A DNA stretch of 64,000 nt. Source: Alphaproteobacteria bacterium. GTDB taxonomy: Bacteria; Pseudomonadota; Alphaproteobacteria; UBA2966. Of the stretch, positions 1-64,000 are shown piece by piece. The DNA is taken from positions 194,131 to 258,130 of the forward strand of contig OZ241357.1 in assembly GCA_965200265.1 (NCBI GenBank), given 5' to 3'. A model generated the notes under the pieces. It searched no databases and was not told the DNA's origin. It worked only from the letters and a program-made list of their open reading frames with translations. Each line of letters begins with the position of its first letter. The stretch's first letter is position 1. Position numbers and translations under genes: made by a program.

Positions 1-220
1 GAAGCGAGATATGGCCGCCCATGTCCACGAGGTTCTCGTAGAAATTGACCCCGCCGTCGCCGACCGTGCGGTAATCCGAAAACACGTGCACGGTGTGCAG
101 GTCGACCATCTCCTCGGCGTCGAACGCCTCCCCCATCTTCAGGAGATGTTCCATGGCGTGCTGGACGGCCGGTCCTTCGCCGCCATCGAGCTTGCGCTTG
201 TCGGCATCGGTGAGATTCAT
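1..220 (-). CDS. AcnX-type (DUF521) hydratase/dehydratase large subunit, N-terminal part; gene continues beyond window start
   Basis: Reverse-complement of 1..220 reads MNLTDADKRKLDGGEGPAVQHAMEHLLKMGEAFDAEEMVDLHTVHVF..., matching the conserved AcnX/DUF521 N-terminus (LT..E..LDGE.G.A...AM). ATG at 220 is preceded by GGGAGG. Not in the ORF track because it is truncated by the window edge. Confidence 0.5.
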   Translation of the reverse strand, partial: MNLTDADKRKLDGGEGPAVQHAMEHLLKMGEAFDAEEMVDLHTVHVFSDYRTVGDGGVNFYENLVDMGGHISL

Positions 221-369
221 GCGTCGCCTCCCTGGACCCGTGGTTGCCGGTCGCCGCGATACTACCACACCGTTTCCCCGGACGACCAACACGGGTGTCT
301 CACATATCGTGAACGAGGACACCGCCTTGCCTTCGCACGGCGTTCGGCTATCCTCGGCCTCCTGACGTC

Positions 370-1521
370 ATGATCGCCCTCAAGGAAATCTGCTGCGTCA
401 CCGGCATCGGCGAGACCGCCTACACGCGGGGTTCCGACAAGAGCGCCGTCGCGCTCCAGATGGAAGCCGCGCTCGCCGCCATCGCCGACGCCGGCCTGTC
501 GCCCCGGGACGTCGACGGGATCATCCCGTTCGCCACGGGGGCGGCGGTGGCCGAGGACTTCGTCACCAACTTCGGCATCGAGGACCTGCGGTATTCGGTG
601 ACGGCGCCCATGGGCGGCGCCAGTTGCGTCGCCGCCATCCAGTCCGCCGCCGCCGCGATCGCCGCCGGCATCGCCACCCACGTCCTGCTGCCCATGGGGC
701 GCCGGGGCTATTCGGGGCCGCGCGCCGCCGCGCGCGTCGCGGCGTTCCCCCAGTTCCGGATCGTCGGCGAGTTCGAGATGCCCGCCGGGGCCGTGGCGCC
801 GGTGCAGCTTTACGCGCCCATGGCGCGCCGCCACATGGCGCTCCACGGCACCACCAGCCGCCAGTTCGCCGAGATCGCGGTGACCATGCGCGAGCACGCG
901 ATTCTCAACGGCAACGCCGTGATGACCAGGCCGATCACCGTCGAGGACCATCAGCGTTCGCGCATGATCTCCGATCCGTTCCGCCTGTTCGACTGTAGCG
1001 TCGAAAGCGACGGAGGCGCGGCCGTGGTGATCAGCGGCGCCGAGCGCGCCCGCGACATGCGCCGGAAGCCGGTCTACGTCATGGGCGTCGCCGAGGGGCA
1101 CCCCGATTCGCCGAGCGCCATCACCCAGCGTCCCGACCTGACCGTTCTCGGCCTCGCCAAGGCGGCGCCCCGGGCCTTCCGGATGGCGGGCGTCGGCGTC
1201 GACGACATCGACGTCGCCCAGATCTACGACTGCTTCACCTACACGGTGCTGTGCCAGATCGAGGACATGGGATTCTGCGCCAAGGGCGAGGGCGGGGCCT
1301 TCGTCGAGGACGGCGCCCTCGGCCTCGGCGGACGGTTGCCGACCAACACCCACGGCGGACTCCTGTCGCAGTCCCACATGGCCGGAATGAACCACGTCGT
1401 CGAACTGACCCGCCAGCTGCGCGGCGACGGCGGCGACGCCCAGGTCCCCGGCGCCGAGATCGGCCTCGTCACCGGCTATGGCGACATGGGCGATGGGTCC
1501 ATCGCCATCATGCGGCGGTAA
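370..1521 (+). CDS. thiolase-like protein, SCP-x / nonspecific lipid-transfer protein family
   Basis: 383-aa ORF with a thiolase fold signature (CVAAIQSAAAAIAAG, C-terminal GGLLSQSHMAGMNHVVE...GYGDMGDG) typical of SCP-x-type thiolases that pair with DUF35 proteins. Confidence 0.8.
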   Translation: MIALKEICCVTGIGETAYTRGSDKSAVALQMEAALAAIADAGLSPRDVDGIIPFATGAAVAEDFVTNFGIEDLRYSVTAPMGGASCVAAIQSAAAAIAAGIATHVLLPMGRRGYSGPRAAARVAAFPQFRIVGEFEMPAGAVAPVQLYAPMARRHMALHGTTSRQFAEIAVTMREHAILNGNAVMTRPITVEDHQRSRMISDPFRLFDCSVESDGGAAVVISGAERARDMRRKPVYVMGVAEGHPDSPSAITQRPDLTVLGLAKAAPRAFRMAGVGVDDIDVAQIYDCFTYTVLCQIEDMGFCAKGEGGAFVEDGALGLGGRLPTNTHGGLLSQSHMAGMNHVVELTRQLRGDGGDAQVPGAEIGLVTGYGDMGDGSIAIMRR

Positions 1522-1526
1522 CGCCG

Positions 1527-1961
1527 GTGAGCCCGCCCGCCGACGACCGGCTCCTGCCGCGGCCGACGGAGGACTCCCGTCCCTTCTGGGACGCCCTGCG
1601 CTCCCGTCGCCTCGACCTTCAGACCTGCGCCGACTGCGGGACCGTGCGCCACTACCCGCGCCCGGTCTGCCCCGCCTGCCATTCCATGGCGGTCGCTTGG
1701 ACGACGGCGTCCGGCCGGGGCGTCGTGCACAGCTGGACGGTCTCGCACCAGGCCTTTCACCCGGCCTTCGAGGATCGCTTGCCGATCGTCCTGGCGACGG
1801 TCGACCTGGAGGAAGGCGTGCGCATGAACTGCCGCCTGGACGGCGTCGCGCCCGAGGAGATCGAGATCGGCCTGCCGGTCGAGGTCGCCTTCGAGGACGT
1901 GGGCGACGGGGTGACGCTGCCCTGCTTCCGGCCTCGGGACGCCCGGCGCGGCGGTCCCTGA
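1527..1961 (+). CDS. DUF35 OB-fold / Zn-ribbon protein, partner of SCP-x thiolase
   Basis: GTG start 6 nt after the thiolase stop, in frame with the tail of ORF 1251..1961. Sequence FWDALRSRRLDLQTCADCGTVRHYPRPVCPACHS gives a C4 zinc ribbon followed by an OB-fold, as in DUF35. Confidence 0.7.
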   Translation: MSPPADDRLLPRPTEDSRPFWDALRSRRLDLQTCADCGTVRHYPRPVCPACHSMAVAWTTASGRGVVHSWTVSHQAFHPAFEDRLPIVLATVDLEEGVRMNCRLDGVAPEEIEIGLPVEVAFEDVGDGVTLPCFRPRDARRGGP

Positions 1962-2028
1962 GCGCCCCGCCGCCGAAGGTCCGTCGCGTGTCCCTGCCCA
2001 CCCCCGGCGCGGCCGTCGTCCGGATCGA

Positions 2029-3252
2029 ATGATGGCAAGCCGTCCCGCGTTCGTGCTCCTCTGCGGGACCCTGATCGTCTTCGTCTCCCTGGGGATACGC
2101 AACAGTTTCGGCGTCTTCCTGCGGCCCGTCAGCCTCGACCTCGGCTGGGGCCGGGAGGCCCTGTCGCTGGCCCTGGCGACGCAGGCCCTGCTGGTGGGGG
2201 CCGCCGCGCCCCTCGCCGGAATGCTCGCCCACCGCTGGGGCGCGCCCCGGATCATCATGATCGGCGGCCTGCTGTTCTCGTCCGGCGTGTTCCTGATGGC
2301 GCGGTCGACCACGCCCGAGGGCATGTTCGCGAGCGGCGGCGTGCTCGCCGGCCTCGGCCTCGGCGCCTGCGGTTTTCCCCTGGTCCTCGCCGTCGTCGGC
2401 CAGATCGCGCCGGAAGCCAGACGAAGCCTGTGGCTGGGAATCGTGTCGGCCGGCGGCGTCGGAGGCCAGCTCTTCCTCATCCCGCTGAGCCAGTTCCTGG
2501 TGTCCGCCTACGACTGGTTCGTCGGCCTGACGACGCTGGCCCTGATCGCCGGAGTCATCGTCCCGCTCGCCTTTTCGGCCTCGCGCGCACACGCCTTCCG
2601 CGTTTCCGGGACGGCTGGCGGAGACGCGGCCATCGGCCTCGCCGCGGCGCTGCGGGAGGCTGCGGGCCACCGCGGCTTCCTGCTGCTGACGGCCGGATTC
2701 TGCGTGTGCGGGTTCCAGGTCCAGTTCCTGGGCACGCATCTGCCGGCCTACCTCGTCGACATGGGGCTCGGCGCCTATTTCGGCGCCTCGATGCTGGTGG
2801 TCATCGCGTTCGCCAACATGCTCGGCGGCGTGAGCTTCGGCTATCTCGGAGGGCGCTTCTCCAAGAAGAACCTCCTGAGTGCGATCTACATGGCGCGGGC
2901 CGTCGCGATCTGCGCCTTCGTCGCGCTGCCCGTCACCCATGCCTCGGTCGTCGCGTTCGCCGCGGTGATCGGGTTCCTGTGGCTGTGCACCATCCCGTTG
3001 ACGGTCGGTCTCGTCGGACAGATTTTCGGCCTGCGGTACGTGGCCGTGCTGTACGGCATCACGTTCTTCAGCCACCAGATCGGCAGCTTCACCGGCGTCT
3101 GGCTGGGCGGCCGGCTGTTCGATTCGACCGGAAGCTACGGCGCGATCTGGTGGCTCCTCGTCGGCCTCGGCGTCGTCGCGTCCGTCCTGCACATGCCGAT
3201 CGACGACCGGCCCGTGCCGCGCCTAACCGTCCCGCTGCGGCCGCTGCGATGA
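2029..3252 (+). CDS. MFS transporter
   Basis: 407 aa with about 12 hydrophobic helices and a conserved G-x-L-a-D-r-w-G-like motif (GMLAHRWGAPR) after TM2. Confidence 0.8.
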   Translation: MMASRPAFVLLCGTLIVFVSLGIRNSFGVFLRPVSLDLGWGREALSLALATQALLVGAAAPLAGMLAHRWGAPRIIMIGGLLFSSGVFLMARSTTPEGMFASGGVLAGLGLGACGFPLVLAVVGQIAPEARRSLWLGIVSAGGVGGQLFLIPLSQFLVSAYDWFVGLTTLALIAGVIVPLAFSASRAHAFRVSGTAGGDAAIGLAAALREAAGHRGFLLLTAGFCVCGFQVQFLGTHLPAYLVDMGLGAYFGASMLVVIAFANMLGGVSFGYLGGRFSKKNLLSAIYMARAVAICAFVALPVTHASVVAFAAVIGFLWLCTIPLTVGLVGQIFGLRYVAVLYGITFFSHQIGSFTGVWLGGRLFDSTGSYGAIWWLLVGLGVVASVLHMPIDDRPVPRLTVPLRPLR

Positions 3253-3429
3253 AGGCGAGGGCCGTCCGGCGATGGCCTCGCGCAAGCCTTCAAGCAAGCC
3301 TTCCAGCTTGGCGACCCGTTCCCCGAGGTTGCGCATGTCTCGGTGCAGGCCCCACAGGAATCCGAGAATCGCGAGAGCCGCGACGAGGATCACGTAATCG
3401 ATGCCGATGGCGGCGGTCTCGGGAGACAT
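3223..3429 (-). CDS. small hypothetical membrane/coiled-coil protein
   Basis: 68-aa ORF with one clear TM helix (IDYVILVAALAILGFLWGL) and a heptad-like C-terminus. It overlaps the MFS 3' end convergently by 30 nt. Weak support. Confidence 0.3.
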   Translation of the reverse strand: MSPETAAIGIDYVILVAALAILGFLWGLHRDMRNLGERVAKLEGLLEGLREAIAGRPSPSSQRPQRDG

Positions 3430-3499
3430 GGCGATCCCTGCGTGCGTCGCGGGCCGGAGGCGCTGCGTGTGTGTCAGGGTAGGGTGCGCGCCGGCAGCG

Positions 3500-4447
3500 T
3501 CAAGAGCAAGGGAATCGGTCGCCGCCGGCCGCCTTCGCGGCCACGATGGCGGCGATGAAGGCCGCCGCCAGACGCGCCTCGGGCGGGTCGGCCCGCGACG
3601 TCAGCACGATCGGCACCTTGGCGCCCATGACCACGCCGGCCGCCGTGGCGCTCATGAAGTAGACCATCTGCTTGAACAGGATGTTGCCGGCCTCGATGTT
3701 GGGCACGACGAGGATGTCGGCCTTGCCCGCGACCGGGCCACCGATGCCCTTCAGCCGGGCGGCCTCGGGCGACACCGCATTGTCGAAGCCGAAGGGACCG
3801 TCGACCACGGCGCCCGTCACCGCGCCGCCGGCCGCGCGGGCGGCGACCTCCGCGGCCTGGACGCTCGACGGCATGGCGGGGTTCGCGACCTCGGCGCCCG
3901 AGAGGAGCGCCACGCGGGGTTCCCGCGAATCGAGGGCCCGGGCGAGCTCGACGGCGTTGTTGACGATGTCGAGCATCTCGTCCGCGTCGGGCCGGATGTT
4001 GACCACCGCGTCGGTGACGTGGAGCACGCCGTCGCGGCCCGGGGCCGTCATGTGGAAGACGTGGCTCGCGCGGCGACCCGCGCGGAGGCCGGCGTCCCGG
4101 CGCAGGACCGCGCGCATCAGCGCGTCGGTGTGCACGTGGCCCTTCATGATCGCCGCCGCCTCGCTGCCCCTGGCGAGCGCCGCCGCCGCCGCCGCCTTCC
4201 CGGTCTCGTCCACCGCCTCGACGACGCGGACCCCGTCCAGGTCCCAGCCGGCCCCGGCGGCGAGGGAGCGGATGGCGTCCGCCTCGCCGATCAGCACGGG
4301 CTCGATGGCGCCCGATTCGGCGGCCCGTCGCGCACTTTCGAGGGCGACCGGATGATCGGCGCCCGCCACCGCCATCGCAACGCGGGGCAGCCCGCGCGCG
4401 AGCTCCCGCAGGTATCCGGGAACCTCGAACGGCTCGGTGCTCAGCAT
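3500..4447 (-). CDS. pta: phosphate acetyltransferase (Pta/Ptb family)
   Basis: 315 aa of Pta/Ptb family (PF01515-like: VAGADHPVALESARRA, IMKGHVHTD, LLSGAEVANPAMPS, ADILVVPNIEAGNILFK). Lies immediately downstream of xsc, the classic xsc-pta arrangement. Confidence 0.85.
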   Translation of the reverse strand: MLSTEPFEVPGYLRELARGLPRVAMAVAGADHPVALESARRAAESGAIEPVLIGEADAIRSLAAGAGWDLDGVRVVEAVDETGKAAAAAALARGSEAAAIMKGHVHTDALMRAVLRRDAGLRAGRRASHVFHMTAPGRDGVLHVTDAVVNIRPDADEMLDIVNNAVELARALDSREPRVALLSGAEVANPAMPSSVQAAEVAARAAGGAVTGAVVDGPFGFDNAVSPEAARLKGIGGPVAGKADILVVPNIEAGNILFKQMVYFMSATAAGVVMGAKVPIVLTSRADPPEARLAAAFIAAIVAAKAAGGDRFPCS

Positions 4448-4541
4448 GGTCCGCGCCTCGCGGAAACGGGCCGTGCAACGTGCCGCGCCGACGGAGCGCG
4501 ACCGCGGGGCGGCGATGTGGGCGGCGTGCGCGGCGGGCCGC

Positions 4542-6323
4542 CTACGCGCCGGCCTGGGGCCGCATGTCCGCCGGGTCGATGCCGGCGACCCTGACCGGCG
4601 CCGTCATCGCGTCGCGGCGGAACGGCTCGCCCAGCTCCTGGTTCAGGACGACCTCGATGAAGGTGGTCTCGCCCCTCTCCATCTGCCCGTCGATCGCGTC
4701 CGCCAACGCCCGCGTCAGCTCACCCGTGGTCGTCACCTGGACGCCCTTGAGGCCGCAGGCCTCGGCGATCCTGGCGAATCGCACGTCGAGGTCGAGCTCG
4801 GTGCCGACGAAGTTGTCGTCGAACCACAACGTGGTGTTCCGCTTCTCGGCGCCCCACTGGTAGTTGCGGAAGACGATCATCGTGATCGGCGGCCACTCGT
4901 CGCGGCCGCAGGACGACATCTCGTTCATGGAGATGCCGAAGGCGCCGTCGCCGGCGAAACCGACCACCGGCGTGTCGGGCCTGGCGATCTTCGCCCCGAC
5001 GATCGCCGGGAAGCCGTACCCGCACGGGCCGAACAGGCCCGGCGCCAGGTACTTGCGGCCCTCCTCGAAGGTCGGATAGGCGTTGCCGATGGCGCAGTTG
5101 TTGCCGATGTCCGACGAGATGATCGCCTCCCGGGGCAGGGCCGCCTGGATGGCCCGCCACGCCATGCGCGGGCTCATGCGGTCGGGCTGGGCGGTGCGGG
5201 CGCGTTCGTTCCAGGTCGTTCCGGGGTCGTCCTCCTCGTGGTCCATCGACGACAGCAGCTGCAGCCAGGCGGATTTCGTCCGCGCGACGACGTCCTCGCG
5301 CTCCTCGCGCCCCTCGTCGCCGGCCGTGGCGGACAGACTGGCGAGGAGTTGCTCGGCGACGGCCCTGGCGTCGCCCTGGATGGCCACGGTCACCGGCTTG
5401 GTCAGGCCGATGCGGTCGGAATTGATGTCGACCTGGATCAGCTTCGCGTCCGCGGGCCAGTATTCGATCCCGTAGCAGGGCAGGGTCGAGAAGGGGTTGA
5501 GGCGGGTGCCGAGAGCCAGGACGACGTCGGCCTTCGAGACGAGCTCCATGGCGGCTTTCGAGCCGTTGTAGCCGAGCGGACCGACCGACAGCGGGTGGCT
5601 GCCCGGGAAGGCGTCGTTGTGCTGGTAGTTGCAGCACACCGGGGCCGACAGCTTCTCGGCGAGCTCGACCGACGCCTGGATGCCGCCGGACAGCACCACG
5701 CCGGCGCCGTTCAGCATCACCGGGAACCTGGCCCTGGACAGCAGCGCGGCCGCTTCCTCGATGGCCGCCGCGCCGCCGCGCGGGCGCTCCAGGCGCACGA
5801 TCCGCGGCAGCTCGATGTCGACGACGCGCGTCCAGTAGTCGCGCGGGACGTTGATCTGGGCCGGCGCCGCCAGCCGGAAGGCGTTCTCGATGACGCGGTT
5901 CAGCACCTCGGCCATACGCGAGGGATCGCGGACCTCCTCCTGATAGCAGACCATGTCCTCGAACAGCTTCATCTGCTCGATTTCCTGGAAGCCGCCCTGA
6001 CCGATGGTCTTGTTGGCGGCCTGCGGCGTCACCAGCAGCAGCGGCGTGTGGTTCCAGTACGCGGTCTTCACCGGCGTCACGAAGTTGGTGATGCCGGGGC
6101 CGTTCTGCGCCACCATCATGCACATCTTGCCCGAGGCGCGGGTGTAGCCGTCGGCCATCATGCCGGCGTTGCACTCGTGCGCGCAGTCCCAGAACGTGAT
6201 CCCCGCCGCGGGAAAGAGATCGGAGATGGGCATCATCGCCGAGCCGATGATCCCGAAGGCGTGTTCGATGCCGTGCATCTGAAGCACCTTCACGAAGGCT
6301 TCTTCCGTGGTCATCCTGGTCAT
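4542..6323 (-). CDS. xsc: sulfoacetaldehyde acetyltransferase (ThDP-dependent)
   Basis: The ORF track gives 661 aa from 6527, but the conserved Xsc N-terminus MTRMTTEEAFVKVLQMHGIEHAFGIIGSAMMPISDLF begins at ATG 6323 with GGGAGGG upstream. ThDP-binding motifs are present (GDGAFG...NEM). The 68-aa upstream extension is Pro/Gly/Arg-rich and looks like read-through, not protein. Confidence 0.9.
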   Translation of the reverse strand: MTRMTTEEAFVKVLQMHGIEHAFGIIGSAMMPISDLFPAAGITFWDCAHECNAGMMADGYTRASGKMCMMVAQNGPGITNFVTPVKTAYWNHTPLLLVTPQAANKTIGQGGFQEIEQMKLFEDMVCYQEEVRDPSRMAEVLNRVIENAFRLAAPAQINVPRDYWTRVVDIELPRIVRLERPRGGAAAIEEAAALLSRARFPVMLNGAGVVLSGGIQASVELAEKLSAPVCCNYQHNDAFPGSHPLSVGPLGYNGSKAAMELVSKADVVLALGTRLNPFSTLPCYGIEYWPADAKLIQVDINSDRIGLTKPVTVAIQGDARAVAEQLLASLSATAGDEGREEREDVVARTKSAWLQLLSSMDHEEDDPGTTWNERARTAQPDRMSPRMAWRAIQAALPREAIISSDIGNNCAIGNAYPTFEEGRKYLAPGLFGPCGYGFPAIVGAKIARPDTPVVGFAGDGAFGISMNEMSSCGRDEWPPITMIVFRNYQWGAEKRNTTLWFDDNFVGTELDLDVRFARIAEACGLKGVQVTTTGELTRALADAIDGQMERGETTFIEVVLNQELGEPFRRDAMTAPVRVAGIDPADMRPQAGA

Positions 6324-6523
6324 GTCTGGCAGCCCTCCCTGGCCGCGGCCGTCCCGTCCCGCCGTTTGCGGCGGAGTCTTACGCCATCGTCCCGGTCCGG
6401 GCAAGGTGACGGCGGGCGAGGCTCGATGGCCTGCGCGACATGCGGGCGACACCCCGCGCGGGCCTCGCGCGACGTGACCGAACGGACCGGATGCGGGAAC
6501 GCCCGGCCCCCCGGACGGCGCGA

Positions 6524-7156
6524 TCACCCCGAGACGTTGCGCAGGTCGCGCCCGTCGGCGATGCGCTTCTTGCCGGTGAGCGCGTTGGAGGCGAACTGAG
6601 GCCAGAACGTCCGGCCGTGCGGACCCTCGAACCCGATGGAGCCCGAGAGGTACTCGACGCAGAGGTCGACGATCCCGCCGTCCTCCTGATGCCAGGCGAC
6701 CCGCTCGACCATGCGCTTGCGGTAGACGCGCGCGTCCCGCTCCTGGACGTGCCTCCCCCAGAAGAAGGCGCCGGCGCCGATGGCGAGACAGATCAGGGCG
6801 CCCTGCCAGAGGACCGGGCCGAACAGCGACGCGAGCGCCGCGCCGACGACGGCCGTCACCACGCCGATGCCGAGCAGGATGATGCCGGCGCCCCGGTACA
6901 TGTGGAAGTTCGACAGGCTCGGATACTTCACCGAATGGAAGAACGGATCGGCGACCAGCAGGACGTCCCCCTCCGCCACCGCGTCGCGGATGCCGTCCCA
7001 GTTCTTCCAGATGTCCTCGGCCGCCTTCATGGCGGGACCCGGAAGATCCCGGTTGAACGTCTCGTTCACCCGGACGCGGACGTACTCGAACGCCGGCTTG
7101 ACGAACGGCTCCTCGTCTTCGCCGCCCTCGTCGTCGAAGGACCGGGGTTCGCTCAT
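6524..7156 (-). CDS. conserved hypothetical membrane protein with an acidic N-terminus and two TM helices
   Basis: Real start is MSEPRSFDDEGGEDEEPF; the ATG overlaps the stop of the upstream CoA-transferase gene as ATGA. It has a central hydrophobic hairpin (GAGIILLGIGVVTAVVGAALASLFGPVLWQGALICLAIGAGAFFWG). No family recognised. Not TauE/DUF81-like (too few TM helices). Confidence 0.55.
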   Translation of the reverse strand: MSEPRSFDDEGGEDEEPFVKPAFEYVRVRVNETFNRDLPGPAMKAAEDIWKNWDGIRDAVAEGDVLLVADPFFHSVKYPSLSNFHMYRGAGIILLGIGVVTAVVGAALASLFGPVLWQGALICLAIGAGAFFWGRHVQERDARVYRKRMVERVAWHQEDGGIVDLCVEYLSGSIGFEGPHGRTFWPQFASNALTGKKRIADGRDLRNVSG

Positions 7157-8334
7157 ACGACGCCCTCGGCCTTCAGGCGCTCGACGTCTGCCGGCGTGTA
7201 GCCGAGCTCGGACAGCACTTCCGCCGTGTGCTCGCCGTGGCCGGGCGCGTGCCGCCCGACCGTGAACGTGTCGTCGCTGAACTTGATGGGAAAGGCGATC
7301 TGCCTGACGGGGCCGTCGATGGGGTGCTCGGTGTCGACGAACATCTTCCGGTGCCGGAGCTGGGGGTCCTCCATCGCCTCGGCGATCGTCAGGACCGGCG
7401 CGAGGCAGCAGTCGTGCTCCTCGCCGACGGCGATCCAGTGCGACCGGGGCCGGGACCGGAACAGTTCCGCGACCTCCTCCCGCGCCGCCTGCGCCGCGGC
7501 GCCGGACACGACGTGCTTGTCCTTCAGGTCCGGACGAGCAACAGCGTCGCAGAACGCGTGCCAGAACTTCTCCTCCAGCGCGCCCAGCGACATGTAGCGA
7601 CCATCGGCGGTCTCGTAGACGTTGTAACACGGGAGCTCGCCGGAGATGAATCCCTCGCCGCGCCCCAGCGGGCGCCGGTGGGCCAGCATGTTGGTGAACG
7701 GGATGACCGCGTGCGCCAGGGTGCAATCGGTCATGGATACGTCGACGTAGCGCCCTTCGCCGCCGGAACGGGCATCGACGAGCGCGCCCAGGATGCCGAT
7801 GGCGGCGGACGCGCCGCCGCCCAGAACGTCCGCGATCTGGAAGTTCGGAACCACGGGCGGGCCGTCGCGGACGCCGATCTGGTCCGTCACCCCCGCGTAG
7901 GAGCAGTAATTGACGTCGTGGCCGGCCCGCGAGCGGTACGGCCCGTCCTGTCCGTAGCCCGATATGGCGCAGTACACGATCCGCGGGTTGATCCCGCGAA
8001 CGGCCTCGTATCCGATACCCAGCCGGTCGACGACGCCCGGCCGGAACCCTTCGACGACGACGTCGGCGTCACGCGCCAGCGCCAGGAAGATGTCGCGCCC
8101 GGCCTCCGACCGCAGGTCGAGCGCGACCGACCGCTTGTGACGGTTGACGCACAGGAAATACGGGGAGTGGACCGCCTGGAGCGGTTCCTGCCAACGGGCG
8201 TAGTCGCCCGCGTCCGTGTCCTCGATCTTGATCACGTCGGCGCCCATATCGCCGAGGTGCAGCGTGCAGATCGGGCCGGGAAGCAGGCGGGTCAGGTCCA
8301 GGACCCGCACGCCGTGGAGCGGCTTCTCGCGCAT
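7153..8334 (-). CDS. CoA-transferase family III (CaiB/BaiF family)
   Basis: 393 aa starting MREKPLHGVRVLDLTRLLPGPICTLHLGDMGADVIKIE, the family III CoA-transferase N-terminal signature. The ORF track 7153..9954 fuses it with the upstream gene's shadow frame. Confidence 0.85.
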   Translation of the reverse strand: MREKPLHGVRVLDLTRLLPGPICTLHLGDMGADVIKIEDTDAGDYARWQEPLQAVHSPYFLCVNRHKRSVALDLRSEAGRDIFLALARDADVVVEGFRPGVVDRLGIGYEAVRGINPRIVYCAISGYGQDGPYRSRAGHDVNYCSYAGVTDQIGVRDGPPVVPNFQIADVLGGGASAAIGILGALVDARSGGEGRYVDVSMTDCTLAHAVIPFTNMLAHRRPLGRGEGFISGELPCYNVYETADGRYMSLGALEEKFWHAFCDAVARPDLKDKHVVSGAAAQAAREEVAELFRSRPRSHWIAVGEEHDCCLAPVLTIAEAMEDPQLRHRKMFVDTEHPIDGPVRQIAFPIKFSDDTFTVGRHAPGHGEHTAEVLSELGYTPADVERLKAEGVV

Positions 8335-8354
8335 CGACGCCCGGCCCCGAAGCC

Positions 8355-10145
8355 TCAGAACCGCTCCGCCGGAAGCGCCATCATGGCGTCCTTTCCCGAC
8401 ACGATCCGCGACAGCAGCGACGACGTGTCGGGAAGCATCCGCGCGAAGAAGAAATCGGCGGTCGCGAGCTTCGCCTCGTAGAAGGCGCGCTCGTCCGTTC
8501 CCCGGGCCAGTGCGTCCCGCGCCGCCCGCGCCGTCCGCGCCCACAGATACCCCACCACGACCAGGGCGAACAGGCGGAGGTAGTCGCGGGCCGCGCCCGC
8601 CGCCTGTTCGGGGTCCTGCGCGCCTTTCTCCCCGATCCATGCCGTCGCCGATTGCAGCCGTCCGAAGGACTTGCCCAGAAGGCCCGCCATGTCCTTCAGG
8701 TCCTCGTCCCCGGCGGCCTCGGCGACGAACCGGTCGATCGGATGGAACACCTGCCGCAGCGCGCGGCCGTGGCGGGCCGGGATCTTGCGGCCCACGAGGT
8801 CGAGGGCCTGGATGCCGTTCGTGCCCTCGTAGATCTGCGTGATCCTGGCGTCGCGCACGAACTGCTCCGCCCCGGTGTCGCGGACGTAGCCGGCGCCGCC
8901 GTGAACCTGGAGGCCGAGATTGGTCGCCTCGAAGCCCATGTCCGTCAGCCACGCCTTGACGACGGGGGTGACGAGCGAGACCAGGTCCCCGGCGTCGCGG
9001 CGCGCCCGTTCGTCGGGGTCGTGACGCGCCATGTCCAGCGCGAAGGCCGTCCACAGGGCCAGGGCGCGGCCGCCCTCGGTGAACGCCCGCATGGTCATCA
9101 GCATACGCCGCACGTCGGGATGGACGATGATCGGGTCGGCCGCCGCGCCGGGCGGCCCGCCGCCCGACGGCGCGCGACCCTGAAGCCGCTCCTTCGCGTA
9201 GGCGGCCGCATTCTGGTAGGCGACCTCTCCCAGCGCCAGTCCCTGGACGCCGACGCCGAGGCGGGCCCGGTTCATCATCGTGAACATGGCGTGAAGGCCG
9301 CGGTTCTCCTCGCCCAGCAGGTAGCCCGTGGCGCCGTCGTAGTGCATGACGCACGTCGCCGACGCCTTGATGCCCATCTTGCGTTCGATGGCGCCGCAGA
9401 CGACGGCGTTGCGTTCTCCGGGCTCGCCGTCGGGTCCGATCAGGAACTTGGGCACGATGAACAGGCTGATGCCGCGGACGCCCGCCGGCGCGCCGGCGAT
9501 GCGCGCGAGCACCAGATGGATGATGTTCTCCGTCAGATCGTGCTCGCCGGCGGAAATGAACGCCTTGGTGCCGGTGACGGAATACGTCCCGTCTTCCCGC
9601 GGCTCGGCCCGCGTCCGCAGCAGCCCCAGGTCGGTGCCGCAGTGCGGCTCGGTCAGGTTCATGGTGCCGCTCCATTCGCCGGAGAGCATCCGGGGCAGGT
9701 AGGCCCGGCGCTGCGCGTCGTTGCCATGGGTGTCGATGGCCAGCGCCGCGCCCGCGGTCAATCCCACGTAGGTCTCGAAGGAGAGGTTGGCCGAACCCCT
9801 CATCTCGGCCACGCACGTCGCGACGACCTGCGGCAGCCCGGCGCCGCCGTACTCCGGATCGCCGTCGAGGCCGACCCAGCCCGCCTCGCGGCAGGTCCGG
9901 TAGGCGTCCTTGAACCCGCGCGGCGTCGCGACGACGCCGTCCTCGAAGCGGCACCCCTCCTCGTCGCCGTCGCGGTTCAGCGGAAAGAGGACCTCCTCCG
10001 CCATCCGGCCGCCTTCCTCCAGCACCGAATCGACGGTTTCCCGCGCCGCATCGGCGAACGTCGGAACGTTCCGGTAGCGCTCGACCCGCAACAGCTCGTG
10101 CAGCACGAAGCGATGGTCGCGCAAAGGGGCGCGGTAGGCGGTCAC
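8355..10145 (-). CDS. long acyl-CoA dehydrogenase of the DmdC/AidB-like type (N-terminal AcylCoA_DH_N plus C-terminal extension)
   Basis: 596 aa. N-terminus MTAYRAPLRDHRFVLHELL matches the PF12418-type N-domain of 3-methylmercaptopropionyl-CoA dehydrogenase-like ACADs. Central ACAD core (YEGTNGIQALDLVGRK). About 150-aa C-terminal extension. Confidence 0.85.
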   Translation of the reverse strand: MTAYRAPLRDHRFVLHELLRVERYRNVPTFADAARETVDSVLEEGGRMAEEVLFPLNRDGDEEGCRFEDGVVATPRGFKDAYRTCREAGWVGLDGDPEYGGAGLPQVVATCVAEMRGSANLSFETYVGLTAGAALAIDTHGNDAQRRAYLPRMLSGEWSGTMNLTEPHCGTDLGLLRTRAEPREDGTYSVTGTKAFISAGEHDLTENIIHLVLARIAGAPAGVRGISLFIVPKFLIGPDGEPGERNAVVCGAIERKMGIKASATCVMHYDGATGYLLGEENRGLHAMFTMMNRARLGVGVQGLALGEVAYQNAAAYAKERLQGRAPSGGGPPGAAADPIIVHPDVRRMLMTMRAFTEGGRALALWTAFALDMARHDPDERARRDAGDLVSLVTPVVKAWLTDMGFEATNLGLQVHGGAGYVRDTGAEQFVRDARITQIYEGTNGIQALDLVGRKIPARHGRALRQVFHPIDRFVAEAAGDEDLKDMAGLLGKSFGRLQSATAWIGEKGAQDPEQAAGAARDYLRLFALVVVGYLWARTARAARDALARGTDERAFYEAKLATADFFFARMLPDTSSLLSRIVSGKDAMMALPAERF

Positions 10146-10155
10146 GACGGGCCTC

Positions 10156-12494
10156 CTAATTCCGCAAGGGCCTGCCCGTATCCAGCATATGCTCGATCCG
10201 GTCCCACGTCTCCGGCCGGCGGATCAGCGCCATGAACGCCGCGCGCTCCAGCTCGAGCAGCCGCCGTTCGTCGAGACTCCGCGTCGCGTCGGTCTCGCCG
10301 CCGGTGACGACGCCCGCCAGGGCGTCGGCGATCACGCGGTCGTGCGCCGTCGCGTCGCCCCGCCGCGCCATGCCGTCCACGACCAGGTTCAGGGTCGCCC
10401 GTCCGCTCGGGCCGGGAAGGCCGATCGCGGACGGCGCCGGCGGTTCGTAGCCCTCGACCAGGGACAGGGCCTTGGCCTTGGCGTCCGCCAGCACCCGGCG
10501 CCGGTTCATGGTGATGCCGTCGTCCGGCCCCAGGTAGAGGAGGTCCACGGCCTCCCGCGCCGACCGGGACACCTTGGCCCCGCCGATGGTCTCGAAGGCG
10601 TCGACGACCGGCGGCATGGGGCCGCCGGGGCGGTCCTTCCGCGCGAACGCGCGGGCGAGCAGTTCCTTGATCCCGCCCCAGCCGGGGACGAGCCCCACGC
10701 CGGCCTCGACGAGACCGAGATACGTCTCGGCATGGGCCTGCACGGCGTCGCAGTGCATGAGGATTTCGCAGCCGCCGCCGAGCGCCCTGCCCGCCGGCGC
10801 CCCGACGACGGGGAACGGCGCGTACTTGAGCGCCAGGAACGCCCGCTGTCCTTCCTCCAGCGCTCGCTCGATCGGCGCCCACATCGCGGCGTTGACGGCG
10901 AACAGGGCGGCGCCCAGGTTGGCGCCCACCGAGAAATCGTCGCCGTCGTGGCCGACGATCAGCGCCCTGTATCCACGTTCGTGCACGGCGGCGGCTTCCC
11001 GCGTCATGGCGATGATGCCGTCGTCGATGGCGTTCATCCTGGTGTGGAACTCGAGACAGGCGACGCCGTCGCCCACGTCCCAGAGGCTGGCGGACCCGTT
11101 CCCCGCGATCGGCTCGCGGCCGCGCTTCATGTCCGCGAGACGCCATGCGTCGGGCGGCGTGTCGAGGGCGGCATACCCGCCCGCCGGCGAGAGCTGCCGG
11201 ACCTCGCGGCCCGCCTCCCGGTAGAGCGGCCGCCCGGCCGCCGCTTCCAGCAACGGCGGGACCTCGCGCCCGTCCGCCTTCAGCCGCTCGACGAACCAGC
11301 CGCACCCGAGCCGGTCGATCATCTCCAGGGGACCGGACTTCCACCCGTAGCCGGCCGTCATCGCCCGGTCGACGTCGGCGATCCGCTCCGCCACGTCCGG
11401 CACCAGCGAGGCGGCGTAGGCGAGCACCCGGGACAGCACGCGCCAGGCGTACCGGCCGCCCTTGTCGGGATGCTCCACGAGCGTCCGCAGCCCGCCGTCC
11501 CCGGCGGCCGCCACGCTGTCGAGGCGCGGTTTCGATACGGGACGGTACGCGCCGGTCTCGAGGTCCCGGGCCTGGAGCTCGCGCGCCTCGCCATCGCGCG
11601 CCATGCGGTAGAACCCGCCCTCGCCCCGCCGGCCGATACGGCCCTCCGCGATCATGCCGGAGAGCAGGGCGGCCAGCGGCCCCTCCGCGTCGAACTCGCG
11701 GCACAAGGCGTCGTCCGGGGGAAGCATCTCCAGCATGGTCGCGTTGACCCTGGGCGCGAGGTCGATGCCCGTCAGGTCCATGAGCCCGAAGATCCCGGTC
11801 TTCGGAATGCCCATCGGCGGCCCGACCACGGCGTCCGCTTCCTCGACGGTCAGCCCCAGGGCCAACGCCTCGCTCATCGCCACGCAGGACCAGTAGATGC
11901 CGACGCGGTTGCCGATGAATCCCGGGGTGTCCTTGGCGCGCACGACCTCCTTGCCGAGGCGAACGTCGCAGAACTCGCGGATCGAGTCGCTCGCCTCGGG
12001 ACGCATGTCCGGCCCCGGCACGAATTCCAGCAGACGCATGTACCGCGGCGGGTTGAAGAAGTGCGTGATCGCGAAGTCGGAGGCGAAGCGCCCGGGCATC
12101 CCCTCGATCAGGCGGGCGAGCGGGATGGTCGACGTGTTCGACGTGACGACCGATCCCGCCTTGCGGACGGAGTCGACGGCTCGGTAGACGTCCCGCTTGA
12201 CGTCGAGGTCCTCGACCACGGCCTCGCAGATCCAGTCCGCGTCGTCCAGCAGCCCGATGTCGTCCTCGAGGTTCCCCGGCGCCACCAGTTCGGCCACGCT
12301 CCGGTGCATGAACGGCGCCGGCGTCGCCTCCAGCATCGCCGAGACGGCGCCTTCCGCCAGCTCGTTCCGGTTGTCCGCCCCCTCGGGAACGACGTCCAGC
12401 AGCGCCACCGGTACGCCGGCGTTGGCGACATGCGCGGCGATGGCGCTCCCCATCCGCCCGGCGCCGATCACGGCCGCCTTCGCGATGCCGGGCA

Positions 12495-12495
<1 letters not shown>
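10156..12495 (-). CDS. fused 3-hydroxyacyl-CoA dehydrogenase (N-terminal) / enoyl-CoA hydratase (C-terminal)
   Basis: Real start MPGIAKAAVIGAGRMGSAIAAHV (Rossmann GxGxxG) at 12495, overlapping the thiolase stop as ATGA. The C-terminal half has a crotonase fold (ALIVGHDGDDFSVGANLG...GGGCEILMHCD). Domain order is reversed relative to FadB. Confidence 0.85.
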
Positions 12496-13631
<1,136 letters not shown>

Positions 13632-13783
13632 CTGTCATCCTCCTCCCGTCGCGACGGCCGGATCCGTGTGGAACACGATATCATGATTGGCCGGCCGGGG
13701 GCGCGAAGGCCATATGGTGAATGGTGTCGCCACGGCGCCGCCGGGCGGACGAGGGAAACGCGCGGAGACGGGTTCACACGCCG

Positions 13784-14530
13784 ATGACGACGCTCGACAT
13801 GACGTTCGCGGCGGCCGGCGGCGCGGGCGTCGTCAGCTTCCTGTCGCCCTGCGTGCTGCCGCTGGTGCCGGCCTACCTGTGCTACATCGCCGGCGCGTCC
13901 CTGGACGAGGTCCTGGGGGACGACGGCGCGGTCGAGCGGGCCATGAGCCGCCGCGTGGCGCTGGCGGCGTTCGCCTTCGTGCTCGGGTTCTCGACCGTGT
14001 TCGTGCTGATGGGGGCGTCGGCGTCGGCCATCAACCGGCTGATCGTCGAATACGTCGATATCGTGGCCAAGGTCGCCGGCGCCGTCATCGTGCTCTTCGG
14101 CCTGCACTTCATGGGCCTGCTCCGGATTCCCCTGCTCTACCGCGAGATCCGGTTCAATCCGGGCGCGAGTCCCGCGGGACCGGTCGGCGCCTACGTCGTC
14201 GGGCTGGCGTTCGCGTTCGGCTGGACGCCGTGCGTCGGCCCGGTCCTGGCGACGATCCTGACCATCGCCGCCAGCCGCGACTCTCTCGGCTACGGCGTGT
14301 CCCTGCTCGCCGTCTACGCGCTGGGGCTGGGGATTCCGTTCATGATCGCCGCGCTCTGCCTCGGCCCCTTCATGAACTTCCTGCGGCGTTTCCGGCGGCA
14401 CGTCCGCAAGGTCGAGATCGCGACCGGCACGTTGCTGGCGGCGACGGGCGTCCTCGTTTTCACCGACGCCCTGTCGACATTCGGCTTCTACCTTCTGGAG
14501 GTCTTTCCCGCTCTCGGGGAGATCGGGTAG
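13784..14530 (+). CDS. ccdA: cytochrome c-type biogenesis protein CcdA / DsbD-like thiol:disulfide transmembrane transporter
   Basis: FLSPCVLPLVPAYL motif (Cys in TM1) and a second Cys in FGWTPCVGPVLA. Six TM helices. Start chosen at MTTLDMTF; the ORF track begins 21 codons earlier. Confidence 0.8.
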   Translation: MTTLDMTFAAAGGAGVVSFLSPCVLPLVPAYLCYIAGASLDEVLGDDGAVERAMSRRVALAAFAFVLGFSTVFVLMGASASAINRLIVEYVDIVAKVAGAVIVLFGLHFMGLLRIPLLYREIRFNPGASPAGPVGAYVVGLAFAFGWTPCVGPVLATILTIAASRDSLGYGVSLLAVYALGLGIPFMIAALCLGPFMNFLRRFRRHVRKVEIATGTLLAATGVLVFTDALSTFGFYLLEVFPALGEIG

Positions 14531-14686
14531 CGACCGGACCCGGACGCGAAGACCCCCGCCGCGCGCGACGGGCCTTTCGGGCGAGGTAGCCGCCTCCTGT
14601 GATATGACCTTTCCGTACCCGGTGCCGGAGCGAGGCGCACGAGCCTTCGTTCCGTATCGGGAGTGACGGATGGTTGGAGGACGGCG

Positions 14687-15082
14687 ATGGACGAACGCAT
14701 GAAGACACACGGCGACTTCGGGTGGTGCGAGCTGATGACCGATGATGTCGACACGGCGCGCGAGTTCTACAAGGCGGTCATCGGCTGGGACACCGAGGTC
14801 GAGGACGTGGGCAAGGGCCCGTACACCCTGCTCAAGATCGGCGACCGCCCGGTCGCGGGCATGATGGCCAAGCCCGAGATGGCGGCAGAGGCGCCGACCG
14901 CGTGGACGTGCTACGTGACGGTCGACGACGTCGACGCGCGCGCCGCCAGGGCGGCGGACGCGGGCGGAACGGTCATCGTTCCCCCCATGGACGTCCCGAC
15001 CGTCGGGCGCATGGCGATCGTCCGGGACCCCACCGGCGGTTGTATCGGCATCATCACCTACGCCGACCCCGTCGAGGCATGA
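14687..15082 (+). CDS. VOC family protein (glyoxalase/bleomycin resistance fold)
   Basis: HGDFGWCELMTDDVDTAREFYKAVIGW is the typical VOC N-terminal beta-alpha-beta motif. GGAGGA lies 5 nt before ATG 14687; an alternative start is 14699. Confidence 0.6.
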   Translation: MDERMKTHGDFGWCELMTDDVDTAREFYKAVIGWDTEVEDVGKGPYTLLKIGDRPVAGMMAKPEMAAEAPTAWTCYVTVDDVDARAARAADAGGTVIVPPMDVPTVGRMAIVRDPTGGCIGIITYADPVEA

Positions 15083-15104
15083 CGGCGAACCCGTCCGTCG
15101 TCCA

Positions 15105-15956
15105 TCACCCCGCCGCGTTCAACACGATCACGCCGGCGGCCACGAGCGCCGACGCGGCGATCCGCCTGCCGCCGAAGCGCTCGCCGAGCACCAGCGCGCC
15201 GATCGCCGCGGCGAAGATCACGCTCGTCTCGCGCAGGGTGGAGACCGCCCCCATTGCCGTGACGCTCATCGCCCAGACCGCCGCGCCGTAGGCGAGGGCC
15301 TGAAGCACGCCTCCCGCCGCGCCCTTCGCGAACTCGGCCTTCAGTGCGGCACGCGCGCGGCCGCGCCGGGCGATGCACGCCCACATGGCGGTGGGAGCGC
15401 CGTTGAGAAGGTGCAGCCAGGCGATGTAGGCGAACGCATTCCCCGCGACGCGCGCGCCCAACCCGTCGACGACCGAATAGGCCGCGATGCAGACCGCCGT
15501 CCCCGTGGCGAAGAGGACGGGACGGGGATCGTGCCTCCACGGCGGTCCCCCTTCGAACGCGAGGCTGACGATTCCGAGGCTGGCGACGCATACCCCGAGC
15601 CACGCCAGGGGCGCCAGCAGTTCCCCCGCGAAAAGGGCCGCCGCGCCGGCGATCATGAGAGGCGACAGGCCGCGCGCCAGGGGATAGACGTGGCTCAGGT
15701 CCCCGACTCGGTATTGCTGGACGAGAAAGAAGTAATACGCCGCGTGGAGAACGACGGAGGCGGTCAGATTGGGCCAGCTTCCGGGCGCGGGGCTCCCGAC
15801 GAAGGGCAGCGTCAGGGCTCCGGCGAACGCCGCCGCCCCGTTCACGACCGCGAGCGTGATCAGCCTGTCGCCGCCGGTCTTGACGAGCGCGTTCCAGCAC
15901 GCATGAAGGAGCGCCGCCACCAGGACCAGCGCGACGACTTCGGTCTCCAGAGACAT
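15105..15956 (-). CDS. EamA/DMT family transporter
   Basis: 283 aa with 10 TM helices in two repeated halves, typical of the drug/metabolite transporter EamA duplication. Confidence 0.8.
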   Translation of the reverse strand: MSLETEVVALVLVAALLHACWNALVKTGGDRLITLAVVNGAAAFAGALTLPFVGSPAPGSWPNLTASVVLHAAYYFFLVQQYRVGDLSHVYPLARGLSPLMIAGAAALFAGELLAPLAWLGVCVASLGIVSLAFEGGPPWRHDPRPVLFATGTAVCIAAYSVVDGLGARVAGNAFAYIAWLHLLNGAPTAMWACIARRGRARAALKAEFAKGAAGGVLQALAYGAAVWAMSVTAMGAVSTLRETSVIFAAAIGALVLGERFGGRRIAASALVAAGVIVLNAAG

Positions 15957-16062
15957 CCGACGCCGATCGAGCGGAGGGGGGAGCGTCCGGGAGCGGCGCG
16001 TCCGCCCTGCCGGGCGGCGGGTGCGGACGTGTCCGCGAGCGCTCCGGGGCCGGCGCGGCGGC

Positions 16063-17310
16063 TCAACCGTCCGGCGGCCGGCGCGGGTGCTCGACCGGAT
16101 GCGACGCCCACCTGGACGGCGCCACGACGTTCAGCTTCCCGTCCTGGATCTGGCGCAACACCATCGGCTTGGCGATGTTGTTGCCGGCTTCCGAGAACCT
16201 GATGTCGCCGTAGAACGTCGACATGTCGGTATCGGCCAGCGCCTGCCGCAGCTTCTCCGTGTCGAAACTCCGGGCCCGCTCGAACGCGTCCTTCCACACC
16301 ATCACGGCCGCCGATGCCTGGGCCGCCTGATAGGGCACGTTCTCGTAGCCGTCGTAGGTGGCCTTGAAGAGCCTGTCGTAATCGGCCGCCGACCCGAACA
16401 GGTCGTCGCCGTGGCTCAGCGTCTCGGCCCACTGCGTCGGGCACAGGATGCCGTTGGCCGCCGCGCCGAAGTTCTCGATCACCTCCGCCGACTCGCAATG
16501 GGTCATGGCGATCATCGGCGCGTCGATCCGCATTTCCTTGATCTGGCGGACCGCCGTGGCGGCGCCCCTGGAATGTCCCGACACCACCAGGACGTCGGGC
16601 TTGATCGCCTTGACCTTGGTCAGCGTCGCCGACATGTCGCTCAGGTCGCGCGGCAGCCTGTCGTCGATGACGATCCGCATCCCGTGCCTCCCGGCGTCGC
16701 CGACCACGCCGGCCCGGACGTCGAGCGAGAACGGGTCGTCCTCGAACGCCATGGCGAGCTTCAGGTCCGACGGCTCGCGGCCGTTCTTCCCGGCGATCTC
16801 GGCGGCGAGGTCGATGGCGCTCGCGAGGTACTGCTCGGAGGTCGACAGCACGCCGAACAGATACCTGTAGCCCTGCGTGAACAGCGAGCGGGACGCGCCC
16901 CCGGCTTCGACCATCGGAATCCTGTATTTCTCGGTCACCGGCGCGATCGCCTTGGTCAGGCCCGAGGAGTACGGGCCCAGCATGAACCTGATGCCGTCCT
17001 GCCTGATCAGACGCTCGGCGAGCCGGGCGCCGCGCGCCGGGGTCGACTCGTCGTCGTGGTACCTGATTTCCAGCATGAATGACTTGTCGCCCACCCTCAC
17101 GCCGCCCGCCTTGTTGATCATGTCGACGGCGAGGTTGTAGCCGTTCGAGGCGTGGATGCCGTTCGTCGAATACTTGCCGGTCAAGGAGATGGCCGCACCG
17201 AGGACGATCCTGTCTCCCTCGACCTTGGCGTCCGCCGGACCGGCGACGGCCAGACCCATCGCGAACGCGCCGGCCGCGACGGCCATGCACACGCGCAGTG
17301 AACGTTTCAT
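16063..17310 (-). CDS. ABC transporter substrate-binding protein, type I periplasmic binding fold (Leu/Ile/Val-binding protein family)
   Basis: 415 aa with a signal peptide (MKRSLRVCMAVAAGAFAMGLAVAGPADA). The body matches the LivK/ANF-receptor family. No permease or ATPase genes adjacent, so it is an orphan SBP. Confidence 0.8.
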   Translation of the reverse strand: MKRSLRVCMAVAAGAFAMGLAVAGPADAKVEGDRIVLGAAISLTGKYSTNGIHASNGYNLAVDMINKAGGVRVGDKSFMLEIRYHDDESTPARGARLAERLIRQDGIRFMLGPYSSGLTKAIAPVTEKYRIPMVEAGGASRSLFTQGYRYLFGVLSTSEQYLASAIDLAAEIAGKNGREPSDLKLAMAFEDDPFSLDVRAGVVGDAGRHGMRIVIDDRLPRDLSDMSATLTKVKAIKPDVLVVSGHSRGAATAVRQIKEMRIDAPMIAMTHCESAEVIENFGAAANGILCPTQWAETLSHGDDLFGSAADYDRLFKATYDGYENVPYQAAQASAAVMVWKDAFERARSFDTEKLRQALADTDMSTFYGDIRFSEAGNNIAKPMVLRQIQDGKLNVVAPSRWASHPVEHPRRPPDG

Positions 17311-17761
17311 CTCTCGATTCCCTTCCGGACGACCCAGGATGCGTTTCCGTCCGCGCCTCGGTCCCGCCCCGACGGAAGCCCGCAGCGCGGATGCCGAAAG
17401 CCATCCTATTTCTTTCCGCGCGCGACGGAAAGCGCCACCCGGCAGTGTCCCGGTTTGAAATATGGCGCGCCGGGCGAGCTTGTGCCGGCTATGCGCGCAT
17501 GGCGCTTCGCGCCGCTGCGAACCAGGAAATTTCCAACCGGGGCGCTACCTACGCATAAGAAGGACAGCTGGATCGTCGTGAATTTCGGGCCTTGAATTCG
17601 GCGCGCGACAACCCATATTCTTCACATGTCGCCCAAAGGGACGGCCGAGTGCGGCCTCCGGGGATATCCAGGATGCGATGTCCCCGCAGGTTCGGCATCG
17701 AGCCGAAGCTCCGCTGGTCCCGGCGGGTCGATTGACGCAACCCTGCATCCGGGAGGCCAAT

Positions 17762-20700
17762 ATGGAAATGCACCAAGACACGACCGTGGCGGTTCTCGTC
17801 GCCACGGCCGATCGGCCGACTCTGCTGACGAGCCGGGCTCTTCCGTCGATCACGGAACAGTCCCGGCCGCCGGACCGTGTGGTCGTCGTCGACGATTCGA
17901 CCGCCGACGCGACCGAACGATTGATCCGGGATTGGCACCCGCCGGGAGTCGACGTCGAATTCCTGCGTAACCGGCGGACGAAAGGCGCGGCCGGCGCATG
18001 GAACTCCGGCATCGATCAGCTGCTTCGGACGGGCGGCGATCCCGATCGGCTCCATGTCGCGATTCTCGACGACGATGACCGGTGGGACCCCCGCCACCTG
18101 GAGGCGTGCCTGGAAGCCGCCGAGACCCGTGGCCTCGATGTGGTCGCGGCGCCTTTCCGGCGAATCGAGGAGGGCGCCGCGCCGCGCTTGACGCTACCGC
18201 CGCCGAACCTCGACGCGGCGGACTTTCTGGTGGGCAATCCCGGCATCCAGGGCAGCAATCTGGTCGTCCGCCTGAGCGTGCTGCTCGAATCCGGGCTGTT
18301 CGACGAGTCGCTCGCGAGCTGCACGGACCGCGACCTGTGCATCCGCATCGCCGAGTTGCCGGGCGTGCGCTACGGCGTCACTTCCGAGACGACCGTCGAT
18401 CATTTCGCCTGCGCATCGCGGCCGCGCCTGTCCACGCCCGGATCGGCCGCCAAACGGGAGGGGTTGGACCGCTTCTGCCGCAAGCACAGCGGCCGCATGT
18501 CGGAGGACCAGCGGAAAGAGTTCGGGGATCGGGCATCCCGGTATTTCGGATGGACGGAACCGAAGGCCGCAACTGCAACCGCAACCGGCAAGGCCGCCTT
18601 CTCGTCCGCTCCACCCCGGTCCTCGGCTTCCGGTCCTGCGCCGCATCTGATCGTCGGCGTGATCGCGGATACGGAGCGGCTCGAAAACGTGGACGGCCTG
18701 CTCGTTGATCTTCGCGGCCTCGCCGAAGACCCTGAACTCTCGGGCCTCGACGTCCTTGTCCTGGAGAACGGCCGGGGCCGCGCGTCCGACCGGTCGCTGC
18801 GCGGTCTGGTCGAGCGCGAGCGTATGGAAGGCTCGCGGGTCCATCTCGTCGACCGTGCGCGGCACGTCGAGGACGCGAGCAACGGGCCGGTTCCCGACGG
18901 CGGGGCGGGAGAGGGCCGCAGGCTGGCCATAGCTCCCGCCCGAACGGTCCTGCAATCGTATCTGTATGCGTTCGCCAAGCGCCGTCCCGGCGCCGTGGTC
19001 TGGATCGTCGACGACGACATGCGGCTGGATCCGCTGATGGCGGCGGACGACGGCCGGCTGATGAGGCGGCGGCCGGACGTCGCGCCTTTTCTGCATGAGC
19101 TTCGTCGGCGACATGCGGGGGGTGAGCTCGATATCGTCATCGGGGCGTATACGGGCGCACCTCCGCTGCCGTTCGCGGCGACCGTGCGCGTGCAACTGGT
19201 CGATCTCGCCGCGTCGCTGCACTGGCTGATGGAACAGGACCCGCGGGCGCCGCTGCCGGATCGGAGTGCGGAGAACGCGGACCTGCGATCCGGCCGGCGC
19301 GACTACTACTACGACCTTTCGCGCAAGGAAACGGACCGCTTGGAAGCGCCGTTCTGGATCGTTCCCGCATTTCCGGACGAGATCGTCGGCGAAGCATTCG
19401 AGCGGATTTCCAGGACGGCCGAACGGATCCTGGCCGGGGAGCAAATCTTCCGGCCCCTCGCGGTCGAAGCCGGCATCGACCCGCTGGGCTCGCTCGGCAA
19501 AGGGTTCCAGCGCGGCGGCAATACCTTCGTGCTGGATATCGAAGCGCTGCGGCTGGCGCCCAACCCCTCCCCGGCCGTCGGCGGGCGGCCGAGCCGGCGT
19601 TCCGACATGATCTGGGCGCTGCTTCAAGCGCACTGTTTCCGCCGGCGCGTCGCCTCCATGCCGTTCCCCCTCTATCACGATCGCTCCCATGTTCCCGTCG
19701 ATGAGCTGGACACCGAGCGCGTCGTGGACGACATCCGCGGCTACGCGACGTTCTCCGCGCTCGACGAGATGTCCGGCGCGTTCGAGGCGGCGGACGATCT
19801 CGGCTTCACCCTCGTCCAAGGAATGACCGAGGACTTCACCGCCCGCGTGCGTAAATATCTCGAAGAACGCTTGGCGGCGTTTCGCCTGTCGTTCTACCGC
19901 GTCCGCGGCTTGATGCGCGTCCTGCGCCGGCTCGTGAACGACAAGGAGTCCTGGTGGGGCGGAGAACGGCACGCTCCTGCCAGGACGCGGCTCCTGGAGT
20001 TCTGCGACCGCCTGGATCGGTCATACACGATGGAGGTCCTGGACCGCATCGAGCGGGGAGTCAGGGAACTGGAGAATCGTGAAATCCGCGAGTTTCTCGC
20101 CCGGCTCCCGGAAGAAATAAAGGAGCACCGCGAACGGCTCTCGCAGTTCCCGATTCTGGCGCGGAGTCTCGAGAGCGAGAGGATCGCCAACGCCAAGGCC
20201 GTCGCTGCGCGGCTGGCCGGGCCCGTCGACCCGCTCGCGGTGCTGGGAAGCGGTATGGAAGGGGTGGCGTTCAGCGACGGAGCGCGTGTGTTCAAGGTTT
20301 TCGACCACTGGACACAATCTGACCGGGTGGATGCTCCGGCGTTTCTGCGCTCTCTCGTGGGTGCGTGGAAGGATACGCGCTGCCTCTACCCGATCCTCGA
20401 TTTTCACGAGGCGGGGCATCGCGCGGTTCTGGTCTATCCCTACGAGGCCAGCGAACCGTATGCCGGCGGCCACGGACCGGGGATGGTGGAGCTTCTCACC
20501 GAATGCCGACGGTACGGCATCGTCTGCCGCAACCTCTATCCCGCCAATCTGCGTGTCGTCGATGGACGGGTCCGGCTGATCGATTACGGCTCGGACCTCC
20601 GCCCCCTCCATGACGAACGCGAATTCACGGCGATGTGCCGGCGCGCCTGGCTGTGTTACCGGTGGGCCAATCGCTCCGACCTCAAGCGGATCATGCGCCG

Positions 20701-21526
20701 GGCGCTGGACGATGCCGGCATCCCCGAGCTGGAGGGGTTCGAACGGTTTCACGAAGCGGTCCGGCGGATGGCGGGGCTGCATGAGACGCCCGAGGACGTC
20801 GTGCTCGGGTTGGCCGGGCGGCCCGCGCACGTTCTCGATTACGGGTGCGGAAGCGGCCGACTGGCCAGGGTCCTGGCCGACCGGGGCGCACGGGTCCTGG
20901 GCTACGACCCCGACGGTGCCTATGGAACGCGGTGGGAGTCGCTTTGCGCCGGAGCCGGCAGGCTGCGGTTCACGCGCGACCGGGACGAGGCGCTGACGGC
21001 CGGCCCGTTCGATCTCGTGATCTGCCGCCGCGTTCTGTGCACGGTCGAGGAAGAGGAGGAAATGCGGGCGATCCTCCGCGATTTGCGGGCCGTGGCGGCC
21101 GAGCACGGCCGGGCGATCATAGCCGTCTGCGATCCGCATTTCACGTTCGGAGGCCCGACCCCGGAGGCCGATCGCGAACTGCCGCCCGGCGCCTGCTACG
21201 AGAGCGTGTTCGTATGGCGCAAGCGCATCCGGGCGACGGGCCGGACACGCCGCGACGTGCATCGGCCCGAGCGGATGCTGCGGCGCGCGTTTGCCCGCGC
21301 GGGCTTCGCGGTATGCCGCCGCGTGGAGACGCCGACCATCGACCTGGAGTGCTTCGAGCCGGCGTCGGACCTTCTGGCGTTCGAACTCCGGCCCCTGGCG
21401 CCGCTCATGGGCGAGGTCGCACTCCTGGTCAAGGCGGGCACGATGGAACCGATGAACGCGGCGAAGCCGCCGGCGCGAATCGCGGCGGGGCAAGGGATGG
21501 AATCCGACGCCGGGAACCGGCAATGA
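17762..21526 (+). CDS. 1254-aa multidomain protein: GT2 glycosyltransferase + second GT-A-like domain + protein-kinase-like domain with degenerate catalytic loop + class I SAM methyltransferase
   Basis: ATG 17762 is preceded by GGGAGG. Approximate domains in window coordinates: GT2 17783-18488 (VAVLVATADRPTLL...VVVVDDSTAD...ILDDDDRWDP); GT-A-like 18635-19778 (VVWIVDDDMRLDP); kinase-like 20225-20708 (GSGMEGVAF, VFKVF, CRNLYPANLRV, IDYGSD); MTase 20795-21428 (VLDYGCGSGRLARVLADRGARVLGYDP...FDLVICRRVL). Third codon positions are visibly less GC-biased than in neighbouring genes. Confidence 0.8.
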   Translation: MEMHQDTTVAVLVATADRPTLLTSRALPSITEQSRPPDRVVVVDDSTADATERLIRDWHPPGVDVEFLRNRRTKGAAGAWNSGIDQLLRTGGDPDRLHVAILDDDDRWDPRHLEACLEAAETRGLDVVAAPFRRIEEGAAPRLTLPPPNLDAADFLVGNPGIQGSNLVVRLSVLLESGLFDESLASCTDRDLCIRIAELPGVRYGVTSETTVDHFACASRPRLSTPGSAAKREGLDRFCRKHSGRMSEDQRKEFGDRASRYFGWTEPKAATATATGKAAFSSAPPRSSASGPAPHLIVGVIADTERLENVDGLLVDLRGLAEDPELSGLDVLVLENGRGRASDRSLRGLVERERMEGSRVHLVDRARHVEDASNGPVPDGGAGEGRRLAIAPARTVLQSYLYAFAKRRPGAVVWIVDDDMRLDPLMAADDGRLMRRRPDVAPFLHELRRRHAGGELDIVIGAYTGAPPLPFAATVRVQLVDLAASLHWLMEQDPRAPLPDRSAENADLRSGRRDYYYDLSRKETDRLEAPFWIVPAFPDEIVGEAFERISRTAERILAGEQIFRPLAVEAGIDPLGSLGKGFQRGGNTFVLDIEALRLAPNPSPAVGGRPSRRSDMIWALLQAHCFRRRVASMPFPLYHDRSHVPVDELDTERVVDDIRGYATFSALDEMSGAFEAADDLGFTLVQGMTEDFTARVRKYLEERLAAFRLSFYRVRGLMRVLRRLVNDKESWWGGERHAPARTRLLEFCDRLDRSYTMEVLDRIERGVRELENREIREFLARLPEEIKEHRERLSQFPILARSLESERIANAKAVAARLAGPVDPLAVLGSGMEGVAFSDGARVFKVFDHWTQSDRVDAPAFLRSLVGAWKDTRCLYPILDFHEAGHRAVLVYPYEASEPYAGGHGPGMVELLTECRRYGIVCRNLYPANLRVVDGRVRLIDYGSDLRPLHDEREFTAMCRRAWLCYRWANRSDLKRIMRRALDDAGIPELEGFERFHEAVRRMAGLHETPEDVVLGLAGRPAHVLDYGCGSGRLARVLADRGARVLGYDPDGAYGTRWESLCAGAGRLRFTRDRDEALTAGPFDLVICRRVLCTVEEEEEMRAILRDLRAVAAEHGRAIIAVCDPHFTFGGPTPEADRELPPGACYESVFVWRKRIRATGRTRRDVHRPERMLRRAFARAGFAVCRRVETPTIDLECFEPASDLLAFELRPLAPLMGEVALLVKAGTMEPMNAAKPPARIAAGQGMESDAGNRQ

Positions 21527-22833
21527 GAAGGAACACGGTCGCGATCGTCGGGTCGGCCGGGACCATATCGCGCGAGCTCCGGCACACCGTGGAGGCGTTG
21601 GCCCGCACCTTGTGCGACAGGGGCTTCGATCTCGTGACGGGAGGCATGGACGGGGTCATGCGCGCCGCGGCGCGGGGACACGGCCTGTCGTCAAACGGCG
21701 CCAATCTCGTTCATGTCGAACCCGGCTGGGGACGCGCCTGGGAGCGTAACCCGCACCCGGCGAGCGTCGTCAGAACGGACCTCGGATCGATGAGGAACCA
21801 TCTGGTGGTCCGATCGGCGGACCTCGTTGTCGCCGTATCCGGTGGATCGGGCACCCTGAGCGAGATGGCGATCGCCTGCCAGGAAGGAAAACCGGTCGCC
21901 GCGCTACGGGGGTCGGGCGGCTGGAGCGACAGGCTGGCCGATACGACCCTGGATCGACGCCGCCGTACGGCGACCGTGACGGGCTGCGATACGGTGGACG
22001 ACGTCGCGGCATGGGCCGATCGACTCCGGCCGGAGGGGGTGTACGCGGGGCGGGTGAACCAGGGTTTCTATCCCCTTGAAGTGCCGGCCTTGCACCGCAT
22101 GTACGAAGGAGCGCCCGACGAACATCACCGGATGCATCTGCGATACGGGATGTCGATTGCGAAGTCCGATCTCGTGCGTCGACTGGAGCGGTTGAACCGA
22201 AGGGTCGAGTCGTGGAACCGGAAGCATGACGCCACGACCGTCGCCCTGATCACCTTCGACGATGGCTGGAAGGACGTGACGCGCCTCGTCGCTACTTTCG
22301 ACAATCTCCCCTGCCTTTGTCCGGTCCTGTTCGTGGGCGAGAACCATTTCCGGGAGCCGTTGCGGCCGCTCCCGCTACAGAGGCTCTATCGCCACTGCAC
22401 GGCTCACGGATTGGATCCGGAGGATTTGGCGGCACTCCGCCGCGTGACCAGAAGCCGGTTGAAGTCCTTGCCCGAGGCCGATCAGCACGCCGCCCTGGAC
22501 AGCCTCGGCATCGATGCGATGCTCGACCCGGAGTGGTTGCTGAACCCGGAAGACATCGCGCGTCTGAGGTCCGCCGGCTGGATCGTCGCATCGCACGGTG
22601 ACCGCCACGAAGACCTGACCTGCCGGGCGGGCCTGGGAGACGAGCTCGCGCGCCTCGCCGAGTCGATCGAAAACCGCGGGCACATGCCCTGGTTGGCATG
22701 GCCCGAGGGACGATGGTCCCGATCGTCGTGCGAAAATGCCCGTGTGGCCGGGTTCCGCCTTCAGTTCGGTCTACGCACCCAACCGTGCGGACGGCCGTGC
22801 GAAGGTATGGTGACGAGAACGGTCTGGAAATGA
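21523..22833 (+). CDS. fusion protein: LOG/SLOG-like Rossmann nucleotide-binding domain (TIGR00725-like) + NodB-type polysaccharide deacetylase
   Basis: ATG 21523 overlaps the stop of the upstream gene as ATGA. N-terminal half VAIVGSAGTISRE...VTGGMDGVMRAAARG...VVAVSGGSGTLSEMAIA fits the LOG/YpsA-like SLOG fold. C-terminal half ITFDDGWKDV...HGDRHEDLT carries NodB deacetylase motifs (D-D and His-His). Confidence 0.75.
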   Translation: MRRNTVAIVGSAGTISRELRHTVEALARTLCDRGFDLVTGGMDGVMRAAARGHGLSSNGANLVHVEPGWGRAWERNPHPASVVRTDLGSMRNHLVVRSADLVVAVSGGSGTLSEMAIACQEGKPVAALRGSGGWSDRLADTTLDRRRRTATVTGCDTVDDVAAWADRLRPEGVYAGRVNQGFYPLEVPALHRMYEGAPDEHHRMHLRYGMSIAKSDLVRRLERLNRRVESWNRKHDATTVALITFDDGWKDVTRLVATFDNLPCLCPVLFVGENHFREPLRPLPLQRLYRHCTAHGLDPEDLAALRRVTRSRLKSLPEADQHAALDSLGIDAMLDPEWLLNPEDIARLRSAGWIVASHGDRHEDLTCRAGLGDELARLAESIENRGHMPWLAWPEGRWSRSSCENARVAGFRLQFGLRTQPCGRPCEGMVTRTVWK

Positions 22834-22980
22834 CACCGGCGTCTTCCGCGCCCTTTACGCGCCCGGCCGCGGACGCGGAACTCCCGATCATCTCTCAAAC
22901 CCGCCCGAGTCCTCCTCGCCGCGACCGTCACGCCTCCGGAACCAGCCCCGGGGCGCTACCGACGGGCTCGACCGGGATGG

Positions 22981-23035
22981 ATTCCCGTTTTCGCGGGAAT
23001 GACGGCCGGAGGAAGGCCCGTTCGACGAAACGGGC
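22981..23035. terminator. two short inverted repeats in a convergent intergenic region (putative bidirectional terminator hairpins)
   Basis: ATTCCCG-tttcg-CGGGAAT (22981-23000) and GCCCGTT-cgacga-AACGGGC (23016-23035) lie between the 3' ends of the deacetylase-fusion gene (+) and the PPOX-family gene (-). No clear U-tract. Confidence 0.2.
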
Positions 23036-23172
23036 GGGCCATCGACTGCGATTCACTCTCTGGCAGGGGGGAGGGACGTCAATGGACCCGGACCGGAATT
23101 GCACGATCCGCACACCCTCCAGAGGCGAAGCCGGCGCGGACGACGAGGCGCTCCGGCACCGGCGCCAACGGC

Positions 23173-23787
23173 TCAGTAGAGCTTGTCGCGGTAGGCCTCC
23201 TCGACCGCGGCTTCCGCGACTTCGGGGGACTGTACGCCGGTCTGGTCGGCCAGGATGCGGCCGAGGCTCGGAAAGGACTCGCGGTCGATGCGCCGCTCCG
23301 GGTCCCAGAGTTTCGAGCGCATCAGCGCCTTGGCGCAGTGGAGGAACGCTTCCTCCACCTTGACGACGAGACCCGTCCGGGGCCGCTTGCCGTCGACGGA
23401 AAGCGGTTCCAGCAGCGCGCCGTCCGTGGTGATCCCGGCCTTGCCGTTGACCCGCAGCGTCTCGTTCATGCCGGGCACGAAGAAGATCAGGCCGACGTGG
23501 GGATTCTCGACGATGTTCGACATCGAGTCGACGCGGTTGTTGCCGAGCCGGTCGGGGATCAACAGGGTCTCGTCGTCGAGCACCCGCACGAACCCCGGCG
23601 CGTCGCCCTTCGGCGAACAGTCGGCCGAACCGTCGGCGGCGGCCGTCCCCAGCACGCAGAACGGCGAGAGGCCGATGAAGGCGCGGCAGTGCGCGTCGAG
23701 CCTGGACAGCGCCTTGTTGGCGGCGCGGACGTTCGGCTCCCCGTACAGGGCCCGCAGTGCGGCGGCGTCGACGATCCGTTCGCTCAT
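23173..23787 (-). CDS. pyridoxamine 5'-phosphate oxidase family protein (FMN-binding split barrel)
   Basis: The PNPOx-like split-barrel pattern was judged from the whole translated ORF (e.g. CVLGTAAADGSADCSPKGD) rather than a single diagnostic motif. Start chosen at MSERIV. Confidence 0.65.
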   Translation of the reverse strand: MSERIVDAAALRALYGEPNVRAANKALSRLDAHCRAFIGLSPFCVLGTAAADGSADCSPKGDAPGFVRVLDDETLLIPDRLGNNRVDSMSNIVENPHVGLIFFVPGMNETLRVNGKAGITTDGALLEPLSVDGKRPRTGLVVKVEEAFLHCAKALMRSKLWDPERRIDRESFPSLGRILADQTGVQSPEVAEAAVEEAYRDKLY

Positions 23788-23839
23788 CGCTTCCTTTCCT
23801 CCCGCGCCCATCGTCCCCCAGGGCGCCGCGCCGCGCGCG

Positions 23840-24511
23840 TCAGTGGGCGAGGCGGAACAACAGCCGGTACAGGGCGTAATGCGGTTCCGGCCCGGTTCCC
23901 CGGCCCCGAACGACCGGCTCCTTCAGGAACGCCGCCCGCGCCGCCCGCAGGTCCTCCGGCCGCGTACCCTCCCAAACGATCAACCAGTCGATCGCGTCCG
24001 TCGTCTCGGGCACGAACCCTCGCGAACCCGCCGCGAGCGCCTCGGCGTCCGTCTCCCACAGATGCGCCGCCACCACGCCGTGACTGTCGACGAGCCGGGG
24101 CAGCGCCACGCCGGCGATCCAGTCGCGCAGGTCTTCGCGGCGGCCGTCCTCCGGACTCAGCGCCAGAAATCCCGCGACACCGCCCTCGCCCTCGCCGACG
24201 CTTGCCGTGACGGAACAGATCGTGCGCCGGGTATCGCAGAACCTGGGCACGTTCTCCCGCTCCGCCCGGTCCGGGTTGCCGCCGGCGTCGAGATAGCCCC
24301 GCGACGCGAACACCGACACGTCGTCGGCGCCGTAGACCGCGGCGTAGCGCGGCGACCCCTCGATCGCCTCGTAACGCTTGCCCCACCGGAAACCGTCGAC
24401 GATCACACGGCTCTTCAGGTGCTCGCGGGTGTACCATTCGTCGATCGCGTCGTCCTCGTCGGGCGGGAAGTCCGTGAAGACGACGAGCATACCCTTCGGC
24501 GCCGTGGTCAC
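23840..24511 (-). CDS. hypothetical protein
   Basis: 223-aa ORF with non-repetitive composition and the same orientation as its neighbours. No family recognised. Confidence 0.45.
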   Translation of the reverse strand: MTTAPKGMLVVFTDFPPDEDDAIDEWYTREHLKSRVIVDGFRWGKRYEAIEGSPRYAAVYGADDVSVFASRGYLDAGGNPDRAERENVPRFCDTRRTICSVTASVGEGEGGVAGFLALSPEDGRREDLRDWIAGVALPRLVDSHGVVAAHLWETDAEALAAGSRGFVPETTDAIDWLIVWEGTRPEDLRAARAAFLKEPVVRGRGTGPEPHYALYRLLFRLAH

Positions 24512-24533
24512 GAATCGCCCCCTTCCCCGCCGG

Positions 24534-24791
24534 TCACGCGGTCCGCCGGATCAGGAATTCGTAGACCCCGGCGTCGTCCCGCCATTCCGCGAGCTCGTTC
24601 GCCGAGGCATCGCACCAGGCCCGGAAGTCGGCGACCGAACCGGGGTCCGTCGCGAGGACGCGCAGCAGCCCGCCCGGCGGCACGTCCCGCAGCGCCTTGC
24701 GGGCCCTGAGCACGGGCAAGGGGCATTTCAGGCCGGTGGCGTCGAGAACGGCCTCACCGGCGTCGACGCCGGCGTCGGTATGCTCGCTCAC
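24534..24791 (-). CDS. TusA-like sulfurtransferase (SirA/YedF/YeeD family)
   Basis: LDATGLKCPLPVLRARKALRDVPPGGLLRVLATDPGSVADFRAWC carries the CPxP active-site motif. GTG start at 24791 with AAGGGG upstream; the ORF track begins further upstream at a TTG. Confidence 0.65.
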   Translation of the reverse strand: MSEHTDAGVDAGEAVLDATGLKCPLPVLRARKALRDVPPGGLLRVLATDPGSVADFRAWCDASANELAEWRDDAGVYEFLIRRTA

Positions 24792-24970
24792 TCGGGCAAT
24801 CCCCTTCGACCGGTTTCGTTCGATGGTACGCCGGCGCCGGCCACGGAACAATCGTTCGAACCCTCGATCGTTTGGACGCCGGACGAATCCGGGATATGGT
24901 CCCGCGCCCGGACGGTCCGACGCGGGCGGGCGCGCCGCACGTCTGCCGCCATCCTTCGGAGAGGAAGACG

Positions 24971-25771
24971 ATGAAAGCGAACGTCAACGGCATCGACATC
25001 GCGTATGCGGTCGACGGGCCCGAGGACGCGCCCGTGGTGGTCATGAGCCATTCGCTGGCCTCCAGCCACCGCATGTGGGACTCCCAGATGCCGGCCTTGG
25101 CGGACTACCGGGTCTACCGGTTCGACACGCGCGGCCACGGCGGCACCGACGCGCCGGAAGGTCCCTACGACCTCGACATGCTGGCGGACGACGCCCGCGG
25201 CCTGCTCGACGCCCTGGGTCTCGACAAGGTTCATTTCGTGGGCCTGTCCATGGGCGGCATGATCGGCCAGATGCTGGCGATCCGGCATCCCGAGATCCTG
25301 CTCTCCCTGACGCTCTGCGCGACCTCGAGCCGTATGCCCGAGGAGGCTTGGCCGGCCTGGCGGGAACGCATCGACACGGCGCGGGCGCACGGCATGGAGG
25401 CGCTCGTCGACGCCACCATCGAGCGCTGGTTCACGCCGGACTACATCGCGTCGAACGAGGACATCATCGGCCCTGTCCGCGACCTCGTGCGGTCGACTCC
25501 CGTGCGGGGCTACATCGCCTGCATCGAGGCGATCATGAAGCTCGACATCACCGACCGCCTGAAGTCGGTGGACACGCCGACCCTGATCGTCGCCGGCGAG
25601 GACGACGAGTCCACCCCGGTGGCGGCGCACGAGGCCATCCACGCGGCCATCCCGGGCTCGGAGCTGGTGGTCGTGCCGACGGCCAGGCACTTCGTCAACG
25701 TCGAGCGAAGCGAGGCCGTCAACGACGCCCTGAGCCGCTTCCTGGCCCGGCGGGCGCGGGCGGCGGCGTAG
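24971..25771 (+). CDS. alpha/beta hydrolase (3-oxoadipate enol-lactonase-like)
   Basis: MKANVNGIDIAYAVDGPEDAPVVVMSHSLASS...GLSMGG (nucleophile elbow GxSxG)...D...H. ATG 24971 is preceded by GGAGAGGAAGA. Confidence 0.8.
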   Translation: MKANVNGIDIAYAVDGPEDAPVVVMSHSLASSHRMWDSQMPALADYRVYRFDTRGHGGTDAPEGPYDLDMLADDARGLLDALGLDKVHFVGLSMGGMIGQMLAIRHPEILLSLTLCATSSRMPEEAWPAWRERIDTARAHGMEALVDATIERWFTPDYIASNEDIIGPVRDLVRSTPVRGYIACIEAIMKLDITDRLKSVDTPTLIVAGEDDESTPVAAHEAIHAAIPGSELVVVPTARHFVNVERSEAVNDALSRFLARRARAAA

Positions 25772-25799
25772 GCCGAACCGCGCGCCGCCGTCGCGGCCG

Positions 25800-26462
25800 C
25801 TATTTCGGTTGCGGCACGATGCGCAGGTACGGCTTGGGGGCCTGCCAGCCGTCCGGGTATTTCTCCCGCGCCTGCTCGTCCGACACGGTGGGGACGATGA
25901 TGACGTCCTCGCCCTGTTTCCAGTTCACCGGCGTGGCGACCTGGTGCGCGGCCGTGAGCCGGCACGAATCCACAAGCCTCAGGACCTCGTCGAAATTCCG
26001 TCCCGTGCTCATCGGGTAGGTGAGCATCGCCTTGATCTTCTTGTCCGGCCCGATGACGAACACCGACCGGACGGTGGCGTTGTCCGCCGGCGTCCGTCCC
26101 TCCGAGCTCTCGCCGGCATCCGCCGGCAGCATGTCGAACTGCTTGGCGATGCTCAGATCGGGGTCGCCGATCAGGGGATAGTTCACCGCGTGGCCCTGGG
26201 TTTCCTCGATGTCCCTGGACCACTCCTTGTGGTTGGAGACCGGATCGACGCTCAGGCCCAGGATCTTGCAGTCGCGCTTGTCGAATTCCGGCTTCAGCCC
26301 AGCCATGTAGCCGAGCTCCGTGGTGCAGACGGGCGTGAAGTCCTTGGGGTGCGAGAACAGCACCGCCCAGCCGTCCCCGATCCACTCGTGAAAGCTGTCG
26401 ATGGTTCCCTCGGTGGTCTCCGCGTCGAAATCCGGTACTTCGTCGTTGATTCTGAGCGCCAT
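25800..26462 (-). CDS. 1-Cys peroxiredoxin (Prx6 subfamily)
   Basis: Real start MALRINDEVPDFDAETTEG. Peroxidatic motif HPKDFTPVCTTE. About 220 aa, typical of PRX_1cys. Confidence 0.85.
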   Translation of the reverse strand: MALRINDEVPDFDAETTEGTIDSFHEWIGDGWAVLFSHPKDFTPVCTTELGYMAGLKPEFDKRDCKILGLSVDPVSNHKEWSRDIEETQGHAVNYPLIGDPDLSIAKQFDMLPADAGESSEGRTPADNATVRSVFVIGPDKKIKAMLTYPMSTGRNFDEVLRLVDSCRLTAAHQVATPVNWKQGEDVIIVPTVSDEQAREKYPDGWQAPKPYLRIVPQPK

Positions 26463-26604
26463 CTCTCCCTCCTGTCGCATTCTTCCTTCTGCCGGCCCGA
26501 GTCGTCGAGCGCGTGCCCTTCCCCTCGACGCCCGAAGCGTGATGTTATCGTATACGCCCGCGCGCCGGACGTGAAACGGGAAGCGGGAAACGCGGGAGCA
26601 GGCG

Positions 26605-27384
26605 ATGGAACGGGTTCTTCTCGTCACCGGCGGGTCGCGGGGAATCGGCGCGGAAACCGCGCGTCTCGCGGCCGCGCGCGGATACGCCGTCGCGGTCAAC
26701 TACCGCGAACGCGCCGACGCCGCGCGGGCGCTCGTGGAGGAGATCGAGTCCGCGGGCGGGCGGGCCGTCGCCGTCCAGGCGGACGTCGCGAACCCGCGCG
26801 ACGTGGAGCGCCTGTTCGCCACGGTGGACGAGGAACTCGGACCCCTGACGGCCTTCGTCAACAGCGCCGGGCACGGAGGCGGATACGCGCGGGTCGCGGA
26901 TTTCGACTCCGACGTCCTCGATACCCTGATGCGGGTCGCCGTCATCGGCGCCATGACGAGCGCGCGCGAGGCGGTGCGCCGCATGGCGCTCGGCCGGGGC
27001 GGACGGGGCGGCGCCATCGTCAACGTGTCGTCCATGGCGGCGACCATCGGCGGCCGTCCGGGACGCACGGACTACGCAGCGTCCAAGGCCGCGATCGACT
27101 CCTTCACCGTGGGCTTGGCCAAGGAGGTCGCGCGCGACGGCATCCGGGTCAACGCCGTGCGTCCCGCCGTCACCATGACCGACATGGTCGACCAGTTGCG
27201 CCACGACGCGGCGGCGCGCGACGCCATCGCCGCGTCGATCCCCGTCAACAGGATCGCCGAGCCGATCGAGGTCGCCCGTCCCATCCTGTGGCTGCTGTCC
27301 GACGAGGCGTCCTACGTGAACGGCTGCCTGCTCGACGTCTCAGGCGGCGGCTTCACGGTCGCGGAACTGAAGAAACCGGAATAG
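26605..27384 (+). CDS. SDR family oxidoreductase
   Basis: TGGSRGIG cofactor motif, NSAG, and the catalytic YAASK tetrad region. Confidence 0.85.
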   Translation: MERVLLVTGGSRGIGAETARLAAARGYAVAVNYRERADAARALVEEIESAGGRAVAVQADVANPRDVERLFATVDEELGPLTAFVNSAGHGGGYARVADFDSDVLDTLMRVAVIGAMTSAREAVRRMALGRGGRGGAIVNVSSMAATIGGRPGRTDYAASKAAIDSFTVGLAKEVARDGIRVNAVRPAVTMTDMVDQLRHDAAARDAIAASIPVNRIAEPIEVARPILWLLSDEASYVNGCLLDVSGGGFTVAELKKPE

Positions 27385-28135
27385 CGCCGGAACGGAGGAA
27401 GCGGCGGATCAGGGGATTGAAGATCTCCGACACCTCGAGATGCGCGTTGTGGGCGCAATCGGGCAACACGCACAGCCGGGCGTTCGGAATCCCCCGCCAC
27501 AGCTCCCAGGAGCGATCGGGATGGGTCGACCTGTCGCCGTCACCGCAGATCACGAGCGTCGGCATGGCGACCTCCCCGAGCCGGTCGCGCACGTCCCAGC
27601 CCGCCATGCCGCGCATCAGTTTGATCGCGCCTTCCTTGCTGGCGCCCGCGCCGGCGGCCTTCGTGAACTCGTAGAGCGGATGCCGGTCGCCGTCGACGAA
27701 CCACGTCGCCGCGATCCGCGCGGTCGTGACCTCGATGGTTTCCGCCTCGATGCGCGCCACCGTCTCGTCGAAGGTCTCGAACCGGTCGGGAAGATCGGTG
27801 GTGGCCGAGCTCCCGTAGAGGACGAGTTTCTCCACCCGCTCGGGGTGGTCGAGGGCCGCCTGCAACGCCGTCATGGAGCCGAGCGAATGGCCGAGCAGCA
27901 TGAAGCGCTCGACGCCGAGTCGCGTGAGGGTGTCCAGCAGTGCTTCGGCGATCCCCGGGATCGAATCGGGCACCGGCTCGCCGGCGCTGCCGGCGAACGC
28001 CGGCATGTCGGTGGCGATGACGTCGAACTCCGCCGCCAGATGGGCCGCCAGAACGCCCCAGTAGCCGCCGCCCCCCGCGTACCCGTGCTGCAGCACGACG
28101 GTCGGTCCGGATCCGAATCGCCGGTAGTTCAACAT
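27353..28135 (-). CDS. alpha/beta hydrolase
   Basis: Real start MLNYRRFGSGPTVVLQHGY with a GGAGG RBS. Nucleophile elbow GHSLGS. The 3' end overlaps the SDR gene convergently by 32 nt. Confidence 0.75.
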   Translation of the reverse strand: MLNYRRFGSGPTVVLQHGYAGGGGYWGVLAAHLAAEFDVIATDMPAFAGSAGEPVPDSIPGIAEALLDTLTRLGVERFMLLGHSLGSMTALQAALDHPERVEKLVLYGSSATTDLPDRFETFDETVARIEAETIEVTTARIAATWFVDGDRHPLYEFTKAAGAGASKEGAIKLMRGMAGWDVRDRLGEVAMPTLVICGDGDRSTHPDRSWELWRGIPNARLCVLPDCAHNAHLEVSEIFNPLIRRFLRSGAIPVSSVPRP

Positions 28136-28390
28136 GTTCGATCCTCCGTGTAGAATGACGCCCTCCGCCGGTCGCGGACAGGATGGCGACCGCGGCGACT
28201 TTGACGGGAGCGCCGCGGTTCCGGCAAGTCCGCGCCGGCCTCTCCTCCGCGGGCGCCCCCTGGCGGAAATGTGTCTTTCGGGGGGATGACGGCCTTCCGG
28301 GGCGCGAATTGTGGCCTCGGAGCGAAGCCTGTATGTTCGGGGTTCACCGACACCGGATCGGACACGAAAGAAGGGAGTGGCGGCGTCGAA

Positions 28391-29248
28391 ATGCGGTACG
28401 AAGCGCCGGAAACGATGGAAGCGGCGGTGGCGCTGCTGGCGAGCGACGAGCATGGCTGCGTGCTCGCGGGTGGAACGGACCTTCTCGTGCAATTACGCGC
28501 CGACACCATCGACCCCAGCCTCGTCGTCGACGTCAAGAAAATCGACGAGATGCGCGCCGTCACCAGGGAAAACGGCGGTTTCCGGGTCGGCGCCGCGGTG
28601 ACCGGCGCGGAACTAGGCGAACACGAGGCGTTCAAGTCGGTCTGGCCCGGCGTCGTCGAGGCCTTCGAGTTGATCGGCTCGACCCAGATCCAGGGCCGCG
28701 CCACCATGGGCGGCAATCTCTGCAACGCCTCTCCGGCGGCGGACTCCGTGCCGGCCATGATCGCCGCGGGCGCCATCGCCACCATCGAGGGGCCGGACGG
28801 CCGCCGCGACGTCCCGGTGGAAGAGGTCGCGACGGGGCCGGGCCGGACGTCGCTTGGCGCGGGCGAACTGGTGGCGTCCTTCCTGTTCCCCGAACAGCCG
28901 CCCCGCACGGGCGACGCCTATCTGCGGTTCATCCCGCGGACGGAGATGGACATCGCCGTGGTCGGCGCCGGCGTGTGCCTGACCCTCGACGACTCCGGCG
29001 TCTGCGTCGCCGCGAAGGTCTCGCTCGGAGCCGTCGCGGAGCGCGCCCTGGTGCCGGAAGCGGCGGCCGAGGCGCTGATCGGGACTGCGGTGGACGACGC
29101 GGCGCTCGCCGGGCTCTCGCGGGCGGCGAGCGCGGCCGCGCGACCCATCGACGACAAGCGCGGAACCAGGGAGTTCCGCGTCCAGGTCACGGGCGTCATG
29201 GCGCGCCGGGCGGCGGAGACCGCGCTCGCGCGGGCCAGGGGCGCGTAG
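28391..29248 (+). CDS. molybdenum hydroxylase family, FAD-binding (medium) subunit
   Basis: CO dehydrogenase flavoprotein-like sequence: LAGGTDLLVQLR...ATMGGNLCNASPAADS. Confidence 0.8.
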   Translation: MRYEAPETMEAAVALLASDEHGCVLAGGTDLLVQLRADTIDPSLVVDVKKIDEMRAVTRENGGFRVGAAVTGAELGEHEAFKSVWPGVVEAFELIGSTQIQGRATMGGNLCNASPAADSVPAMIAAGAIATIEGPDGRRDVPVEEVATGPGRTSLGAGELVASFLFPEQPPRTGDAYLRFIPRTEMDIAVVGAGVCLTLDDSGVCVAAKVSLGAVAERALVPEAAAEALIGTAVDDAALAGLSRAASAAARPIDDKRGTREFRVQVTGVMARRAAETALARARGA

Positions 29249-29276
29249 GCGCATGGAGTGGAAAAGGGCGAACACG

Positions 29277-29753
29277 ATGGCGAGATATCACGTATCGGCG
29301 ACCGTCAACGGCGACGAGGTCGATTTCCTCTGCGAACCGGAGCAGACGCTCCTCGACGTGTTGCGCGACGAGTTGCATCTCACGGGCACGAAGGAAGGCT
29401 GCGCGTCGGGCGACTGCGGCGCCTGTAGCGTCATGCTCGACGACCGGCTGGTGTGCTCGTGCCTGGTGATGGGCGCCGAGGTGGGAGACTGCTCCATCGA
29501 AACCATCGAGGGCATGGCGGACGGCGAACGCCTCCATCCCCTGCAACAACAGTTTCTCGACCACGCGGCGCTCCAGTGCGGCTATTGCACGCCGGGGCTG
29601 CTGGTGGCGGCCAAGGCCCTGCTGGAGCGGAACCCGGACCCCACCGAGACGGAGACCCGCTATTGGCTCGCGGGCAACCTCTGCCGGTGCACGGGGTATG
29701 ACAAGATCATTCGGGCCGTTCTCGACACGGCCGCGGAAATGCGAGGAGAGTGA
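29277..29753 (+). CDS. molybdenum hydroxylase family, (2Fe-2S)-binding small subunit
   Basis: Two [2Fe-2S] motifs: C-x4-C-x2-C...C (GCASGDCGACSV) and QCGYCTPG...CRCTGY. Confidence 0.85.
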   Translation: MARYHVSATVNGDEVDFLCEPEQTLLDVLRDELHLTGTKEGCASGDCGACSVMLDDRLVCSCLVMGAEVGDCSIETIEGMADGERLHPLQQQFLDHAALQCGYCTPGLLVAAKALLERNPDPTETETRYWLAGNLCRCTGYDKIIRAVLDTAAEMRGE

Positions 29754-29756
29754 CCC

Positions 29757-32054
29757 ATGTCGGCTGCCGAGGACCTCGACTACCAGGAGAAGCCCCACGA
29801 GTTGAAGTGGGTGGGAACGAACGTCGCCCGCACGGACGGCGTCGACAAGGTTACCGGGAGGGCGCGTTTCGGCGCCGACCTCATCATGCCCGGCATGGTG
29901 TTCGGCGCGGTGCTGCGCAGTCCGCACGCGCACGCGAGGATCAACGGGATCGATACGTCCGGGGCGGAGGCCCTCAAGGGCGTCAAGGCGGTGGTCACGC
30001 GGGACGATTTCGAGGACCAGCCGTCGGAGATGATCCAGGTGGGCGAGCTGACGGTCAACATCCGGGACGTCATCCGCAACGTGCTGGCGCGGGAAAAGGC
30101 CATGTACGACGGTCACGCGGTGGCGGCCGTGGCCGCGACCAGCGCGTCGATCGCGCGCAAGGCGCTGAAGCTCATCGAGGTCGATTACGAGGTGCTGCCG
30201 CACGTCATCGACGTGGTCGAGGCGATGAAACCCGATGCCCCGCTTCTCGACGAGCATCAGTTCACGGACGGCGTGGACCCGAAGCCCGACAGGCCGTCCA
30301 ACGTGGCCAAGCGGCTCGAGATCAAGCTCGGCGACGTGGAGGAGGGATTCGCCGAGGCCGATGTCGTCATCGAGCGCGAATACCGGACACGCCCGGTCCA
30401 TCAGGGCTACATCGAGCCGCACGCCTGCGTGGCGAGCTACACGGAGGATGGTCAGGGCGAGGTCTGGTGCTCGACGCCCGGCCATTTCCTGGTTCGGGCG
30501 ATCACCTCGCGTCTCTGCGGCGTCGAGGTCTCGAAGCTCAAGGTCACGGCCTCCGAGATCGGCGGCGGTTTCGGCGGCAAGAACATCGTCTACTTGGAAC
30601 CCCTCGCCCTGGCGCTGTCGCGGAAGTGCGGACGGCCGGTGAAGATGGCGATGCACCGGAGCGAGGTCTTCCGGGCCACGGGGCCGACGTCCGGCGCCCA
30701 CATGAAGGTGAAGATCGGCGCCCGGCGCGACGGCAGGATTACCGCGGGATGGGCCGAACTGATGTTCCAGGCGGGCGCCTTTCCGGGCTCGCCCGTATTC
30801 CCGGCGGCGATGTGCGCCTATGCGTGCTACGACCTGGAGAACGTGCTGGTGATCGGCTACGACGTCATCGCCAACCGGCCCAAAACGACGGCCTACCGGG
30901 CGCCGGGGGCGCAGATTTCGGCGTTCGCCGTGGAGAGCGCCATGGACGAGATGGCGCGCGAGCTCGGCATCGATCCGGTGGACTTCCGGCTGATGAACGC
31001 CGCCAAGGAGGGGACGAAGGCCGCCTACGGCCCGACGTTCGGACCGATCGGGCAGGTGGAGACCCTGAAGGCCATCAGGAACCACCCGAACTACCGCGCG
31101 CCGCTCGGCCCGAACCAGGGACGCGGGGTCGCGTCGGGGTTCTGGTTCAACATCGGCGGCGAGACCAGCGTTACCATGAACGTCAACGACGACGGCACCG
31201 TCGCGCTGACGATGGGGAACCCCGACCTCAGCGGCACGCGGACGTCCATCTCGGTGATGGCCGCCGAGGAGCTCGGCATCGAGCCCGAGCGCGTCCGTCC
31301 CGCCGTCGGCGATACGACGTCGCTCGGTTTCAACTTCATCAGCGCCGGCAGCCGCACGACGTTCGCCGTCGGCAAGGCGGCGGTGGACGCCGCCCGCGTC
31401 GTGATCGACGAGTTGAGAGGCCGCGCCGCCGCCACCTGGGACATCCCGGTCGAGGCCGTGGTCTGGGAGGACGGGCACGCCCGTCCCGCCAGCAGCAACG
31501 CGGGCGACTTCGAACCCCTGTCGCTGGAGGACATCGCCCGCGACGCGAAGAAGACGGGCGGCCCGATCGCGGGGCACGTGGAGACCAACGTCTCCGGCGC
31601 GGGACCGAGCTTCGCCACCGAGGCGGTCGACGTCGAGGTGGACCCGGAAACGGGGCACATCAAGATCCTGCGCTTCACGGCCGCGCAGGACGCGGGCAAG
31701 GCCATCCAGCCCAACCTCGTCGAGGGCCAGTACCAGGGCGCGGCCGTCCAGGGCATCGGCTGGGCGCTCAACGAGGAGTACATCTACGACGAGCGGGGGC
31801 GGATGGAGAACCCGGGATTCCTGGATTATCGTATGCCCGTGGCCTCGGATCTGCCGATGATCGACGCGGTCATCATCGAGGTCCCGAACCCGAACCATCC
31901 CTATGGCGTCCGGGGCATCGGCGAGACGTCCATCGTGCCGGTGATGGCGGCCGTGGCGAACGCGCTCGAGGACGCGGCCGGTGTCCGGGTTCAGGAACTG
32001 CCCCTGTCGCCGCCTCGGGTCCTGAAGGCCCTCAACGAGAAGAACGGGAGCTGA
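29757..32054 (+). CDS. molybdenum hydroxylase family, molybdopterin-binding large subunit (xanthine dehydrogenase/aldehyde oxidase/CoxL-like)
   Basis: 765 aa with an aldehyde oxidase/xanthine dehydrogenase a/b hammerhead and MoCo-binding domains (GGGFGGK, the active-site E in GIGE near the C-terminus). Confidence 0.85.
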   Translation: MSAAEDLDYQEKPHELKWVGTNVARTDGVDKVTGRARFGADLIMPGMVFGAVLRSPHAHARINGIDTSGAEALKGVKAVVTRDDFEDQPSEMIQVGELTVNIRDVIRNVLAREKAMYDGHAVAAVAATSASIARKALKLIEVDYEVLPHVIDVVEAMKPDAPLLDEHQFTDGVDPKPDRPSNVAKRLEIKLGDVEEGFAEADVVIEREYRTRPVHQGYIEPHACVASYTEDGQGEVWCSTPGHFLVRAITSRLCGVEVSKLKVTASEIGGGFGGKNIVYLEPLALALSRKCGRPVKMAMHRSEVFRATGPTSGAHMKVKIGARRDGRITAGWAELMFQAGAFPGSPVFPAAMCAYACYDLENVLVIGYDVIANRPKTTAYRAPGAQISAFAVESAMDEMARELGIDPVDFRLMNAAKEGTKAAYGPTFGPIGQVETLKAIRNHPNYRAPLGPNQGRGVASGFWFNIGGETSVTMNVNDDGTVALTMGNPDLSGTRTSISVMAAEELGIEPERVRPAVGDTTSLGFNFISAGSRTTFAVGKAAVDAARVVIDELRGRAAATWDIPVEAVVWEDGHARPASSNAGDFEPLSLEDIARDAKKTGGPIAGHVETNVSGAGPSFATEAVDVEVDPETGHIKILRFTAAQDAGKAIQPNLVEGQYQGAAVQGIGWALNEEYIYDERGRMENPGFLDYRMPVASDLPMIDAVIIEVPNPNHPYGVRGIGETSIVPVMAAVANALEDAAGVRVQELPLSPPRVLKALNEKNGS

Positions 32055-32139
32055 CGCGGTTCCGGTCCCGGGACCCGGCGGCACGGTGGGCGGTACGGTG
32101 CCGGACCCGGGGTCCGACCCGGATTGGACCCGATCTTCG

Positions 32140-33672
32140 ATGAGCCCGGTTCGCAACGTCGTCCTCATCACCTCCGACCAGCAGCGCGGCGACTGTTTCG
32201 GTTTCGAGGGACGCAACATCAAGACACCGCACCTCGACGTCATGGCGCGCGGGGGCGCCCGCTTCGCCGCCTGCATCACGCCCAACAACGTCTGCCAGCC
32301 GTCACGCGCCTCGATCCTCACGGGGTTGCTGCCGAACACGCACGGCGTGCACGACAACGGAATCGACCTCGACCCCGCGACCGGCGAGGCGGGTATCGCG
32401 GGGACACTTGCCGACGCCGGGGTAAGAACGGGCTTCATCGGCAAGGCGCACTTCTCGACGGCGGTGACGTTCGAGCCCACGGGCACGCCGGAGAGCCGCC
32501 TGTCGATGGCGGACTACGGACCCGACTGGTTCGGCCCCTACATGGGCTTCGAACACGTGGAGCTGGTGGTTCTGGGCCACAACCGCTGGCATCCCATGGA
32601 ACCCCCCGGCGGCCAGCATTACGAAGCGTGGTACCATGGGGACGGTCTCGGCCGTCTCAAGAACGAGCTTTACGAGACCCGTCTGGAACCGGTCACCGAT
32701 GCCGTCCAGACCTGGCATTCGGCGCTGCCGCCGGCTTGGCACAATTCGACCTGGGTCGGCGACCGGACCATCGATTTTCTCCGCGAGAACAAGGACGAGC
32801 GGTTTTTCCTGTGGGCGTCCTTTCCGGACCCCCACCATCCCTTCGACGCCCCGGAACCGTGGTCGCGGCTGCATCGCCCGGAGGAGGTCGACCTGCCGCC
32901 CGAGCGGACCAAGGACCTCGACCGTCGGCCCTGGTGGCACCGCGCCAGCCTCGAGGGTGTCCCGAAGATCACCGAGGAGATGCGGAAGATCCGCCAGAAC
33001 TACTCCCGCGTCCCGGATCAGACCGACCGTCAGCTCCGGGAGATCATCGCCAACTACTACGGCATGATCTCGTTGATTGACCACAACGTCGGACGCGTTC
33101 TGGCTGCGCTCGCCGACCTCGGCCTTGCCGACGACACGCTGACGATCTACACGGCCGATCATGGCGACTGGCTCGGCGATCACGGACTGATCCTCAAGGG
33201 TCCCATCAATTACGAAGGGCTGGTCCGCGTCGGCCTGATCTTCCAGGGACCGTCGGTGCCGCGAGACCGGGTCGTCGACGATCCGGTCTCGACGCTGGAC
33301 ATACCGGCGACGGTGCTCGACTACATGGGCGTGTCACCGGGCGGCGAGATGCACGGCCGCAGCCTCAAGGGGCTGGTGGACGGCAAGGATGGCGAGAGTC
33401 GGGACTTCGCCTACAACGAATGGGACATCAACGCCTCCCGGTGCGGCGTCGCTCTCGACCTGCGCATGGCGCGCACCCGGACCCACAAACTGACGATCGA
33501 GACCGGATCGAGCACCGGCGAGCTCTACGATCTGAAGAGCGATCCCCACGAAATGGACAACCTGTTCGACGACGACGGCGCCCGGTCCGTTCGCAAGGAA
33601 CTGGAAGACATGATCTCCTCTCGCCCGGACGACGAGGTGGAGGTCAAGCCGACCCCCGTAGGCATGGCATGA
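32140..33672 (+). CDS. Cys-type sulfatase (arylsulfatase/choline-sulfatase-like), no signal peptide
   Basis: Sulfatase signature CQPSRASILTG (C-x-P-S-R formylglycine site) preceded by VVLITSDQQRGD. About 510 aa without an N-terminal signal sequence, so cytoplasmic like BetC. Confidence 0.8.
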   Translation: MSPVRNVVLITSDQQRGDCFGFEGRNIKTPHLDVMARGGARFAACITPNNVCQPSRASILTGLLPNTHGVHDNGIDLDPATGEAGIAGTLADAGVRTGFIGKAHFSTAVTFEPTGTPESRLSMADYGPDWFGPYMGFEHVELVVLGHNRWHPMEPPGGQHYEAWYHGDGLGRLKNELYETRLEPVTDAVQTWHSALPPAWHNSTWVGDRTIDFLRENKDERFFLWASFPDPHHPFDAPEPWSRLHRPEEVDLPPERTKDLDRRPWWHRASLEGVPKITEEMRKIRQNYSRVPDQTDRQLREIIANYYGMISLIDHNVGRVLAALADLGLADDTLTIYTADHGDWLGDHGLILKGPINYEGLVRVGLIFQGPSVPRDRVVDDPVSTLDIPATVLDYMGVSPGGEMHGRSLKGLVDGKDGESRDFAYNEWDINASRCGVALDLRMARTRTHKLTIETGSSTGELYDLKSDPHEMDNLFDDDGARSVRKELEDMISSRPDDEVEVKPTPVGMA

Positions 33673-33734
33673 ATGGCGTGACCGCGCTTCCGGCGGCGCG
33701 AGGACGGCGACGGTTCGGCGGCTGACGCGCTCCC

Positions 33735-34202
33735 ATGGCCCGGCGTCGTCTGCTCATCGTCGCCCACGCGCCCTCGCCCAACACGGAACGGCTGAGAGAG
33801 GCGGTGCTGCGCGGGGCCGCGAGTCCCGAGATCGGGAACGTGGCGGTTCGGGTGGTTCCGCCTCTCGGGGCGGGTCCGGACGACGTCCTCGCGGCGGAGG
33901 CCGTGATCCTGGGCACCACGGAGAACCTGGGATACATGAGCGGGGCGCTGAAGGACTTCTTCGACCGGAGCTACTACCCCTGTCTCGAACGCACGCAGGG
34001 GCTGCCCTACGCCCTCTACGTCCGCGCGGGCCGGGACGGCACGGGGACGCGCCGGGGCGTCGAGACGATCGTCACGGGATTGAGGTGGCGCGCCGTCCAG
34101 GAGCCGCTGATCTGCCGCGGAGAGTGGCGGGACGACTTCGTCGGCCAATGCGAGGAACTCGGGATGGCGATGGCCGCGGGCCTCGAGGCGGGGGTGTTCT
34201 GA
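33735..34202 (+). CDS. flavodoxin-like fold / NAD(P)H-dependent FMN reductase-like protein
   Basis: MARRRLLIVAHAPSPNTERL...AVILGTTENLGYMSGALKDFFDR, the typical flavodoxin-like reductase N-terminus. Confidence 0.55.
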   Translation: MARRRLLIVAHAPSPNTERLREAVLRGAASPEIGNVAVRVVPPLGAGPDDVLAAEAVILGTTENLGYMSGALKDFFDRSYYPCLERTQGLPYALYVRAGRDGTGTRRGVETIVTGLRWRAVQEPLICRGEWRDDFVGQCEELGMAMAAGLEAGVF

Positions 34203-34217
34203 TCCTGTCCTGCCGCC

Positions 34218-34976
34218 CTACTCCGCCGAGGCGAGGCGGAATTGTGCGGCGCCGAACACCGGGCCGCCCCCTTCCTTCTGGACGATGACGACGCAACCGT
34301 CCCGGCCGGCCTCGCGCATGGGGGCGAGGTCGACGGGGATCTCCACGGCGTCCCCGCGCCAGCGTCCGACCTTGCGGATGTTCCGGACGACGTTGTGGTA
34401 CGTGAGCCGCCGTCCCGAATTCTCGCCGTGCAGGACGTCCACCGTCCGCTTGGCGTCGAACTCGATCAGCCAGACGTCGGCGGACGACATCCCGGACCCG
34501 GCGCCGACCCCGATCGTCGCGCGGTCCCGCGTCGACGCGACGAGGGCGACGGGCAACACGTTCCGGGTCGCGCGCCGCGCCTCGGTGATGGTCTTCTCGA
34601 CGTCCTCGATTCGTGACCCGACGACGTCGACAATGCCGTCGATGACCATTTCCGGCGTGTAGACGTATCGCGCGGCGAGGAATTTACCGTGCCGTCGTTG
34701 GCGCACGGTGGACTGCGGCAGGGCGAAGGTGTCCTTCCAGCCGATGTAGTCCCAGTAATCGACGTGGAACGACAGCGCGATGAGGTCGTTGCGCCGGGCC
34801 AGCTCCCCGAGATACGCATCGGCGGGCGGACAGGAACTGCATCCCTGCGAGGTGAACAGCTCGACGACGGTGGGAGATCCGCCGCTCGCCGGCGCCGAGG
34901 CCACCCCCAGCGCCAGGACCGCGGCGGCGAGGCCCGCCAGACCCGTTCGTCGAATACCGTACATGAGTCGGTCCAT
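34218..34976 (-). CDS. DUF1223 domain-containing secreted protein (thioredoxin-like, CxxC)
   Basis: Signal peptide plus VELFTSQGCSSCPPAD, the hallmark of DUF1223. Confidence 0.7.
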   Translation of the reverse strand: MDRLMYGIRRTGLAGLAAAVLALGVASAPASGGSPTVVELFTSQGCSSCPPADAYLGELARRNDLIALSFHVDYWDYIGWKDTFALPQSTVRQRRHGKFLAARYVYTPEMVIDGIVDVVGSRIEDVEKTITEARRATRNVLPVALVASTRDRATIGVGAGSGMSSADVWLIEFDAKRTVDVLHGENSGRRLTYHNVVRNIRKVGRWRGDAVEIPVDLAPMREAGRDGCVVIVQKEGGGPVFGAAQFRLASAE

Positions 34977-35034
34977 ATACGCCACGGCGAGGACACGGGC
35001 CAATCACGCTTCCGTGAGGACGGGGCGCGTGGGT

Positions 35035-37734
35035 CTACGCGGCGGCGGGCTCCTCCAGGAGACTCCGGAGCACGTACCGGAGTATCCCGCCGTGGCGGTA
35101 ATACTCGGCCTCGTCGAGGGTATCGACCCGGCAGGTCAGGGAAATCTCCTCGCTCGAGCCGTCGCTCCGCGTGACGCGGCAGGTCACGTCCATGCGCGGC
35201 GTGATCCCGTCGGCGATACCCTCGATGTCGACGGTCTCGCCGCCGTCGAGCCCCAGCGACCCGCGGTTCGCGCCGTCCTTGAACTGCAACGGCAGAACGC
35301 CCATCCCGACGAGGTTGGAGCGGTGAATGCGCTCGAAACTCTCGGCGATCACCGCTTCGATCCCGAGGAGGCGCGTTCCCTTCGCCGCCCAGTCGCGGGA
35401 CGAACCGGTTCCGTATTCCTTGCCGGCGACGACGACGAGCGGGACCCCTTCGTCCCGGTATTTCATGGCGGCGTCGTAGATCGACATCTCCTCGCCGTCC
35501 GGCATGTGCCGGGTGACGCCGCCCTCGGCGCCGGCGACGACCTCGTTGCGCAGACGGATGTTGGCGAAGGTCCCGCGCATCATGATCTCGTGATTGCCCC
35601 GCCGGGCGCCGTAGGAATTGAATTCCGCCGGCGGCACCTGGCGATCGACCAGGTACGTCCCGGCGGGTCCGTCCCCCTTGATGGAACCCGCCGGCGAGAT
35701 GTGGTCGGTGGTGATGCCGTCGCCCAGCAGGGCCAGTATCCGCGCCCCCGAAATGTCGGCGAAGTCTCCGGGCTCGCGCGGCATATCCTCGAAGAACGGT
35801 GGATGCCGGACGTAGGTGGATCCGATGTCCCACCGGTACGTCAACGACGTGGCGGCCTCGACGTGTCGCCAGGCGTCCGTTCCCGTGAAGACGTCCCCGT
35901 ACCGTCGGCGGAACATTTCGGGCGTCACGCAGGAACGGACGGTCTCCGAAATCTCGCGGTTCGAGGGCCAGATGTCCTTGAGGTAGACCGGCTCTCCATC
36001 GGCCCCCTCGCCCAGCGGTTCGGTCACGATGTCGACGCCCACGTTGCCGGCGATGGCATAGGCCACGACCAGAATGGGCGAGGCCAGATAGTTCAACCTG
36101 GTCCACGGACTCACGCGGCCTTCGAAGTTGCGGTTCCCCGAAAGAATCGCGCCGACGACCAGATCGCCCTCGGAGACCGCCTCGGAGATCGAATCGTCGA
36201 GAGGCCCGGAATTGCCGATGCACGTCGTGCAGCCGTAGCCCACGAGGTTGAAGCCGAGGGCGTCCAGGTCGTCCTGGAGACCGGCTTTCTCGAGATAATC
36301 GGTCACCACCTGCGATCCCGGCGCGAGCGAGGTCTTGACCCAGGGCTTGACCTCGAGACCCCTGATCACGGCGTTGCGCGCGAGCAGTCCGGCGCCCACC
36401 ATGACGCTGGGGTTGGACGTGTTTGTACAGCTCGTGATCGCCGCGATGACGATGTCGCCGTCGGCGAGATCGAAGCCCTTTCCCGCGACCGGCACGGCGA
36501 TCCCCTTCCCGGAGCCGCCCCGCGCCTCCGCGAGCGCTTCCTGAAGCCCCTTCGCCGCCCCGCTCGGCGATATCCGGTCCTGGGGACGCTTGGGCCCCGC
36601 CATGCTTGGCTCGACCTCACCGATGTCGAGCTCGAGGGCGTCGGAGAACTCGGGGTCCGGCGTGCCCGCCTCGCGCCACATGCCCTGCGCCTTGGCGTAG
36701 GCTTCGACCAGCGCGACGCGCCGCGGGTCGCGCCCGCTGAGTTCGAGGTAGGCGAGCGTTTCGCCGTCGATGGGAAAGAATCCGCAGGTCGCTCCGTACT
36801 CGGGAGCCATGTTGGAGATCGTCGCGCGGTCGGCGAGCGAGAGCTCGTCGAGACCGGGCCCGTGGAACTCGACGAACTTGCCCACGACGCCCTTCCGCCG
36901 CAGCATCTGGGTCACGGTGAGCACCAGGTCCGTCGCCGTCGTGCCCTCCCCGAGCGCGCCGGTCAGCTTGAATCCGACGACTTCCGGCACCAGCATCGAG
37001 ATCGGCTGGCCGAGCATGGCGGCCTCGGCCTCGATCCCGCCGACGCCCCAGCCGAGCACCGCGAGGCCGTTGACCATCGTGGTATGCGAGTCCGTGCCCA
37101 CGAGCGTATCCGGATAGGCGACCGTCCGGCCGTCGACATCCGCCGTCCACACCACCCGCGCGAGGTATTCCAGGTTGACCTGATGGCAGATGCCGGTCCC
37201 CGGCGGGACCACGCGGAAGTTGTCGAACGCGGACTGGCCCCAGCGCAGGAACGCGTATCGTTCCCTGTTGCGCCGCATCTCCGTCTCGACGTTGGCGCGA
37301 AACGCGTCGGCGGAGCCGAACCGGTCCACCATCACCGAGTGATCCACGACCAGGTCGACCGGAGACAGGGGATTGATCCTCGTCGGATCGCCTCCCAGGT
37401 CGGACATCGCGGCCCGCATCGCCGCAAGGTCGACGACGGCGGGAACGCCCGTGAAGTCCTGCATCAGCACGCGAGCCGGCCGGTAGGCGATCTCCCGGGC
37501 GGAGGGCCGGGTCGCCGACCAGCCGGCGAGATCCGCGACGTCGTCGACCGTCACGGTCCGCCCGTCCTCGTGCCGCAGGAGATTCTCGAGCAGGACCTTC
37601 AACGAGAAGGGAAGCCGGGAGACGTCCCCGAGTCCGGCGTCCGCCGCCGCCTCCAGACTGAAATAGTCACAGGACTCGCCGTCCACGCCCAACGTGCGAC
37701 GCGCGCCCAATGTGTCCTGGCCGATGGTCGTCAC
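35035..37734 (-). CDS. acnA: aconitate hydratase A
   Basis: 899 aa. Aconitase family motifs include the [4Fe-4S] cysteines ([17 protein letters not shown]) and the C-terminal swivel domain. Confidence 0.9.
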
Positions 37735-37993
37735 GGCGCGGTCCTCCCGTCGTCGATCTCCGGGCCTCGCGCCCGCGTTCTCGCGCTATCAATCACAAAC
37801 CCGGCGCGAGGGCCAGCCCCCGCGGCCGTTTTCGGCGCACCCGGCGCGCGACGGAACGGTGGCGTGTGGCGTGTTGCGCGGCCCGGCAATGTTGCTAATG
37901 TTCCGGCGACGCAAAGGGAGCATCCGGCTCCGGCGCGTTCGGGCGGCGCCCGCCGCCCGCCGCCATGTCGCAAGGCTCGGGGGTGGTCACGTC

Positions 37994-39988
37994 ATGACGC
38001 CGGAAGCCGGTGAGGCGCCGAAGCACCTCGACACCTTTCCGAAGGTATTGCTCGATCTCGCGGAGAGACGGCCCGACGGAGTCGCCATCCGCGAGAAGGA
38101 CTACGGCATCTGGCAGTCGTGGACCTGGAAGGAGGTCGCCGACGAGGTCCGGGCGTTCGCCGGCGGGTTGGCGGGTTTCGGCTTCGAGCGCGGCGACAAG
38201 GTCGCCATCGTCGGCGACAACCGTCCGCGCCTCTACTGGGCGATGCTGGCGACGCAGGCGCTGGGCGGCGTGCCGGTCCCTCTCTATCAGGACTCGATCG
38301 CCGACGAGATGCAGTACGTGATCGACCACGCCGGGGTGCGGTTCGCGGTCCTCGAGAACCAGGAGCAGGTCGACAAGGTCCTCTCCGTGAAGGAACGGTG
38401 CCCCGGGCTCGAAACGCTCGTCTATGGTGATCCGCGCGGTCTTCGCCACTATCGGGAGCCGTTCCTGTTCTCCTTCGACGACGTTCAGTCACGCGGACGA
38501 AAGGCCCACGCCGACGACCCCGACCGTTACCGGCGCGAGATCTCGAAGGGGCGGGGAGAAGACCTCTCCGTCATCCTCTACACGTCGGGCACCACCGGCC
38601 GGCCCAAGGGCGTGATGCTGAGCAACGACAACGTCATCGTGACGGCGCGCAACGCCAATGCACTGGAGCGCATACGCGACGACGAGGAAATCCTCGCCTA
38701 CCTGCCCATGGCCTGGGTCGGCGATCACTTCTATTCGTATGCCCAGGCGCTGCTGGCGGGATACACCGTGAACTGCCCCGAGAGCGCCTCGACGGTCATG
38801 ATCGATCTGCGCGAGCTCGGACCCACCAACTTCTTCGCGCCGCCGCGAATCTTCGAGAACCTGATCACCCACGTCATGATCCGCATGGAGGACGCGGCGT
38901 GGATCAAGCGCAGGATGTTCGACTTCTTCCTCGACGTGGCCAGGCGGTCGGGCGCCAGGATACTGGAGAAGAAGCCGGTGCCGGCCGCGGACCGGCTGCT
39001 CTACGCCCTGGGCGACGTGCTCGTGTACGGACCCCTGAAGGACAGCCTGGGATTCACGCGCATCCGAACGGCCTACACGGCGGGCGAGGCGATCGGACCC
39101 GATATCTTCGACTTCTTTCGCGCCCTCGGCATCAATCTCAAACAGCTCTACGGACAGACGGAGGCGTGCGTCTACGTGACGGTGCAGGCGGACGACGAGG
39201 TCAAGTCCGACACCGTGGGCAAGGCCGGACCCGGCGTCGAGCTGAAGGTCTCCGACGGCGGCGAGGTCATGTACCGCAGTCCGGGCGTGTTCCTGGGCTA
39301 CTACAGGAATCCCGAGGCGACGGCGGAGACGAAGACCGAGGACGGCTGGGTGCGCACGGGAGACGCCGGTATCCTCGGCGAGGACGGGCAGCTCAGGATC
39401 ATCGACCGCGCCAGGGACGTGGGACGGCTCAACGACGGGACGATGTTCGCGCCCAAGTACATCGAGAACAAGCTCAAGTTCTTTCCCAACGTCAAGGAGG
39501 CCGTCACGTTCGGCGACGGGCGGGACTACGTCGGGGCCTTCATCAACATCGACCTGGACGCCGTTTCCAGCTGGGCGGAACGCCAGGGGCTGCCGTACAC
39601 CAGCTATACCGACCTGAGCGCCAAGGACGAGGTCTACGCCATCGTCCAGGATCACATCGAACGGGTGAACCGCGACCTGGCGGGCGATTCGACGCTCGCG
39701 GGTTCCCAGGTCCGCCGCTTCCTCATCCTGCACAAGGAGCTCGACGCCGACGACGGCGAGCTGACGCGCACCCGCAAGGTTCGCAGGCGAACGATCGGCG
39801 AGCGCTACGACCGGCTCATCGAGGCGCTGTACTCCGACGGCGACAGCGTATCGGTCGAGGCCAGGGTGACGTTCGAGGACGGCCGGGAAGGCTCCATCAA
39901 CGCCGACCTCAAGATTCGGGACGCGGCGGTCGTCGGCCCCCGGACGCCGCCGCCGGCCGAGGCCGTCGAACCGCGCGCCGCGAACTGA
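37994..39988 (+). CDS. long-chain-fatty-acid--CoA ligase-like AMP-binding enzyme (ABC-transporter-associated type)
   Basis: Real start MTPEAGEAPKH (ATG 37994). AMP-binding signature ILYTSGTTGRPKGV and YGQTE...GWVRTGD...K. Confidence 0.8.
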   Translation: MTPEAGEAPKHLDTFPKVLLDLAERRPDGVAIREKDYGIWQSWTWKEVADEVRAFAGGLAGFGFERGDKVAIVGDNRPRLYWAMLATQALGGVPVPLYQDSIADEMQYVIDHAGVRFAVLENQEQVDKVLSVKERCPGLETLVYGDPRGLRHYREPFLFSFDDVQSRGRKAHADDPDRYRREISKGRGEDLSVILYTSGTTGRPKGVMLSNDNVIVTARNANALERIRDDEEILAYLPMAWVGDHFYSYAQALLAGYTVNCPESASTVMIDLRELGPTNFFAPPRIFENLITHVMIRMEDAAWIKRRMFDFFLDVARRSGARILEKKPVPAADRLLYALGDVLVYGPLKDSLGFTRIRTAYTAGEAIGPDIFDFFRALGINLKQLYGQTEACVYVTVQADDEVKSDTVGKAGPGVELKVSDGGEVMYRSPGVFLGYYRNPEATAETKTEDGWVRTGDAGILGEDGQLRIIDRARDVGRLNDGTMFAPKYIENKLKFFPNVKEAVTFGDGRDYVGAFINIDLDAVSSWAERQGLPYTSYTDLSAKDEVYAIVQDHIERVNRDLAGDSTLAGSQVRRFLILHKELDADDGELTRTRKVRRRTIGERYDRLIEALYSDGDSVSVEARVTFEDGREGSINADLKIRDAAVVGPRTPPPAEAVEPRAAN

Positions 39989-40013
39989 CGGCGCCGGCCG
40001 GAGCCCTCGTCCC

Positions 40014-40805
40014 ATGACCAACGGAAAGGCCATCGGCGACACGCTCCTTCGCGTCGACGACGTCAGCATCTCGTTCGGGGCCGTCGCCGCCCTGACGGAC
40101 GTGAGCTTCGAGATCCGGGAGCACGAGGTCCTGGCGATCATCGGTCCCAACGGCGCGGGCAAGACGACCATGCTCAACGTGCTCAACGGCTGGTACCCGC
40201 CGGACCGCGGCGCGATCGCGCTCCGGGGCGATCGCTTCGCGCGCCTGCGCCCGCACGACGCGGCCCGGCTCGGCATCGCGCGCACGTTTCAGAACGTGGC
40301 GCTGTTTCGCGGCATGTCGACGCTCGACAACATCATGACCGGGCGCAACCTCAAGATGAGGCGGAACTTCCTGTGGCAGGCGCTCCATTGGGGTCCGGGA
40401 CAACGGGAGGAGATCGCGCATCGCGAATTCGTCGAGGGGATCATCGACTTCCTCGAGATCGAGGACATCCGGAAGGTGCCGGCGGGGCGGCTGCCCTACG
40501 GCCTGCAAAAGCGCGTCGAGCTCGGGCGCGCGCTCGCCGCCGAACCGACGCTGCTGCTGCTCGACGAGCCGATGGCCGGCATGAACACCGAGGAGAAGGA
40601 GGACATGTGCCGTTTCATCCTCGACGTGAACGAGGAATTCGGCACCACCATCGCCCTGATCGAGCACGACATGGGCGTCGTCATGGACATCTCGGACCGG
40701 GTGGTGGTGCTCGATTACGGACGCAAGATCGCCGACGGCGCGCCGGACGCGGTGCGCGGGGACCAGAACGTGATCAACGCGTATCTGGGCGTGGGCCATG
40801 ACTAG
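40014..40805 (+). CDS. branched-chain amino acid-type ABC transporter ATP-binding protein (LivG-like)
   Basis: Walker A GPNGAGKTT, ABC signature LPYGLQKRVELGRAL, Walker B LLLLDEP. Confidence 0.85.
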   Translation: MTNGKAIGDTLLRVDDVSISFGAVAALTDVSFEIREHEVLAIIGPNGAGKTTMLNVLNGWYPPDRGAIALRGDRFARLRPHDAARLGIARTFQNVALFRGMSTLDNIMTGRNLKMRRNFLWQALHWGPGQREEIAHREFVEGIIDFLEIEDIRKVPAGRLPYGLQKRVELGRALAAEPTLLLLDEPMAGMNTEEKEDMCRFILDVNEEFGTTIALIEHDMGVVMDISDRVVVLDYGRKIADGAPDAVRGDQNVINAYLGVGHD

Positions 40806-40868
40806 GGCGGCGAACGCCGGCGCGGGAGAGAGGCCCGTGCGCCGCGGAGATCTCCGGGTGGACGCCTG

Positions 40869-41807
40869 ATGGTCGACCTGCTGGGCGATCTGTTCGTCAA
40901 CCCGTTCGTGGACATCGCCACCGCGCCGGTCTTCTTCATCGAGGTCGCCGTCGGCGGCGTCCTCACCGGCGTCATGTACTCGCTGGTGGCGCTCGGCTTC
41001 GTGCTCATCTTCAAGGCCTCCGGCGTGTTCAATTTCGCGCAGGGAATCATGGTGCTGTTCGCGGCGCTCACGCTGGTCGGCCTCATGGAGAACGGATTTC
41101 CGGTGTGGCTGGCGCTGATCGTCACCGTGCTCGTCATGATCGTCCTCGCCATGGCGATCGAGCGGCTGGTGCTGCGGCCGCTCGTCAACCAGCCCGACAT
41201 CATCCTGTTCATGGCGACGATCGGCCTGACCTTCTTCCTCGAGGGTTTCGGCGAGATGATCTGGGGCGCCAACGTGAAGGAACTCGACGTGGGCCTGCCC
41301 GAGTCGTCGTTCGAGGTCGGCGGCGTCCTGCTCAACGAGTTCGACCTCAGCGCCGCGGTCATCGCGGCGGTCCTCGTCGCCGTTCTCGCCGTGGCGTTTC
41401 AGCGCACCAGGATCGGGCGCGCCCTGCGCGCGGTCGCCGACGACCACCAGGCGGCCCTGTCGGTGGGCATCTCGCTGACCACGATCTGGGTGATCGTGTG
41501 GTCGGTCGCCGGCATCGTCGCGTTGGTGGCGGGCATCATGTGGGGCGCCAAGAGCGGCGTGCAGTTCAGCCTGTCGCTGATCGCGCTGAAGGCGCTGCCG
41601 GTGCTGATCCTCGGTGGCCTCACGTCCGTCCCCGGGGCCATCGTCGGCGGTCTGATAATCGGCGTCGGCGAGAAGATCGCGGAAGTCTACTGGGGTCCGG
41701 CGTTCGGCGGCGCGATCGAGAACTGGTTCGCCTACGTCATCGCCGTGCTTTTCCTGTGGTTCCGGCCGCAGGGCCTGTTCGGCGAACGCATCATCGAGAG
41801 GGTGTGA
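40869..41807 (+). CDS. branched-chain amino acid-type ABC transporter permease (LivH-like)
   Basis: 312-aa integral membrane protein; BPD_transp_2 family topology. Confidence 0.85.
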   Translation: MVDLLGDLFVNPFVDIATAPVFFIEVAVGGVLTGVMYSLVALGFVLIFKASGVFNFAQGIMVLFAALTLVGLMENGFPVWLALIVTVLVMIVLAMAIERLVLRPLVNQPDIILFMATIGLTFFLEGFGEMIWGANVKELDVGLPESSFEVGGVLLNEFDLSAAVIAAVLVAVLAVAFQRTRIGRALRAVADDHQAALSVGISLTTIWVIVWSVAGIVALVAGIMWGAKSGVQFSLSLIALKALPVLILGGLTSVPGAIVGGLIIGVGEKIAEVYWGPAFGGAIENWFAYVIAVLFLWFRPQGLFGERIIERV

Positions 41808-41809
41808 GA

Positions 41810-42886
41810 ATGCTCTACCGCGAGGCCGGCCAGTTCCACACGACCTACCGCGCCGACCAGAGGATCTTCCCCATCCTGCAGGACCGCGTCGCCGTCGTCG
41901 TCGCGCTGGCGGTCGCGTTCGTCGTCATCCCCATGATCGCCAACGAGTACTGGCTCCAGGCGATCCTGATCCCGTTCCTGATCCTGGCGCTCGCCTCCGT
42001 CGGCCTGAACATCCTGACCGGATACGCCGGGCAGCTTTCTCTCGGGACCGGCGGCTTCATGGCGGTCGGCGCCTATGCCACCTACAAGATGACGACGGCG
42101 TTCCCCGAGGCGAACATCATCCTTCTGATACTCGCGTCGGGCCTGTTCGCCGCCGGCGTGGGCATCCTGTTCGGGATCCCGAGCCTGCGCATCAAGGGGT
42201 TCTATCTCGCGGTCGCCACCCTCGCCGCCCAGTTCTTCCTGATCTGGCTGTTCAACAGGATCCCCTGGTTCTACAACTACGCGCCCTCGGGCACGATCAC
42301 GGCGCCGCCGCGAACCTTTTTCGGCGTCATGGTGACCGGCCCCGAGGCGTCGCCCGAGGCGCGTTATCTCGTGTGCCTCGCGCTGCTCGCCGTTCTCGGG
42401 CTGCTGGCCAAGAACATGGTCCGCGGCAACATCGGACGCGCCTGGATGGCGGTCCGCGACATGGACGTCGCCGCCGAGATCATCGGCATCCGGCCCTTCC
42501 GCGTGAAGCTGCTGGCGTTCGCGATCAGTTCGTATTACTGCGGCGTCGCCGGAGCCCTCTACATGTTCGCCTACCTCGGCAGCGTGGAGACGATCGCCTA
42601 CGACATCACGCTGTCGTTCCTGGTCCTGTTCATGATCATCATCGGCGGTCTCGGCAGCATCCTGGGCTCGATCCTCGGTGCCTTCTTCATCACCACCGTG
42701 CCGATCATCCTGACCAACATCCCGGTGGCGCTGGACCTGCCGATCTCGGTCGAGACCTCGAAACACATCGAGCTGATGATCTTCGGCGGATTGATCGTCT
42801 TCTTCCTGATCGCCGAGCCGCTGGGCCTGGCGCGCCTGTGGCAGATCGGCAAGGAGAAGCTCAGGCTGTGGCCGTTCCCGCATTAG
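41810..42886 (+). CDS. branched-chain amino acid-type ABC transporter permease (LivM-like)
   Basis: Real start MLYREAGQFHTTY, 3 nt after the livH-like stop. 358-aa membrane protein. Confidence 0.85.
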   Translation: MLYREAGQFHTTYRADQRIFPILQDRVAVVVALAVAFVVIPMIANEYWLQAILIPFLILALASVGLNILTGYAGQLSLGTGGFMAVGAYATYKMTTAFPEANIILLILASGLFAAGVGILFGIPSLRIKGFYLAVATLAAQFFLIWLFNRIPWFYNYAPSGTITAPPRTFFGVMVTGPEASPEARYLVCLALLAVLGLLAKNMVRGNIGRAWMAVRDMDVAAEIIGIRPFRVKLLAFAISSYYCGVAGALYMFAYLGSVETIAYDITLSFLVLFMIIIGGLGSILGSILGAFFITTVPIILTNIPVALDLPISVETSKHIELMIFGGLIVFFLIAEPLGLARLWQIGKEKLRLWPFPH

Positions 42887-42957
42887 GAGCGCGAGGAAGC
42901 GCGCGCGAGGGAGAAGGTGGCGGCCGGGGCCGGAAGCCCGCCGCGACCCGGCGCGGC

Positions 42958-44001
42958 ATGAACGGGACGGCGCGGCATCGGATCCTTCGCGCCGCGGCCG
43001 GCGCGGCGGCGCTCGCCGTCATGCCCGTCGCGGCCGGGCAGGCGGCGGGGACGGGCGCGAAGCCGGCGGAGGCCTGCACGGACGGCGGCGCGGTCTTGGA
43101 CGTGGGCTTCTACGCCTTCTTCGCCCCGGTGAGCTACAGCGCGGAGTCCGACCCCGCCTCGCCGGGGTTCGGGATCCACAAGGGTTACGAAGCGGCCCTG
43201 CTGGCCGCGCTCGAGGCGATCCCCGGCGCCGGTCTGAAGTTCTCCCGCGCGCCGATCGCCGAATGGGACGGCATCTGGTTGCGGCCCGCCGCCGTGGACG
43301 GGCCCGACATGGTGGGCGGCGGCATCACCGTCCTCGACGGCCGCACCCGCGACGCGTCGGGAAAGCGGGTGATCCGCTTCACCTCGGGGCACATCGCGTT
43401 TCGCCAGTCCCTGCTGGTCAGAACGAAGGACGCCGCCAGGCTCGCCACATACGGCGCGCTGAAGAACGACGTGCGCGTCGGCGTGCTGGCGGGCACGACG
43501 GGGGAGGCGCGGCTGCTGCGGATCGTGGGCATCGCCGACGACCGGGGCGTACTCGCCGCCGGCACGCGCGTCGTGACGCCGGCCGGCGAGGTGACGGCGG
43601 ACGGCGGTTCGGGTTACGTCATCACCGCGGCCGAAACCTCGGCCGCCCTTGCCGGCCGCCGCCGCCTCCACCCGGCGTCGCCATCGGCGCCGCAGGTCGT
43701 CTATCTCGGCGACGACAAGGGCGAGGCGGAGCTTCTGACGGCGCTCGGCGACGGCCGGATCGACGCCCTGGCGCGGGGCGAGATCGGCAACCGGTCGGTC
43801 GCCGCGGGCAACCCCGCCTTCGTGGTTTCGGCCCTGGACGACAAGGTGGAATGGGGCGGCTTCGCGCTGGCGTTCGAGGACGGCGATCTGGCGTCGTGCA
43901 TCGACCGTCACGTCGATTACCTGACCGACGGCCGCCGGATCGGCTATGCCGAGTGGCTGGCGGATCCGGCCGTGTTCATGAAGCGCGCGACCGGCCGCTG
44001 A
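42958..44001 (+). CDS. periplasmic substrate-binding protein, family 3-like (type II PBP fold)
   Basis: ATG 42958. Signal peptide MNGTARHRILRAAAGAAALAVMPVAAGQAAG. Type II PBP-like alternation, but family assignment is tentative. Confidence 0.5.
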   Translation: MNGTARHRILRAAAGAAALAVMPVAAGQAAGTGAKPAEACTDGGAVLDVGFYAFFAPVSYSAESDPASPGFGIHKGYEAALLAALEAIPGAGLKFSRAPIAEWDGIWLRPAAVDGPDMVGGGITVLDGRTRDASGKRVIRFTSGHIAFRQSLLVRTKDAARLATYGALKNDVRVGVLAGTTGEARLLRIVGIADDRGVLAAGTRVVTPAGEVTADGGSGYVITAAETSAALAGRRRLHPASPSAPQVVYLGDDKGEAELLTALGDGRIDALARGEIGNRSVAAGNPAFVVSALDDKVEWGGFALAFEDGDLASCIDRHVDYLTDGRRIGYAEWLADPAVFMKRATGR

Positions 44002-44203
44002 GGCGGTCTGGATGCGCCGCCCGCAAGATTCGGAAGAGACGCCCGCGCCCCGCGCGGCGATTCCGGCTCTCCGGCATCGCCCTGGACCGTCCGGTTGTTT
44101 GCCGGCATCGGAGAGCGTGGTAGGATCCGGAAACGTGAGAACCACGGACTTCCCGATCCGGCCACCGGCCGGCAGGGAGCCGTGATTGAAGGGAGGGCAT
44201 ACG

Positions 44204-45529
44204 ATGTACGTGAGGAACACCGGCGTAGCGCTGATCGCCGCGGCGGTCGCCGCGACCGCCGTCTGGGCGTCGAAGGCCCAGGCGGAAGACATCTACATTC
44301 CGCTGCTGGTCTACCGGACCGGCCCCTACGCGCCGAACGGCATCCCGTCGGCCAACGGATATATCGACTATCTCAAGCTCGTCAACGCCCGCGACGGCGG
44401 CATCAACGGCGTCAAGGTCGCCTGGGAAGAGTGCGAGATGCAGTACAACACCAAGCTCGGCGTCGAGTGCTACGAGCGCCTCAAGGGCGGCGGCGCCATG
44501 GGCGCGGCGGTGGTGAACCCCTACAGCACCGGCATCACCTACCAGCTCATTCCCAAGGCGCGCGTCGACAAGGTGCCGCTTCATTCGATGGGATACGGCA
44601 ACACCGCCGCCGCCGACGGCCGGATCTTCCCCTGGACGTTCAACTTCCCGACGACCTACTGGAGCCAGGCATCCGCCTTCATCAAGTACATCGGCGCCCA
44701 GGAAGGCGGGATGGAGAACCTCGAGGGCAAGAAGCTCACGCTGATCTACCACAACAGTCCCTACGGCAAGGAGCCGATCCCGACGCTGCAACGGCTGGCG
44801 GAAAAGTTCGGCTACGAGCTGACCCTGCTGCCGGTGGACCATCCGGGCCAGGAGCAGAAGGCGACGTGGCTTCAGGTTCGCCGCGGCAAGCCCGACTGGA
44901 TCTTCCTGTGGGGCTGGGGCGTCATGAACCAGGTCGCCATCAAGGAGGCGGCGGCCATCAAGTTCCCGATGGACCACATGATCGGCGTCTGGTGGTCGGG
45001 GAGCGAGTCCGACACGGTTCCGGCCGGCGACGGCGCCAAGGGCTACAAGTCCGGCACGTTCCACGCCCCGGGGCACGGCTTCGGGATTCACGACGAGATC
45101 CTCAAGCATCTCTACGACGGCGACCTGAACGCGGCGAAGGACAACAAGTTCGGCGACGTGCTCTACAACCGGGGGGTCATCAACGCCGTGTACGACACCG
45201 AGGCCATTCGCACCGCCATGGGCAAGCACGGCAACAAGACGCTGTCGGGCGAGGAGGTGCGCTGGGGCTTCGAGAATCTCGATCTCACCGCCGGGCGTCT
45301 CAAGGAGCTCGGCCTCGAAGGCTTCACGAGGCCGATCAAGGTGACCTGCGAGGACCACGAGGGCAACGGCCCGGTCCTCATCCAGCAGTGGGACGGATCG
45401 CAATGGAACATCGTCAGCGACTGGATCAGCCCGATGCGCGAGGTCGTGCGTCCGATGATCGAGGAAGCGGCCGCGAAGTACGCGAAGGAGAACAACATCA
45501 CGCCTCGCGACTGCGCCAAGGAGAGCTGA
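44204..45529 (+). CDS. ABC transporter substrate-binding protein, type I PBP (LivK family)
   Basis: Signal peptide MYVRNTGVALIAAAVAATAVWASKAQA. LivK/ANF-receptor-like body. Confidence 0.85.
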   Translation: MYVRNTGVALIAAAVAATAVWASKAQAEDIYIPLLVYRTGPYAPNGIPSANGYIDYLKLVNARDGGINGVKVAWEECEMQYNTKLGVECYERLKGGGAMGAAVVNPYSTGITYQLIPKARVDKVPLHSMGYGNTAAADGRIFPWTFNFPTTYWSQASAFIKYIGAQEGGMENLEGKKLTLIYHNSPYGKEPIPTLQRLAEKFGYELTLLPVDHPGQEQKATWLQVRRGKPDWIFLWGWGVMNQVAIKEAAAIKFPMDHMIGVWWSGSESDTVPAGDGAKGYKSGTFHAPGHGFGIHDEILKHLYDGDLNAAKDNKFGDVLYNRGVINAVYDTEAIRTAMGKHGNKTLSGEEVRWGFENLDLTAGRLKELGLEGFTRPIKVTCEDHEGNGPVLIQQWDGSQWNIVSDWISPMREVVRPMIEEAAAKYAKENNITPRDCAKES

Positions 45530-45562
45530 TGGCGGCGCCGCGGAGAGGGCGACGGTGAGGCG

Positions 45563-46378
45563 ATGTCCGAGACCGTCGGTCCCCTGCTCAGCGTCAGCAA
45601 CATCGAGGTCATCTACGATCACGTGATCCTGGTGTTGCGGGGCGTTTCGCTGGACGTCCCCGAGGGGGGTGTGGTCACCCTCCTCGGGGCCAACGGCGCC
45701 GGCAAGACGACGACCCTCAAGGCCATCTCGAACCTGTTGCGCTCGGAGCGCGGCGAGATCACCAAGGGGACGATCACCTATCAGGGTGCGAAGATCGACC
45801 GCCTGAGCGCCAACGACCTCGTCAAGCGCGGCGTCATCCAGGTCATGGAAGGCCGCCATTGCTTCGAGCACCTGACCGTGGAGGAGAACCTCCTGACGGG
45901 AGCCTATACCCGCCGCGACGGTCGCACCGAGATCCAGCGCGACCTCGATATGGTCTACGGCTATTTCCCGCGCATCGGCGAACGACGCGGGGCGCAGGCC
46001 GGCTACATCTCCGGCGGCGAGCAGCAGATGACGGCGATCGGCAGGGCGCTGATGGCGAGGCCCAGGCTGATCCTGCTCGACGAGCCGTCGATGGGGCTGG
46101 CGCCGCAGCTCGTCGAGGAGATCTTCGAGATCGTCAAGCGTCTGAACGAGAACGAAGGCGTGAGTTTCCTGCTCGCCGAACAGAACGCCAACATCGCGTT
46201 GCGCTACTCCAGGCACGGCTACATCCTCGAGAACGGGCGGATCGTCATGGACGGGGAGGCGTCCACGCTGTCCGAGAACGAGGACGTGAAGGAGTTCTAT
46301 CTCGGTCTCGGCGCGTCGGGCCGCAAGAGCTACCGCGACGTGAAGTTCTACCGGCGGCGCAAGCGCTGGCTGGCCTGA
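45563..46378 (+). CDS. branched-chain amino acid-type ABC transporter ATP-binding protein (LivF-like)
   Basis: Walker A GANGAGKTT, signature YISGGEQQM, Walker B LILLDEPS. Confidence 0.85.
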   Translation: MSETVGPLLSVSNIEVIYDHVILVLRGVSLDVPEGGVVTLLGANGAGKTTTLKAISNLLRSERGEITKGTITYQGAKIDRLSANDLVKRGVIQVMEGRHCFEHLTVEENLLTGAYTRRDGRTEIQRDLDMVYGYFPRIGERRGAQAGYISGGEQQMTAIGRALMARPRLILLDEPSMGLAPQLVEEIFEIVKRLNENEGVSFLLAEQNANIALRYSRHGYILENGRIVMDGEASTLSENEDVKEFYLGLGASGRKSYRDVKFYRRRKRWLA

Positions 46379-46410
46379 CCTGCCTCCGGGGATTGCCCAG
46401 AATCGGAAAG

Positions 46411-47655
46411 ATGTCGGAACCGAGCGGATATTTCGACGACCTGGAGACGCGCGACGCGGAAGCGCGCGAAGCCGACCTGACGGGACGGCTGCCGGACCAG
46501 CTCGCGGCCGCCAAGGCCTCCGCCCCGTATTTCGCCGAGCTGCTCGCCGACGTGGAGCCGGCGGACGTCACGACCCGCGGCCTGCTGGCGACGCTTCCGG
46601 TCACCCGGAAGTCGGACCTCGTCGAACGGCAGGCCGCGAACCCTCCGCTCGGCGGCCTCGACGGCGTGGCGCCCGACCAGCTCGCGTATCTCTTCCAGTC
46701 GCCGGGACCGATCTACGAGCCGGGCGGCGACGCGCCCGACTTCTGGCGATTCGCCCGCGCCTTCTGGGCGGGGGGCTTCCGCCCCGGCGACATCGTCCAC
46801 AACACGTTCTCCTACCACCTGACGCCCGCCGGCAAGATGATGGAGAGCGCCGCCCGCGCCATCGGATGCCCGGTGTTCCCGGGGGGCGTCGGCAACACGG
46901 AGCTTCAGCTCGCCGCCATCTCCCACATCCGCCCGACGGCCTACGTGGGCACGCCTTCGTTCCTGAAGATCCTGCTGGATCGGGCCGAGGAGAGCGGGAC
47001 CGACGCCTCGAGCATCGTCAAGGCCGGGGTGGGCGGCGAGGCGCTGCCGCCCGGTCTGCGCCGGGAACTCGACGAGCGCGGCGTCTTCGTCCTGCAAAGC
47101 TACGGAACCGCGGACCTCGGGCTCATCGCCTACGAGTCCGAGACCATGGAAGGCATGATCCTCGACGAGCGGATCATCGTCGAGATCGTCCGGCCCGGAA
47201 GCGGCGATCCGGTCGCGGAAGGCGAGGTCGGCGAAGTCGTCGTGACCCTGCTGAACCCCGTCTATCCGCTCGTCCGTTTCGCGACCGGGGACCTGTCGGC
47301 GACGATGGCGGGAGCGAGTCCCTGCGGGCGGACCAACACGCGCATCAAGGGGTGGATGGGACGCGCCGATCAGACGACCAAGGTCAGGGGCATGTTCGTC
47401 CACCCGAGCCAGATCGCCCAGGTGGTCGCGCGCCATCCGGAAGTCGTCAAGGCGCGCCTCGTGGTCGGCCGGGAGGACGGGCGGGACGTCGCGACCCTGA
47501 ACTGCGAGGCCGGGCGCGGCGCCGAAGGCCTCGCGTCGGCCATCGCCGAGACGCTCCGGTCGGTCTGCAAGGTGCGCGGGCGGGTCGAAATCGTCGCGCC
47601 GGGCAGCCTCGCCGACGACGGCAAGGCGATAGACGACGTCCGCGCCCACGAATAG
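46411..47655 (+). CDS. phenylacetate--CoA ligase-like AMP-binding protein (PaaK/coenzyme F390 synthetase family)
   Basis: ATG 46411. SYHLTPAGKMMESAARAIGCPVFPGGVGNTE and YGTADLG...K.VRGM resemble the PaaK family rather than FadD. Confidence 0.75.
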   Translation: MSEPSGYFDDLETRDAEAREADLTGRLPDQLAAAKASAPYFAELLADVEPADVTTRGLLATLPVTRKSDLVERQAANPPLGGLDGVAPDQLAYLFQSPGPIYEPGGDAPDFWRFARAFWAGGFRPGDIVHNTFSYHLTPAGKMMESAARAIGCPVFPGGVGNTELQLAAISHIRPTAYVGTPSFLKILLDRAEESGTDASSIVKAGVGGEALPPGLRRELDERGVFVLQSYGTADLGLIAYESETMEGMILDERIIVEIVRPGSGDPVAEGEVGEVVVTLLNPVYPLVRFATGDLSATMAGASPCGRTNTRIKGWMGRADQTTKVRGMFVHPSQIAQVVARHPEVVKARLVVGREDGRDVATLNCEAGRGAEGLASAIAETLRSVCKVRGRVEIVAPGSLADDGKAIDDVRAHE

Positions 47656-47841
47656 CGCCGGAGGCGTCCGACGGGTGACGGATCCTGCCCGTCTCCGAAG
47701 GCTCGCCACCGGAGCGTGGGGTCTGCCTGTCCACGCGCCGTCGGTCGTATCTCGCGACGGTCCGGGTCGCAGCTCAAGGGGGTGCGACTCCGCGCGGGAA
47801 AGATTAGGCTGCGGCACCCGGACGAAACAGTGGAGGCGGAT

Positions 47842-48288
47842 ATGACCGCCATCGAGAAGACCCCGTCATTCGACTGGCGATGCCTCCGCACATGGCGCGC
47901 GGCGTCCCGGAACACGGCCTGGTGCCTTGCCGGGTGTGCGATCGGGGATTTCGGAACCATCGCCTTTTTCCAGTTCACGGGCATCCCCTGGCCGACACTG
48001 GCGATCATGACCCTCGCGGTCCTCAACGGTCTTCTGACTTCCATCGCCTTGGAGACGCTCGTCCTGCTTCGTCGGATGGGTTTCAGGATGGCGTTCCGCA
48101 CCGCGGTCGGGATGTCGTTCATCTCGATGATTTCCATGGAAGTCGCCATGAACGCGGCGGACGTGGCGCTGACCGGCGGCGCCCTGCTCACTTGGTGGGT
48201 GGTGCCGATCATGCTGCTCGTCGGATTCGTCACGCCGCTTCCCTACAACTACTGGCGGCTGAAGGCGTTCGGCAGGGCGTGCCATTGA
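47842..48288 (+). CDS. DUF4396 domain-containing membrane protein
   Basis: Four TM helices with Cys/His-containing loops (WCLAGCAIGDFG). ATG 47842 with GGAGG upstream. Confidence 0.55.
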   Translation: MTAIEKTPSFDWRCLRTWRAASRNTAWCLAGCAIGDFGTIAFFQFTGIPWPTLAIMTLAVLNGLLTSIALETLVLLRRMGFRMAFRTAVGMSFISMISMEVAMNAADVALTGGALLTWWVVPIMLLVGFVTPLPYNYWRLKAFGRACH

Positions 48289-48361
48289 AGCCGCGCGCGA
48301 TCGGACTTGCGCTCACCGGCGCACACAGCGTTTCATCCACTCGAAAAGAACTTCGAGGGCC

Positions 48362-49006
48362 TTGTCGCTCACCGGCCGAAACCTTACCTGCGCGCGCGGG
48401 GATGCCGTCGTCTTTGCCGGGCTCGATTTCGACATCGCGCGCGGCGGCATCGTCGTCGCGAGGGGCGCGAACGGAAGCGGGAAAACGTCGCTCCTGCGGC
48501 TTGCCGCGGGATACCTCGCTCCGAGCGTGGGGGAGATCCGGCGCGACGGAACGCCGATCACGGACGACCTGCAGCGGCACCGGGCGAGCCTGCACTACAT
48601 CGGCCATCTCGACGCGGTGAAGCCCGTGCTCTCGGTGGCCGAGAACCTGACGTTCTGGGGCCACGCGCTGGCCGCGAAGGCCGGAACGCTTCCACGCCCC
48701 GGCATCGGCCAGGCGCTCGACAGGATGGGGCTCGCGGGACTGGCCGACATGCCCGCGCGCTACCTGTCCGCCGGCCAGCGATGGCGGCTGGCCCTGGCGC
48801 GGCTCGTCGCGAGCCCGCGGCCGCTCTGGCTGCTCGACGAACCCACGGCCTCTCTCGACGCCGCCGGCATGGAAACGGTGCTCGACCTCGTTTCCGATCA
48901 TCGTTCGGGCGGCGGGATGGTGCTGGCGGCCGTCCACGGCCCTTTCGCCGTCGACGGTGCCGTCACGATCCGGTTGGGGGGGGGCCGCGCGGGTGGAGCG
49001 TCATGA
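48362..49006 (+). CDS. ccmA: heme exporter ATP-binding protein CcmA
   Basis: LTCARGDAVVFAGLDFDIARGG...GANGSGKTSLLRLAAGY...LSAGQRWRLALARL...LWLLDEP. The first in-frame start is TTG at 48362. Confidence 0.8.
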   Translation: MSLTGRNLTCARGDAVVFAGLDFDIARGGIVVARGANGSGKTSLLRLAAGYLAPSVGEIRRDGTPITDDLQRHRASLHYIGHLDAVKPVLSVAENLTFWGHALAAKAGTLPRPGIGQALDRMGLAGLADMPARYLSAGQRWRLALARLVASPRPLWLLDEPTASLDAAGMETVLDLVSDHRSGGGMVLAAVHGPFAVDGAVTIRLGGGRAGGAS

Positions 49007-49668
49007 CCGTGTTCCTCCGGATCGTCGTCCGCGATGTCCGCCTCGCCTTCGGACAGGGGGGCGGGACGATGCCGGCGGTGGTCTTCTTCCTGCTCGCCGT
49101 CACCCTGTTCCCGCTCGGGATCGGACCCGAGACCGGCATCCTGCGGCGGATCGCGCCGGGTGTGATCTGGGTCGCGGCGCTGCTCGCGGCCATGCTCTCC
49201 CTGGACCGTCTGTTCCAGGCGGACTTCGAGGACGGCAGTCTCGATCAACTGGCCTTGACGCCCCTGCCGCTCGAGCTCGTGGCGGCGGCGAAGTGCCTCG
49301 CGCACTGGCTTTCCACGGGCCTGCCCCTGCTCGCCCTCTCGCCGCTGCTCGGCGTCCTGCTCGGCCTCGACGGCGAGGGATGCGCCGCGTTGCTGCTGGC
49401 CATGGCCGCGGGCACGCCGTCCCTCAGCCTGGTGGGCGGCATCGGGGCGGCCTTGACCGTGAGCGTCCGGCGGGGCGGCGGGCTGTTGTCCCTGCTCGTC
49501 CTCCCGCTCTGCGTCCCGGTCCTCGTCTTCGGAACCAGCGCGGTCGATTCGGCGATCGCGGGCCTGGAAGACGGCGTCCATCTGTCGGTATTGGCGGCGA
49601 TACTGGCGGCCGCGCTGCCGCTGGCGCCATGGGCGATCGCCGGCGCTCTCCGCCTGAATCTGGAATGA
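49003..49668 (+). CDS. ccmB: heme exporter protein CcmB
   Basis: ATG overlaps the ccmA stop as ATGA. Six TM helices and conserved FEDGSLDQL. Confidence 0.85.
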   Translation: MTVFLRIVVRDVRLAFGQGGGTMPAVVFFLLAVTLFPLGIGPETGILRRIAPGVIWVAALLAAMLSLDRLFQADFEDGSLDQLALTPLPLELVAAAKCLAHWLSTGLPLLALSPLLGVLLGLDGEGCAALLLAMAAGTPSLSLVGGIGAALTVSVRRGGGLLSLLVLPLCVPVLVFGTSAVDSAIAGLEDGVHLSVLAAILAAALPLAPWAIAGALRLNLE

Positions 49669-49757
49669 CCGGCCGCGATCTGGCGAACACGGCTCCCCTT
49701 GCGCGCGCGCGTGGCCCGCGGAGCGTCCGGTCCGGCGGATGGTGCTATAACGCGGTC

Positions 49758-50486
49758 ATGGCGAACTGGCACCGCCTCGCGAACCCGACACTGTTCCTCG
49801 AGTGGAGTCGCCGCGTCCGCCCCTGGACCGGCGTCGCGACCGCCGCCCTGCTGGGCGTCGGGGTTTATCTCAGCCTGTTCGTGGCGCCGCGGGACTACCA
49901 GCAGGGCGACGCCGTTCGCATCATGTTCGTTCACGTGCCGTCGGCCTGGATGGCGTTGTTCGCCTACGTGGTCATGGCGGTCGCCAGCGCCGCGGGCCTG
50001 ATCTGGAAAAGCCCGCTCGCCCATCTGACGGCGAAGGCCGCGGCTCCCATCGGCGCGTCGTTCACCTTCCTCGCCCTGGCGACGGGAGCCCTGTGGGGCC
50101 AACCCATGTGGGGCGCGTGGTGGGTGTGGGACGCGCGCCTGACCTCGGTCCTGATCCTTTTCTTCCTGTATCTCGGGTACATCGCGCTGTGGCGGGCGAT
50201 CGACGACCACGCGCGGGCCGCCAGATCCGCCGCCATCCTGGCCCTGGTCGGGGTCGTCAACATCCCGATCATCAAGTTCTCGGTGGACTGGTGGAACACG
50301 CTGCATCAGCCGGCGAGCGTGCTGCGCATGGATGGTCCGTCCATCCATTCCAGCCTGTTGACGCCGCTGCTGGTGATGGGAGTCGCCTTCGCCGGCTACT
50401 TCGTCGTGGTCCTGTCGATACGTCTGGAACGCGAGGTCCTGGCCCGTCAGGTGCGAACGCTGCGGCGCGCCCACTCGCGAGGCTGA
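49758..50486 (+). CDS. ccmC: heme exporter protein CcmC
   Basis: WWD domain WGQPMWGAWWVWDARLTS and conserved His residues. Confidence 0.85.
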   Translation: MANWHRLANPTLFLEWSRRVRPWTGVATAALLGVGVYLSLFVAPRDYQQGDAVRIMFVHVPSAWMALFAYVVMAVASAAGLIWKSPLAHLTAKAAAPIGASFTFLALATGALWGQPMWGAWWVWDARLTSVLILFFLYLGYIALWRAIDDHARAARSAAILALVGVVNIPIIKFSVDWWNTLHQPASVLRMDGPSIHSSLLTPLLVMGVAFAGYFVVVLSIRLEREVLARQVRTLRRAHSRG

Positions 50487-50495
50487 GGATCCGGA

Positions 50496-50693
50496 ATGGA
50501 GTCGGTGAACGAATTCCTGGAGATGGGCGGCTACGCCCCGTTCGTGTGGCCGGCATTCGCCATCGCCGCGGCGGTGCTGACGTCGCTCCTCGCGTGGAGC
50601 CTCCGCGACCTCCGCAGGGAACGGAACCTGCTCGATTCGCTTCGCGGGCGGCGGTCCGGAGCCCGCCCCGCCGAGTCCGGCGATGACCCGTAG
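50496..50693 (+). CDS. ccmD: heme exporter protein CcmD
   Basis: 65 aa, [34 protein letters not shown], the typical CcmD. Confidence 0.7.
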
Positions 50694-51120
50694 ACGGCGG
50701 CGCCTCTACTTCATCGTGTCGAGCCTGACGATGCTCGGGGTCGCGACGGCATTGGCGCTCAACGCCTTTCGGGAGAATCTCGTCTTCTTCCACGGTCCCA
50801 GCGAAATCATCGGCAAAGGTATCCCTGCGGAACGCCGCTTCCGGCTGGGCGGGCTGGTCGAAGAGAACAGCGTGGCCCGGGGGAGCGACGGCGTCACGAT
50901 CTCGTTTCGCGTGACGGATACGGCGGCGTCGGTGCCCGTCCGCTACCGCGGGCTGCTGCCCGACCTGTTTCGCGAGGGCCAGGGAGTCGTCGCCGACGGT
51001 TCGCTGGACCGGGACGGAACGTTCGTCGCTACCGAGATCCTCGCCAGGCACGACGAAACCTACATGCCGCCCGAGGTCGCGGCGGCGTTGAAAAAGGCGG
51101 GCCGATGGCAGGGCGAATAG
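50683..51120 (+). CDS. ccmE: cytochrome c-type biogenesis protein CcmE (heme chaperone)
   Basis: N-terminal TM anchor, OB-fold, and C-terminal heme-binding region [13 protein letters not shown] (conserved His in an HDExY-like motif). Confidence 0.85.
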
Positions 51121-51148
51121 TGGGGCGAATAGCGGAGCGAACGGCGGG

Positions 51149-53173
51149 ATGATCGTCGAGGTCGGACACTACGCCCTGATCCTGGCGCTGGCGTTGTCGA
51201 TGGTGCAGGGCACGCTCCCCCTGATCGGCGCCCAGCGTCGCTACGACTCCTGGGTCGCCGCGGCCGGACCGGTCGCTATCCTCCAGTTCGGATTCGTGTC
51301 GATCTCCTTCGCCGCCCTGACCTGCGCCTACGTGGTCTCGGATTTCTCGGTGCTCAACGTCGCCATGAACTCTCATTCGGCGAAGCCGCTCCTCTACAAG
51401 GTGTCGGGGGTCTGGGGGAACCACGAGGGATCTCTCCTGCTCTGGGTTCTGATACTCACCCTGTTCGCCGCGGCCGTCGCCGTCTTCGGCGGCAACCTGC
51501 CGCCCGATTTCCGGGCCCGCGTGCTCGCCGTCCAGGCCCTGATCGGCACCGGCTTTCTCCTGTTCATGCTGCTCGCCTCCAATCCGTTCGAACGGCTGAT
51601 CCCCGCGCCCCTCGAAGGCCAGGGCCTGAACCCCATCCTTCAGGACCCCGGGCTGGCGTTCCACCCGCCGTTCCTTTACCTCGGGTACGTGGGCTTCTCG
51701 ATGGCGTTCTCGTTCGCCGTGGCGGCGCTCATCGAAGGCAGGGTGGATGCCGCGTGGGCGCGCTGGGTCCGTCCGTGGACGCTCGCGGCCTGGTGTTTCC
51801 TGACCCTGGGCATCGCGCTGGGATCGTGGTGGGCCTACTACGAGCTCGGCTGGGGCGGATTCTGGTTCTGGGACCCCGTCGAGAACGCCTCGCTGATGCC
51901 CTGGCTCGCCGGCACGGCGCTGCTGCACACCGCCCTCGTGGTCGAGAAGCGCGACGCGCTGAAGAGCTGGACCATCCTGCTTGCGATCCTGACGTTCTCG
52001 CTGAGCCTTCTGGGTACGTTCCTGGTGCGGTCGGGGGTCCTTACGTCCGTGCACGCCTTCGCGACCGATCCGGCGCGCGGCGTCTTCATCCTGATGTTCC
52101 TGGTGCTGGTCGTCGGCGGGTCGCTGACCCTGTTCGCGATCCGCGCGCCGGCCCTGAAGGGCGGTGGCCTGTTCGCGCCCGTCAGCCGCGAGGGCGCCCT
52201 GGTCCTCAACAACCTGCTGCTGACGACCGCCTGCGCGACGGTTCTGCTGGGAACGCTGTATCCGCTGTTCCTCGATGCCCTGACCGGAGAGAAGGTCTCG
52301 GTCGGCCCGCCGTATTTCCACGCGACGTTCGTTCCGCTGATGGCGCCGGCCATCGCGGCGGCCGGTATCGGCCCGTTGCTGGCCTGGAAGCGGGGCGACC
52401 TCGCCGGCGCCTTCGGCCGCCTGCGCGCGGCCCTGACGATCACCGTGGCGGTCGCCCTGGCGACGCTGGCGTTCGCGGCGGAAGCCCCGGTGCTCGCGGT
52501 GGCGGGCGTCGCGCTCGGCACGTGGCTGGTCGCGGCGTCGCTCGGCGATTTCGCCGAGCGCGTCCGGTTGTTCCGCGGGCCGTTCGGCAAGACCCGGCGA
52601 CGCGCCAGACACCTGCCGCGGGCGGCATACGGCATGACCATCGCCCACGCCGGCGCCGGCATCACCGTTCTGGGGATCGTCGTCGTCGCGACCTGGGAGA
52701 GCGAGCGGCTGCAGCTCGTCGAGATCGGCGACTCCGTCCCCGTAGGCGGGTACGAGTTCACGTTTCACGGTGTCCAGAACGTGAGGGGCGCCAACTACGA
52801 CGCGGTTCGGGGCATCTTCGACGTGACGCGCGGCGGCGATCCCGTCACCGTGATGACCCCCGAATCGCGAGTCTATGACGCGCCCCGGCAGACCACGACG
52901 GAAGCCGCCATCCGCCCGACCCTGACGGCGGATCTGTATGCCGTCATCGGCGACCCGGACGGTTCGGGCCGTTGGGCGACGCGCCTCTATCACAAGCCCC
53001 TGGTTCACTGGATCTGGTTCGGAGCCATCCTCATGGCCGTCGGCGGGCTCGTCTCGCTGACCGACCGGCGGCACCGGGTGGGCGCGCCCAGGCCCAGGCC
53101 CAGGCCCAGGCCCAGGTGCGGTGCGGCGCGCGCCGGGACGCGGGCGGGAACGGCGCGGGCCGCGGGAGCGTGA
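51149..53173 (+). CDS. ccmF: cytochrome c-type biogenesis protein CcmF (heme lyase)
   Basis: 674 aa, many TM helices, WWD-like motif WGGFWFWDPVENASLMPWL. The C-terminal tail contains a (PR)5 repeat. Confidence 0.9.
   Translation: MIVEVGHYALILALALSMVQGTLPLIGAQRRYDSWVAAAGPVAILQFGFVSISFAALTCAYVVSDFSVLNVAMNSHSAKPLLYKVSGVWGNHEGSLLLWVLILTLFAAAVAVFGGNLPPDFRARVLAVQALIGTGFLLFMLLASNPFERLIPAPLEGQGLNPILQDPGLAFHPPFLYLGYVGFSMAFSFAVAALIEGRVDAAWARWVRPWTLAAWCFLTLGIALGSWWAYYELGWGGFWFWDPVENASLMPWLAGTALLHTALVVEKRDALKSWTILLAILTFSLSLLGTFLVRSGVLTSVHAFATDPARGVFILMFLVLVVGGSLTLFAIRAPALKGGGLFAPVSREGALVLNNLLLTTACATVLLGTLYPLFLDALTGEKVSVGPPYFHATFVPLMAPAIAAAGIGPLLAWKRGDLAGAFGRLRAALTITVAVALATLAFAAEAPVLAVAGVALGTWLVAASLGDFAERVRLFRGPFGKTRRRARHLPRAAYGMTIAHAGAGITVLGIVVVATWESERLQLVEIGDSVPVGGYEFTFHGVQNVRGANYDAVRGIFDVTRGGDPVTVMTPESRVYDAPRQTTTEAAIRPTLTADLYAVIGDPDGSGRWATRLYHKPLVHWIWFGAILMAVGGLVSLTDRRHRVGAPRPRPRPRPRCGAARAGTRAGTARAAGA
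53087..53116 (+). repeat. hexanucleotide microsatellite (CCCAGG)x5 inside the 3' end of ccmF, encoding (PR)5
   Basis: Direct reading of 53087-53116: five perfect tandem copies of cccagg. They are in frame, giving GAPRPRPRPRPRCGA in the CcmF tail. Confidence 0.9.
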
Positions 53174-53180
53174 GCGGCCC

Positions 53181-53714
53181 ATGCGGATCGGCCACATCCT
53201 GCCGCTGGGATTGTTTGCGGTCGTCGCGCTGGCGCTCGGCGTCGGGTTGACGCTCGATCCGCGTCTCATTCCGTCCGCCCTCGTCGGCAAACCGGTCCCC
53301 GATTTCTCCCTGCCTCCCCTCGACGGGCGGCCCGACGGCCTGGCCGCGGCCGATCTGAGGACGGGAGAAGTCGCGATCGTCAACGTTTTCGCGTCCTGGT
53401 GCGGCCCGTGCCGGATAGAGCACCCGCTGTTGATGGAGGTCGCGCGGAGCGGCGCGGTTCCGGTTCACGGGATCAACTACAAGGACCCGCCCCGGAACGC
53501 CCTGGCCTGGCTCGAACGATACGGAGATCCCTACCGGCGTGTCGGCTCCGACCGGAACGGCCGGGTCAGCATGGACTGGGGCGTCTACGGCGTTCCCGAG
53601 ACCTTCGTGGTCGACCGGCGGGGACGCATCGCCTACAAGCACGTCGGACCGATGATGCCGGAAGACATGCACCGGCGGATACTGCCGCTGGTCAGGGAGC
53701 TCCAGGGCGGATGA
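53181..53714 (+). CDS. ccmG: thiol:disulfide interchange protein CcmG/DsbE
   Basis: Real start MRIGHILPLGLF. Thioredoxin motif WCGPC and GVYGVPETFVVD. Confidence 0.85.
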   Translation: MRIGHILPLGLFAVVALALGVGLTLDPRLIPSALVGKPVPDFSLPPLDGRPDGLAAADLRTGEVAIVNVFASWCGPCRIEHPLLMEVARSGAVPVHGINYKDPPRNALAWLERYGDPYRRVGSDRNGRVSMDWGVYGVPETFVVDRRGRIAYKHVGPMMPEDMHRRILPLVRELQGG

Positions 53715-54211
53715 CGCGGGTCGTCCGGCGTTTCCTGCTGTCGGTCGCCGCCGCGGGCGCGGTATCGCTGGCCGCGCCGGCGCCGGCCGCGGCCGTCGGC
53801 GTGGACCAGCCGCTCCCCGATCCGGTCCTCGAGGCGCGCGCGCGCGCCATTCACAAGCAGCTTCGTTGCCTCGTCTGCCAGAACCAGTCGATCGACGACT
53901 CGAGCGCCGATCTCGCGCGGGATCTGCGGGTTCTCGTCCGGGAGCGCGTCGCGCTGGGGGACTCCGACGGGGAGGTCCTCGATTTCGTCGCCGGTCGCTA
54001 CGGCGACTGGGTGTTGCTCAAACCGCCGCTCGACGTCCGGACGCTCGTCCTGTGGCTGGGTCCCGCCGCGCTGTTGCTTCTGGGCGCCGGTTGCGCCGTC
54101 GCCGTCCTGCGCCGGCCGCGTGGCGGCCCGGCGCCCGCGTCCGACGCCCTGACACCCGAGGAACGCGATCGCCTGGAGGCGCTGCTCCAGCGCGGCGGGG
54201 ACGCCTCCTGA
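53711..54211 (+). CDS. ccmH: cytochrome c-type biogenesis protein CcmH (CycL)
   Basis: ATG overlaps the ccmG stop as ATGA. Signal peptide, then LRCLVCQNQSIDDS (CxxC heme-handling motif). Confidence 0.8.
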   Translation: MTRVVRRFLLSVAAAGAVSLAAPAPAAAVGVDQPLPDPVLEARARAIHKQLRCLVCQNQSIDDSSADLARDLRVLVRERVALGDSDGEVLDFVAGRYGDWVLLKPPLDVRTLVLWLGPAALLLLGAGCAVAVLRRPRGGPAPASDALTPEERDRLEALLQRGGDAS

Positions 54212-55389
54212 TGCTGCTCTGGTCGGTCTTCGCGGCTCTCACCGCCGTCGCGGTCGTCGGCGCGGCGTTGCCCTTGTCGCGCGGCGTCCGCGGCGAACAC
54301 CGGCGCGCCGACTACGATCTCGAGGTCTATCGCCATCAACTGGACGAGCTCCGGAACGACCTCGAGCGCGGAACGGTCTCGGCCACGGAAGAAGCGGCCG
54401 CCCGCACGGAAATCGAGCGGCGGATCCTGGCGACCGGAACCACGGACGAGCCGCGCCCCCACGCGACGCCCACGACGTCGCGCCTCGTGGGCGTCATGGC
54501 GGCGGCGATCGGGATACCGGCGTTGGCGTCGGGTCTGTACCTCCATCTGGGCTCGCCGCAACCACCCGACCGACCGCTCGACGATCAGTCGGTGGCGGCG
54601 CGTCAGGCCCCCGCGGACGGTCTGCGAACCGCCGTGGACCGGCTCCAGGCCCGTCTGGCGCGCGGTTCCGGGAGCCTTGCGGACTGGCTGCTCCTCGGTC
54701 GGTCATACGCGGTCCTGCGGCGCTTCGACGACGCCGTGGCAGCCTACAGACGGGCCGACGGCCTGCGGCCCGACGACCCCGACATCATGACCGCGCTGGG
54801 AGAAGCGCTCGTCCTCGCGGCGGACGGCATGGTGACGCCGGAGGCGGAGACGGTGTTCCGGCGCGCCCATGCCCTGGACGGCGGGCTTCCCGGCCCACGC
54901 TTCTACATGGGACTGGCGCGCGCGCAGGCCGGGGACCCGCACGACGCCTACGACATCTGGCTCGCGCTGGCCAGCGACTCGGAGCCGGACGCGCCGTGGC
55001 TGCCCCGGCTGATCTTCCGCCTTGAGGAGATGGGCGCCGGGTTGGGGAAGGACGTTGCCGCCGAATTGCGGGACGCCGCCACCGGAAGGGCGGCCGGCGA
55101 CTCCGTCCCGGCGCGAGGCCCCACGCGGGAAGACGTCGAGGCGGCCGCCGGCATGTCCGCCGACGACCGCGCCGAAATGATCCGCGGGATGGTCGCGGGC
55201 CTCGCGGAACGCTTGGAAGAGAACCCCGAGGACGTCCAGGGATGGATCATGCTCGCCCGGTCCTATCGGGTTCTCGGTCGACCGGAAAAGGCGCAGGAGG
55301 CTCTCCGCCGGGCGCGGGAAGCGATGCAGGAACGAAAGCCGGCGCGAGCGCCCGCCCGCCGTTCGTTCTCCGATCCTCCCGTGCCCTGA
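54211..55389 (+). CDS. ccmI: cytochrome c-type biogenesis protein CcmI (CycH), TPR-containing
   Basis: Start overlaps the ccmH stop (TGATG). N-terminal TM segments followed by TPR-like repeats (LGRSYAVLRRFDDAVAAYRRA...). Confidence 0.75.
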   Translation: MLLWSVFAALTAVAVVGAALPLSRGVRGEHRRADYDLEVYRHQLDELRNDLERGTVSATEEAAARTEIERRILATGTTDEPRPHATPTTSRLVGVMAAAIGIPALASGLYLHLGSPQPPDRPLDDQSVAARQAPADGLRTAVDRLQARLARGSGSLADWLLLGRSYAVLRRFDDAVAAYRRADGLRPDDPDIMTALGEALVLAADGMVTPEAETVFRRAHALDGGLPGPRFYMGLARAQAGDPHDAYDIWLALASDSEPDAPWLPRLIFRLEEMGAGLGKDVAAELRDAATGRAAGDSVPARGPTREDVEAAAGMSADDRAEMIRGMVAGLAERLEENPEDVQGWIMLARSYRVLGRPEKAQEALRRAREAMQERKPARAPARRSFSDPPVP

Positions 55390-55576
55390 GGTCCCCCCTC
55401 GCGGCCGCCGCGAACCGCCTTGAGGACATGCTTCGGTGCGGGGGCTGACGCGAGATGACCGCCCCGATCACCGAGGAGGCCCGCGCCGTCCGCTTCCGAT
55501 ACCGTACCGCCGGGATCGACGAGGACCCGGTCTCGGACAACGGGTTGAGTCCAGGGGCGTCCGGCCGTAGACAGGA

Positions 55577-56533
55577 ATGGATGAGGAGGGGCGGTTGGCC
55601 TACGGGAATCTCGAGATACACTTCGGTGACTGTCTGGACGTGACGTCGGCCCTCGGGGATGAGACGTTCGATCTGATATACATCGATCCCCCGTTCAATA
55701 CCGGTCGGGTCCAGTCACGCACTCGGCTGAGGACGACGCGGGACGAGGACGGGGACCGCATCGGGTATCAGGGGAAGCGGTATCGAACCGACGTACTCGG
55801 CAAATCGTTCTTCGACGACAGGTTCGACAACTTCCAGGAATTCATCGAGCCGAGTCTTCGAGCGGCGCATCGACTCCTGAAACCGAACGGATCGTTTTTC
55901 CTCCACATCGATTACCGCGAGTCCCATTACTGCAAGGTCCTGCTGGACCGCATCTTCGGTCGTGAATCCTTCATCAACGAGATCGTCTGGGCATACGACT
56001 ACGGGGCCAGGGCGAAACGACGCTGGTCCGCCAAGCACGACAACATATTCTGGTATGCGAAGAACCCGAAGAACTATACCTACCGGTACGACGACATAGA
56101 CCGGATCCCCTACATGGCGCCCGGCCTCGTCGGACCGGAGAAGGCCAAGCGGGGCAAGACCCCGACCGACGTGTGGTGGCAGACGATCGTGAGCCCGAAC
56201 GGCAAGGAGAAGACGGGTTATCCGACGCAGAAGCCAGTCGCCATATTGAACCGAATCATACGGGTCCATTCCAATCCGGGAGACAGCGTACTTGACTTCT
56301 TCGCCGGGAGCGGTACCACAGGGGAGGCGGCGGTCAGGGCCGGAAGGGACGCCACCCTCGTGGACATCAATCCCGAGGCGGTCCAGGTCATGCGCCGACG
56401 CCTTCGATTCGCCGATCCGGTCATGCACGGAGTCCAGACGGATGCCTTCAATTCAAGACCCGGAGGTGGAGATACTGGCGACCACCTATTCGATGATTCT
56501 TCAGTCCGACTATCAACGCCAACGCACCGATGA
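55577..56533 (+). CDS. site-specific DNA methyltransferase (N6-adenine/N4-cytosine, beta-class, PF01555-like)
   Basis: FDLIYIDPPFNTG (motif IV DPPF) lies N-terminal to FFAGSGTTGEAA (motif I FxGxG). That order indicates a beta-class amino-MTase. Visibly lower GC than the flanks. Confidence 0.8.
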   Translation: MDEEGRLAYGNLEIHFGDCLDVTSALGDETFDLIYIDPPFNTGRVQSRTRLRTTRDEDGDRIGYQGKRYRTDVLGKSFFDDRFDNFQEFIEPSLRAAHRLLKPNGSFFLHIDYRESHYCKVLLDRIFGRESFINEIVWAYDYGARAKRRWSAKHDNIFWYAKNPKNYTYRYDDIDRIPYMAPGLVGPEKAKRGKTPTDVWWQTIVSPNGKEKTGYPTQKPVAILNRIIRVHSNPGDSVLDFFAGSGTTGEAAVRAGRDATLVDINPEAVQVMRRRLRFADPVMHGVQTDAFNSRPGGGDTGDHLFDDSSVRLSTPTHR

Positions 56534-57020
56534 GGCGGCATGGGCGGACTCTCCGTTCGGTTGGCTCAGGATAGGGCCGTCCTCCCGACAGAAGGGCACC
56601 ATCGGAGAGAAGCTGGTTTCGGACTACCTGGCCTGCAAGGGCTTCGACGTCTCTCGCTCCCCGGACTCCGAGGCCGACAGGATCGTCGGCGGGAAACGGG
56701 CGGAGATCAAGATGAGTACGTTGTGGGAGGAAGGCTTCTACAAGTTTCAGCAGCTTCGGGACCAGAACTACGACTTCGCCATCTGTCTCGGTCTCAGTCC
56801 CTTCGATGCTCACTGCTGGGTTCTTCCAAAGGAGATACTCATCGAGCGGATGAAGACGGGCGACATACCGCATCAACACGGCGGCGCGAGGGGAAGAGAC
56901 ACCTATTGGCTGACCGTGTATCCCGAGGCCGTTCCCGAGTGGTTGAACGAGTGGGGAGGAAGGCTGGGTACGGCGATCGAATCGATAACGCGGCTGACCG
57001 GTCAGGAACCGTTGACGTAG
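56442..57020 (+). CDS. putative type II restriction endonuclease (PD-(D/E)xK-like)
   Basis: About 190-aa ORF downstream of, and overlapping the 3' end of, the MTase. Candidate PD...ExK motif SPDSEADRIVGGKRAEIKMS. Assignment by context and motif only; the start is uncertain. Confidence 0.45.
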   Translation: MPSIQDPEVEILATTYSMILQSDYQRQRTDEAAWADSPFGWLRIGPSSRQKGTIGEKLVSDYLACKGFDVSRSPDSEADRIVGGKRAEIKMSTLWEEGFYKFQQLRDQNYDFAICLGLSPFDAHCWVLPKEILIERMKTGDIPHQHGGARGRDTYWLTVYPEAVPEWLNEWGGRLGTAIESITRLTGQEPLT

Positions 57021-57102
57021 GGGTGAGTGAGCCCGCGTCCTCCCACACCCCGGGTTCCCGCCCGCCGTGGTGGTCGCGGCGCGCGGCCGGCGGCGCGAGC
57101 GG

Positions 57103-58011
57103 CTACGTGGACGAGGGTTCTCTCTTCCGCAGGTGAAGGGACCAGGTGATGGGGGCGAGAGGAGGGACGTCGGTTCGCTCTCCCAGATACCTCCGGCGGT
57201 GTTCCTCGGGCGATTCGTTGCGGATCACATCCCAGACCCCGTGCGGGTTCAGGACGGCGTCGGCCTCGGCCGGGTCGAAACGCGAGATCATGGGTTCGCC
57301 CCGCTTCTCCACGAACGCCATCATGCTGGCGAAGAGTGCCCGGTCTTCCGGCGGCACGCACGCATCCGCGATCAGGTAATCGAACACGACCTCCGATCCC
57401 GGTCCTCCGATCGCCGCCAAGCGGTCCAGATTGTCCAGGATGGCGCCCTCGGTGAGATAATAGGTGACCCCCATCCAGTTGAAGAACGACGCCTTTTGCG
57501 GATCGAGTCCCGCGGCGAGGAGCTCCGTCCCGAGATCGTCGTTCTCGAAGTCGAAAGGAACGAAGCGAAGGGAGTCGGGAATCGCCATGCGCGCGGCCGA
57601 GAGGCGCTCCTTCTTCAGGTCGATGGTGGCGGCCAGATCGACCTCGAAGACCGTCAGGCCGAGGTCCGGGCGGCGGAAGGCGAACGTATCGAAGCCGGAT
57701 CCGAGGATCACGTATTGCGTCACCCCGTCTCTCGCCGCCTCCTCGAGACAGTCCTCGGCGAACCGGGCGCGGGTGAGGTGCTGGGTGGTGATTGGCATCA
57801 GCCTCCTCACCACGACCTTCGCGAACAGGGCGTCGAGCAGGGACGAACCGAGTATCCGGCGCCATCGCCTTCCGACGAAACGTATCGCGTGGGGATCCTC
57901 GAACACGTAAGGTTCGTCGTGCCTGAGGAGGTGTCTCGCGCGGCTCGCCGCGACGAGCTCCGCGGTGCGGCTGCCGCGAGCGCGAGCGCGATTGACCGGT
58001 GCCTGTGGCAT
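57103..58011 (-). CDS. class I SAM-dependent methyltransferase, leucine carboxyl methyltransferase-like (TIGR00027 family)
   Basis: Real start MPQAPVNRARARGS (ATG 58011). VTQYVILGSGFDTF and VFDYL are hallmarks of the LCM/O-methyltransferase TIGR00027 family. Confidence 0.7.
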   Translation of the reverse strand: MPQAPVNRARARGSRTAELVAASRARHLLRHDEPYVFEDPHAIRFVGRRWRRILGSSLLDALFAKVVVRRLMPITTQHLTRARFAEDCLEEAARDGVTQYVILGSGFDTFAFRRPDLGLTVFEVDLAATIDLKKERLSAARMAIPDSLRFVPFDFENDDLGTELLAAGLDPQKASFFNWMGVTYYLTEGAILDNLDRLAAIGGPGSEVVFDYLIADACVPPEDRALFASMMAFVEKRGEPMISRFDPAEADAVLNPHGVWDVIRNESPEEHRRRYLGERTDVPPLAPITWSLHLRKREPSST

Positions 58012-58212
58012 GTCCGCTCCCCGTTTCCCCGCGACCGGAACGTCGGGGCATGGTATCCCGCTTCGGCGCCTCGGCAGAGGCCGCATCGATCGTCCCCGGT
58101 CTTGGACGGCGGGCCATGGAAACGTAACATTCGAACGATACGATGCCGCCGGCCCAGGCGCACGCACGCCGAGGAGTCACGCTCCGAACGAAGACCGTCC
58201 CGAAGGGGAACC

Positions 58213-58779
58213 ATGATGTCCGAACGCAACTACGACCTTCCCCGGTTTATCGCCGATCTGCGGCGGATCACCGGGGAAGAGTCCGACGAAAGCAGGATTG
58301 TGCGGCGGGTCGCTCCGTTGGCCCGGAAGCTCGCCGCGACGCCCGGCCTCGTGACGGAAGCGGACGAAGGCCACGACGAAGCGCAAGGCTTTTGCCTGCG
58401 CCTGCTGCACGAGGAGCCGGACCACGGCAACGCGGTGTTCCTGTTTTCCTGGCTCCCCGGTTGCGGGACACCGGCGCACGACCACAAGACCTGGGGCGTC
58501 GTGGTCGGAGTCGAAGGTGAGGAAAAGGAGACGTGGTGGCGGCGTGTCGACGACGGGACTCGAGCCGGTTACGCCCAACTCGAGCCTCTCTCCGAACGCA
58601 GGTTGACGCCGGGCGACGTCTCGTCGTTCCTGTCGGACGACATCCATGCCGTCCGGAACGACACCGGGCGCGTGTCGTGGTCGCTGCACGTCTACGGCAG
58701 GCACATCAACCATACGGGTCGGTCCGAATTCGACCCGGTTGCCGGGACGGAGAAGGCGTATGTCCTGAACATCGCGTGA
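58213..58779 (+). CDS. cysteine dioxygenase type I-like cupin (thiol dioxygenase; candidate 3-mercaptopropionate or cysteine dioxygenase)
   Basis: 188 aa. Cupin with a CDO-like metal site (FLFSWLPGCGTPAHDH...H at VYGRHIN). ATG 58213 with GGGGAA upstream. Confidence 0.7.
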   Translation: MMSERNYDLPRFIADLRRITGEESDESRIVRRVAPLARKLAATPGLVTEADEGHDEAQGFCLRLLHEEPDHGNAVFLFSWLPGCGTPAHDHKTWGVVVGVEGEEKETWWRRVDDGTRAGYAQLEPLSERRLTPGDVSSFLSDDIHAVRNDTGRVSWSLHVYGRHINHTGRSEFDPVAGTEKAYVLNIA

Positions 58780-58800
58780 CGGCCCCGACGGGGCGGCGCG

Positions 58801-59349
58801 TCAGGCGGTATCGCGCGGCTCGGCGTGACGCTGCATCAACGGTGCCTGCGCCAACGCGAACAGGACCGTCAGCGGCAGAAACCCGAATGTCTTGAACGTG
58901 ACCCAGGCGTCGGTGGAGAAATTCCGCCACACGATCTCGTTCAGCACGGCCATCGCCAGGAAGAAGAGTCCCCAGCGAATGGCCAGGAGACGCCAACCCT
59001 CGTTGCTCAACGCGGACATGGCTCCGAAAAGCGTCTTGACGTAGTTCCTGCCGAACGCCATTCCCCCGAAGATCGCCGCCGAGAACAGCACGTTGACGAT
59101 CGTGGGCTTGAGCTTGATGAACGTCTCGTTCTGGAGATAGAGCGTCAGACCACCGAACACGAGCACGATCAGACCCGACACGAGGGGCAGGGCGGGAACG
59201 TGCCGGGCGGCGGCGTAGGCGACGCCCAGCGACACGACGATGGCGGCCATGAAAACGCCGGTCGCCGCGAAGATCCCGTAGCTCGCGTTGACGGCGAAGA
59301 AGACCAGCAGCGGCCCCGCCTCGATCCCGAGCCGGAGGAGCGGGTTCAT
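58801..59349 (-). CDS. yciB: intracellular septation protein A (YciB/IspZ family)
   Basis: Start chosen at MNPLLRLGIEAGPLLVFFAVN. Five TM helices; matches the YciB family. Confidence 0.75.
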   Translation of the reverse strand: MNPLLRLGIEAGPLLVFFAVNASYGIFAATGVFMAAIVVSLGVAYAAARHVPALPLVSGLIVLVFGGLTLYLQNETFIKLKPTIVNVLFSAAIFGGMAFGRNYVKTLFGAMSALSNEGWRLLAIRWGLFFLAMAVLNEIVWRNFSTDAWVTFKTFGFLPLTVLFALAQAPLMQRHAEPRDTA

Positions 59350-59527
59350 CGCCTGATATCGATCGGTTCGAGCGGTCATGAACGGCTGTTCGGGGTGCCC
59401 GGGGACATGCGCGACACGGGATCGCGACATAATGTGGGCACGCGCGCGGGAAGGATCAAGGGAGCGGTTCCGTTCCGGCTGGAGCCGCGCCGACAGAGGC
59501 GCGCACGCCCGGCTACCGCAACCCCAT

Positions 59528-60439
59528 TCATTTCGGGACAGGCACCTGACGCAACGCGGCCTTTTCCTTCTTCGCCGTTTCGGTTCCCGTGAACCAGTCG
59601 CAGATCTCTTCTCCCGGCATGAAGATCGTGTCCGGGCGCTCCAGAAGGTAGTCCAGCATACGCCCGACCCAATGGGCGCGGTGCGCCTGCCCCATGAGGT
59701 AGTGGTGACAGGACATCGTCAGGACCCGGGGAGAGTCCGGGAGTTCCGGTTCGAGGCCCGCCACCATGTCGCGCATCCGGTTGTACTGTTCGTCCGGGCC
59801 GTGCCGGCCGACGTGATAGATGTAGGCGTCGTTGAGCTCGGCCGTGTAAGGCACGACGACGACGGGCCCGGCCTCCGTCGACATCCAGACCGGCAGATCG
59901 TCGATCACGCCCCAATCGGAGATGTATTCGACGCCCGCCGCCTTGAGCAGCTCGGGCGTGCGGGGAGACTCCTTCAGTCCGGGGCCGATCCAGCCACGCG
60001 CCGGCCGGCCCGTGAACGACCGAATCCGTTCGAGGGAGGCGTTGATGATCTCTTCCTCGTCGTCCTCCGGCATGGAGCGCTGGAACCTGCCGTGACCCTG
60101 AAACTCCCAGCCCGCCTCGAGCACGGCCTCGGCCACGTCCGGATACGCGTCGATGACGTCGGAGTTGATGCAGGCGACGGCCCGCACGCCCCGCTCCTTC
60201 AGCACGCGGACGAGACGGGGAAGGCCACAGCGCATCCCGTATTCCATCCAGGCGTAGTTGACGAGGTCGGGGACCGGGTCGAGGCCGTGGGGATTGGCGA
60301 GTATCTTCCGGGGTATCGGCTGGTCGTAGCGGAAAATCTCGATCGCCACCACGATCTGCACGATCAACGGCTTGCCGTCGGGCGGCGGAAGACGGCCCCT
60401 CTTCGGAGCGTACTGAAAACGAACGCGCGGATTGACCAT
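59528..60439 (-). CDS. polysaccharide deacetylase family protein (PuuE/NodB-like)
   Basis: Real start MVNPRVRFQY (ATG 60439, GAGGAG RBS). The rest of the 471-aa ORF upstream is Arg/Gly-rich read-through. Confidence 0.7.
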   Translation of the reverse strand: MVNPRVRFQYAPKRGRLPPPDGKPLIVQIVVAIEIFRYDQPIPRKILANPHGLDPVPDLVNYAWMEYGMRCGLPRLVRVLKERGVRAVACINSDVIDAYPDVAEAVLEAGWEFQGHGRFQRSMPEDDEEEIINASLERIRSFTGRPARGWIGPGLKESPRTPELLKAAGVEYISDWGVIDDLPVWMSTEAGPVVVVPYTAELNDAYIYHVGRHGPDEQYNRMRDMVAGLEPELPDSPRVLTMSCHHYLMGQAHRAHWVGRMLDYLLERPDTIFMPGEEICDWFTGTETAKKEKAALRQVPVPK

Positions 60440-60459
60440 TCGACCGGCTCCTCGAGTCT

Positions 60460-60966
60460 CTACAGGATCTCGTGGATCTCGTAGCCGGGACCCTCCTCGG
60501 TCCGGTCCCCGATGCCCACCGCGAGGATGGTGTTCATCCAGCCGTACTTGTCCGACGCCGTCTCGAAGAACGGGGCGATTCGGAAGTAGTACTCGGAAGC
60601 GTCGACGACGCCGCCCTCCAGATGGCGCCGCAGGACCTCCTCGGGACCGAGACGCAACCCGCGATAACGCATACCGATCAGGTGCCCGTCGTCGGTTTCC
60701 AGGGTCAGCCGGACGTCGAGCTCGGTCGCGTCGTCCGGCCGCCGGATCAGCCAATCGCTGCCGAACACGATTCGGCCCCGAAGGCGATCCCCTTCGAAAC
60801 GGCCGCCGGGAACGGGCATGACCCACCGGTAGCCGGACGGCGTGTTCCCGTATTCCAGCGGTCCGAGCGGCGGCTCGGGCGGCCGGATACGGAACGTCAT
60901 CAAATGGCGCGTCTTGATCCCGGACATCGCCCCCGCGCCCCAAGGATGGAATTCAGCGTAAGGCAT
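60460..60966 (-). CDS. DUF3237 domain-containing protein
   Basis: About 150-170-aa product (MPYAEFHPWG...GYEIHEIL) matching the DUF3237/UPF0311 beta-barrel family. The upstream 400 aa of the ORF is rejected as shadow. Confidence 0.55.
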   Translation of the reverse strand: MPYAEFHPWGAGAMSGIKTRHLMTFRIRPPEPPLGPLEYGNTPSGYRWVMPVPGGRFEGDRLRGRIVFGSDWLIRRPDDATELDVRLTLETDDGHLIGMRYRGLRLGPEEVLRRHLEGGVVDASEYYFRIAPFFETASDKYGWMNTILAVGIGDRTEEGPGYEIHEIL

Positions 60967-61095
60967 CGCCCCGCCCGAAACCAGCCCGTGAGACCTCCCC
61001 CTCTCGATGTGCAGTGAACGCGGTCGGTCGCTGGACCCGGCCATGGCCGCGCCATACAGTCGGCCGTGTGCGAAGCACGACGGGAGCGTTGAGCC

Positions 61096-62151
61096 GTGTC
61101 GGACCGGAAAGTCGCCCTGGTGATCGGCGCCACCGGAATCGTCGGCGGCAACATGGTCCGGTATCTCGATACGAAGGAGGAATGGCGGGTCGTCGGCCTG
61201 TCCCGACGCCGGCCCTATTACGACTCCACGGCGACCTTCATCTCCGTGGACCTCGGCGACGCCGCCGAGTGCCGGGCCAGGCTCGCCGGCCTCGACCGGG
61301 TGACCCACGTGTTCTTCGCCGGCTACACCGACCGCCCGACGTGGGCCGGGCAGGACGCCCCCAACCTCGCGCTTCTCGCCAACCCCATGGAGGTCGTCGA
61401 ACCGGTCGCGACCGGGCTCGAACACGTCTGCTCGCTTCAGGGGACCAAGGCCTACGGATCGCACCTGGGGCCCTTCAGGTCGCCGGCGAAGGAGAGCGAC
61501 CCGCGGCACATGCCGCCCAATTTCTATTACAGCCAGCAGGACTACCTGATCGAGAAGTCGAAGGGGAAGAACTGGTCGTGGTCGTGCGTGCGCCCGCACG
61601 CGGTGTGCGGATACGCGGTGGGGATCCCCATGAATCTGGTCTCGTGCATCGCCGTCTACGCCGCCATCTCGAAGGAGTTGGGGCTGCCCTTGCGATTCCC
61701 GGGCAGCGAGGTCACCTACCGCTCCATGTACATGGCCACGGAAGCGGGCCTGTTGGCGCGCGCCATGGAATGGGCGGCGACGACGCCCGCGTGCGCCGGT
61801 CGGGTCTTCAACGTCGTCAACGGCGACCACGTGCGTTTCGAGCACATGTGGCCGAAGTTCGCCGATTTCTTCGGCATGGAGGCGGGGCCGCCCCAGCGCA
61901 TCGATCTGTCGCTGATGATGGCCGACAAGGCGCCGCTCTGGGACGAAATCGTGCGCCGGCACGATCTCGTCCCCAACGCCTACGAGGATATGGCGCATTG
62001 GCCGTTCGCCCAGTACATCTTCAACAACGAGTGGGACATGATGTCGGATTCGACGAAGTGCCGGGAATTCGGCTTCCTGGATTTCGTCGATACCGAGCGC
62101 ATGTTCCTGGATCTGTTCGCCGAGCTCCGGGCCAACCGGATCATCCCGTAA
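61096..62151 (+). CDS. atypical SDR, progesterone 5-beta-reductase/iridoid synthase-like (PRISE) family
   Basis: GTG start. VALVIGATGIVGGNM Rossmann motif and the PRISE-diagnostic NFYYSQQDYL motif. Confidence 0.75.
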   Translation: MSDRKVALVIGATGIVGGNMVRYLDTKEEWRVVGLSRRRPYYDSTATFISVDLGDAAECRARLAGLDRVTHVFFAGYTDRPTWAGQDAPNLALLANPMEVVEPVATGLEHVCSLQGTKAYGSHLGPFRSPAKESDPRHMPPNFYYSQQDYLIEKSKGKNWSWSCVRPHAVCGYAVGIPMNLVSCIAVYAAISKELGLPLRFPGSEVTYRSMYMATEAGLLARAMEWAATTPACAGRVFNVVNGDHVRFEHMWPKFADFFGMEAGPPQRIDLSLMMADKAPLWDEIVRRHDLVPNAYEDMAHWPFAQYIFNNEWDMMSDSTKCREFGFLDFVDTERMFLDLFAELRANRIIP

Positions 62152-62189
62152 GGCGGGGGCGGGCCGCATCCGGCGGGAGGACGGCCGTC

Positions 62190-63245
62190 ATGACCGATCG
62201 CAACGTCGCGCTGGTGTTCGGCGCCAGCGGCATCATCGGGCGGGGGCTCCTCCGGTGCCTCGACGGTCTCAACGATTGGGACATCATCGGGGTCATGCGC
62301 GACCCTCCCGATTTCGAGACACGGGCCGAACACCTGCCCCTCGATCTGACGGACCGCGGCGCCTGCCTGACGGGTCTGAGGAACGCGCCGCGGGTCACGC
62401 ATGTGTTCTACGCCGCCTACAGGGACTTCCCCAGGTGGGAGGAAGCCGCCGAGCCCAACACCGGGATGTTCAGGAACGCGATGGACGGCCTGACGCGGAG
62501 TGCGCCCGACCTTCGGCACGTGCAGATCGTGCAAGGCGCGAAGTACTACGGCCGTCACCTGGGCCCCTACAAGACCCCGTCGAGGGAGGACGACCCCCGG
62601 CACATGCCGCCGAGCCTCTACTTCGGCCAGGAGGACTACCTGCGGGAGATCCGGGAAGGCCGGCCCTGGACGTGGTCCGCGGTCCGCCCCCAGGCCGTGT
62701 GTGGCCTGTCGATCGGCAACCCGCTGAACCTCACGTCCGTCGTGGCCGTCTACGCCGTCATCTCCAGGGAGCTCGGCCTGCCGTTGCGCTGGCCCGGCAA
62801 ACCGGCGGCCTGGCGCGCGATCTACCAGGTCACCGACAACGAACTCCTGGGAAGGTCGATGGTCTGGGCGGCGACGACGCCGGAATGTGCCGACCAGGCC
62901 TTCAACATCACGAACGGCGACGTGTTCCGTTGGGAGCACGTGTGGGAGCGCATCGCCGGGTACTTCGACATGGAGACCGGACCGCCGCAACGGATCGACC
63001 TCGCCACGACGATGGCGGACAAGGGACCGCTCTGGAACGAGATCGTCGAAAGGTACGGTCTCGCGCCCACGCCGTTCGAGAAGGCCGCGAACTGGGCCTT
63101 CGGAGACTACGCCTTCGGCTCCGATTGGGACGTCTGCATGGACACCACCAAATGCCGCCGGGCCGGGTTCCTCGACGTCGTGGACACGGAAGAGATGTTC
63201 GTCCGCCAGTTCGACGAGCTGCGCGCGGCGCGGATCATCCCCTGA
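62190..63245 (+). CDS. atypical SDR, PRISE family, tandem paralogue
   Basis: ATG 62190 with GGGAGG upstream. Same 351-aa length and motif set (VALVFGASGIIG, SLYFGQEDYL) as the upstream paralogue. Confidence 0.75.
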   Translation: MTDRNVALVFGASGIIGRGLLRCLDGLNDWDIIGVMRDPPDFETRAEHLPLDLTDRGACLTGLRNAPRVTHVFYAAYRDFPRWEEAAEPNTGMFRNAMDGLTRSAPDLRHVQIVQGAKYYGRHLGPYKTPSREDDPRHMPPSLYFGQEDYLREIREGRPWTWSAVRPQAVCGLSIGNPLNLTSVVAVYAVISRELGLPLRWPGKPAAWRAIYQVTDNELLGRSMVWAATTPECADQAFNITNGDVFRWEHVWERIAGYFDMETGPPQRIDLATTMADKGPLWNEIVERYGLAPTPFEKAANWAFGDYAFGSDWDVCMDTTKCRRAGFLDVVDTEEMFVRQFDELRAARIIP

Positions 63246-63326
63246 GTGTCCGTCCCGGAATGAAGTGAGGGTGCGTCGGAGGGAGGAATGGCGAACGGGC
63301 AGGATCGATATATTCCGGGACGGACA

Positions 63327-64000
63327 CTAACCGAGGCCGACGAGCGCCTCCGCGAATCTCTCGGCGTCGAACGGCTGAAGATCCTCGATCCCCTCCCCGA
63401 CGCCGACGGCGTGCACCGGCAGCCCGAACCTGTCGGCGGCGGCCACCAGCACGCCTCCCTTCGCGGTTCCGTCGAGCTTGGTCATCACGAGTCCCGTGAC
63501 GTCGCAGACCTCCCGAAAGACCTCGACCTGCCGCAGGGCGTTCTGTCCCGTGGTCGCGTCGAGCACGAGCAGCACGCTGTGGGGCGCGGAGTCGTCCAGC
63601 TTGCCCAGCACGCGGACGATCTTTTCCAACTCCGCCATGAGGTCCGACCTGTTGTGCAGGCGCCCGGCCGTGTCGATCAGGAGCGCGTCGGCGCTCCGGG
63701 ACCGGGCCTGCAGGAAGGCGTCATGGGCGAGACCGGCGGCGTCCGCGCCCGGTTCCCGCGCGACGACCTCGGCGCCGGACCGTTCACCCCAGATCCGGAT
63801 CTGCTCGATCGCCGCGGCGCGGAAGGTATCCCCCGCCGCGATGACCGTGACGCATCCCCGGTGCCGAAGGCCGTGGGCGAGCTTGCCGATCGTGGTGGTC
63901 TTGCCCGTGCCGTTGACGCCGACGACCAGCGCGACGTGCGGCTTGCGGGAGGCGTCGACCTCGAAGGGAACCGCCACCGGCCGGAGGATCCCGGCGATTT
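63327..64000 (-). CDS. ftsY: signal recognition particle-docking protein FtsY, C-terminal NG domain; gene start lies beyond the window
   Basis: GVNGTGKTTTIGKLA (G1), DTAGR, and TKLDGTAKGG (G4). The stop is at 63327 and the ORF runs off the window end. Confidence 0.85.
   Translation of the reverse strand, partial: IAGILRPVAVPFEVDASRKPHVALVVGVNGTGKTTTIGKLAHGLRHRGCVTVIAAGDTFRAAAIEQIRIWGERSGAEVVAREPGADAAGLAHDAFLQARSRSADALLIDTAGRLHNRSDLMAELEKIVRVLGKLDDSAPHSVLLVLDATTGQNALRQVEVFREVCDVTGLVMTKLDGTAKGGVLVAAADRFGLPVHAVGVGEGIEDLQPFDAERFAEALVGLG

Follow-up and report, generated by a model that had tools for sequence, protein, structure and literature searches.

A candidate two-gene cassette for cytoplasmic glycan assembly and editing in an alphaproteobacterial genome

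The gene pair and its leader

The window analysed here, a 64,000-nucleotide stretch of an Alphaproteobacteria bacterium genome (GCA_965200265.1, OZ241357.1:194131-258130), carries two overlapping genes on the plus strand (Table 1). Gene 1 encodes, in order, a GT2 glycosyltransferase (domain A), a second domain of GT-A fold (domain B), a helical bundle, a protein-kinase-fold domain and a class I SAM methyltransferase, and gene 2 encodes a SLOG domain joined to a CE4 domain. Both reading frames are intact. The ATG of gene 1 has GGGAGG just 5' of it and agrees with the N-termini of homologues. Gene 2 starts inside ...GGCAATGAG..., and thus the ATGA overlap with gene 1 is genuine. The same overlap is present in a related locus (L002), and a 4-bp overlap is found in a Fusobacteriaceae homologue of 24% identity. 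Translational coupling of this kind would supply the gene 2 product in a fixed ratio to that of gene 1. Kyte-Doolittle values are at or below 1.41 in every 19-residue window of both proteins, which suggests that both are cytoplasmic.

The composition of the locus is slightly atypical, with a GC3 of 0.82 for gene 1 and 0.80 for gene 2 compared with 0.85-0.93 in ten neighbouring genes. The intergenic region at 17311-17761 is 64.3% GC, compared with 68.7% across the whole window. Hairpins are present in the downstream convergent gap; shuffling the sequence gives folds just as good (z = 0.16), and a terminator scan of this gap found none. A first-pass annotation had proposed the two reading frames and their translational coupling, the six domain calls, the lower GC3, the AT-richer upstream region and the downstream hairpins, and all of these stand.

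Table 1. Coordinates of the features at the locus, counted from the first nucleotide of the window
Feature	Coordinates	Strand	Basis or remarks
Promoter-proximal region and 5' leader	17586..17761	+	Conserved, moves with the cassette; -35-like CTTGA(C/A/T), here CTTGAA
Candidate structured cis-regulatory RNA	17627..17728	+	Long-range helix around two hairpins; RNAalifold, covariance model
Gene 1	17762..21526	+	1254-aa multidomain protein; C-terminally deleted form of a ~1750-aa family
Domain A, GT2 glycosyltransferase (aa 1-295)	17762..18646	+	PF00535; PDB profile; invariant residues
Domain B, orphan GT-A fold (aa 318-687)	18713..19822	+	Invariant DDD, aa 417-419 (19010-19018)
Helical bundle (aa 688-818)	19823..20215	+	Between domain B and kinase-like domain; DSSP on AF2 model
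Protein-kinase-fold domain (aa 822-1007)	20225..20782	+	GSGMEGV G-loop, K845, CRN(924)LYPAN(929), D941-Y-G
Class I SAM methyltransferase (aa 1010-1215)	20789..21406	+	Motif I VLDYGCGSG; PF13489, PF13649, PF08241
Deletion junction and remaining 3' tail of long-form gene	21445..21526	+	~1.47 kb absent
Gene 2	21523..22833	+	436-aa SLOG-CE4 fusion; start overlaps gene 1 stop (ATGA)
SLOG domain (aa 1-170)	21523..22032	+	TM1055 / Moco-carrier / TIGR00725 type; GGMDGVMRA, R91, SGGSGTLSE(114)
CE4 / NodB-type deacetylase domain (~aa 185-436)	22075..22830	+	TFDDG aa 244-248; H358-x3-H362
Convergent-gap hairpins	22843..23001	.	CUUCCGCG...CGCGGAA at 22843-22879; AUUCCCG-UUUUCG-CGGGAAU at 22981-23001

Similarity to three related loci (L002, L005 and L035; blastn) begins at 17586-17629, and sequence farther out is unrelated. 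At 21 loci, nhmmer places the leader region ahead of a gene 1 homologue (alignment A8). RNAalifold predicts 23 pairs in this RNA, 12 of which show compensatory changes. When the partners are slid, 39-51% of cells are paired rather than the 91.5% seen in the true register, and the observed values were reached in none of 500 shuffles. The loop sequence GGAUG is conserved and complements a CAUCC located immediately 5' of the Shine-Dalgarno sequence. The covariance model matches only 5' of gene 1 homologues, and a comparison with Rfam gave no match. This structured leader probably controls translation of the operon.

Domains of the two proteins

Domain A matches PF00535 over aa 25-138 (9e-17; 61.9 bits, compared with a gathering score of 23.3), and its PDB profile matches are PglI (5e-12) and chondroitin synthase. 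The DxD motif, DDDD (aa 103-106; 18068-18079), is invariant in 35 diverse homologues, and D103-D106 align to the DDD of PglI. Given this fold and motif, domain A would transfer a sugar from an NDP-sugar.

Domain B is an orphan domain. No relevant Pfam family was recovered with 35 members at E values up to 10, and a PDB profile search gave no match. Its nearest folds appear to be those of the GT75 NDP-pyranose mutases. GT75 proteins have a highly conserved DDD motif (PMC9937993), and in domain B the first and last residues of the DDD (D417 and D419) never vary and the middle one (D418) hardly does. In MtdL, R159 is the autoglycosylated arginine, R257 binds phosphate and H287 binds Mn (PMC9937993). 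Invariant arginines of domain B lie 59 and 147 residues past the first Asp of its DDD, compared with 50 and 148 in MtdL, although this is a comparison of spacing only. Domain B differs from GT75 enzymes (MtdL, plant UAM/RGP) both in lacking sequence similarity to Pfam and PDB entries and in having no invariant His that corresponds to His287. It would provide a second metal-dependent, NDP-sugar-binding GT-A module, perhaps for addition of a second sugar or for GT75-like donor conversion or priming.

The helical bundle matches no family; DSSP on the AF2 model places helices at model residues 371-501, and the high-confidence model (pTM 0.90) shows a compact bundle, not a long coiled coil. The domain that follows adopts a bilobal kinase fold, nearer to ePK and Rio kinases than to APH-type kinases. 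Its ATP-binding residues are retained, with the G-loop glycines (G829 and G831), the beta3 Lys (K845), the Mg-binding Asn (N929) and the DFG Asp (D941, in DYG) all invariant. However, the catalytic Asp of the HRD motif is absent. This motif reads CRN; its third residue, N924, occupies the position of the D in the HSD of TTK and does not vary among 31 homologues, which reach down to 26% identity. Because the catalytic base is missing, the bundle and kinase fold most likely serve as a nucleotide-binding scaffold or regulator, or carry out non-canonical chemistry.

The methyltransferase scores above the cut-offs for PF13489 (48.6 bits, compared with 27), PF13649 and PF08241. It has motif I, (D/E)xGxGxG, and an acidic residue after beta2, and D22, G24, G26 and D45 of alignment A7 are invariant. 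Its PDB profile matches are generic (for example TehB, UbiG and WbdD), and WbdD is one of 99, at ~1e-5. The predicted role of this domain is to methylate the product.

In gene 2, the SLOG domain matches PF18306 (LDcluster4) above cut-off and has a Rossmann-like SLOG fold, and its score against TIGR00725 (80.5 bits) is under the cut-off of 106.9. The Arg and the Glu of PGGxGTxxE that are linked to LOG phosphoribohydrolase activity are invariant here as R91 and E114, and the same residues occur in the alignment of the non-enzymatic Moco carrier protein. The domain may bind a nucleotide-derived ligand as a sensor, carrier or N-glycosidase. Unlike the TM1055/Moco carrier/TIGR00725 branch, it is joined to a CE4 domain and translationally coupled with a glycosyltransferase megaprotein. 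Neither TM1055 nor Moco carrier protein, the closest solved relatives, is known to be an enzyme.

The CE4 domain matches PF01522 above cut-off and has a (beta/alpha)7 fold. Across 37 homologues it conserves TFDDG, which contains motif 1 (TFDD), and H-x3-H, which corresponds to motif 2, H(S/T)xxH (T244, F245 and D246 are invariant; D247, H358 and H362 nearly so). By these residues the Asp-His-His metal triad and the catalytic base are intact. CE4 enzymes are further defined by RxPY at motif 3 and LxH, which provides the catalytic acid, at motif 5. RxPY is absent from the domain, where the stretch reads as an invariant W393-P-E-G, and the homologue alignment has no conserved His in the last strands that would represent motif 5. 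Lacking a clear motif 3 and a recognisable motif 5 His, the domain may not be a classical de-N-acetylase. PplD, IcaB and PgaB/BpsB act outside the cytoplasm on exported polymers, whereas the gene 2 CE4 domain carries no signal peptide, is fused to SLOG and departs from them at motifs 3 and 5. The LOG-NodB fusion singled out in the first-pass annotation is indeed present here, but it is one of several interchangeable layouts. NodB is found at the C-terminus of ~2000-aa megaproteins in other lineages and as a separate ORF in Myxococcota, and Planctomycetota use a histidine phosphatase as fusion partner.

A deletion form of a horizontally transferred family

Comparison with homologues indicates that gene 1 derives by deletion from a conserved ~1750-aa protein, of which it has lost about a third. 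The absent ~1.47 kb would have added an orphan VDxD domain and a second GT2 at the C-terminus. At the junction, 71 bp in the window correspond to 1538 bp in L002, and from 21445 onward the window matches L030 at 88.8%. The earlier proposal of a ‘self-contained synthesise-cap-edit machine’ must be revised to this extent, as the window copy is a cut-down version of a larger enzyme. In full-length relatives, the VDxD domain and second GT2 would extend the glycan, and the deletion probably causes the window copy to make a shorter product.

The deletion could instead have inactivated the enzyme, leaving a decaying remnant whose ORFs are becoming pseudogenes. Two conserved domains have been removed, and dN/dS relative to the closest relatives is 0.38-0.51, which is high for a housekeeping enzyme. 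Parts of the cassette also decay elsewhere: L005 and L035 keep only pieces of gene 2, and L004 and L030 only pieces of the C-terminal extension. Nonetheless, frames of 1254 and 436 codons remain whole with their ATGA coupling, and the window copy retains every family-invariant catalytic residue. The same short form occurs in L001, from the same species (96% protein identity), and in P0002 (93%). Four or more lineages, among them Azotimanducaceae, Myxococcota and two within the Alphaproteobacteria, have short forms, and in 12 of 13 the SLOG gene is retained 3'. The full range of dN/dS, 0.24-0.51 for gene 1 and 0.13-0.30 for gene 2, is well below 1 and, taken with these recurring short forms that keep the SLOG gene, suggests that the cassette is still under selection. 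We therefore consider decay quite unlikely.

The family is present in 218 species genomes, all of them MAGs, spanning more than 10 phyla and archaea. Protein identity across phyla is 60-70%, and sharing with other genomes is limited to the cassette, beginning ~175 bp 5' of the start. This identity, together with the unrelated flanks, points to horizontal transfer, and the cassette is spread between very distant marine microbes. Of 63 complete loci, 36 have a SLOG gene immediately 3' in the same orientation, mostly with a gap of 0-30 bp or an overlap, in a pairing that spans Alphaproteobacteria, Planctomycetota, Myxococcota and Fusobacteriaceae. It is the sole conserved neighbour of gene 1. However, half of the long-form loci have no SLOG gene within ~6 kb, and thus the partnership is not obligatory. 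A NAD-dependent sugar epimerase/dehydratase adjoins the cassette in 13 loci, and L054, L055 and L064 (Dehalococcoidia and Poribacteria) have a neighbouring NDP-sugar (UDP-glucose-type) dehydrogenase.

No exporter, polymerase, carrier-lipid, flippase or ABC exporter gene lies beside the cassette in the window or in more than 80 related loci. Likewise, wzm/wzt, initiating transferase and O-antigen or capsule genes adjoin none of these loci and occur nowhere else in the window. Export genes could sit elsewhere in the genome. Horizontal acquisition and the lack of an adjacent exporter or polymerase had been proposed from the window, with joint travel of the two genes raised as a check, and profiling across genomes agrees with each. 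The family also appears to be undescribed as proposed, since no literature on it was found.

Defence-type genes lie near some loci, sporadically: ParE/RelB (L004), an AAA_21 ATPase (L013) and a BglII restriction-modification pair (L003). Such neighbours, a pseudokinase-type domain and rampant horizontal transfer without conserved flanks might be expected of a conflict, signalling or host-interaction module. In such a module SLOG would act as the sensor of a nucleotide second messenger, and protein or nucleic acid would be the target of glycosylation or methylation by the megaprotein. However, PADLOC gives no relevant match, only a generic methyltransferase one. The partners that recur with the family act on carbohydrates (CE4 deacetylase, sugar epimerase and NDP-sugar dehydrogenase), and we consider this explanation very unlikely.

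Proposed function and relation to known systems

We favour, at a probability of about 0.5, an operon of two genes, mobile by horizontal transfer, that would build a small glycan or glycoconjugate from nucleotide sugars and edit it in the cytoplasm. For every protein of the family, activities are predictions from folds and motifs. Gene 1 would be a soluble 140-kDa assembly enzyme, and the CE4 domain of gene 2 would strip acetyl from an N-acetyl-hexosamine-type unit of its product. No genome pairs the cassette with a carrier-lipid, flippase or ABC exporter gene, and for this reason the product most likely remains cytoplasmic or passes to unlinked machinery.

Resemblance to the WbdD chain terminator had also been suggested. 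By this explanation gene 1 would be the polymerase-terminator of an ABC-transporter-dependent surface polysaccharide, similar to WbdD/WbdA, WbbB or Klebsiella pneumoniae O7 ORF6. Its GT domains would build the polymer on undecaprenyl-PP, to be capped with methylphosphate by the kinase and methyltransferase, and the helices would serve as a molecular ruler. The inventory agrees, with class I methyltransferase, kinase fold, helical region and GT2 modules in one polypeptide or pair, and the cassette fits, by analogy, the concept of modular build-and-cap glycan assembly. Terminator and GT2 polymerase modules have been found joined before (PMC11231755; PMC3482155). O7 ORF6 combines methyltransferase, kinase, CBM, coiled coil and two GT2 modules (PMC11231755), and E. 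coli O9a WbdD consists of methyltransferase, kinase and then a C-terminal coiled coil (PMC3482155). Thus, although the cassette itself is real and uncharacterised, fusion of a terminator to glycosyltransferases, at first taken to be novel, is a principle already known.

The likeness to WbdD nevertheless proves weak. The family order is GT2, GT-A, helical, kinase-like, methyltransferase and then (GT-A', GT2), opposite to that of WbdD and O7 ORF6, and the helices form no long coiled coil. The O7 ORF6 kinase cannot work without its catalytic Asp, as D441A is inactive (PMC11231755). Its replacement by an invariant Asn in the kinase-like domain of gene 1 indicates that this domain is probably not a WbdD-type kinase; it also stands apart from APH-type kinases. 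The methyltransferase similarity is generic, the partner is a SLOG protein, and ABC-transporter and O-antigen context is missing from the loci. The family is also found in archaea and Dehalococcoidia. Dehalococcoidia are reported to be without an outer membrane. Catalytic Asp, domain order and the lack of an ABC-transporter locus all speak against a WbdD-type methylphosphate terminator, and we regard the role of polymerase-terminator of such a surface polysaccharide as distinctly improbable.

A more elaborate scheme, speculative and on balance unlikely, is a new self-contained cytoplasmic glyco-assembly line that yields a methylated, part-de-N-acetylated glycan. The GT75-like domain would supply an NDP-furanose as donor, or prime itself on Arg in the manner of glycogenin and RGP, and the GT2 modules would lengthen the glycan. 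The ATP-binding pseudokinase and a nucleotide-sensing SLOG would gate activity, with expression under a previously unknown riboswitch-like leader. If true, an undescribed intracellular glycan would be shared by horizontal transfer among marine, probably sponge-associated, bacteria and archaea.

The favoured operon for small-glycan assembly and editing also has partial parallels among other glycan enzymes. K4CP chondroitin polymerase, GlfT2 and heparosan synthase, two-domain GT2 polymerases, are likewise soluble or peripheral enzymes with tandem GT-A domains; they match the domain A profile, and GlfT2 is a fold match of domain B. However, those enzymes lack a kinase fold, a methyltransferase and a SLOG/CE4 partner, and reside in capsule or cell-wall clusters. 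In Nod-factor synthesis, NodC (GT2), an integral membrane processive synthase, NodB (CE4) and NodS (a SAM N-methyltransferase) carry out, in this order, sugar transfer, de-N-acetylation and methylation. The cassette would combine the same three chemistries, a likeness at the superfamily level.

A truncated and mosaic two-gene cassette

The first-pass annotation had described two adjacent genes on the same strand, and both open reading frames lie exactly where it placed them (see table). The ATG of gene 1 is preceded by a GGGAGG box, and the resulting N-terminus agrees with those of homologues. Because gene 2 starts within ...GGCAATGAG..., the proposed ATGA overlap with the gene 1 stop codon is genuine. 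The lower third-position GC content claimed for the cassette was recovered as well, the values being 0.82 (gene 1), 0.80 (gene 2) and 0.85-0.93 (ten flanking genes), and the intergenic region upstream of gene 1 is AT-richer, as had been noted (64.3% GC versus 68.7% for the window). An exact look-up did not find gene 1 in the assembly index. Promoter and terminator scans gave counts not above those of shuffled controls, and the hairpins downstream of gene 2 fold no better than shuffled sequence. The cassette is bracketed by a 17-nt direct repeat, CCGGGGCGCTACC[T/G]ACG, at 17537-17553 and 22948-22964 (16/17 identical). This repeat is probably not an insertion scar, since we estimate that chance alone would give roughly one pair of this kind in a 6-kb stretch of the same base composition.

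Features of the cassette and its leader, with the basis for each
Feature	Location	Basis
Conserved 5' leader region	window 17586-17761	conservation among loci
Structured leader core	window 17627-17728	covariation
Gene 1	window 17762-21526 (+)	open reading frame, 1254 aa
GT2 domain	gene 1 aa 25-138	Pfam (9e-17)
GT-A-fold domain (domain B)	gene 1 aa 318-687	predicted structure
Helical bundle	gene 1 aa 688-818	predicted structure
Compact protein-kinase fold	gene 1 aa 822-1007	predicted structure
Methyltransferase domain	gene 1 aa 1018-1184	Pfam, class I methyltransferase families
Gene 2	window 21523-22833 (+)	open reading frame, 436 aa
SLOG domain	gene 2 aa 5-144	Pfam, SLOG cluster 4 (1e-28)
NodB deacetylase domain	gene 2 aa 341-412	Pfam, Polysacc_deac_1 (above cut-off)

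A homology search recovered 797 relatives of gene 1, most of which are ~1750 aa long and carry an extra C-terminal ~500 aa with an orphan VDxD-motif domain and a second PF00535 GT2. The orphan domain has no PDB match, and hhalign gives no relation between it and domain B. The window copy of gene 1 is a truncated member of this family. Window positions 17588-21447 are 91.5% identical in nucleotide sequence to the full-length locus L002, and positions 21519-22838 are 76.7% identical to gene 2 of that locus; the two matching blocks are separated by 71 bp in the window versus 1538 bp in L002. The body of gene 1 has its nearest match in L002 and its tail, together with gene 2, in two short-form loci, L030 and L004 (88.8-89.5%), with window 21445-22871 matching L030 11842-13262 at 88.8%. 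Thus, the cassette is also mosaic.

Short forms occur in at least four lineages, namely the window with L001 and the homologous protein P0002, L004 with L030, Azotimanducaceae, and Myxococcota. A remnant of the C-terminal extension is retained in L004 and L030, and the SLOG gene is kept downstream in 12 of the 13 short forms. Four states are found in the alphaproteobacterial clade: a long form with intact gene 2 (L002), a long form with a gene 2 remnant (aa 1-77 in L005, aa 389-433 in L035), a long form alone, and a short form with gene 2. Within this one clade (L002, L005, L035, L003, L006, L004, L030 and the window), decay follows an either/or pattern in which the extension or gene 2 is lost. 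Gene 1 has dN/dS values of 0.24-0.51 and gene 2 values of 0.13-0.30; constraint on both is relaxed without reaching neutrality.

Relatives of gene 1 were detected in 218 genomes when one genome per GTDB species was scanned, and, with the central region as query, an exhaustive representative search returned 671 protein clusters at 50% identity (E up to 1e-3). All 80 loci retrieved derive from metagenome-assembled genomes, with no cultured isolate among them. The carriers span more than ten bacterial phyla and include Alpha- and Gammaproteobacteria, Latescibacterota, Gemmatimonadota, Poribacteria, Dehalococcoidia, Planctomycetota, Myxococcota, Desulfobacterota, Spirochaetota, Marinimicrobia and Fusobacteriaceae, as well as two archaeal lineages, Poseidoniales and Nitrosopumilaceae. 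Homologues consisting of the GT2 and domain B alone (~760-795 aa) occur in L069 and L070, both from Poseidoniales archaea, where they measure ~785 aa, and in L078 and L081; their presence in Poseidoniales suggests that this pair might be the core, ancestral unit of the family.

Protein identity reaches 60-70% among Alphaproteobacteria, Latescibacterota, Gemmatimonadota and Poribacteria. The stretch that resembles L002, L005 and L035 starts ~175 bp before the gene 1 start codon and runs to just past gene 2, and flanks beyond the cassette are unrelated; L001, which is 98.2% identical over 23.8 kb, comes from the same species as the window. High identity across phyla combined with unrelated flanks points to horizontal transfer of the cassette, as the first-pass annotation had proposed. 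Eight loci (L009, L013, L016, L023, L043, L055, L060 and L064) come from bins with names of the sponge-microbiome type (RHO, STY, Candidatus Poribacteria, Candidatus Poriferihabitaceae), and judging from these names the carriers may be sponge-associated. Together with the cross-phylum identity, the names suggest that the trait is traded within a host-associated community.

Domain architecture of the gene 1 protein

Pfam identifies only the terminal domains of gene 1, with no match at aa 300-1000, and NCBIfam adds nothing specific for either protein. When the central region was aligned with 47 homologues, its structure was predicted at high confidence (pLDDT 93.6, pTM 0.90), and both the second GT-A-like domain and the kinase-like fold anticipated there are seen in the model. 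The DDD motif of domain B lies in VWIVDDDMRLDP, where D418 is almost invariant and D417 and D419 fully so. The half of the domain that contains the DxD motif is weakly linked to the N-terminal GT2 by hhalign (probability 37%, E 3.6e-4). Nothing useful for domain B was returned by Pfam and NCBIfam scans, a PDB profile search, or per-member Pfam scans (E up to 10), and a Foldseek search of the three-domain model against the PDB was swamped by kinases and was no more informative about this domain. GT75 enzymes are marked by a DDD motif, by two Arg residues, one autoglycosylated and the other phosphate-binding, and by a His that binds Mn (PMC9937993). Domain B carries a DDD motif as well as invariant Arg residues whose spacing is roughly similar, and it has no invariant His. 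Because the hallmarks are reproduced only in part, we accept domain B as GT-A-like and treat a GT75-like assignment as a possibility.

A profile of the kinase-like region matches TTK, CK2, CaMKII and ROCK by sequence (3e-6 to 1e-3), with GIVCRNxHPxNLRV..RLIDYGS paired with GIVHSDLKPANFLI..KLIDFG. In 31 homologues, with identities as low as 26%, the Gly-rich loop, K845, N929 and D941 do not vary, and across the same set the position of the catalytic Asp is occupied by an invariant Asn (N924). Such a change from HRD to xRN marks out pseudokinases that bind ATP, HER3 and the JAK JH2 domain among them. The fold is thus less likely to phosphorylate sugars than to bind nucleotides in the role of a scaffold or regulator. 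Homologues of 1971-1981 aa (P0042 from L015, and that of L021) carry apparent Pro/Ser/Ala-rich repeat insertions and other inserts, which may be genuine or may stem from misassembly, within the linker, kinase-like and methyltransferase regions.

These features bear on the earlier comparison with WbdD, the chain terminator of E. coli O9a. WbdD is ordered as methyltransferase, kinase and coiled coil (PMC3482155), and ORF6 of K. pneumoniae O7 as methyltransferase, kinase, CBM, coiled coil and two GT2 modules, with an essential catalytic Asp, D441 (PMC11231755). Measured against both terminators, the gene 1 family fails on three defining features: its catalytic Asp is replaced, its domain order differs, and its loci offer no matching context. 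We therefore reject the terminator reading and do not file the family as WbdD-type. Nor is a terminator fused to glycosyltransferases new, since the architecture of O7 ORF6 provides a precedent (PMC11231755). The first-pass observation stands, and its interpretation is supported in part, holding for the folds, linkage and mobility and being weak for the terminator analogy. A build-then-edit logic for the cassette remains plausible.

Gene 2, its linkage to gene 1 and a proposed pathway

The gene 2 fusion yields an AF2 model with pLDDT 87.3, and a PDB profile search is concordant. Among 37 homologues, TFDDG and H358-x3-H362 are conserved, which supplies both the Asp-His-His metal site and the catalytic base; motif 3 of the CE4 family is WPEG, not RxPY, and no motif 5 His was recognised. 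The SLOG motifs GGxxGxM, R91 and GGSGTLSE114 are invariant in the same set. Because these motif residues are also present in non-enzymatic relatives, they do not discriminate between an enzyme and a non-catalytic domain.

When every flanking ORF was clustered, gene 1 proved to have a single conserved neighbour, the SLOG gene (35 loci, median gap 0), in keeping with the pairing first noted. The next most common neighbours are an NAD-dependent sugar epimerase/dehydratase (13 loci) and then an NDP-sugar dehydrogenase (Dehalococcoidia, Poribacteria). In Planctomycetota and Fusobacteriaceae the SLOG protein stands alone (~190-200 aa), its gene overlapping or abutting the gene 1 stop, and in Myxococcota SLOG and NodB occupy separate frames. 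In other lineages NodB is fused at the C-terminus of ~2000-aa megaproteins, a place taken in Planctomycetota by a histidine phosphatase. Nothing else argues as strongly as these alternative fusions for placing deacetylation in the same pathway as gene 1.

The remaining neighbours, in the window as at other loci, serve unrelated functions in metabolism and transport. The absence of an adjacent exporter or polymerase, remarked on earlier, extends to the other loci: neither they nor the window contain Wzx, Wzm/Wzt, a polymerase or an initiating transferase. A sulfatase gene (PF00884 with SGSH_C) lies at window 32026-33672, and a similar one is found near the cassette in L003, a recurrence that may be coincidental or may reflect a shared habitat. 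Adjoining the cassette are a ParE/RelB toxin-antitoxin pair in L004 (13491-14058), a BglII-type endonuclease with an N6/N4 methyltransferase in L003 (19339-20554), and an AAA_21/AAA_15 ATPase in L013 (5958-7703). Mobile or defence-type neighbours of this kind are consistent with variable genomic islands. PADLOC returned a generic methyltransferase match and nothing more, and a defence system was rejected for want of a supporting profile match or conserved context.

The folds, motifs, linkage, truncation and mobility of the cassette are shown by the analysis; alongside them we infer all of its activities and the nature and location of its product. In the best-supported reading, gene 1 would encode a cytoplasmic modular assembly enzyme dependent on NDP-sugars, with two GT-A modules in the window copy and four in the full-length form, joined to a methylating step and, as a coupled subunit, a deacetylase. 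The SLOG domain might act as a ligand sensor, a carrier or an N-glycosidase. Neither protein contains a hydrophobic segment of transmembrane strength. Searches of the literature on SLOG with glycosyltransferase, kinase or methyltransferase, on TIGR00725 and LDcluster4, and on sponge-symbiont glycosyltransferases turned up no account of the gene 1 family, and we found no characterised member. The family thus appears undescribed, as first suggested, yet assembled from known modules. If the reading is correct, a glycan or glycoconjugate would be made wholly in the cytoplasm by one polypeptide with a coupled editing subunit, a bacterial pseudokinase would be embedded in a carbohydrate enzyme, and the TM1055/TIGR00725 branch of the LOG superfamily would gain its first functional context.

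A conserved leader RNA

Conservation of the ~175 bp immediately 5' of gene 1 extends across 21 loci, including some with protein identity as low as 48%. The leader also precedes the gene 1 homologues of L002-L006, L008-L010, L012, L014, L015, L020-L022, L026, L027, L030 and L035. A search of 17000-23400 against Rfam (E up to 1) gave only a spurious IRES match inside coding sequence, and covariance-model matches of the leader occur only 5' of gene 1 homologues. An alignment of 18 sequences yields a long-range helix around two hairpins. Pairing is satisfied in 91.5% of cells versus 39-51% with slid partners, and compensatory changes affect 12 of 23 pairs versus 5-8 in slid controls, the structure being scored on the same alignment from which it was derived; none of 500 shuffles reached the observed values. 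The leader is a candidate for a new cis-regulatory RNA. Visual inspection shows that a CAUCC adjoining the Shine-Dalgarno sequence is the complement of a conserved GGAUG loop, and that a GCCUCC is complementary to the Shine-Dalgarno GGAGGC itself. This pattern of complementarity resembles that of a translational switch, and the structured leader might offer a route to finding the controlling metabolite.

Follow-up and report, generated by a model that had tools for sequence, protein, structure and literature searches.

The window analysed here, a stretch of 64,000 nucleotides, encodes a large protein in which a segment with the landmarks of a protein kinase carries asparagine where the catalytic aspartate is expected, and shares its chain with glycosyltransferase and methyltransferase modules. 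The locus raises the question of whether this segment is a genuine kinase fold and, if so, whether it serves as a scaffold or as an active site of altered chemistry. Judged from its sequence, the domain most likely binds nucleotides as a pseudokinase, or else is an enzyme of very weak or atypical activity.

Architecture of the host protein

The open reading frame (17678..21526; all coordinates refer to the + strand), established from the ORF list, translation and Pfam, encodes a multidomain protein of 1282 residues, alignable over residues 1-1260 to its orthologues from Alphaproteobacteria metagenome-assembled genomes (MAGs). Database annotation of the protein stops at ‘glycosyltransferase family 2 protein’. 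Its modules are, in order, a family 2 glycosyltransferase (GT2), an unknown ‘DDD’ domain, a linker, the kinase-like domain and a SAM methyltransferase (MT). The protein contains no hydrophobic segment at the transmembrane level and is hence called soluble, with no membrane-anchoring helix.

The GT2 core spans residues 53-166 (17834..18175; Pfam PF00535, E = 9.8e-17). The uncharacterised middle domain of about 380 residues (18638..19777), seen in an alignment of 11 orthologues, features an invariant W-x-x-D-D-D-x-R-L motif accompanied by many further invariant residues, and has neither a Pfam match nor a PDB match by sequence or profile; at a guess from its DDD motif, it might be GT-A-like. The linker (about residues 700-830; 19778..20167) is less conserved than any other part of the protein by orthologue identity and dN/dS, with 50-63% identity to close orthologues as against 61-78% for the kinase-like domain. 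The class I SAM-dependent MT occupies residues 1046-1212 (20813..21313; Pfam PF13489 and related models) and includes motif I, VLDYGCGSG (20831-20857). Its matches in the PDB are generic and include WbdD at E = 3e-3.

A minimal protein-kinase-like fold

The kinase-like fold covers residues 831-1031 (20168..20770), as assigned by AF2, Foldseek and hhalign against PKA. The AF2 model (pLDDT 96.3, pTM 0.91) exhibits the secondary-structure order expected for a kinase, with an N-terminal helix, a five-stranded N-lobe containing one helix, a hinge and a short helical C-lobe, and lacks an activation segment. Translation of 20225-20708, the interval given in the preliminary description, yields exactly the motifs quoted there. 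This interval holds up as the kinase-like core but not as the extent of the domain, which folds from about 20168 to 20770 and thereby gains one helix on the N-terminal side and, on the C-terminal side, the end of the penultimate helix and the final one.

Foldseek comparison of the model with the PDB returned at least 1595 matches at E ≤ 1e-3, and the 50 matches listed are all kinases, all of them protein kinases except one aminoglycoside kinase. The top matches (PAK1, CaMKII, CDK, TTK, Rio2 and APH(2'')) have query-normalised TM-scores of 0.5-0.56 and sequence identities of 11-20%. A single-sequence phmmer search of the PDB retrieved mostly eukaryotic-type protein kinases (ePKs), with CRN opposite HSD, and one stray non-kinase match; a profile of 51 sequences matched PDB kinases at E about 4e-5, and hhalign against PKA gave 96% probability (E = 4.7e-9). 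The segment is confirmed as a genuine minimal protein-kinase-like domain of about 190-200 residues, and the kinase-like fold first proposed from motifs is borne out by the AF2 model and its Foldseek matches, neither of which points to a non-kinase fold.

The family is missing from protein-family databases. Pfam Pkinase (PF00069), APH (PF01636) and ABC1 (PF03109) match neither the window protein nor the isolated domain at E ≤ 1, no NCBIfam model matches the domain, and the family as a whole is without a Pfam or NCBIfam model. Among 51 family members tested, Pfam gave weak matches to Pkinase in five (best E = 0.008), to APH in one and to ABC1 in one, with no member reaching any Pfam kinase gathering threshold.

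Rio2 and the APH family likewise have a compact two-lobed fold that lacks an activation segment, and Rio2 and APH(2'')-Ia are among the fold matches listed. All Rio2 and APH enzymes keep the catalytic aspartate, whereas the family of the window's domain mostly carries asparagine. APH-type enzymes have a D-x-H-x-x-N loop, which the N-x-H-P-x-N loop of this family resembles.

Active-site residues

When aligned to PKA by hhalign, the landmarks follow one another in the order seen in ePKs, as the preliminary description had stated. The Gly-rich loop, G857-S-G-M-E861-G (20246..20263), lies opposite GTGSFG, with Glu861 at the position of PKA Phe54, which we take to be also that of CDK2 Tyr15. Lys873, the β3 lysine in VFK (20294..20296), corresponds to PKA K72, and a hinge-like VYPYE is evident in the translation (20432-20446). 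In the catalytic loop, C950-R-N952-L-Y954-P-A-N957 (20525..20548), CRN lies opposite YRD; Asn952 (20531-20533) takes the position of the catalytic aspartate D166, Tyr954 that of K168 and Asn957 that of the Mg-binding N171. The DFG equivalent, D969-Y-G-S-D973, spans 20582..20596 (DYG, 20582-20590). Ser892 is placed, at low confidence, opposite PKA E91, the αC glutamate, and no acidic residue is conserved family-wide in the αC helix. Arg959 occupies the adenine-floor position (PKA L173). Operationally, a pseudokinase is without at least one of the VAIK lysine, the HRD aspartate and the DFG aspartate, and the domain fits this definition, with the HRD aspartate missing.

Identities to known kinases of 11-20% fall in a range prone to misalignment, and the asparagine could on that account be an artefact, the domain being an ordinary active kinase with its true aspartate a few residues away. 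This is highly improbable. Three independent comparisons (phmmer, profile against PDB and hhalign) all put N952 on the HRD aspartate, with P955, N957 and D969 in register, and relatives carry aspartate in exactly the column of N952, followed by K-P-x-N. The catalytic loop, IVCRNLYPANLRV, contains no acidic residue, and none is shifted or adjacent that could replace the aspartate; the next one after the loop, D962, is not conserved in the family. The earlier assignment of asparagine to the catalytic position, in the PKA D166 column where a sister clade has aspartate, is therefore sound, with no base supplied from a shifted position.

Conservation of the asparagine form

The family of the kinase-like domain comprises at least 357 clusters (50% identity) at E ≤ 1e-3, with 91 at E ≤ 1e-30, and spans Alpha-, Beta- and Gammaproteobacteria, Myxococcota, Planctomycetota, Dehalococcoidia and Actinomycetales. 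Among its 150 best representatives, the catalytic position is asparagine in 133 of 147, aspartate in 10, cysteine in 3 and glycine in 1. The β3 lysine is kept in 134/135 and the Mg-binding asparagine (N957) in 146/148. The DFG-equivalent motif has its aspartate in 152/153, its glycine in 153/153 and a second aspartate, at the D973 position, in 117/152, and in the Gly-loop the glycines are found in 104/110 and 109/110 and the glutamate (Glu861) in 110/110. At the PKA K168 position, Asn-type members have histidine in 106 of 133 and tyrosine in none of the 133; the window has Tyr954.

The Asp-type members form one clade with a canonical D-[VL]-K-P-x-N loop in place of the window's asparagine loop. 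In their proteins the homologous kinase domain comes first, followed by an unannotated domain X, then GT2 and a histidine phosphatase, and an MT is absent; these members, among them P0143, P0120 and P0154, are likewise uncharacterised. Both types share the Gly-loop GxGxEG and the PYxGG, DYG and MxxRA motifs. Changes specific to the Asn clade are D to N, K to H and Q to R, the last in a C-lobe helix taken to be the αF equivalent. Since the canonical aspartate is present in this small sister clade and in ePKs generally, we infer that asparagine is likely the derived state. The sister clade, with its canonical Asp-Lys loop, provides a natural control for the role of the kinase fold after loss of the base.

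Within the Asn clade the asparagine is 100% conserved. Aspartate is reachable from it by one nucleotide change, yet the asparagine is kept near-absolutely. The kinase-like domain has a dN/dS of 0.14-0.18 and ranks below the other four domains in each of five pairwise comparisons, and the linker has the highest of the protein (0.28-0.48). Once derived, the asparagine form appears to have been fixed under strong purifying selection. This conservation and the low dN/dS fit an active site of altered chemistry as well as they fit a scaffold. The initial prediction of either a pseudokinase or an atypical mechanism stands, and is sharpened by asparagine being the family norm, by the near-invariance of the Mg-nucleotide residues and by the domain being the most constrained in its protein.

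Comparison with WbdD and O7 ORF6

The preliminary description regarded the setting of the domain as unusual. Kinases beside MT and GT modules are in fact known, in WbdD of E. coli O9a (PMC3482155) and ORF6 of Klebsiella pneumoniae O7 (PMC11231755), and it is the asparagine form that is new. In both proteins, as in the window, a kinase fold adjoins a class I SAM methyltransferase. ORF6 is arranged as MT, kinase, CBM, coiled coil, GT2 and GT2 (PMC11231755), and like the window protein it has GT2 in the same chain and a kinase domain invisible to domain databases (PMC11231755, PMC3482155). However, the MT precedes the kinase in WbdD and ORF6 and follows it in the window. WbdD and ORF6 have a coiled-coil ruler and belong to O-antigen loci with an ABC transporter, whereas the ORFs scanned in the window include no export genes, and a SLOG-domain protein is the conserved partner.

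The domain could correspond to the kinase half of a chain terminator of the WbdD type. In such a protein, the pair of N-terminal modules would build a polyprenol-linked glycan polymer, to be capped by the kinase-like domain and the MT with methyl-phosphate or, were the kinase dead, with methyl only, as in polymerase-terminator systems that export via an ABC transporter. The union of GT modules, linker, kinase fold and SAM methyltransferase in one chain, as in ORF6 and WbdD (PMC11231755, PMC3482155), and the weak match of the MT to WbdD agree with such a role, but several features make it improbable. The catalytic aspartate is present and required in both proteins, activity being abolished by D351A/E in WbdD (PMC3482155) and by D441A in ORF6 (PMC11231755), and it is missing here. 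The window protein has no membrane-anchoring segment, and WbdD is absent among the 50 fold matches and the 60 profile matches listed for the kinase domain. Some Asn-type members, such as a Pseudoalteromonas plasmid protein, are without MT. The gene neighbourhood also argues against chain termination: relatives occur in defence or mobile islands, and the gene conserved as partner encodes a SLOG domain.

Pfam analysis of 29 long ORFs of the window, a set that covers 42-64 kb only in part, identified no wzm/wzt-type exporter, initiating transferase or sugar-nucleotide gene. The other genes in this set are housekeeping genes, and their sole ABC components are of the branched-chain amino-acid type. 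Judged from the ORFs scanned, the locus is not an O-antigen locus.

Scaffold or altered chemistry

The reading that we favour, with a probability of roughly 0.5, is that of a nucleotide-binding pseudokinase acting as a positioning or allosteric module for its neighbouring domains. The Mg-nucleotide apparatus is retained (Gly-loop GxGxEG, Lys873, Asn957 and Asp969 of DYG) and the general-base aspartate lost, with Asn952 in its place and the Lys168 equivalent changed to histidine in most family members and to Tyr954 here. Such a domain would bind ATP or a related nucleotide together with Mg2+; with no conserved αC glutamate and with Arg959 at the adenine floor, ATP binding is itself a prediction. 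Ordinary base-assisted phosphorylation of hydroxyls would be absent or vestigial, and the domain would serve the GT2, the ‘DDD’ domain and the SAM methyltransferase as a ligand-binding, positioning or allosteric module. The host would be a soluble multi-enzyme acting with its SLOG/LOG-like partner on a substrate that is probably sugar- or ribose/nucleotide-derived. If pseudokinases, these domains constitute a large and phylogenetically broad bacterial pseudokinase family.

Replacement of the HRD aspartate by asparagine, with the β3 lysine, the Mg-binding asparagine and the DFG aspartate kept, is characteristic of pseudokinases that bind ATP, such as HER3 (HRN) and JAK JH2 (HGN). These are also set in larger proteins beside active catalytic modules. 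The window's domain differs from them in being bacterial and much smaller, with no activation segment, no APE motif and a C-lobe of about 60 residues, and in having an invariant Gly-loop glutamate and no recognisable αC glutamate. The modules joined to it are of the glycosyltransferase and methyltransferase kind, not a second kinase, and it has no specific sequence relationship to those proteins.

Several predicted pseudokinases, including SelO, SidJ, POMK and CASK, were later found to be active with unusual chemistry. The domain may possibly, though we hold this only tentatively, be an active but atypical ATP-dependent transferase that uses Glu861 as general base or an anionic acceptor needing none. 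Such an acceptor would be the phosphate or carboxylate group of a molecule of the sugar-phosphate, nucleotide or ADP-ribose type, and Asn952, His/Tyr954 and Arg988 would steer it while stabilising the transition state. The near-invariance of all Mg-nucleotide ligands, the presence of Glu861 in every representative, the complete conservation of asparagine in its clade and the lowest dN/dS of the protein all favour activity. The D to N, K to H and Q to R changes add positive charge, making the site more electropositive and suited to an anionic acceptor that requires no base. In WbdD, the essential Gly-loop tyrosine Y230 makes contact with the acceptor (PMC3482155), and Glu861, given its PKA Phe54/CDK2 Tyr15 position, could thus be an alternative base. 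However, Glu861 is invariant in the Asp-type clade too and is thus no compensating replacement, and the accompanying histidine, which about 20% of Asn-type members lack and which is a tyrosine in the window, cannot be essential. Asp-to-Asn mutants of studied kinases lose activity 100- to 10,000-fold, which further argues against catalysis. An active domain would represent a new catalytic solution for the kinase fold.

The SLOG partner and genomic context

Directly downstream lies a gene for a SLOG cluster-4 (LOG-like Rossmannoid) protein (21523..22833; Pfam PF18306, E = 2.7e-28), with its ATG and the stop codon of the multidomain gene overlapping as ATGA. In 15 of 25 genome loci the orthologous gene is likewise followed directly by the SLOG part, and host protein and partner constitute a conserved two-gene unit. 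Relatives lie near NADAR or RibA-NADAR genes and in defence or mobile islands, and NADAR genes and DISARM- or Hma-type genes repeatedly adjoin the unit. This placement suggests a link to nucleotide-based conflict systems. SLOG/LOG-like, NADAR and RibA-NADAR families process nucleotides and ribose phosphates (PMC9503650), which is consistent with an atypical transferase.

More speculatively, the Asn-type domain could be catalytically active, through chemistry novel to a kinase fold, in an unrecognised soluble glyco-modification system paired with SLOG/NADAR proteins and located within defence or mobile islands in several lineages. The domain may, for example, use ATP to modify an anionic acceptor (a ribose-phosphate, a nucleotide or an ADP-ribose derivative), with no base or with the Gly-loop glutamate as base. 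The system may comprise GT2, the DDD domain, the kinase-like domain and MT, with or without GT2, deacetylase or histidine phosphatase. The SLOG gene of the window also has a weak polysaccharide deacetylase match (PF01522, E = 1.8e-6).

Domain organization of the multidomain protein

The kinase-like segment is contained in a single open reading frame of 1282 amino acids at 17678-21526 on the forward strand, in a window of ~69% G+C. Pfam recognises a GT2 domain at residues 53-166 and, at residues 1046-1212, a class I SAM methyltransferase (MT), with nothing assigned between them, and NCBIfam concurs. No segment sufficiently hydrophobic for a membrane anchor was found in the protein. By exact-sequence look-up, both window proteins are absent from the protein collection searched.

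An alignment of 11 orthologues delineates a 'mid' domain of ~380 residues between GT2 and the linker (18638-19777, forward strand; residues 320-700). It has 60 invariant columns, including a W-x-x-D-D-D-x-R-L motif, and is without a match in Pfam or, by sequence or profile, in the PDB. This uncharacterised domain is probably catalytic. The idea that the window gene is a frameshifted fragment of longer (~1800 aa) orthologues was rejected, because the additional C-terminal 520 residues at one related locus (L001) form a further GT2 module with no window counterpart, and another (L005) shares both the short form and the downstream gene.

A kinase fold without the catalytic aspartate

The preliminary description placed a kinase-like domain at 20225-20708, and on translation every one of its motifs was reproduced, all on the forward strand: the Gly-loop GSGMEG (20246-20263), K873 (20294-20296), VYPYE (20432-20446), CRNLYPAN (20525-20548) and DYG (20582-20590). 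Pfam and NCBIfam give no match to the domain itself. A PDB search with the single sequence gives marginal E-values, chiefly to eukaryotic-type protein kinases (ePKs); CRN falls opposite the HSD/HRD motif and DYG opposite DFG. A profile of 51 diverse family members reaches E ~4e-5 for TTK, CK2, a bacterial Ser/Thr kinase and Aurora, together with one spurious PPR-repeat match. Aligned with PKA by hhalign, the same profile gives 96% probability (E 4.7e-9) and pairs G857-S-G-M-E-G with G50-T-G-S-F-G, K873 with K72, VYPYE with the PKA hinge, C950/R951/N952 with Y164/R165/D166, Y954 with K168, P955 with P169, N957 with N171, and D969-Y-G with D184-F-G.

With eight input sequences the AF2 model was weak, at pLDDT 67.7, yet kinases already accounted for all of its matches in the PDB. 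It was replaced by a model from the 51-sequence alignment (pLDDT 96.3, pTM 0.91), which Foldseek matches to at least 1595 chains of the PDB (E<=1e-3). Kinases make up all 50 of the matches listed, among them PAK1, CaMKII, CDK1/2, TTK, PknS, Rio2 and APH(2'')-Ia. The folded unit spans approximately residues 831-1031 (20168-20770) and can be described as a minimal kinase fold, since it has no activation segment and only ~60 residues beyond DYG. Single-sequence search, profile search, hhalign and AF2/Foldseek thus form four lines of support for the kinase fold that had been proposed from sequence.

The replacement of HRD by CRN, also described earlier, holds as well. A catalytic base supplied from a shifted position was sought and none was found: the loop IVCRNLYPANLRV contains no acidic residue, and the next Asp beyond it, D962, is not conserved in the family. 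A misaligned ordinary kinase is essentially excluded.

Residue conservation and selection

Word-indexed protein searching recovered just 7 and 19 fragments, short and unnamed, and the tails of some look frameshifted. An exhaustive HMM search, run from a trimmed alignment, yielded 357 representatives of 50%-identity clusters at E<=1e-3, 91 of them reaching E<=1e-30. Lengths of 1200 or 1700-2000 residues are frequent, with the kinase-like domain near residue 800-1000. Four close homologues among public metagenome gene calls (P0002, P0004, P0005 and P0006) are short fragments whose ends look out of frame, which suggests that metagenome assembly or gene calling frequently splits this long, high-GC gene; such breakage may be why the family stayed unnoticed. 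No Pfam model covers it, and 51 members gave only marginal Pkinase (5/51), APH and ABC1 matches. A literature search found no description of the family, and the domain belongs to no curated kinase family. What is new is a large unannotated kinase-fold family, with a dominant clade in which Asn and His replace Asp and Lys.

Residue counts from the best 150 of the 357 representatives show near-complete retention of the beta-3 Lys (134/135), the Mg-binding Asn (146/148), and the DFG Asp (152/153) and Gly (153/153). The first and second Gly of the Gly-loop are kept in 104/110 and 109/110, and a Glu at the PKA Phe54 position in 110/110. The catalytic Asp position is Asn in 133, Asp in 10, Cys in 3 and Gly in 1. 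At the Lys168 position, His occupies 106 of the 133 Asn-type members and, among related loci whose loop was read, every one; Tyr occurs in none of these loci and in 0/133 Asn-type representatives. The Tyr954 of the window (TAT, 20537-20539), one nucleotide off His (CAT/CAC), is either lineage-specific or a sequencing error. Arg959 (20552-20554) takes the place of PKA Leu173, a residue of the adenine pocket's hydrophobic floor, which could alter nucleotide preference. The position is Arg in 69/133 Asn-type members, and in the Asp-type clade as well.

When the window gene was compared with five Alphaproteobacterial orthologues across five domains, the kinase-like domain had the lowest dN/dS in every comparison (0.14-0.18 versus 0.21-0.48), where dS is near saturation and the ranking alone is meaningful. 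Amino-acid identity gives an agreeing ranking. The domain is not a decaying remnant.

Probable nucleotide binding and possible function

Because every Mg-nucleotide ligand is kept under strong constraint, we infer that the domain binds nucleotide. Retention of these ligands with loss of the catalytic Asp is the residue pattern that defines ATP-binding pseudokinases such as HER3 and JAK JH2. Operationally, as a kinase fold lacking at least one of the VAIK Lys, HRD Asp and DFG Asp, the domain is a pseudokinase of the protein-kinase-like superfamily. Ligand retention together with loss of the Asp favours, at a probability of about 0.5, a nucleotide-binding pseudokinase that would position or regulate the adjoining catalytic modules. 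Loss of the Asp also speaks against ordinary base-assisted phosphorylation of a hydroxyl. In two characterised glycan kinases of comparable context, D351 of WbdD (PMC3482155) and D441 of O7 ORF6 (PMC11231755) are indispensable.

The main rival, rated less probable, is an active enzyme of atypical mechanism. It is supported by the absolute conservation of the Asn, from which Asp is a single mutation away, by the more electropositive site of the Asn clade, and by partner genes suggestive of anionic ribose- or nucleotide-type substrates, for which no general base would be needed. The invariant Gly-loop Glu, located where WbdD holds its acceptor with Tyr230, could be read in the same way, but it is equally invariant in the Asp clade. 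Also against this reading, the His that accompanies the Asn is dispensable, being missing in 20% of Asn-type members and in the window. Pseudokinase and atypical phosphotransfer, the two options originally offered, both stay as the leading readings, now with the fold confirmed and no shifted base.

As in WbdD and O7 ORF6, a kinase fold is combined here with SAM MT and GT modules. However, the protein lacks their catalytic Asp, its domain order differs from theirs, and nothing of their O-antigen locus context is seen among the 29 long window ORFs scanned. These ORFs are housekeeping (beta-oxidation, DsbD, an amino-acid ABC transporter, aconitase, CcmF and others), with no polysaccharide export or initiation genes found among them. 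A WbdD-like terminator role is unlikely, as genomic context counts against it.

The Asp-type clade

Asp-type members carry a textbook D-[VL]-K-P-x-N loop. In a distance tree, the seven full-length ones group together beside three Cys-type members, and one further Asp-containing protein (P0068) nests within the Asn clade. The clustered Asp-type proteins differ in architecture, comprising the kinase, an unannotated domain X, GT2 and a histidine phosphatase, with no MT. Four of them (P0143, P0144, P0120 and P0154) combine kinase domain, GT2 and branch-1 histidine phosphatase in one chain, P0144 with an additional radical SAM domain; with kinase and phosphatase in one chain, the ancestral pathway may have passed through a phosphorylated intermediate. 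As ePKs in general carry Asp, this state looks ancestral, with Asn apparently derived and then fixed. The polar differences between the clades are D to N, K to H and Q to R, the last (R988 in the window) in a C-lobe helix that we take as the alpha-F equivalent. A tie between the Asp-to-Asn change and MT acquisition was weakened by an Asn-type subclass that runs GT2, kinase-like, mid, linker, without any MT.

Distribution and genomic neighbourhoods

The closest loci, 73-78% identical in the domain, come from metagenome-assembled genomes (MAGs) of Alphaproteobacteria, Defluviicoccus and Albidovulum among them. Further members are found in Gamma- and Betaproteobacteria, Myxococcota, Planctomycetota (Phycisphaerae), Dehalococcoidia and Actinomycetales. 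Candidate cultivable carriers are Pseudoalteromonas donghaensis HJ51 and Rubrivivax sp. A210. A phage collection gave no family match, and in IMG/VR the one matching contig (L027) is closely related to a Phycisphaerae locus. Most often the domains run GT2, 'mid', linker, kinase-like domain (Asn, His), MT, domain X and GT2, followed optionally by a deacetylase or histidine phosphatase; the window protein is a short form ending past the MT.

The downstream gene (21523-22833, forward strand) encodes a SLOG cluster-4 domain with a weak polysaccharide deacetylase match, and its ATG overlaps the multidomain-gene stop in an ATGA at 21523-21526. In 15 of 25 loci, which span several phyla (L005, L009-L013, L015-L017, L019-L024), the SLOG part lies immediately 3' of the orthologue. 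Other members, such as P0139, carry the deacetylase as part of the multidomain chain, and its presence in either position suggests a functional link between the two genes.

Associations with defence islands and NADAR proteins, seen in a handful of loci, are leads only. DISARM-like DrmD helicase and DrmMI methylase genes adjoin the gene pair in four Phycisphaerae loci, and in a Dehalococcoidia MAG a kinase-like/MT/GT2 protein lies amid HmaB, HmaC, a GHKL ATPase, a C5 DNA methylase, an AAA_16/HEAT giant protein and LmuB (jointly L020, L021 at ~13.9-20.4 kb, L023, L015 at 2-5724, and L014 at 247-9736 and 12793-20376). The DISARM adjacency is variable, since these genes are absent from the 4.5 kb 3' of the pair in L027.

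Ribosyl N-glycosidase activity, or the sensing of nucleotide and ADP-ribose derivatives, is ascribed to NADAR and SLOG/LOG domains (PMC9503650). NADAR or RibA-NADAR genes, or a partial homologue of one, lie near family members in Defluviicoccus, Albidovulum and Pseudoalteromonas (L004 15513-19784, reverse strand; L007 3-806, forward; L026 16074-19191, forward). Near the Defluviicoccus orthologue is a 1424-residue protein with NADAR, SLOG and two YAcAr domains, and a MazE/AbrB-like antitoxin ORF directly follows the Defluviicoccus gene. Albidovulum has a partial homologue of the NADAR-SLOG-YAcAr protein that covers its C-terminal part and not the NADAR domain. The plasmid NZ_CP032092.1 of Pseudoalteromonas donghaensis HJ51 encodes a member (WP_162898086.1) with three genes after it, for a RibA-NADAR fusion, an asparagine-synthase-like protein and an arylamine N-acetyltransferase; this member, named 'glycosyltransferase family 2 protein' by PGAP, has an Asn-type domain without any MT.
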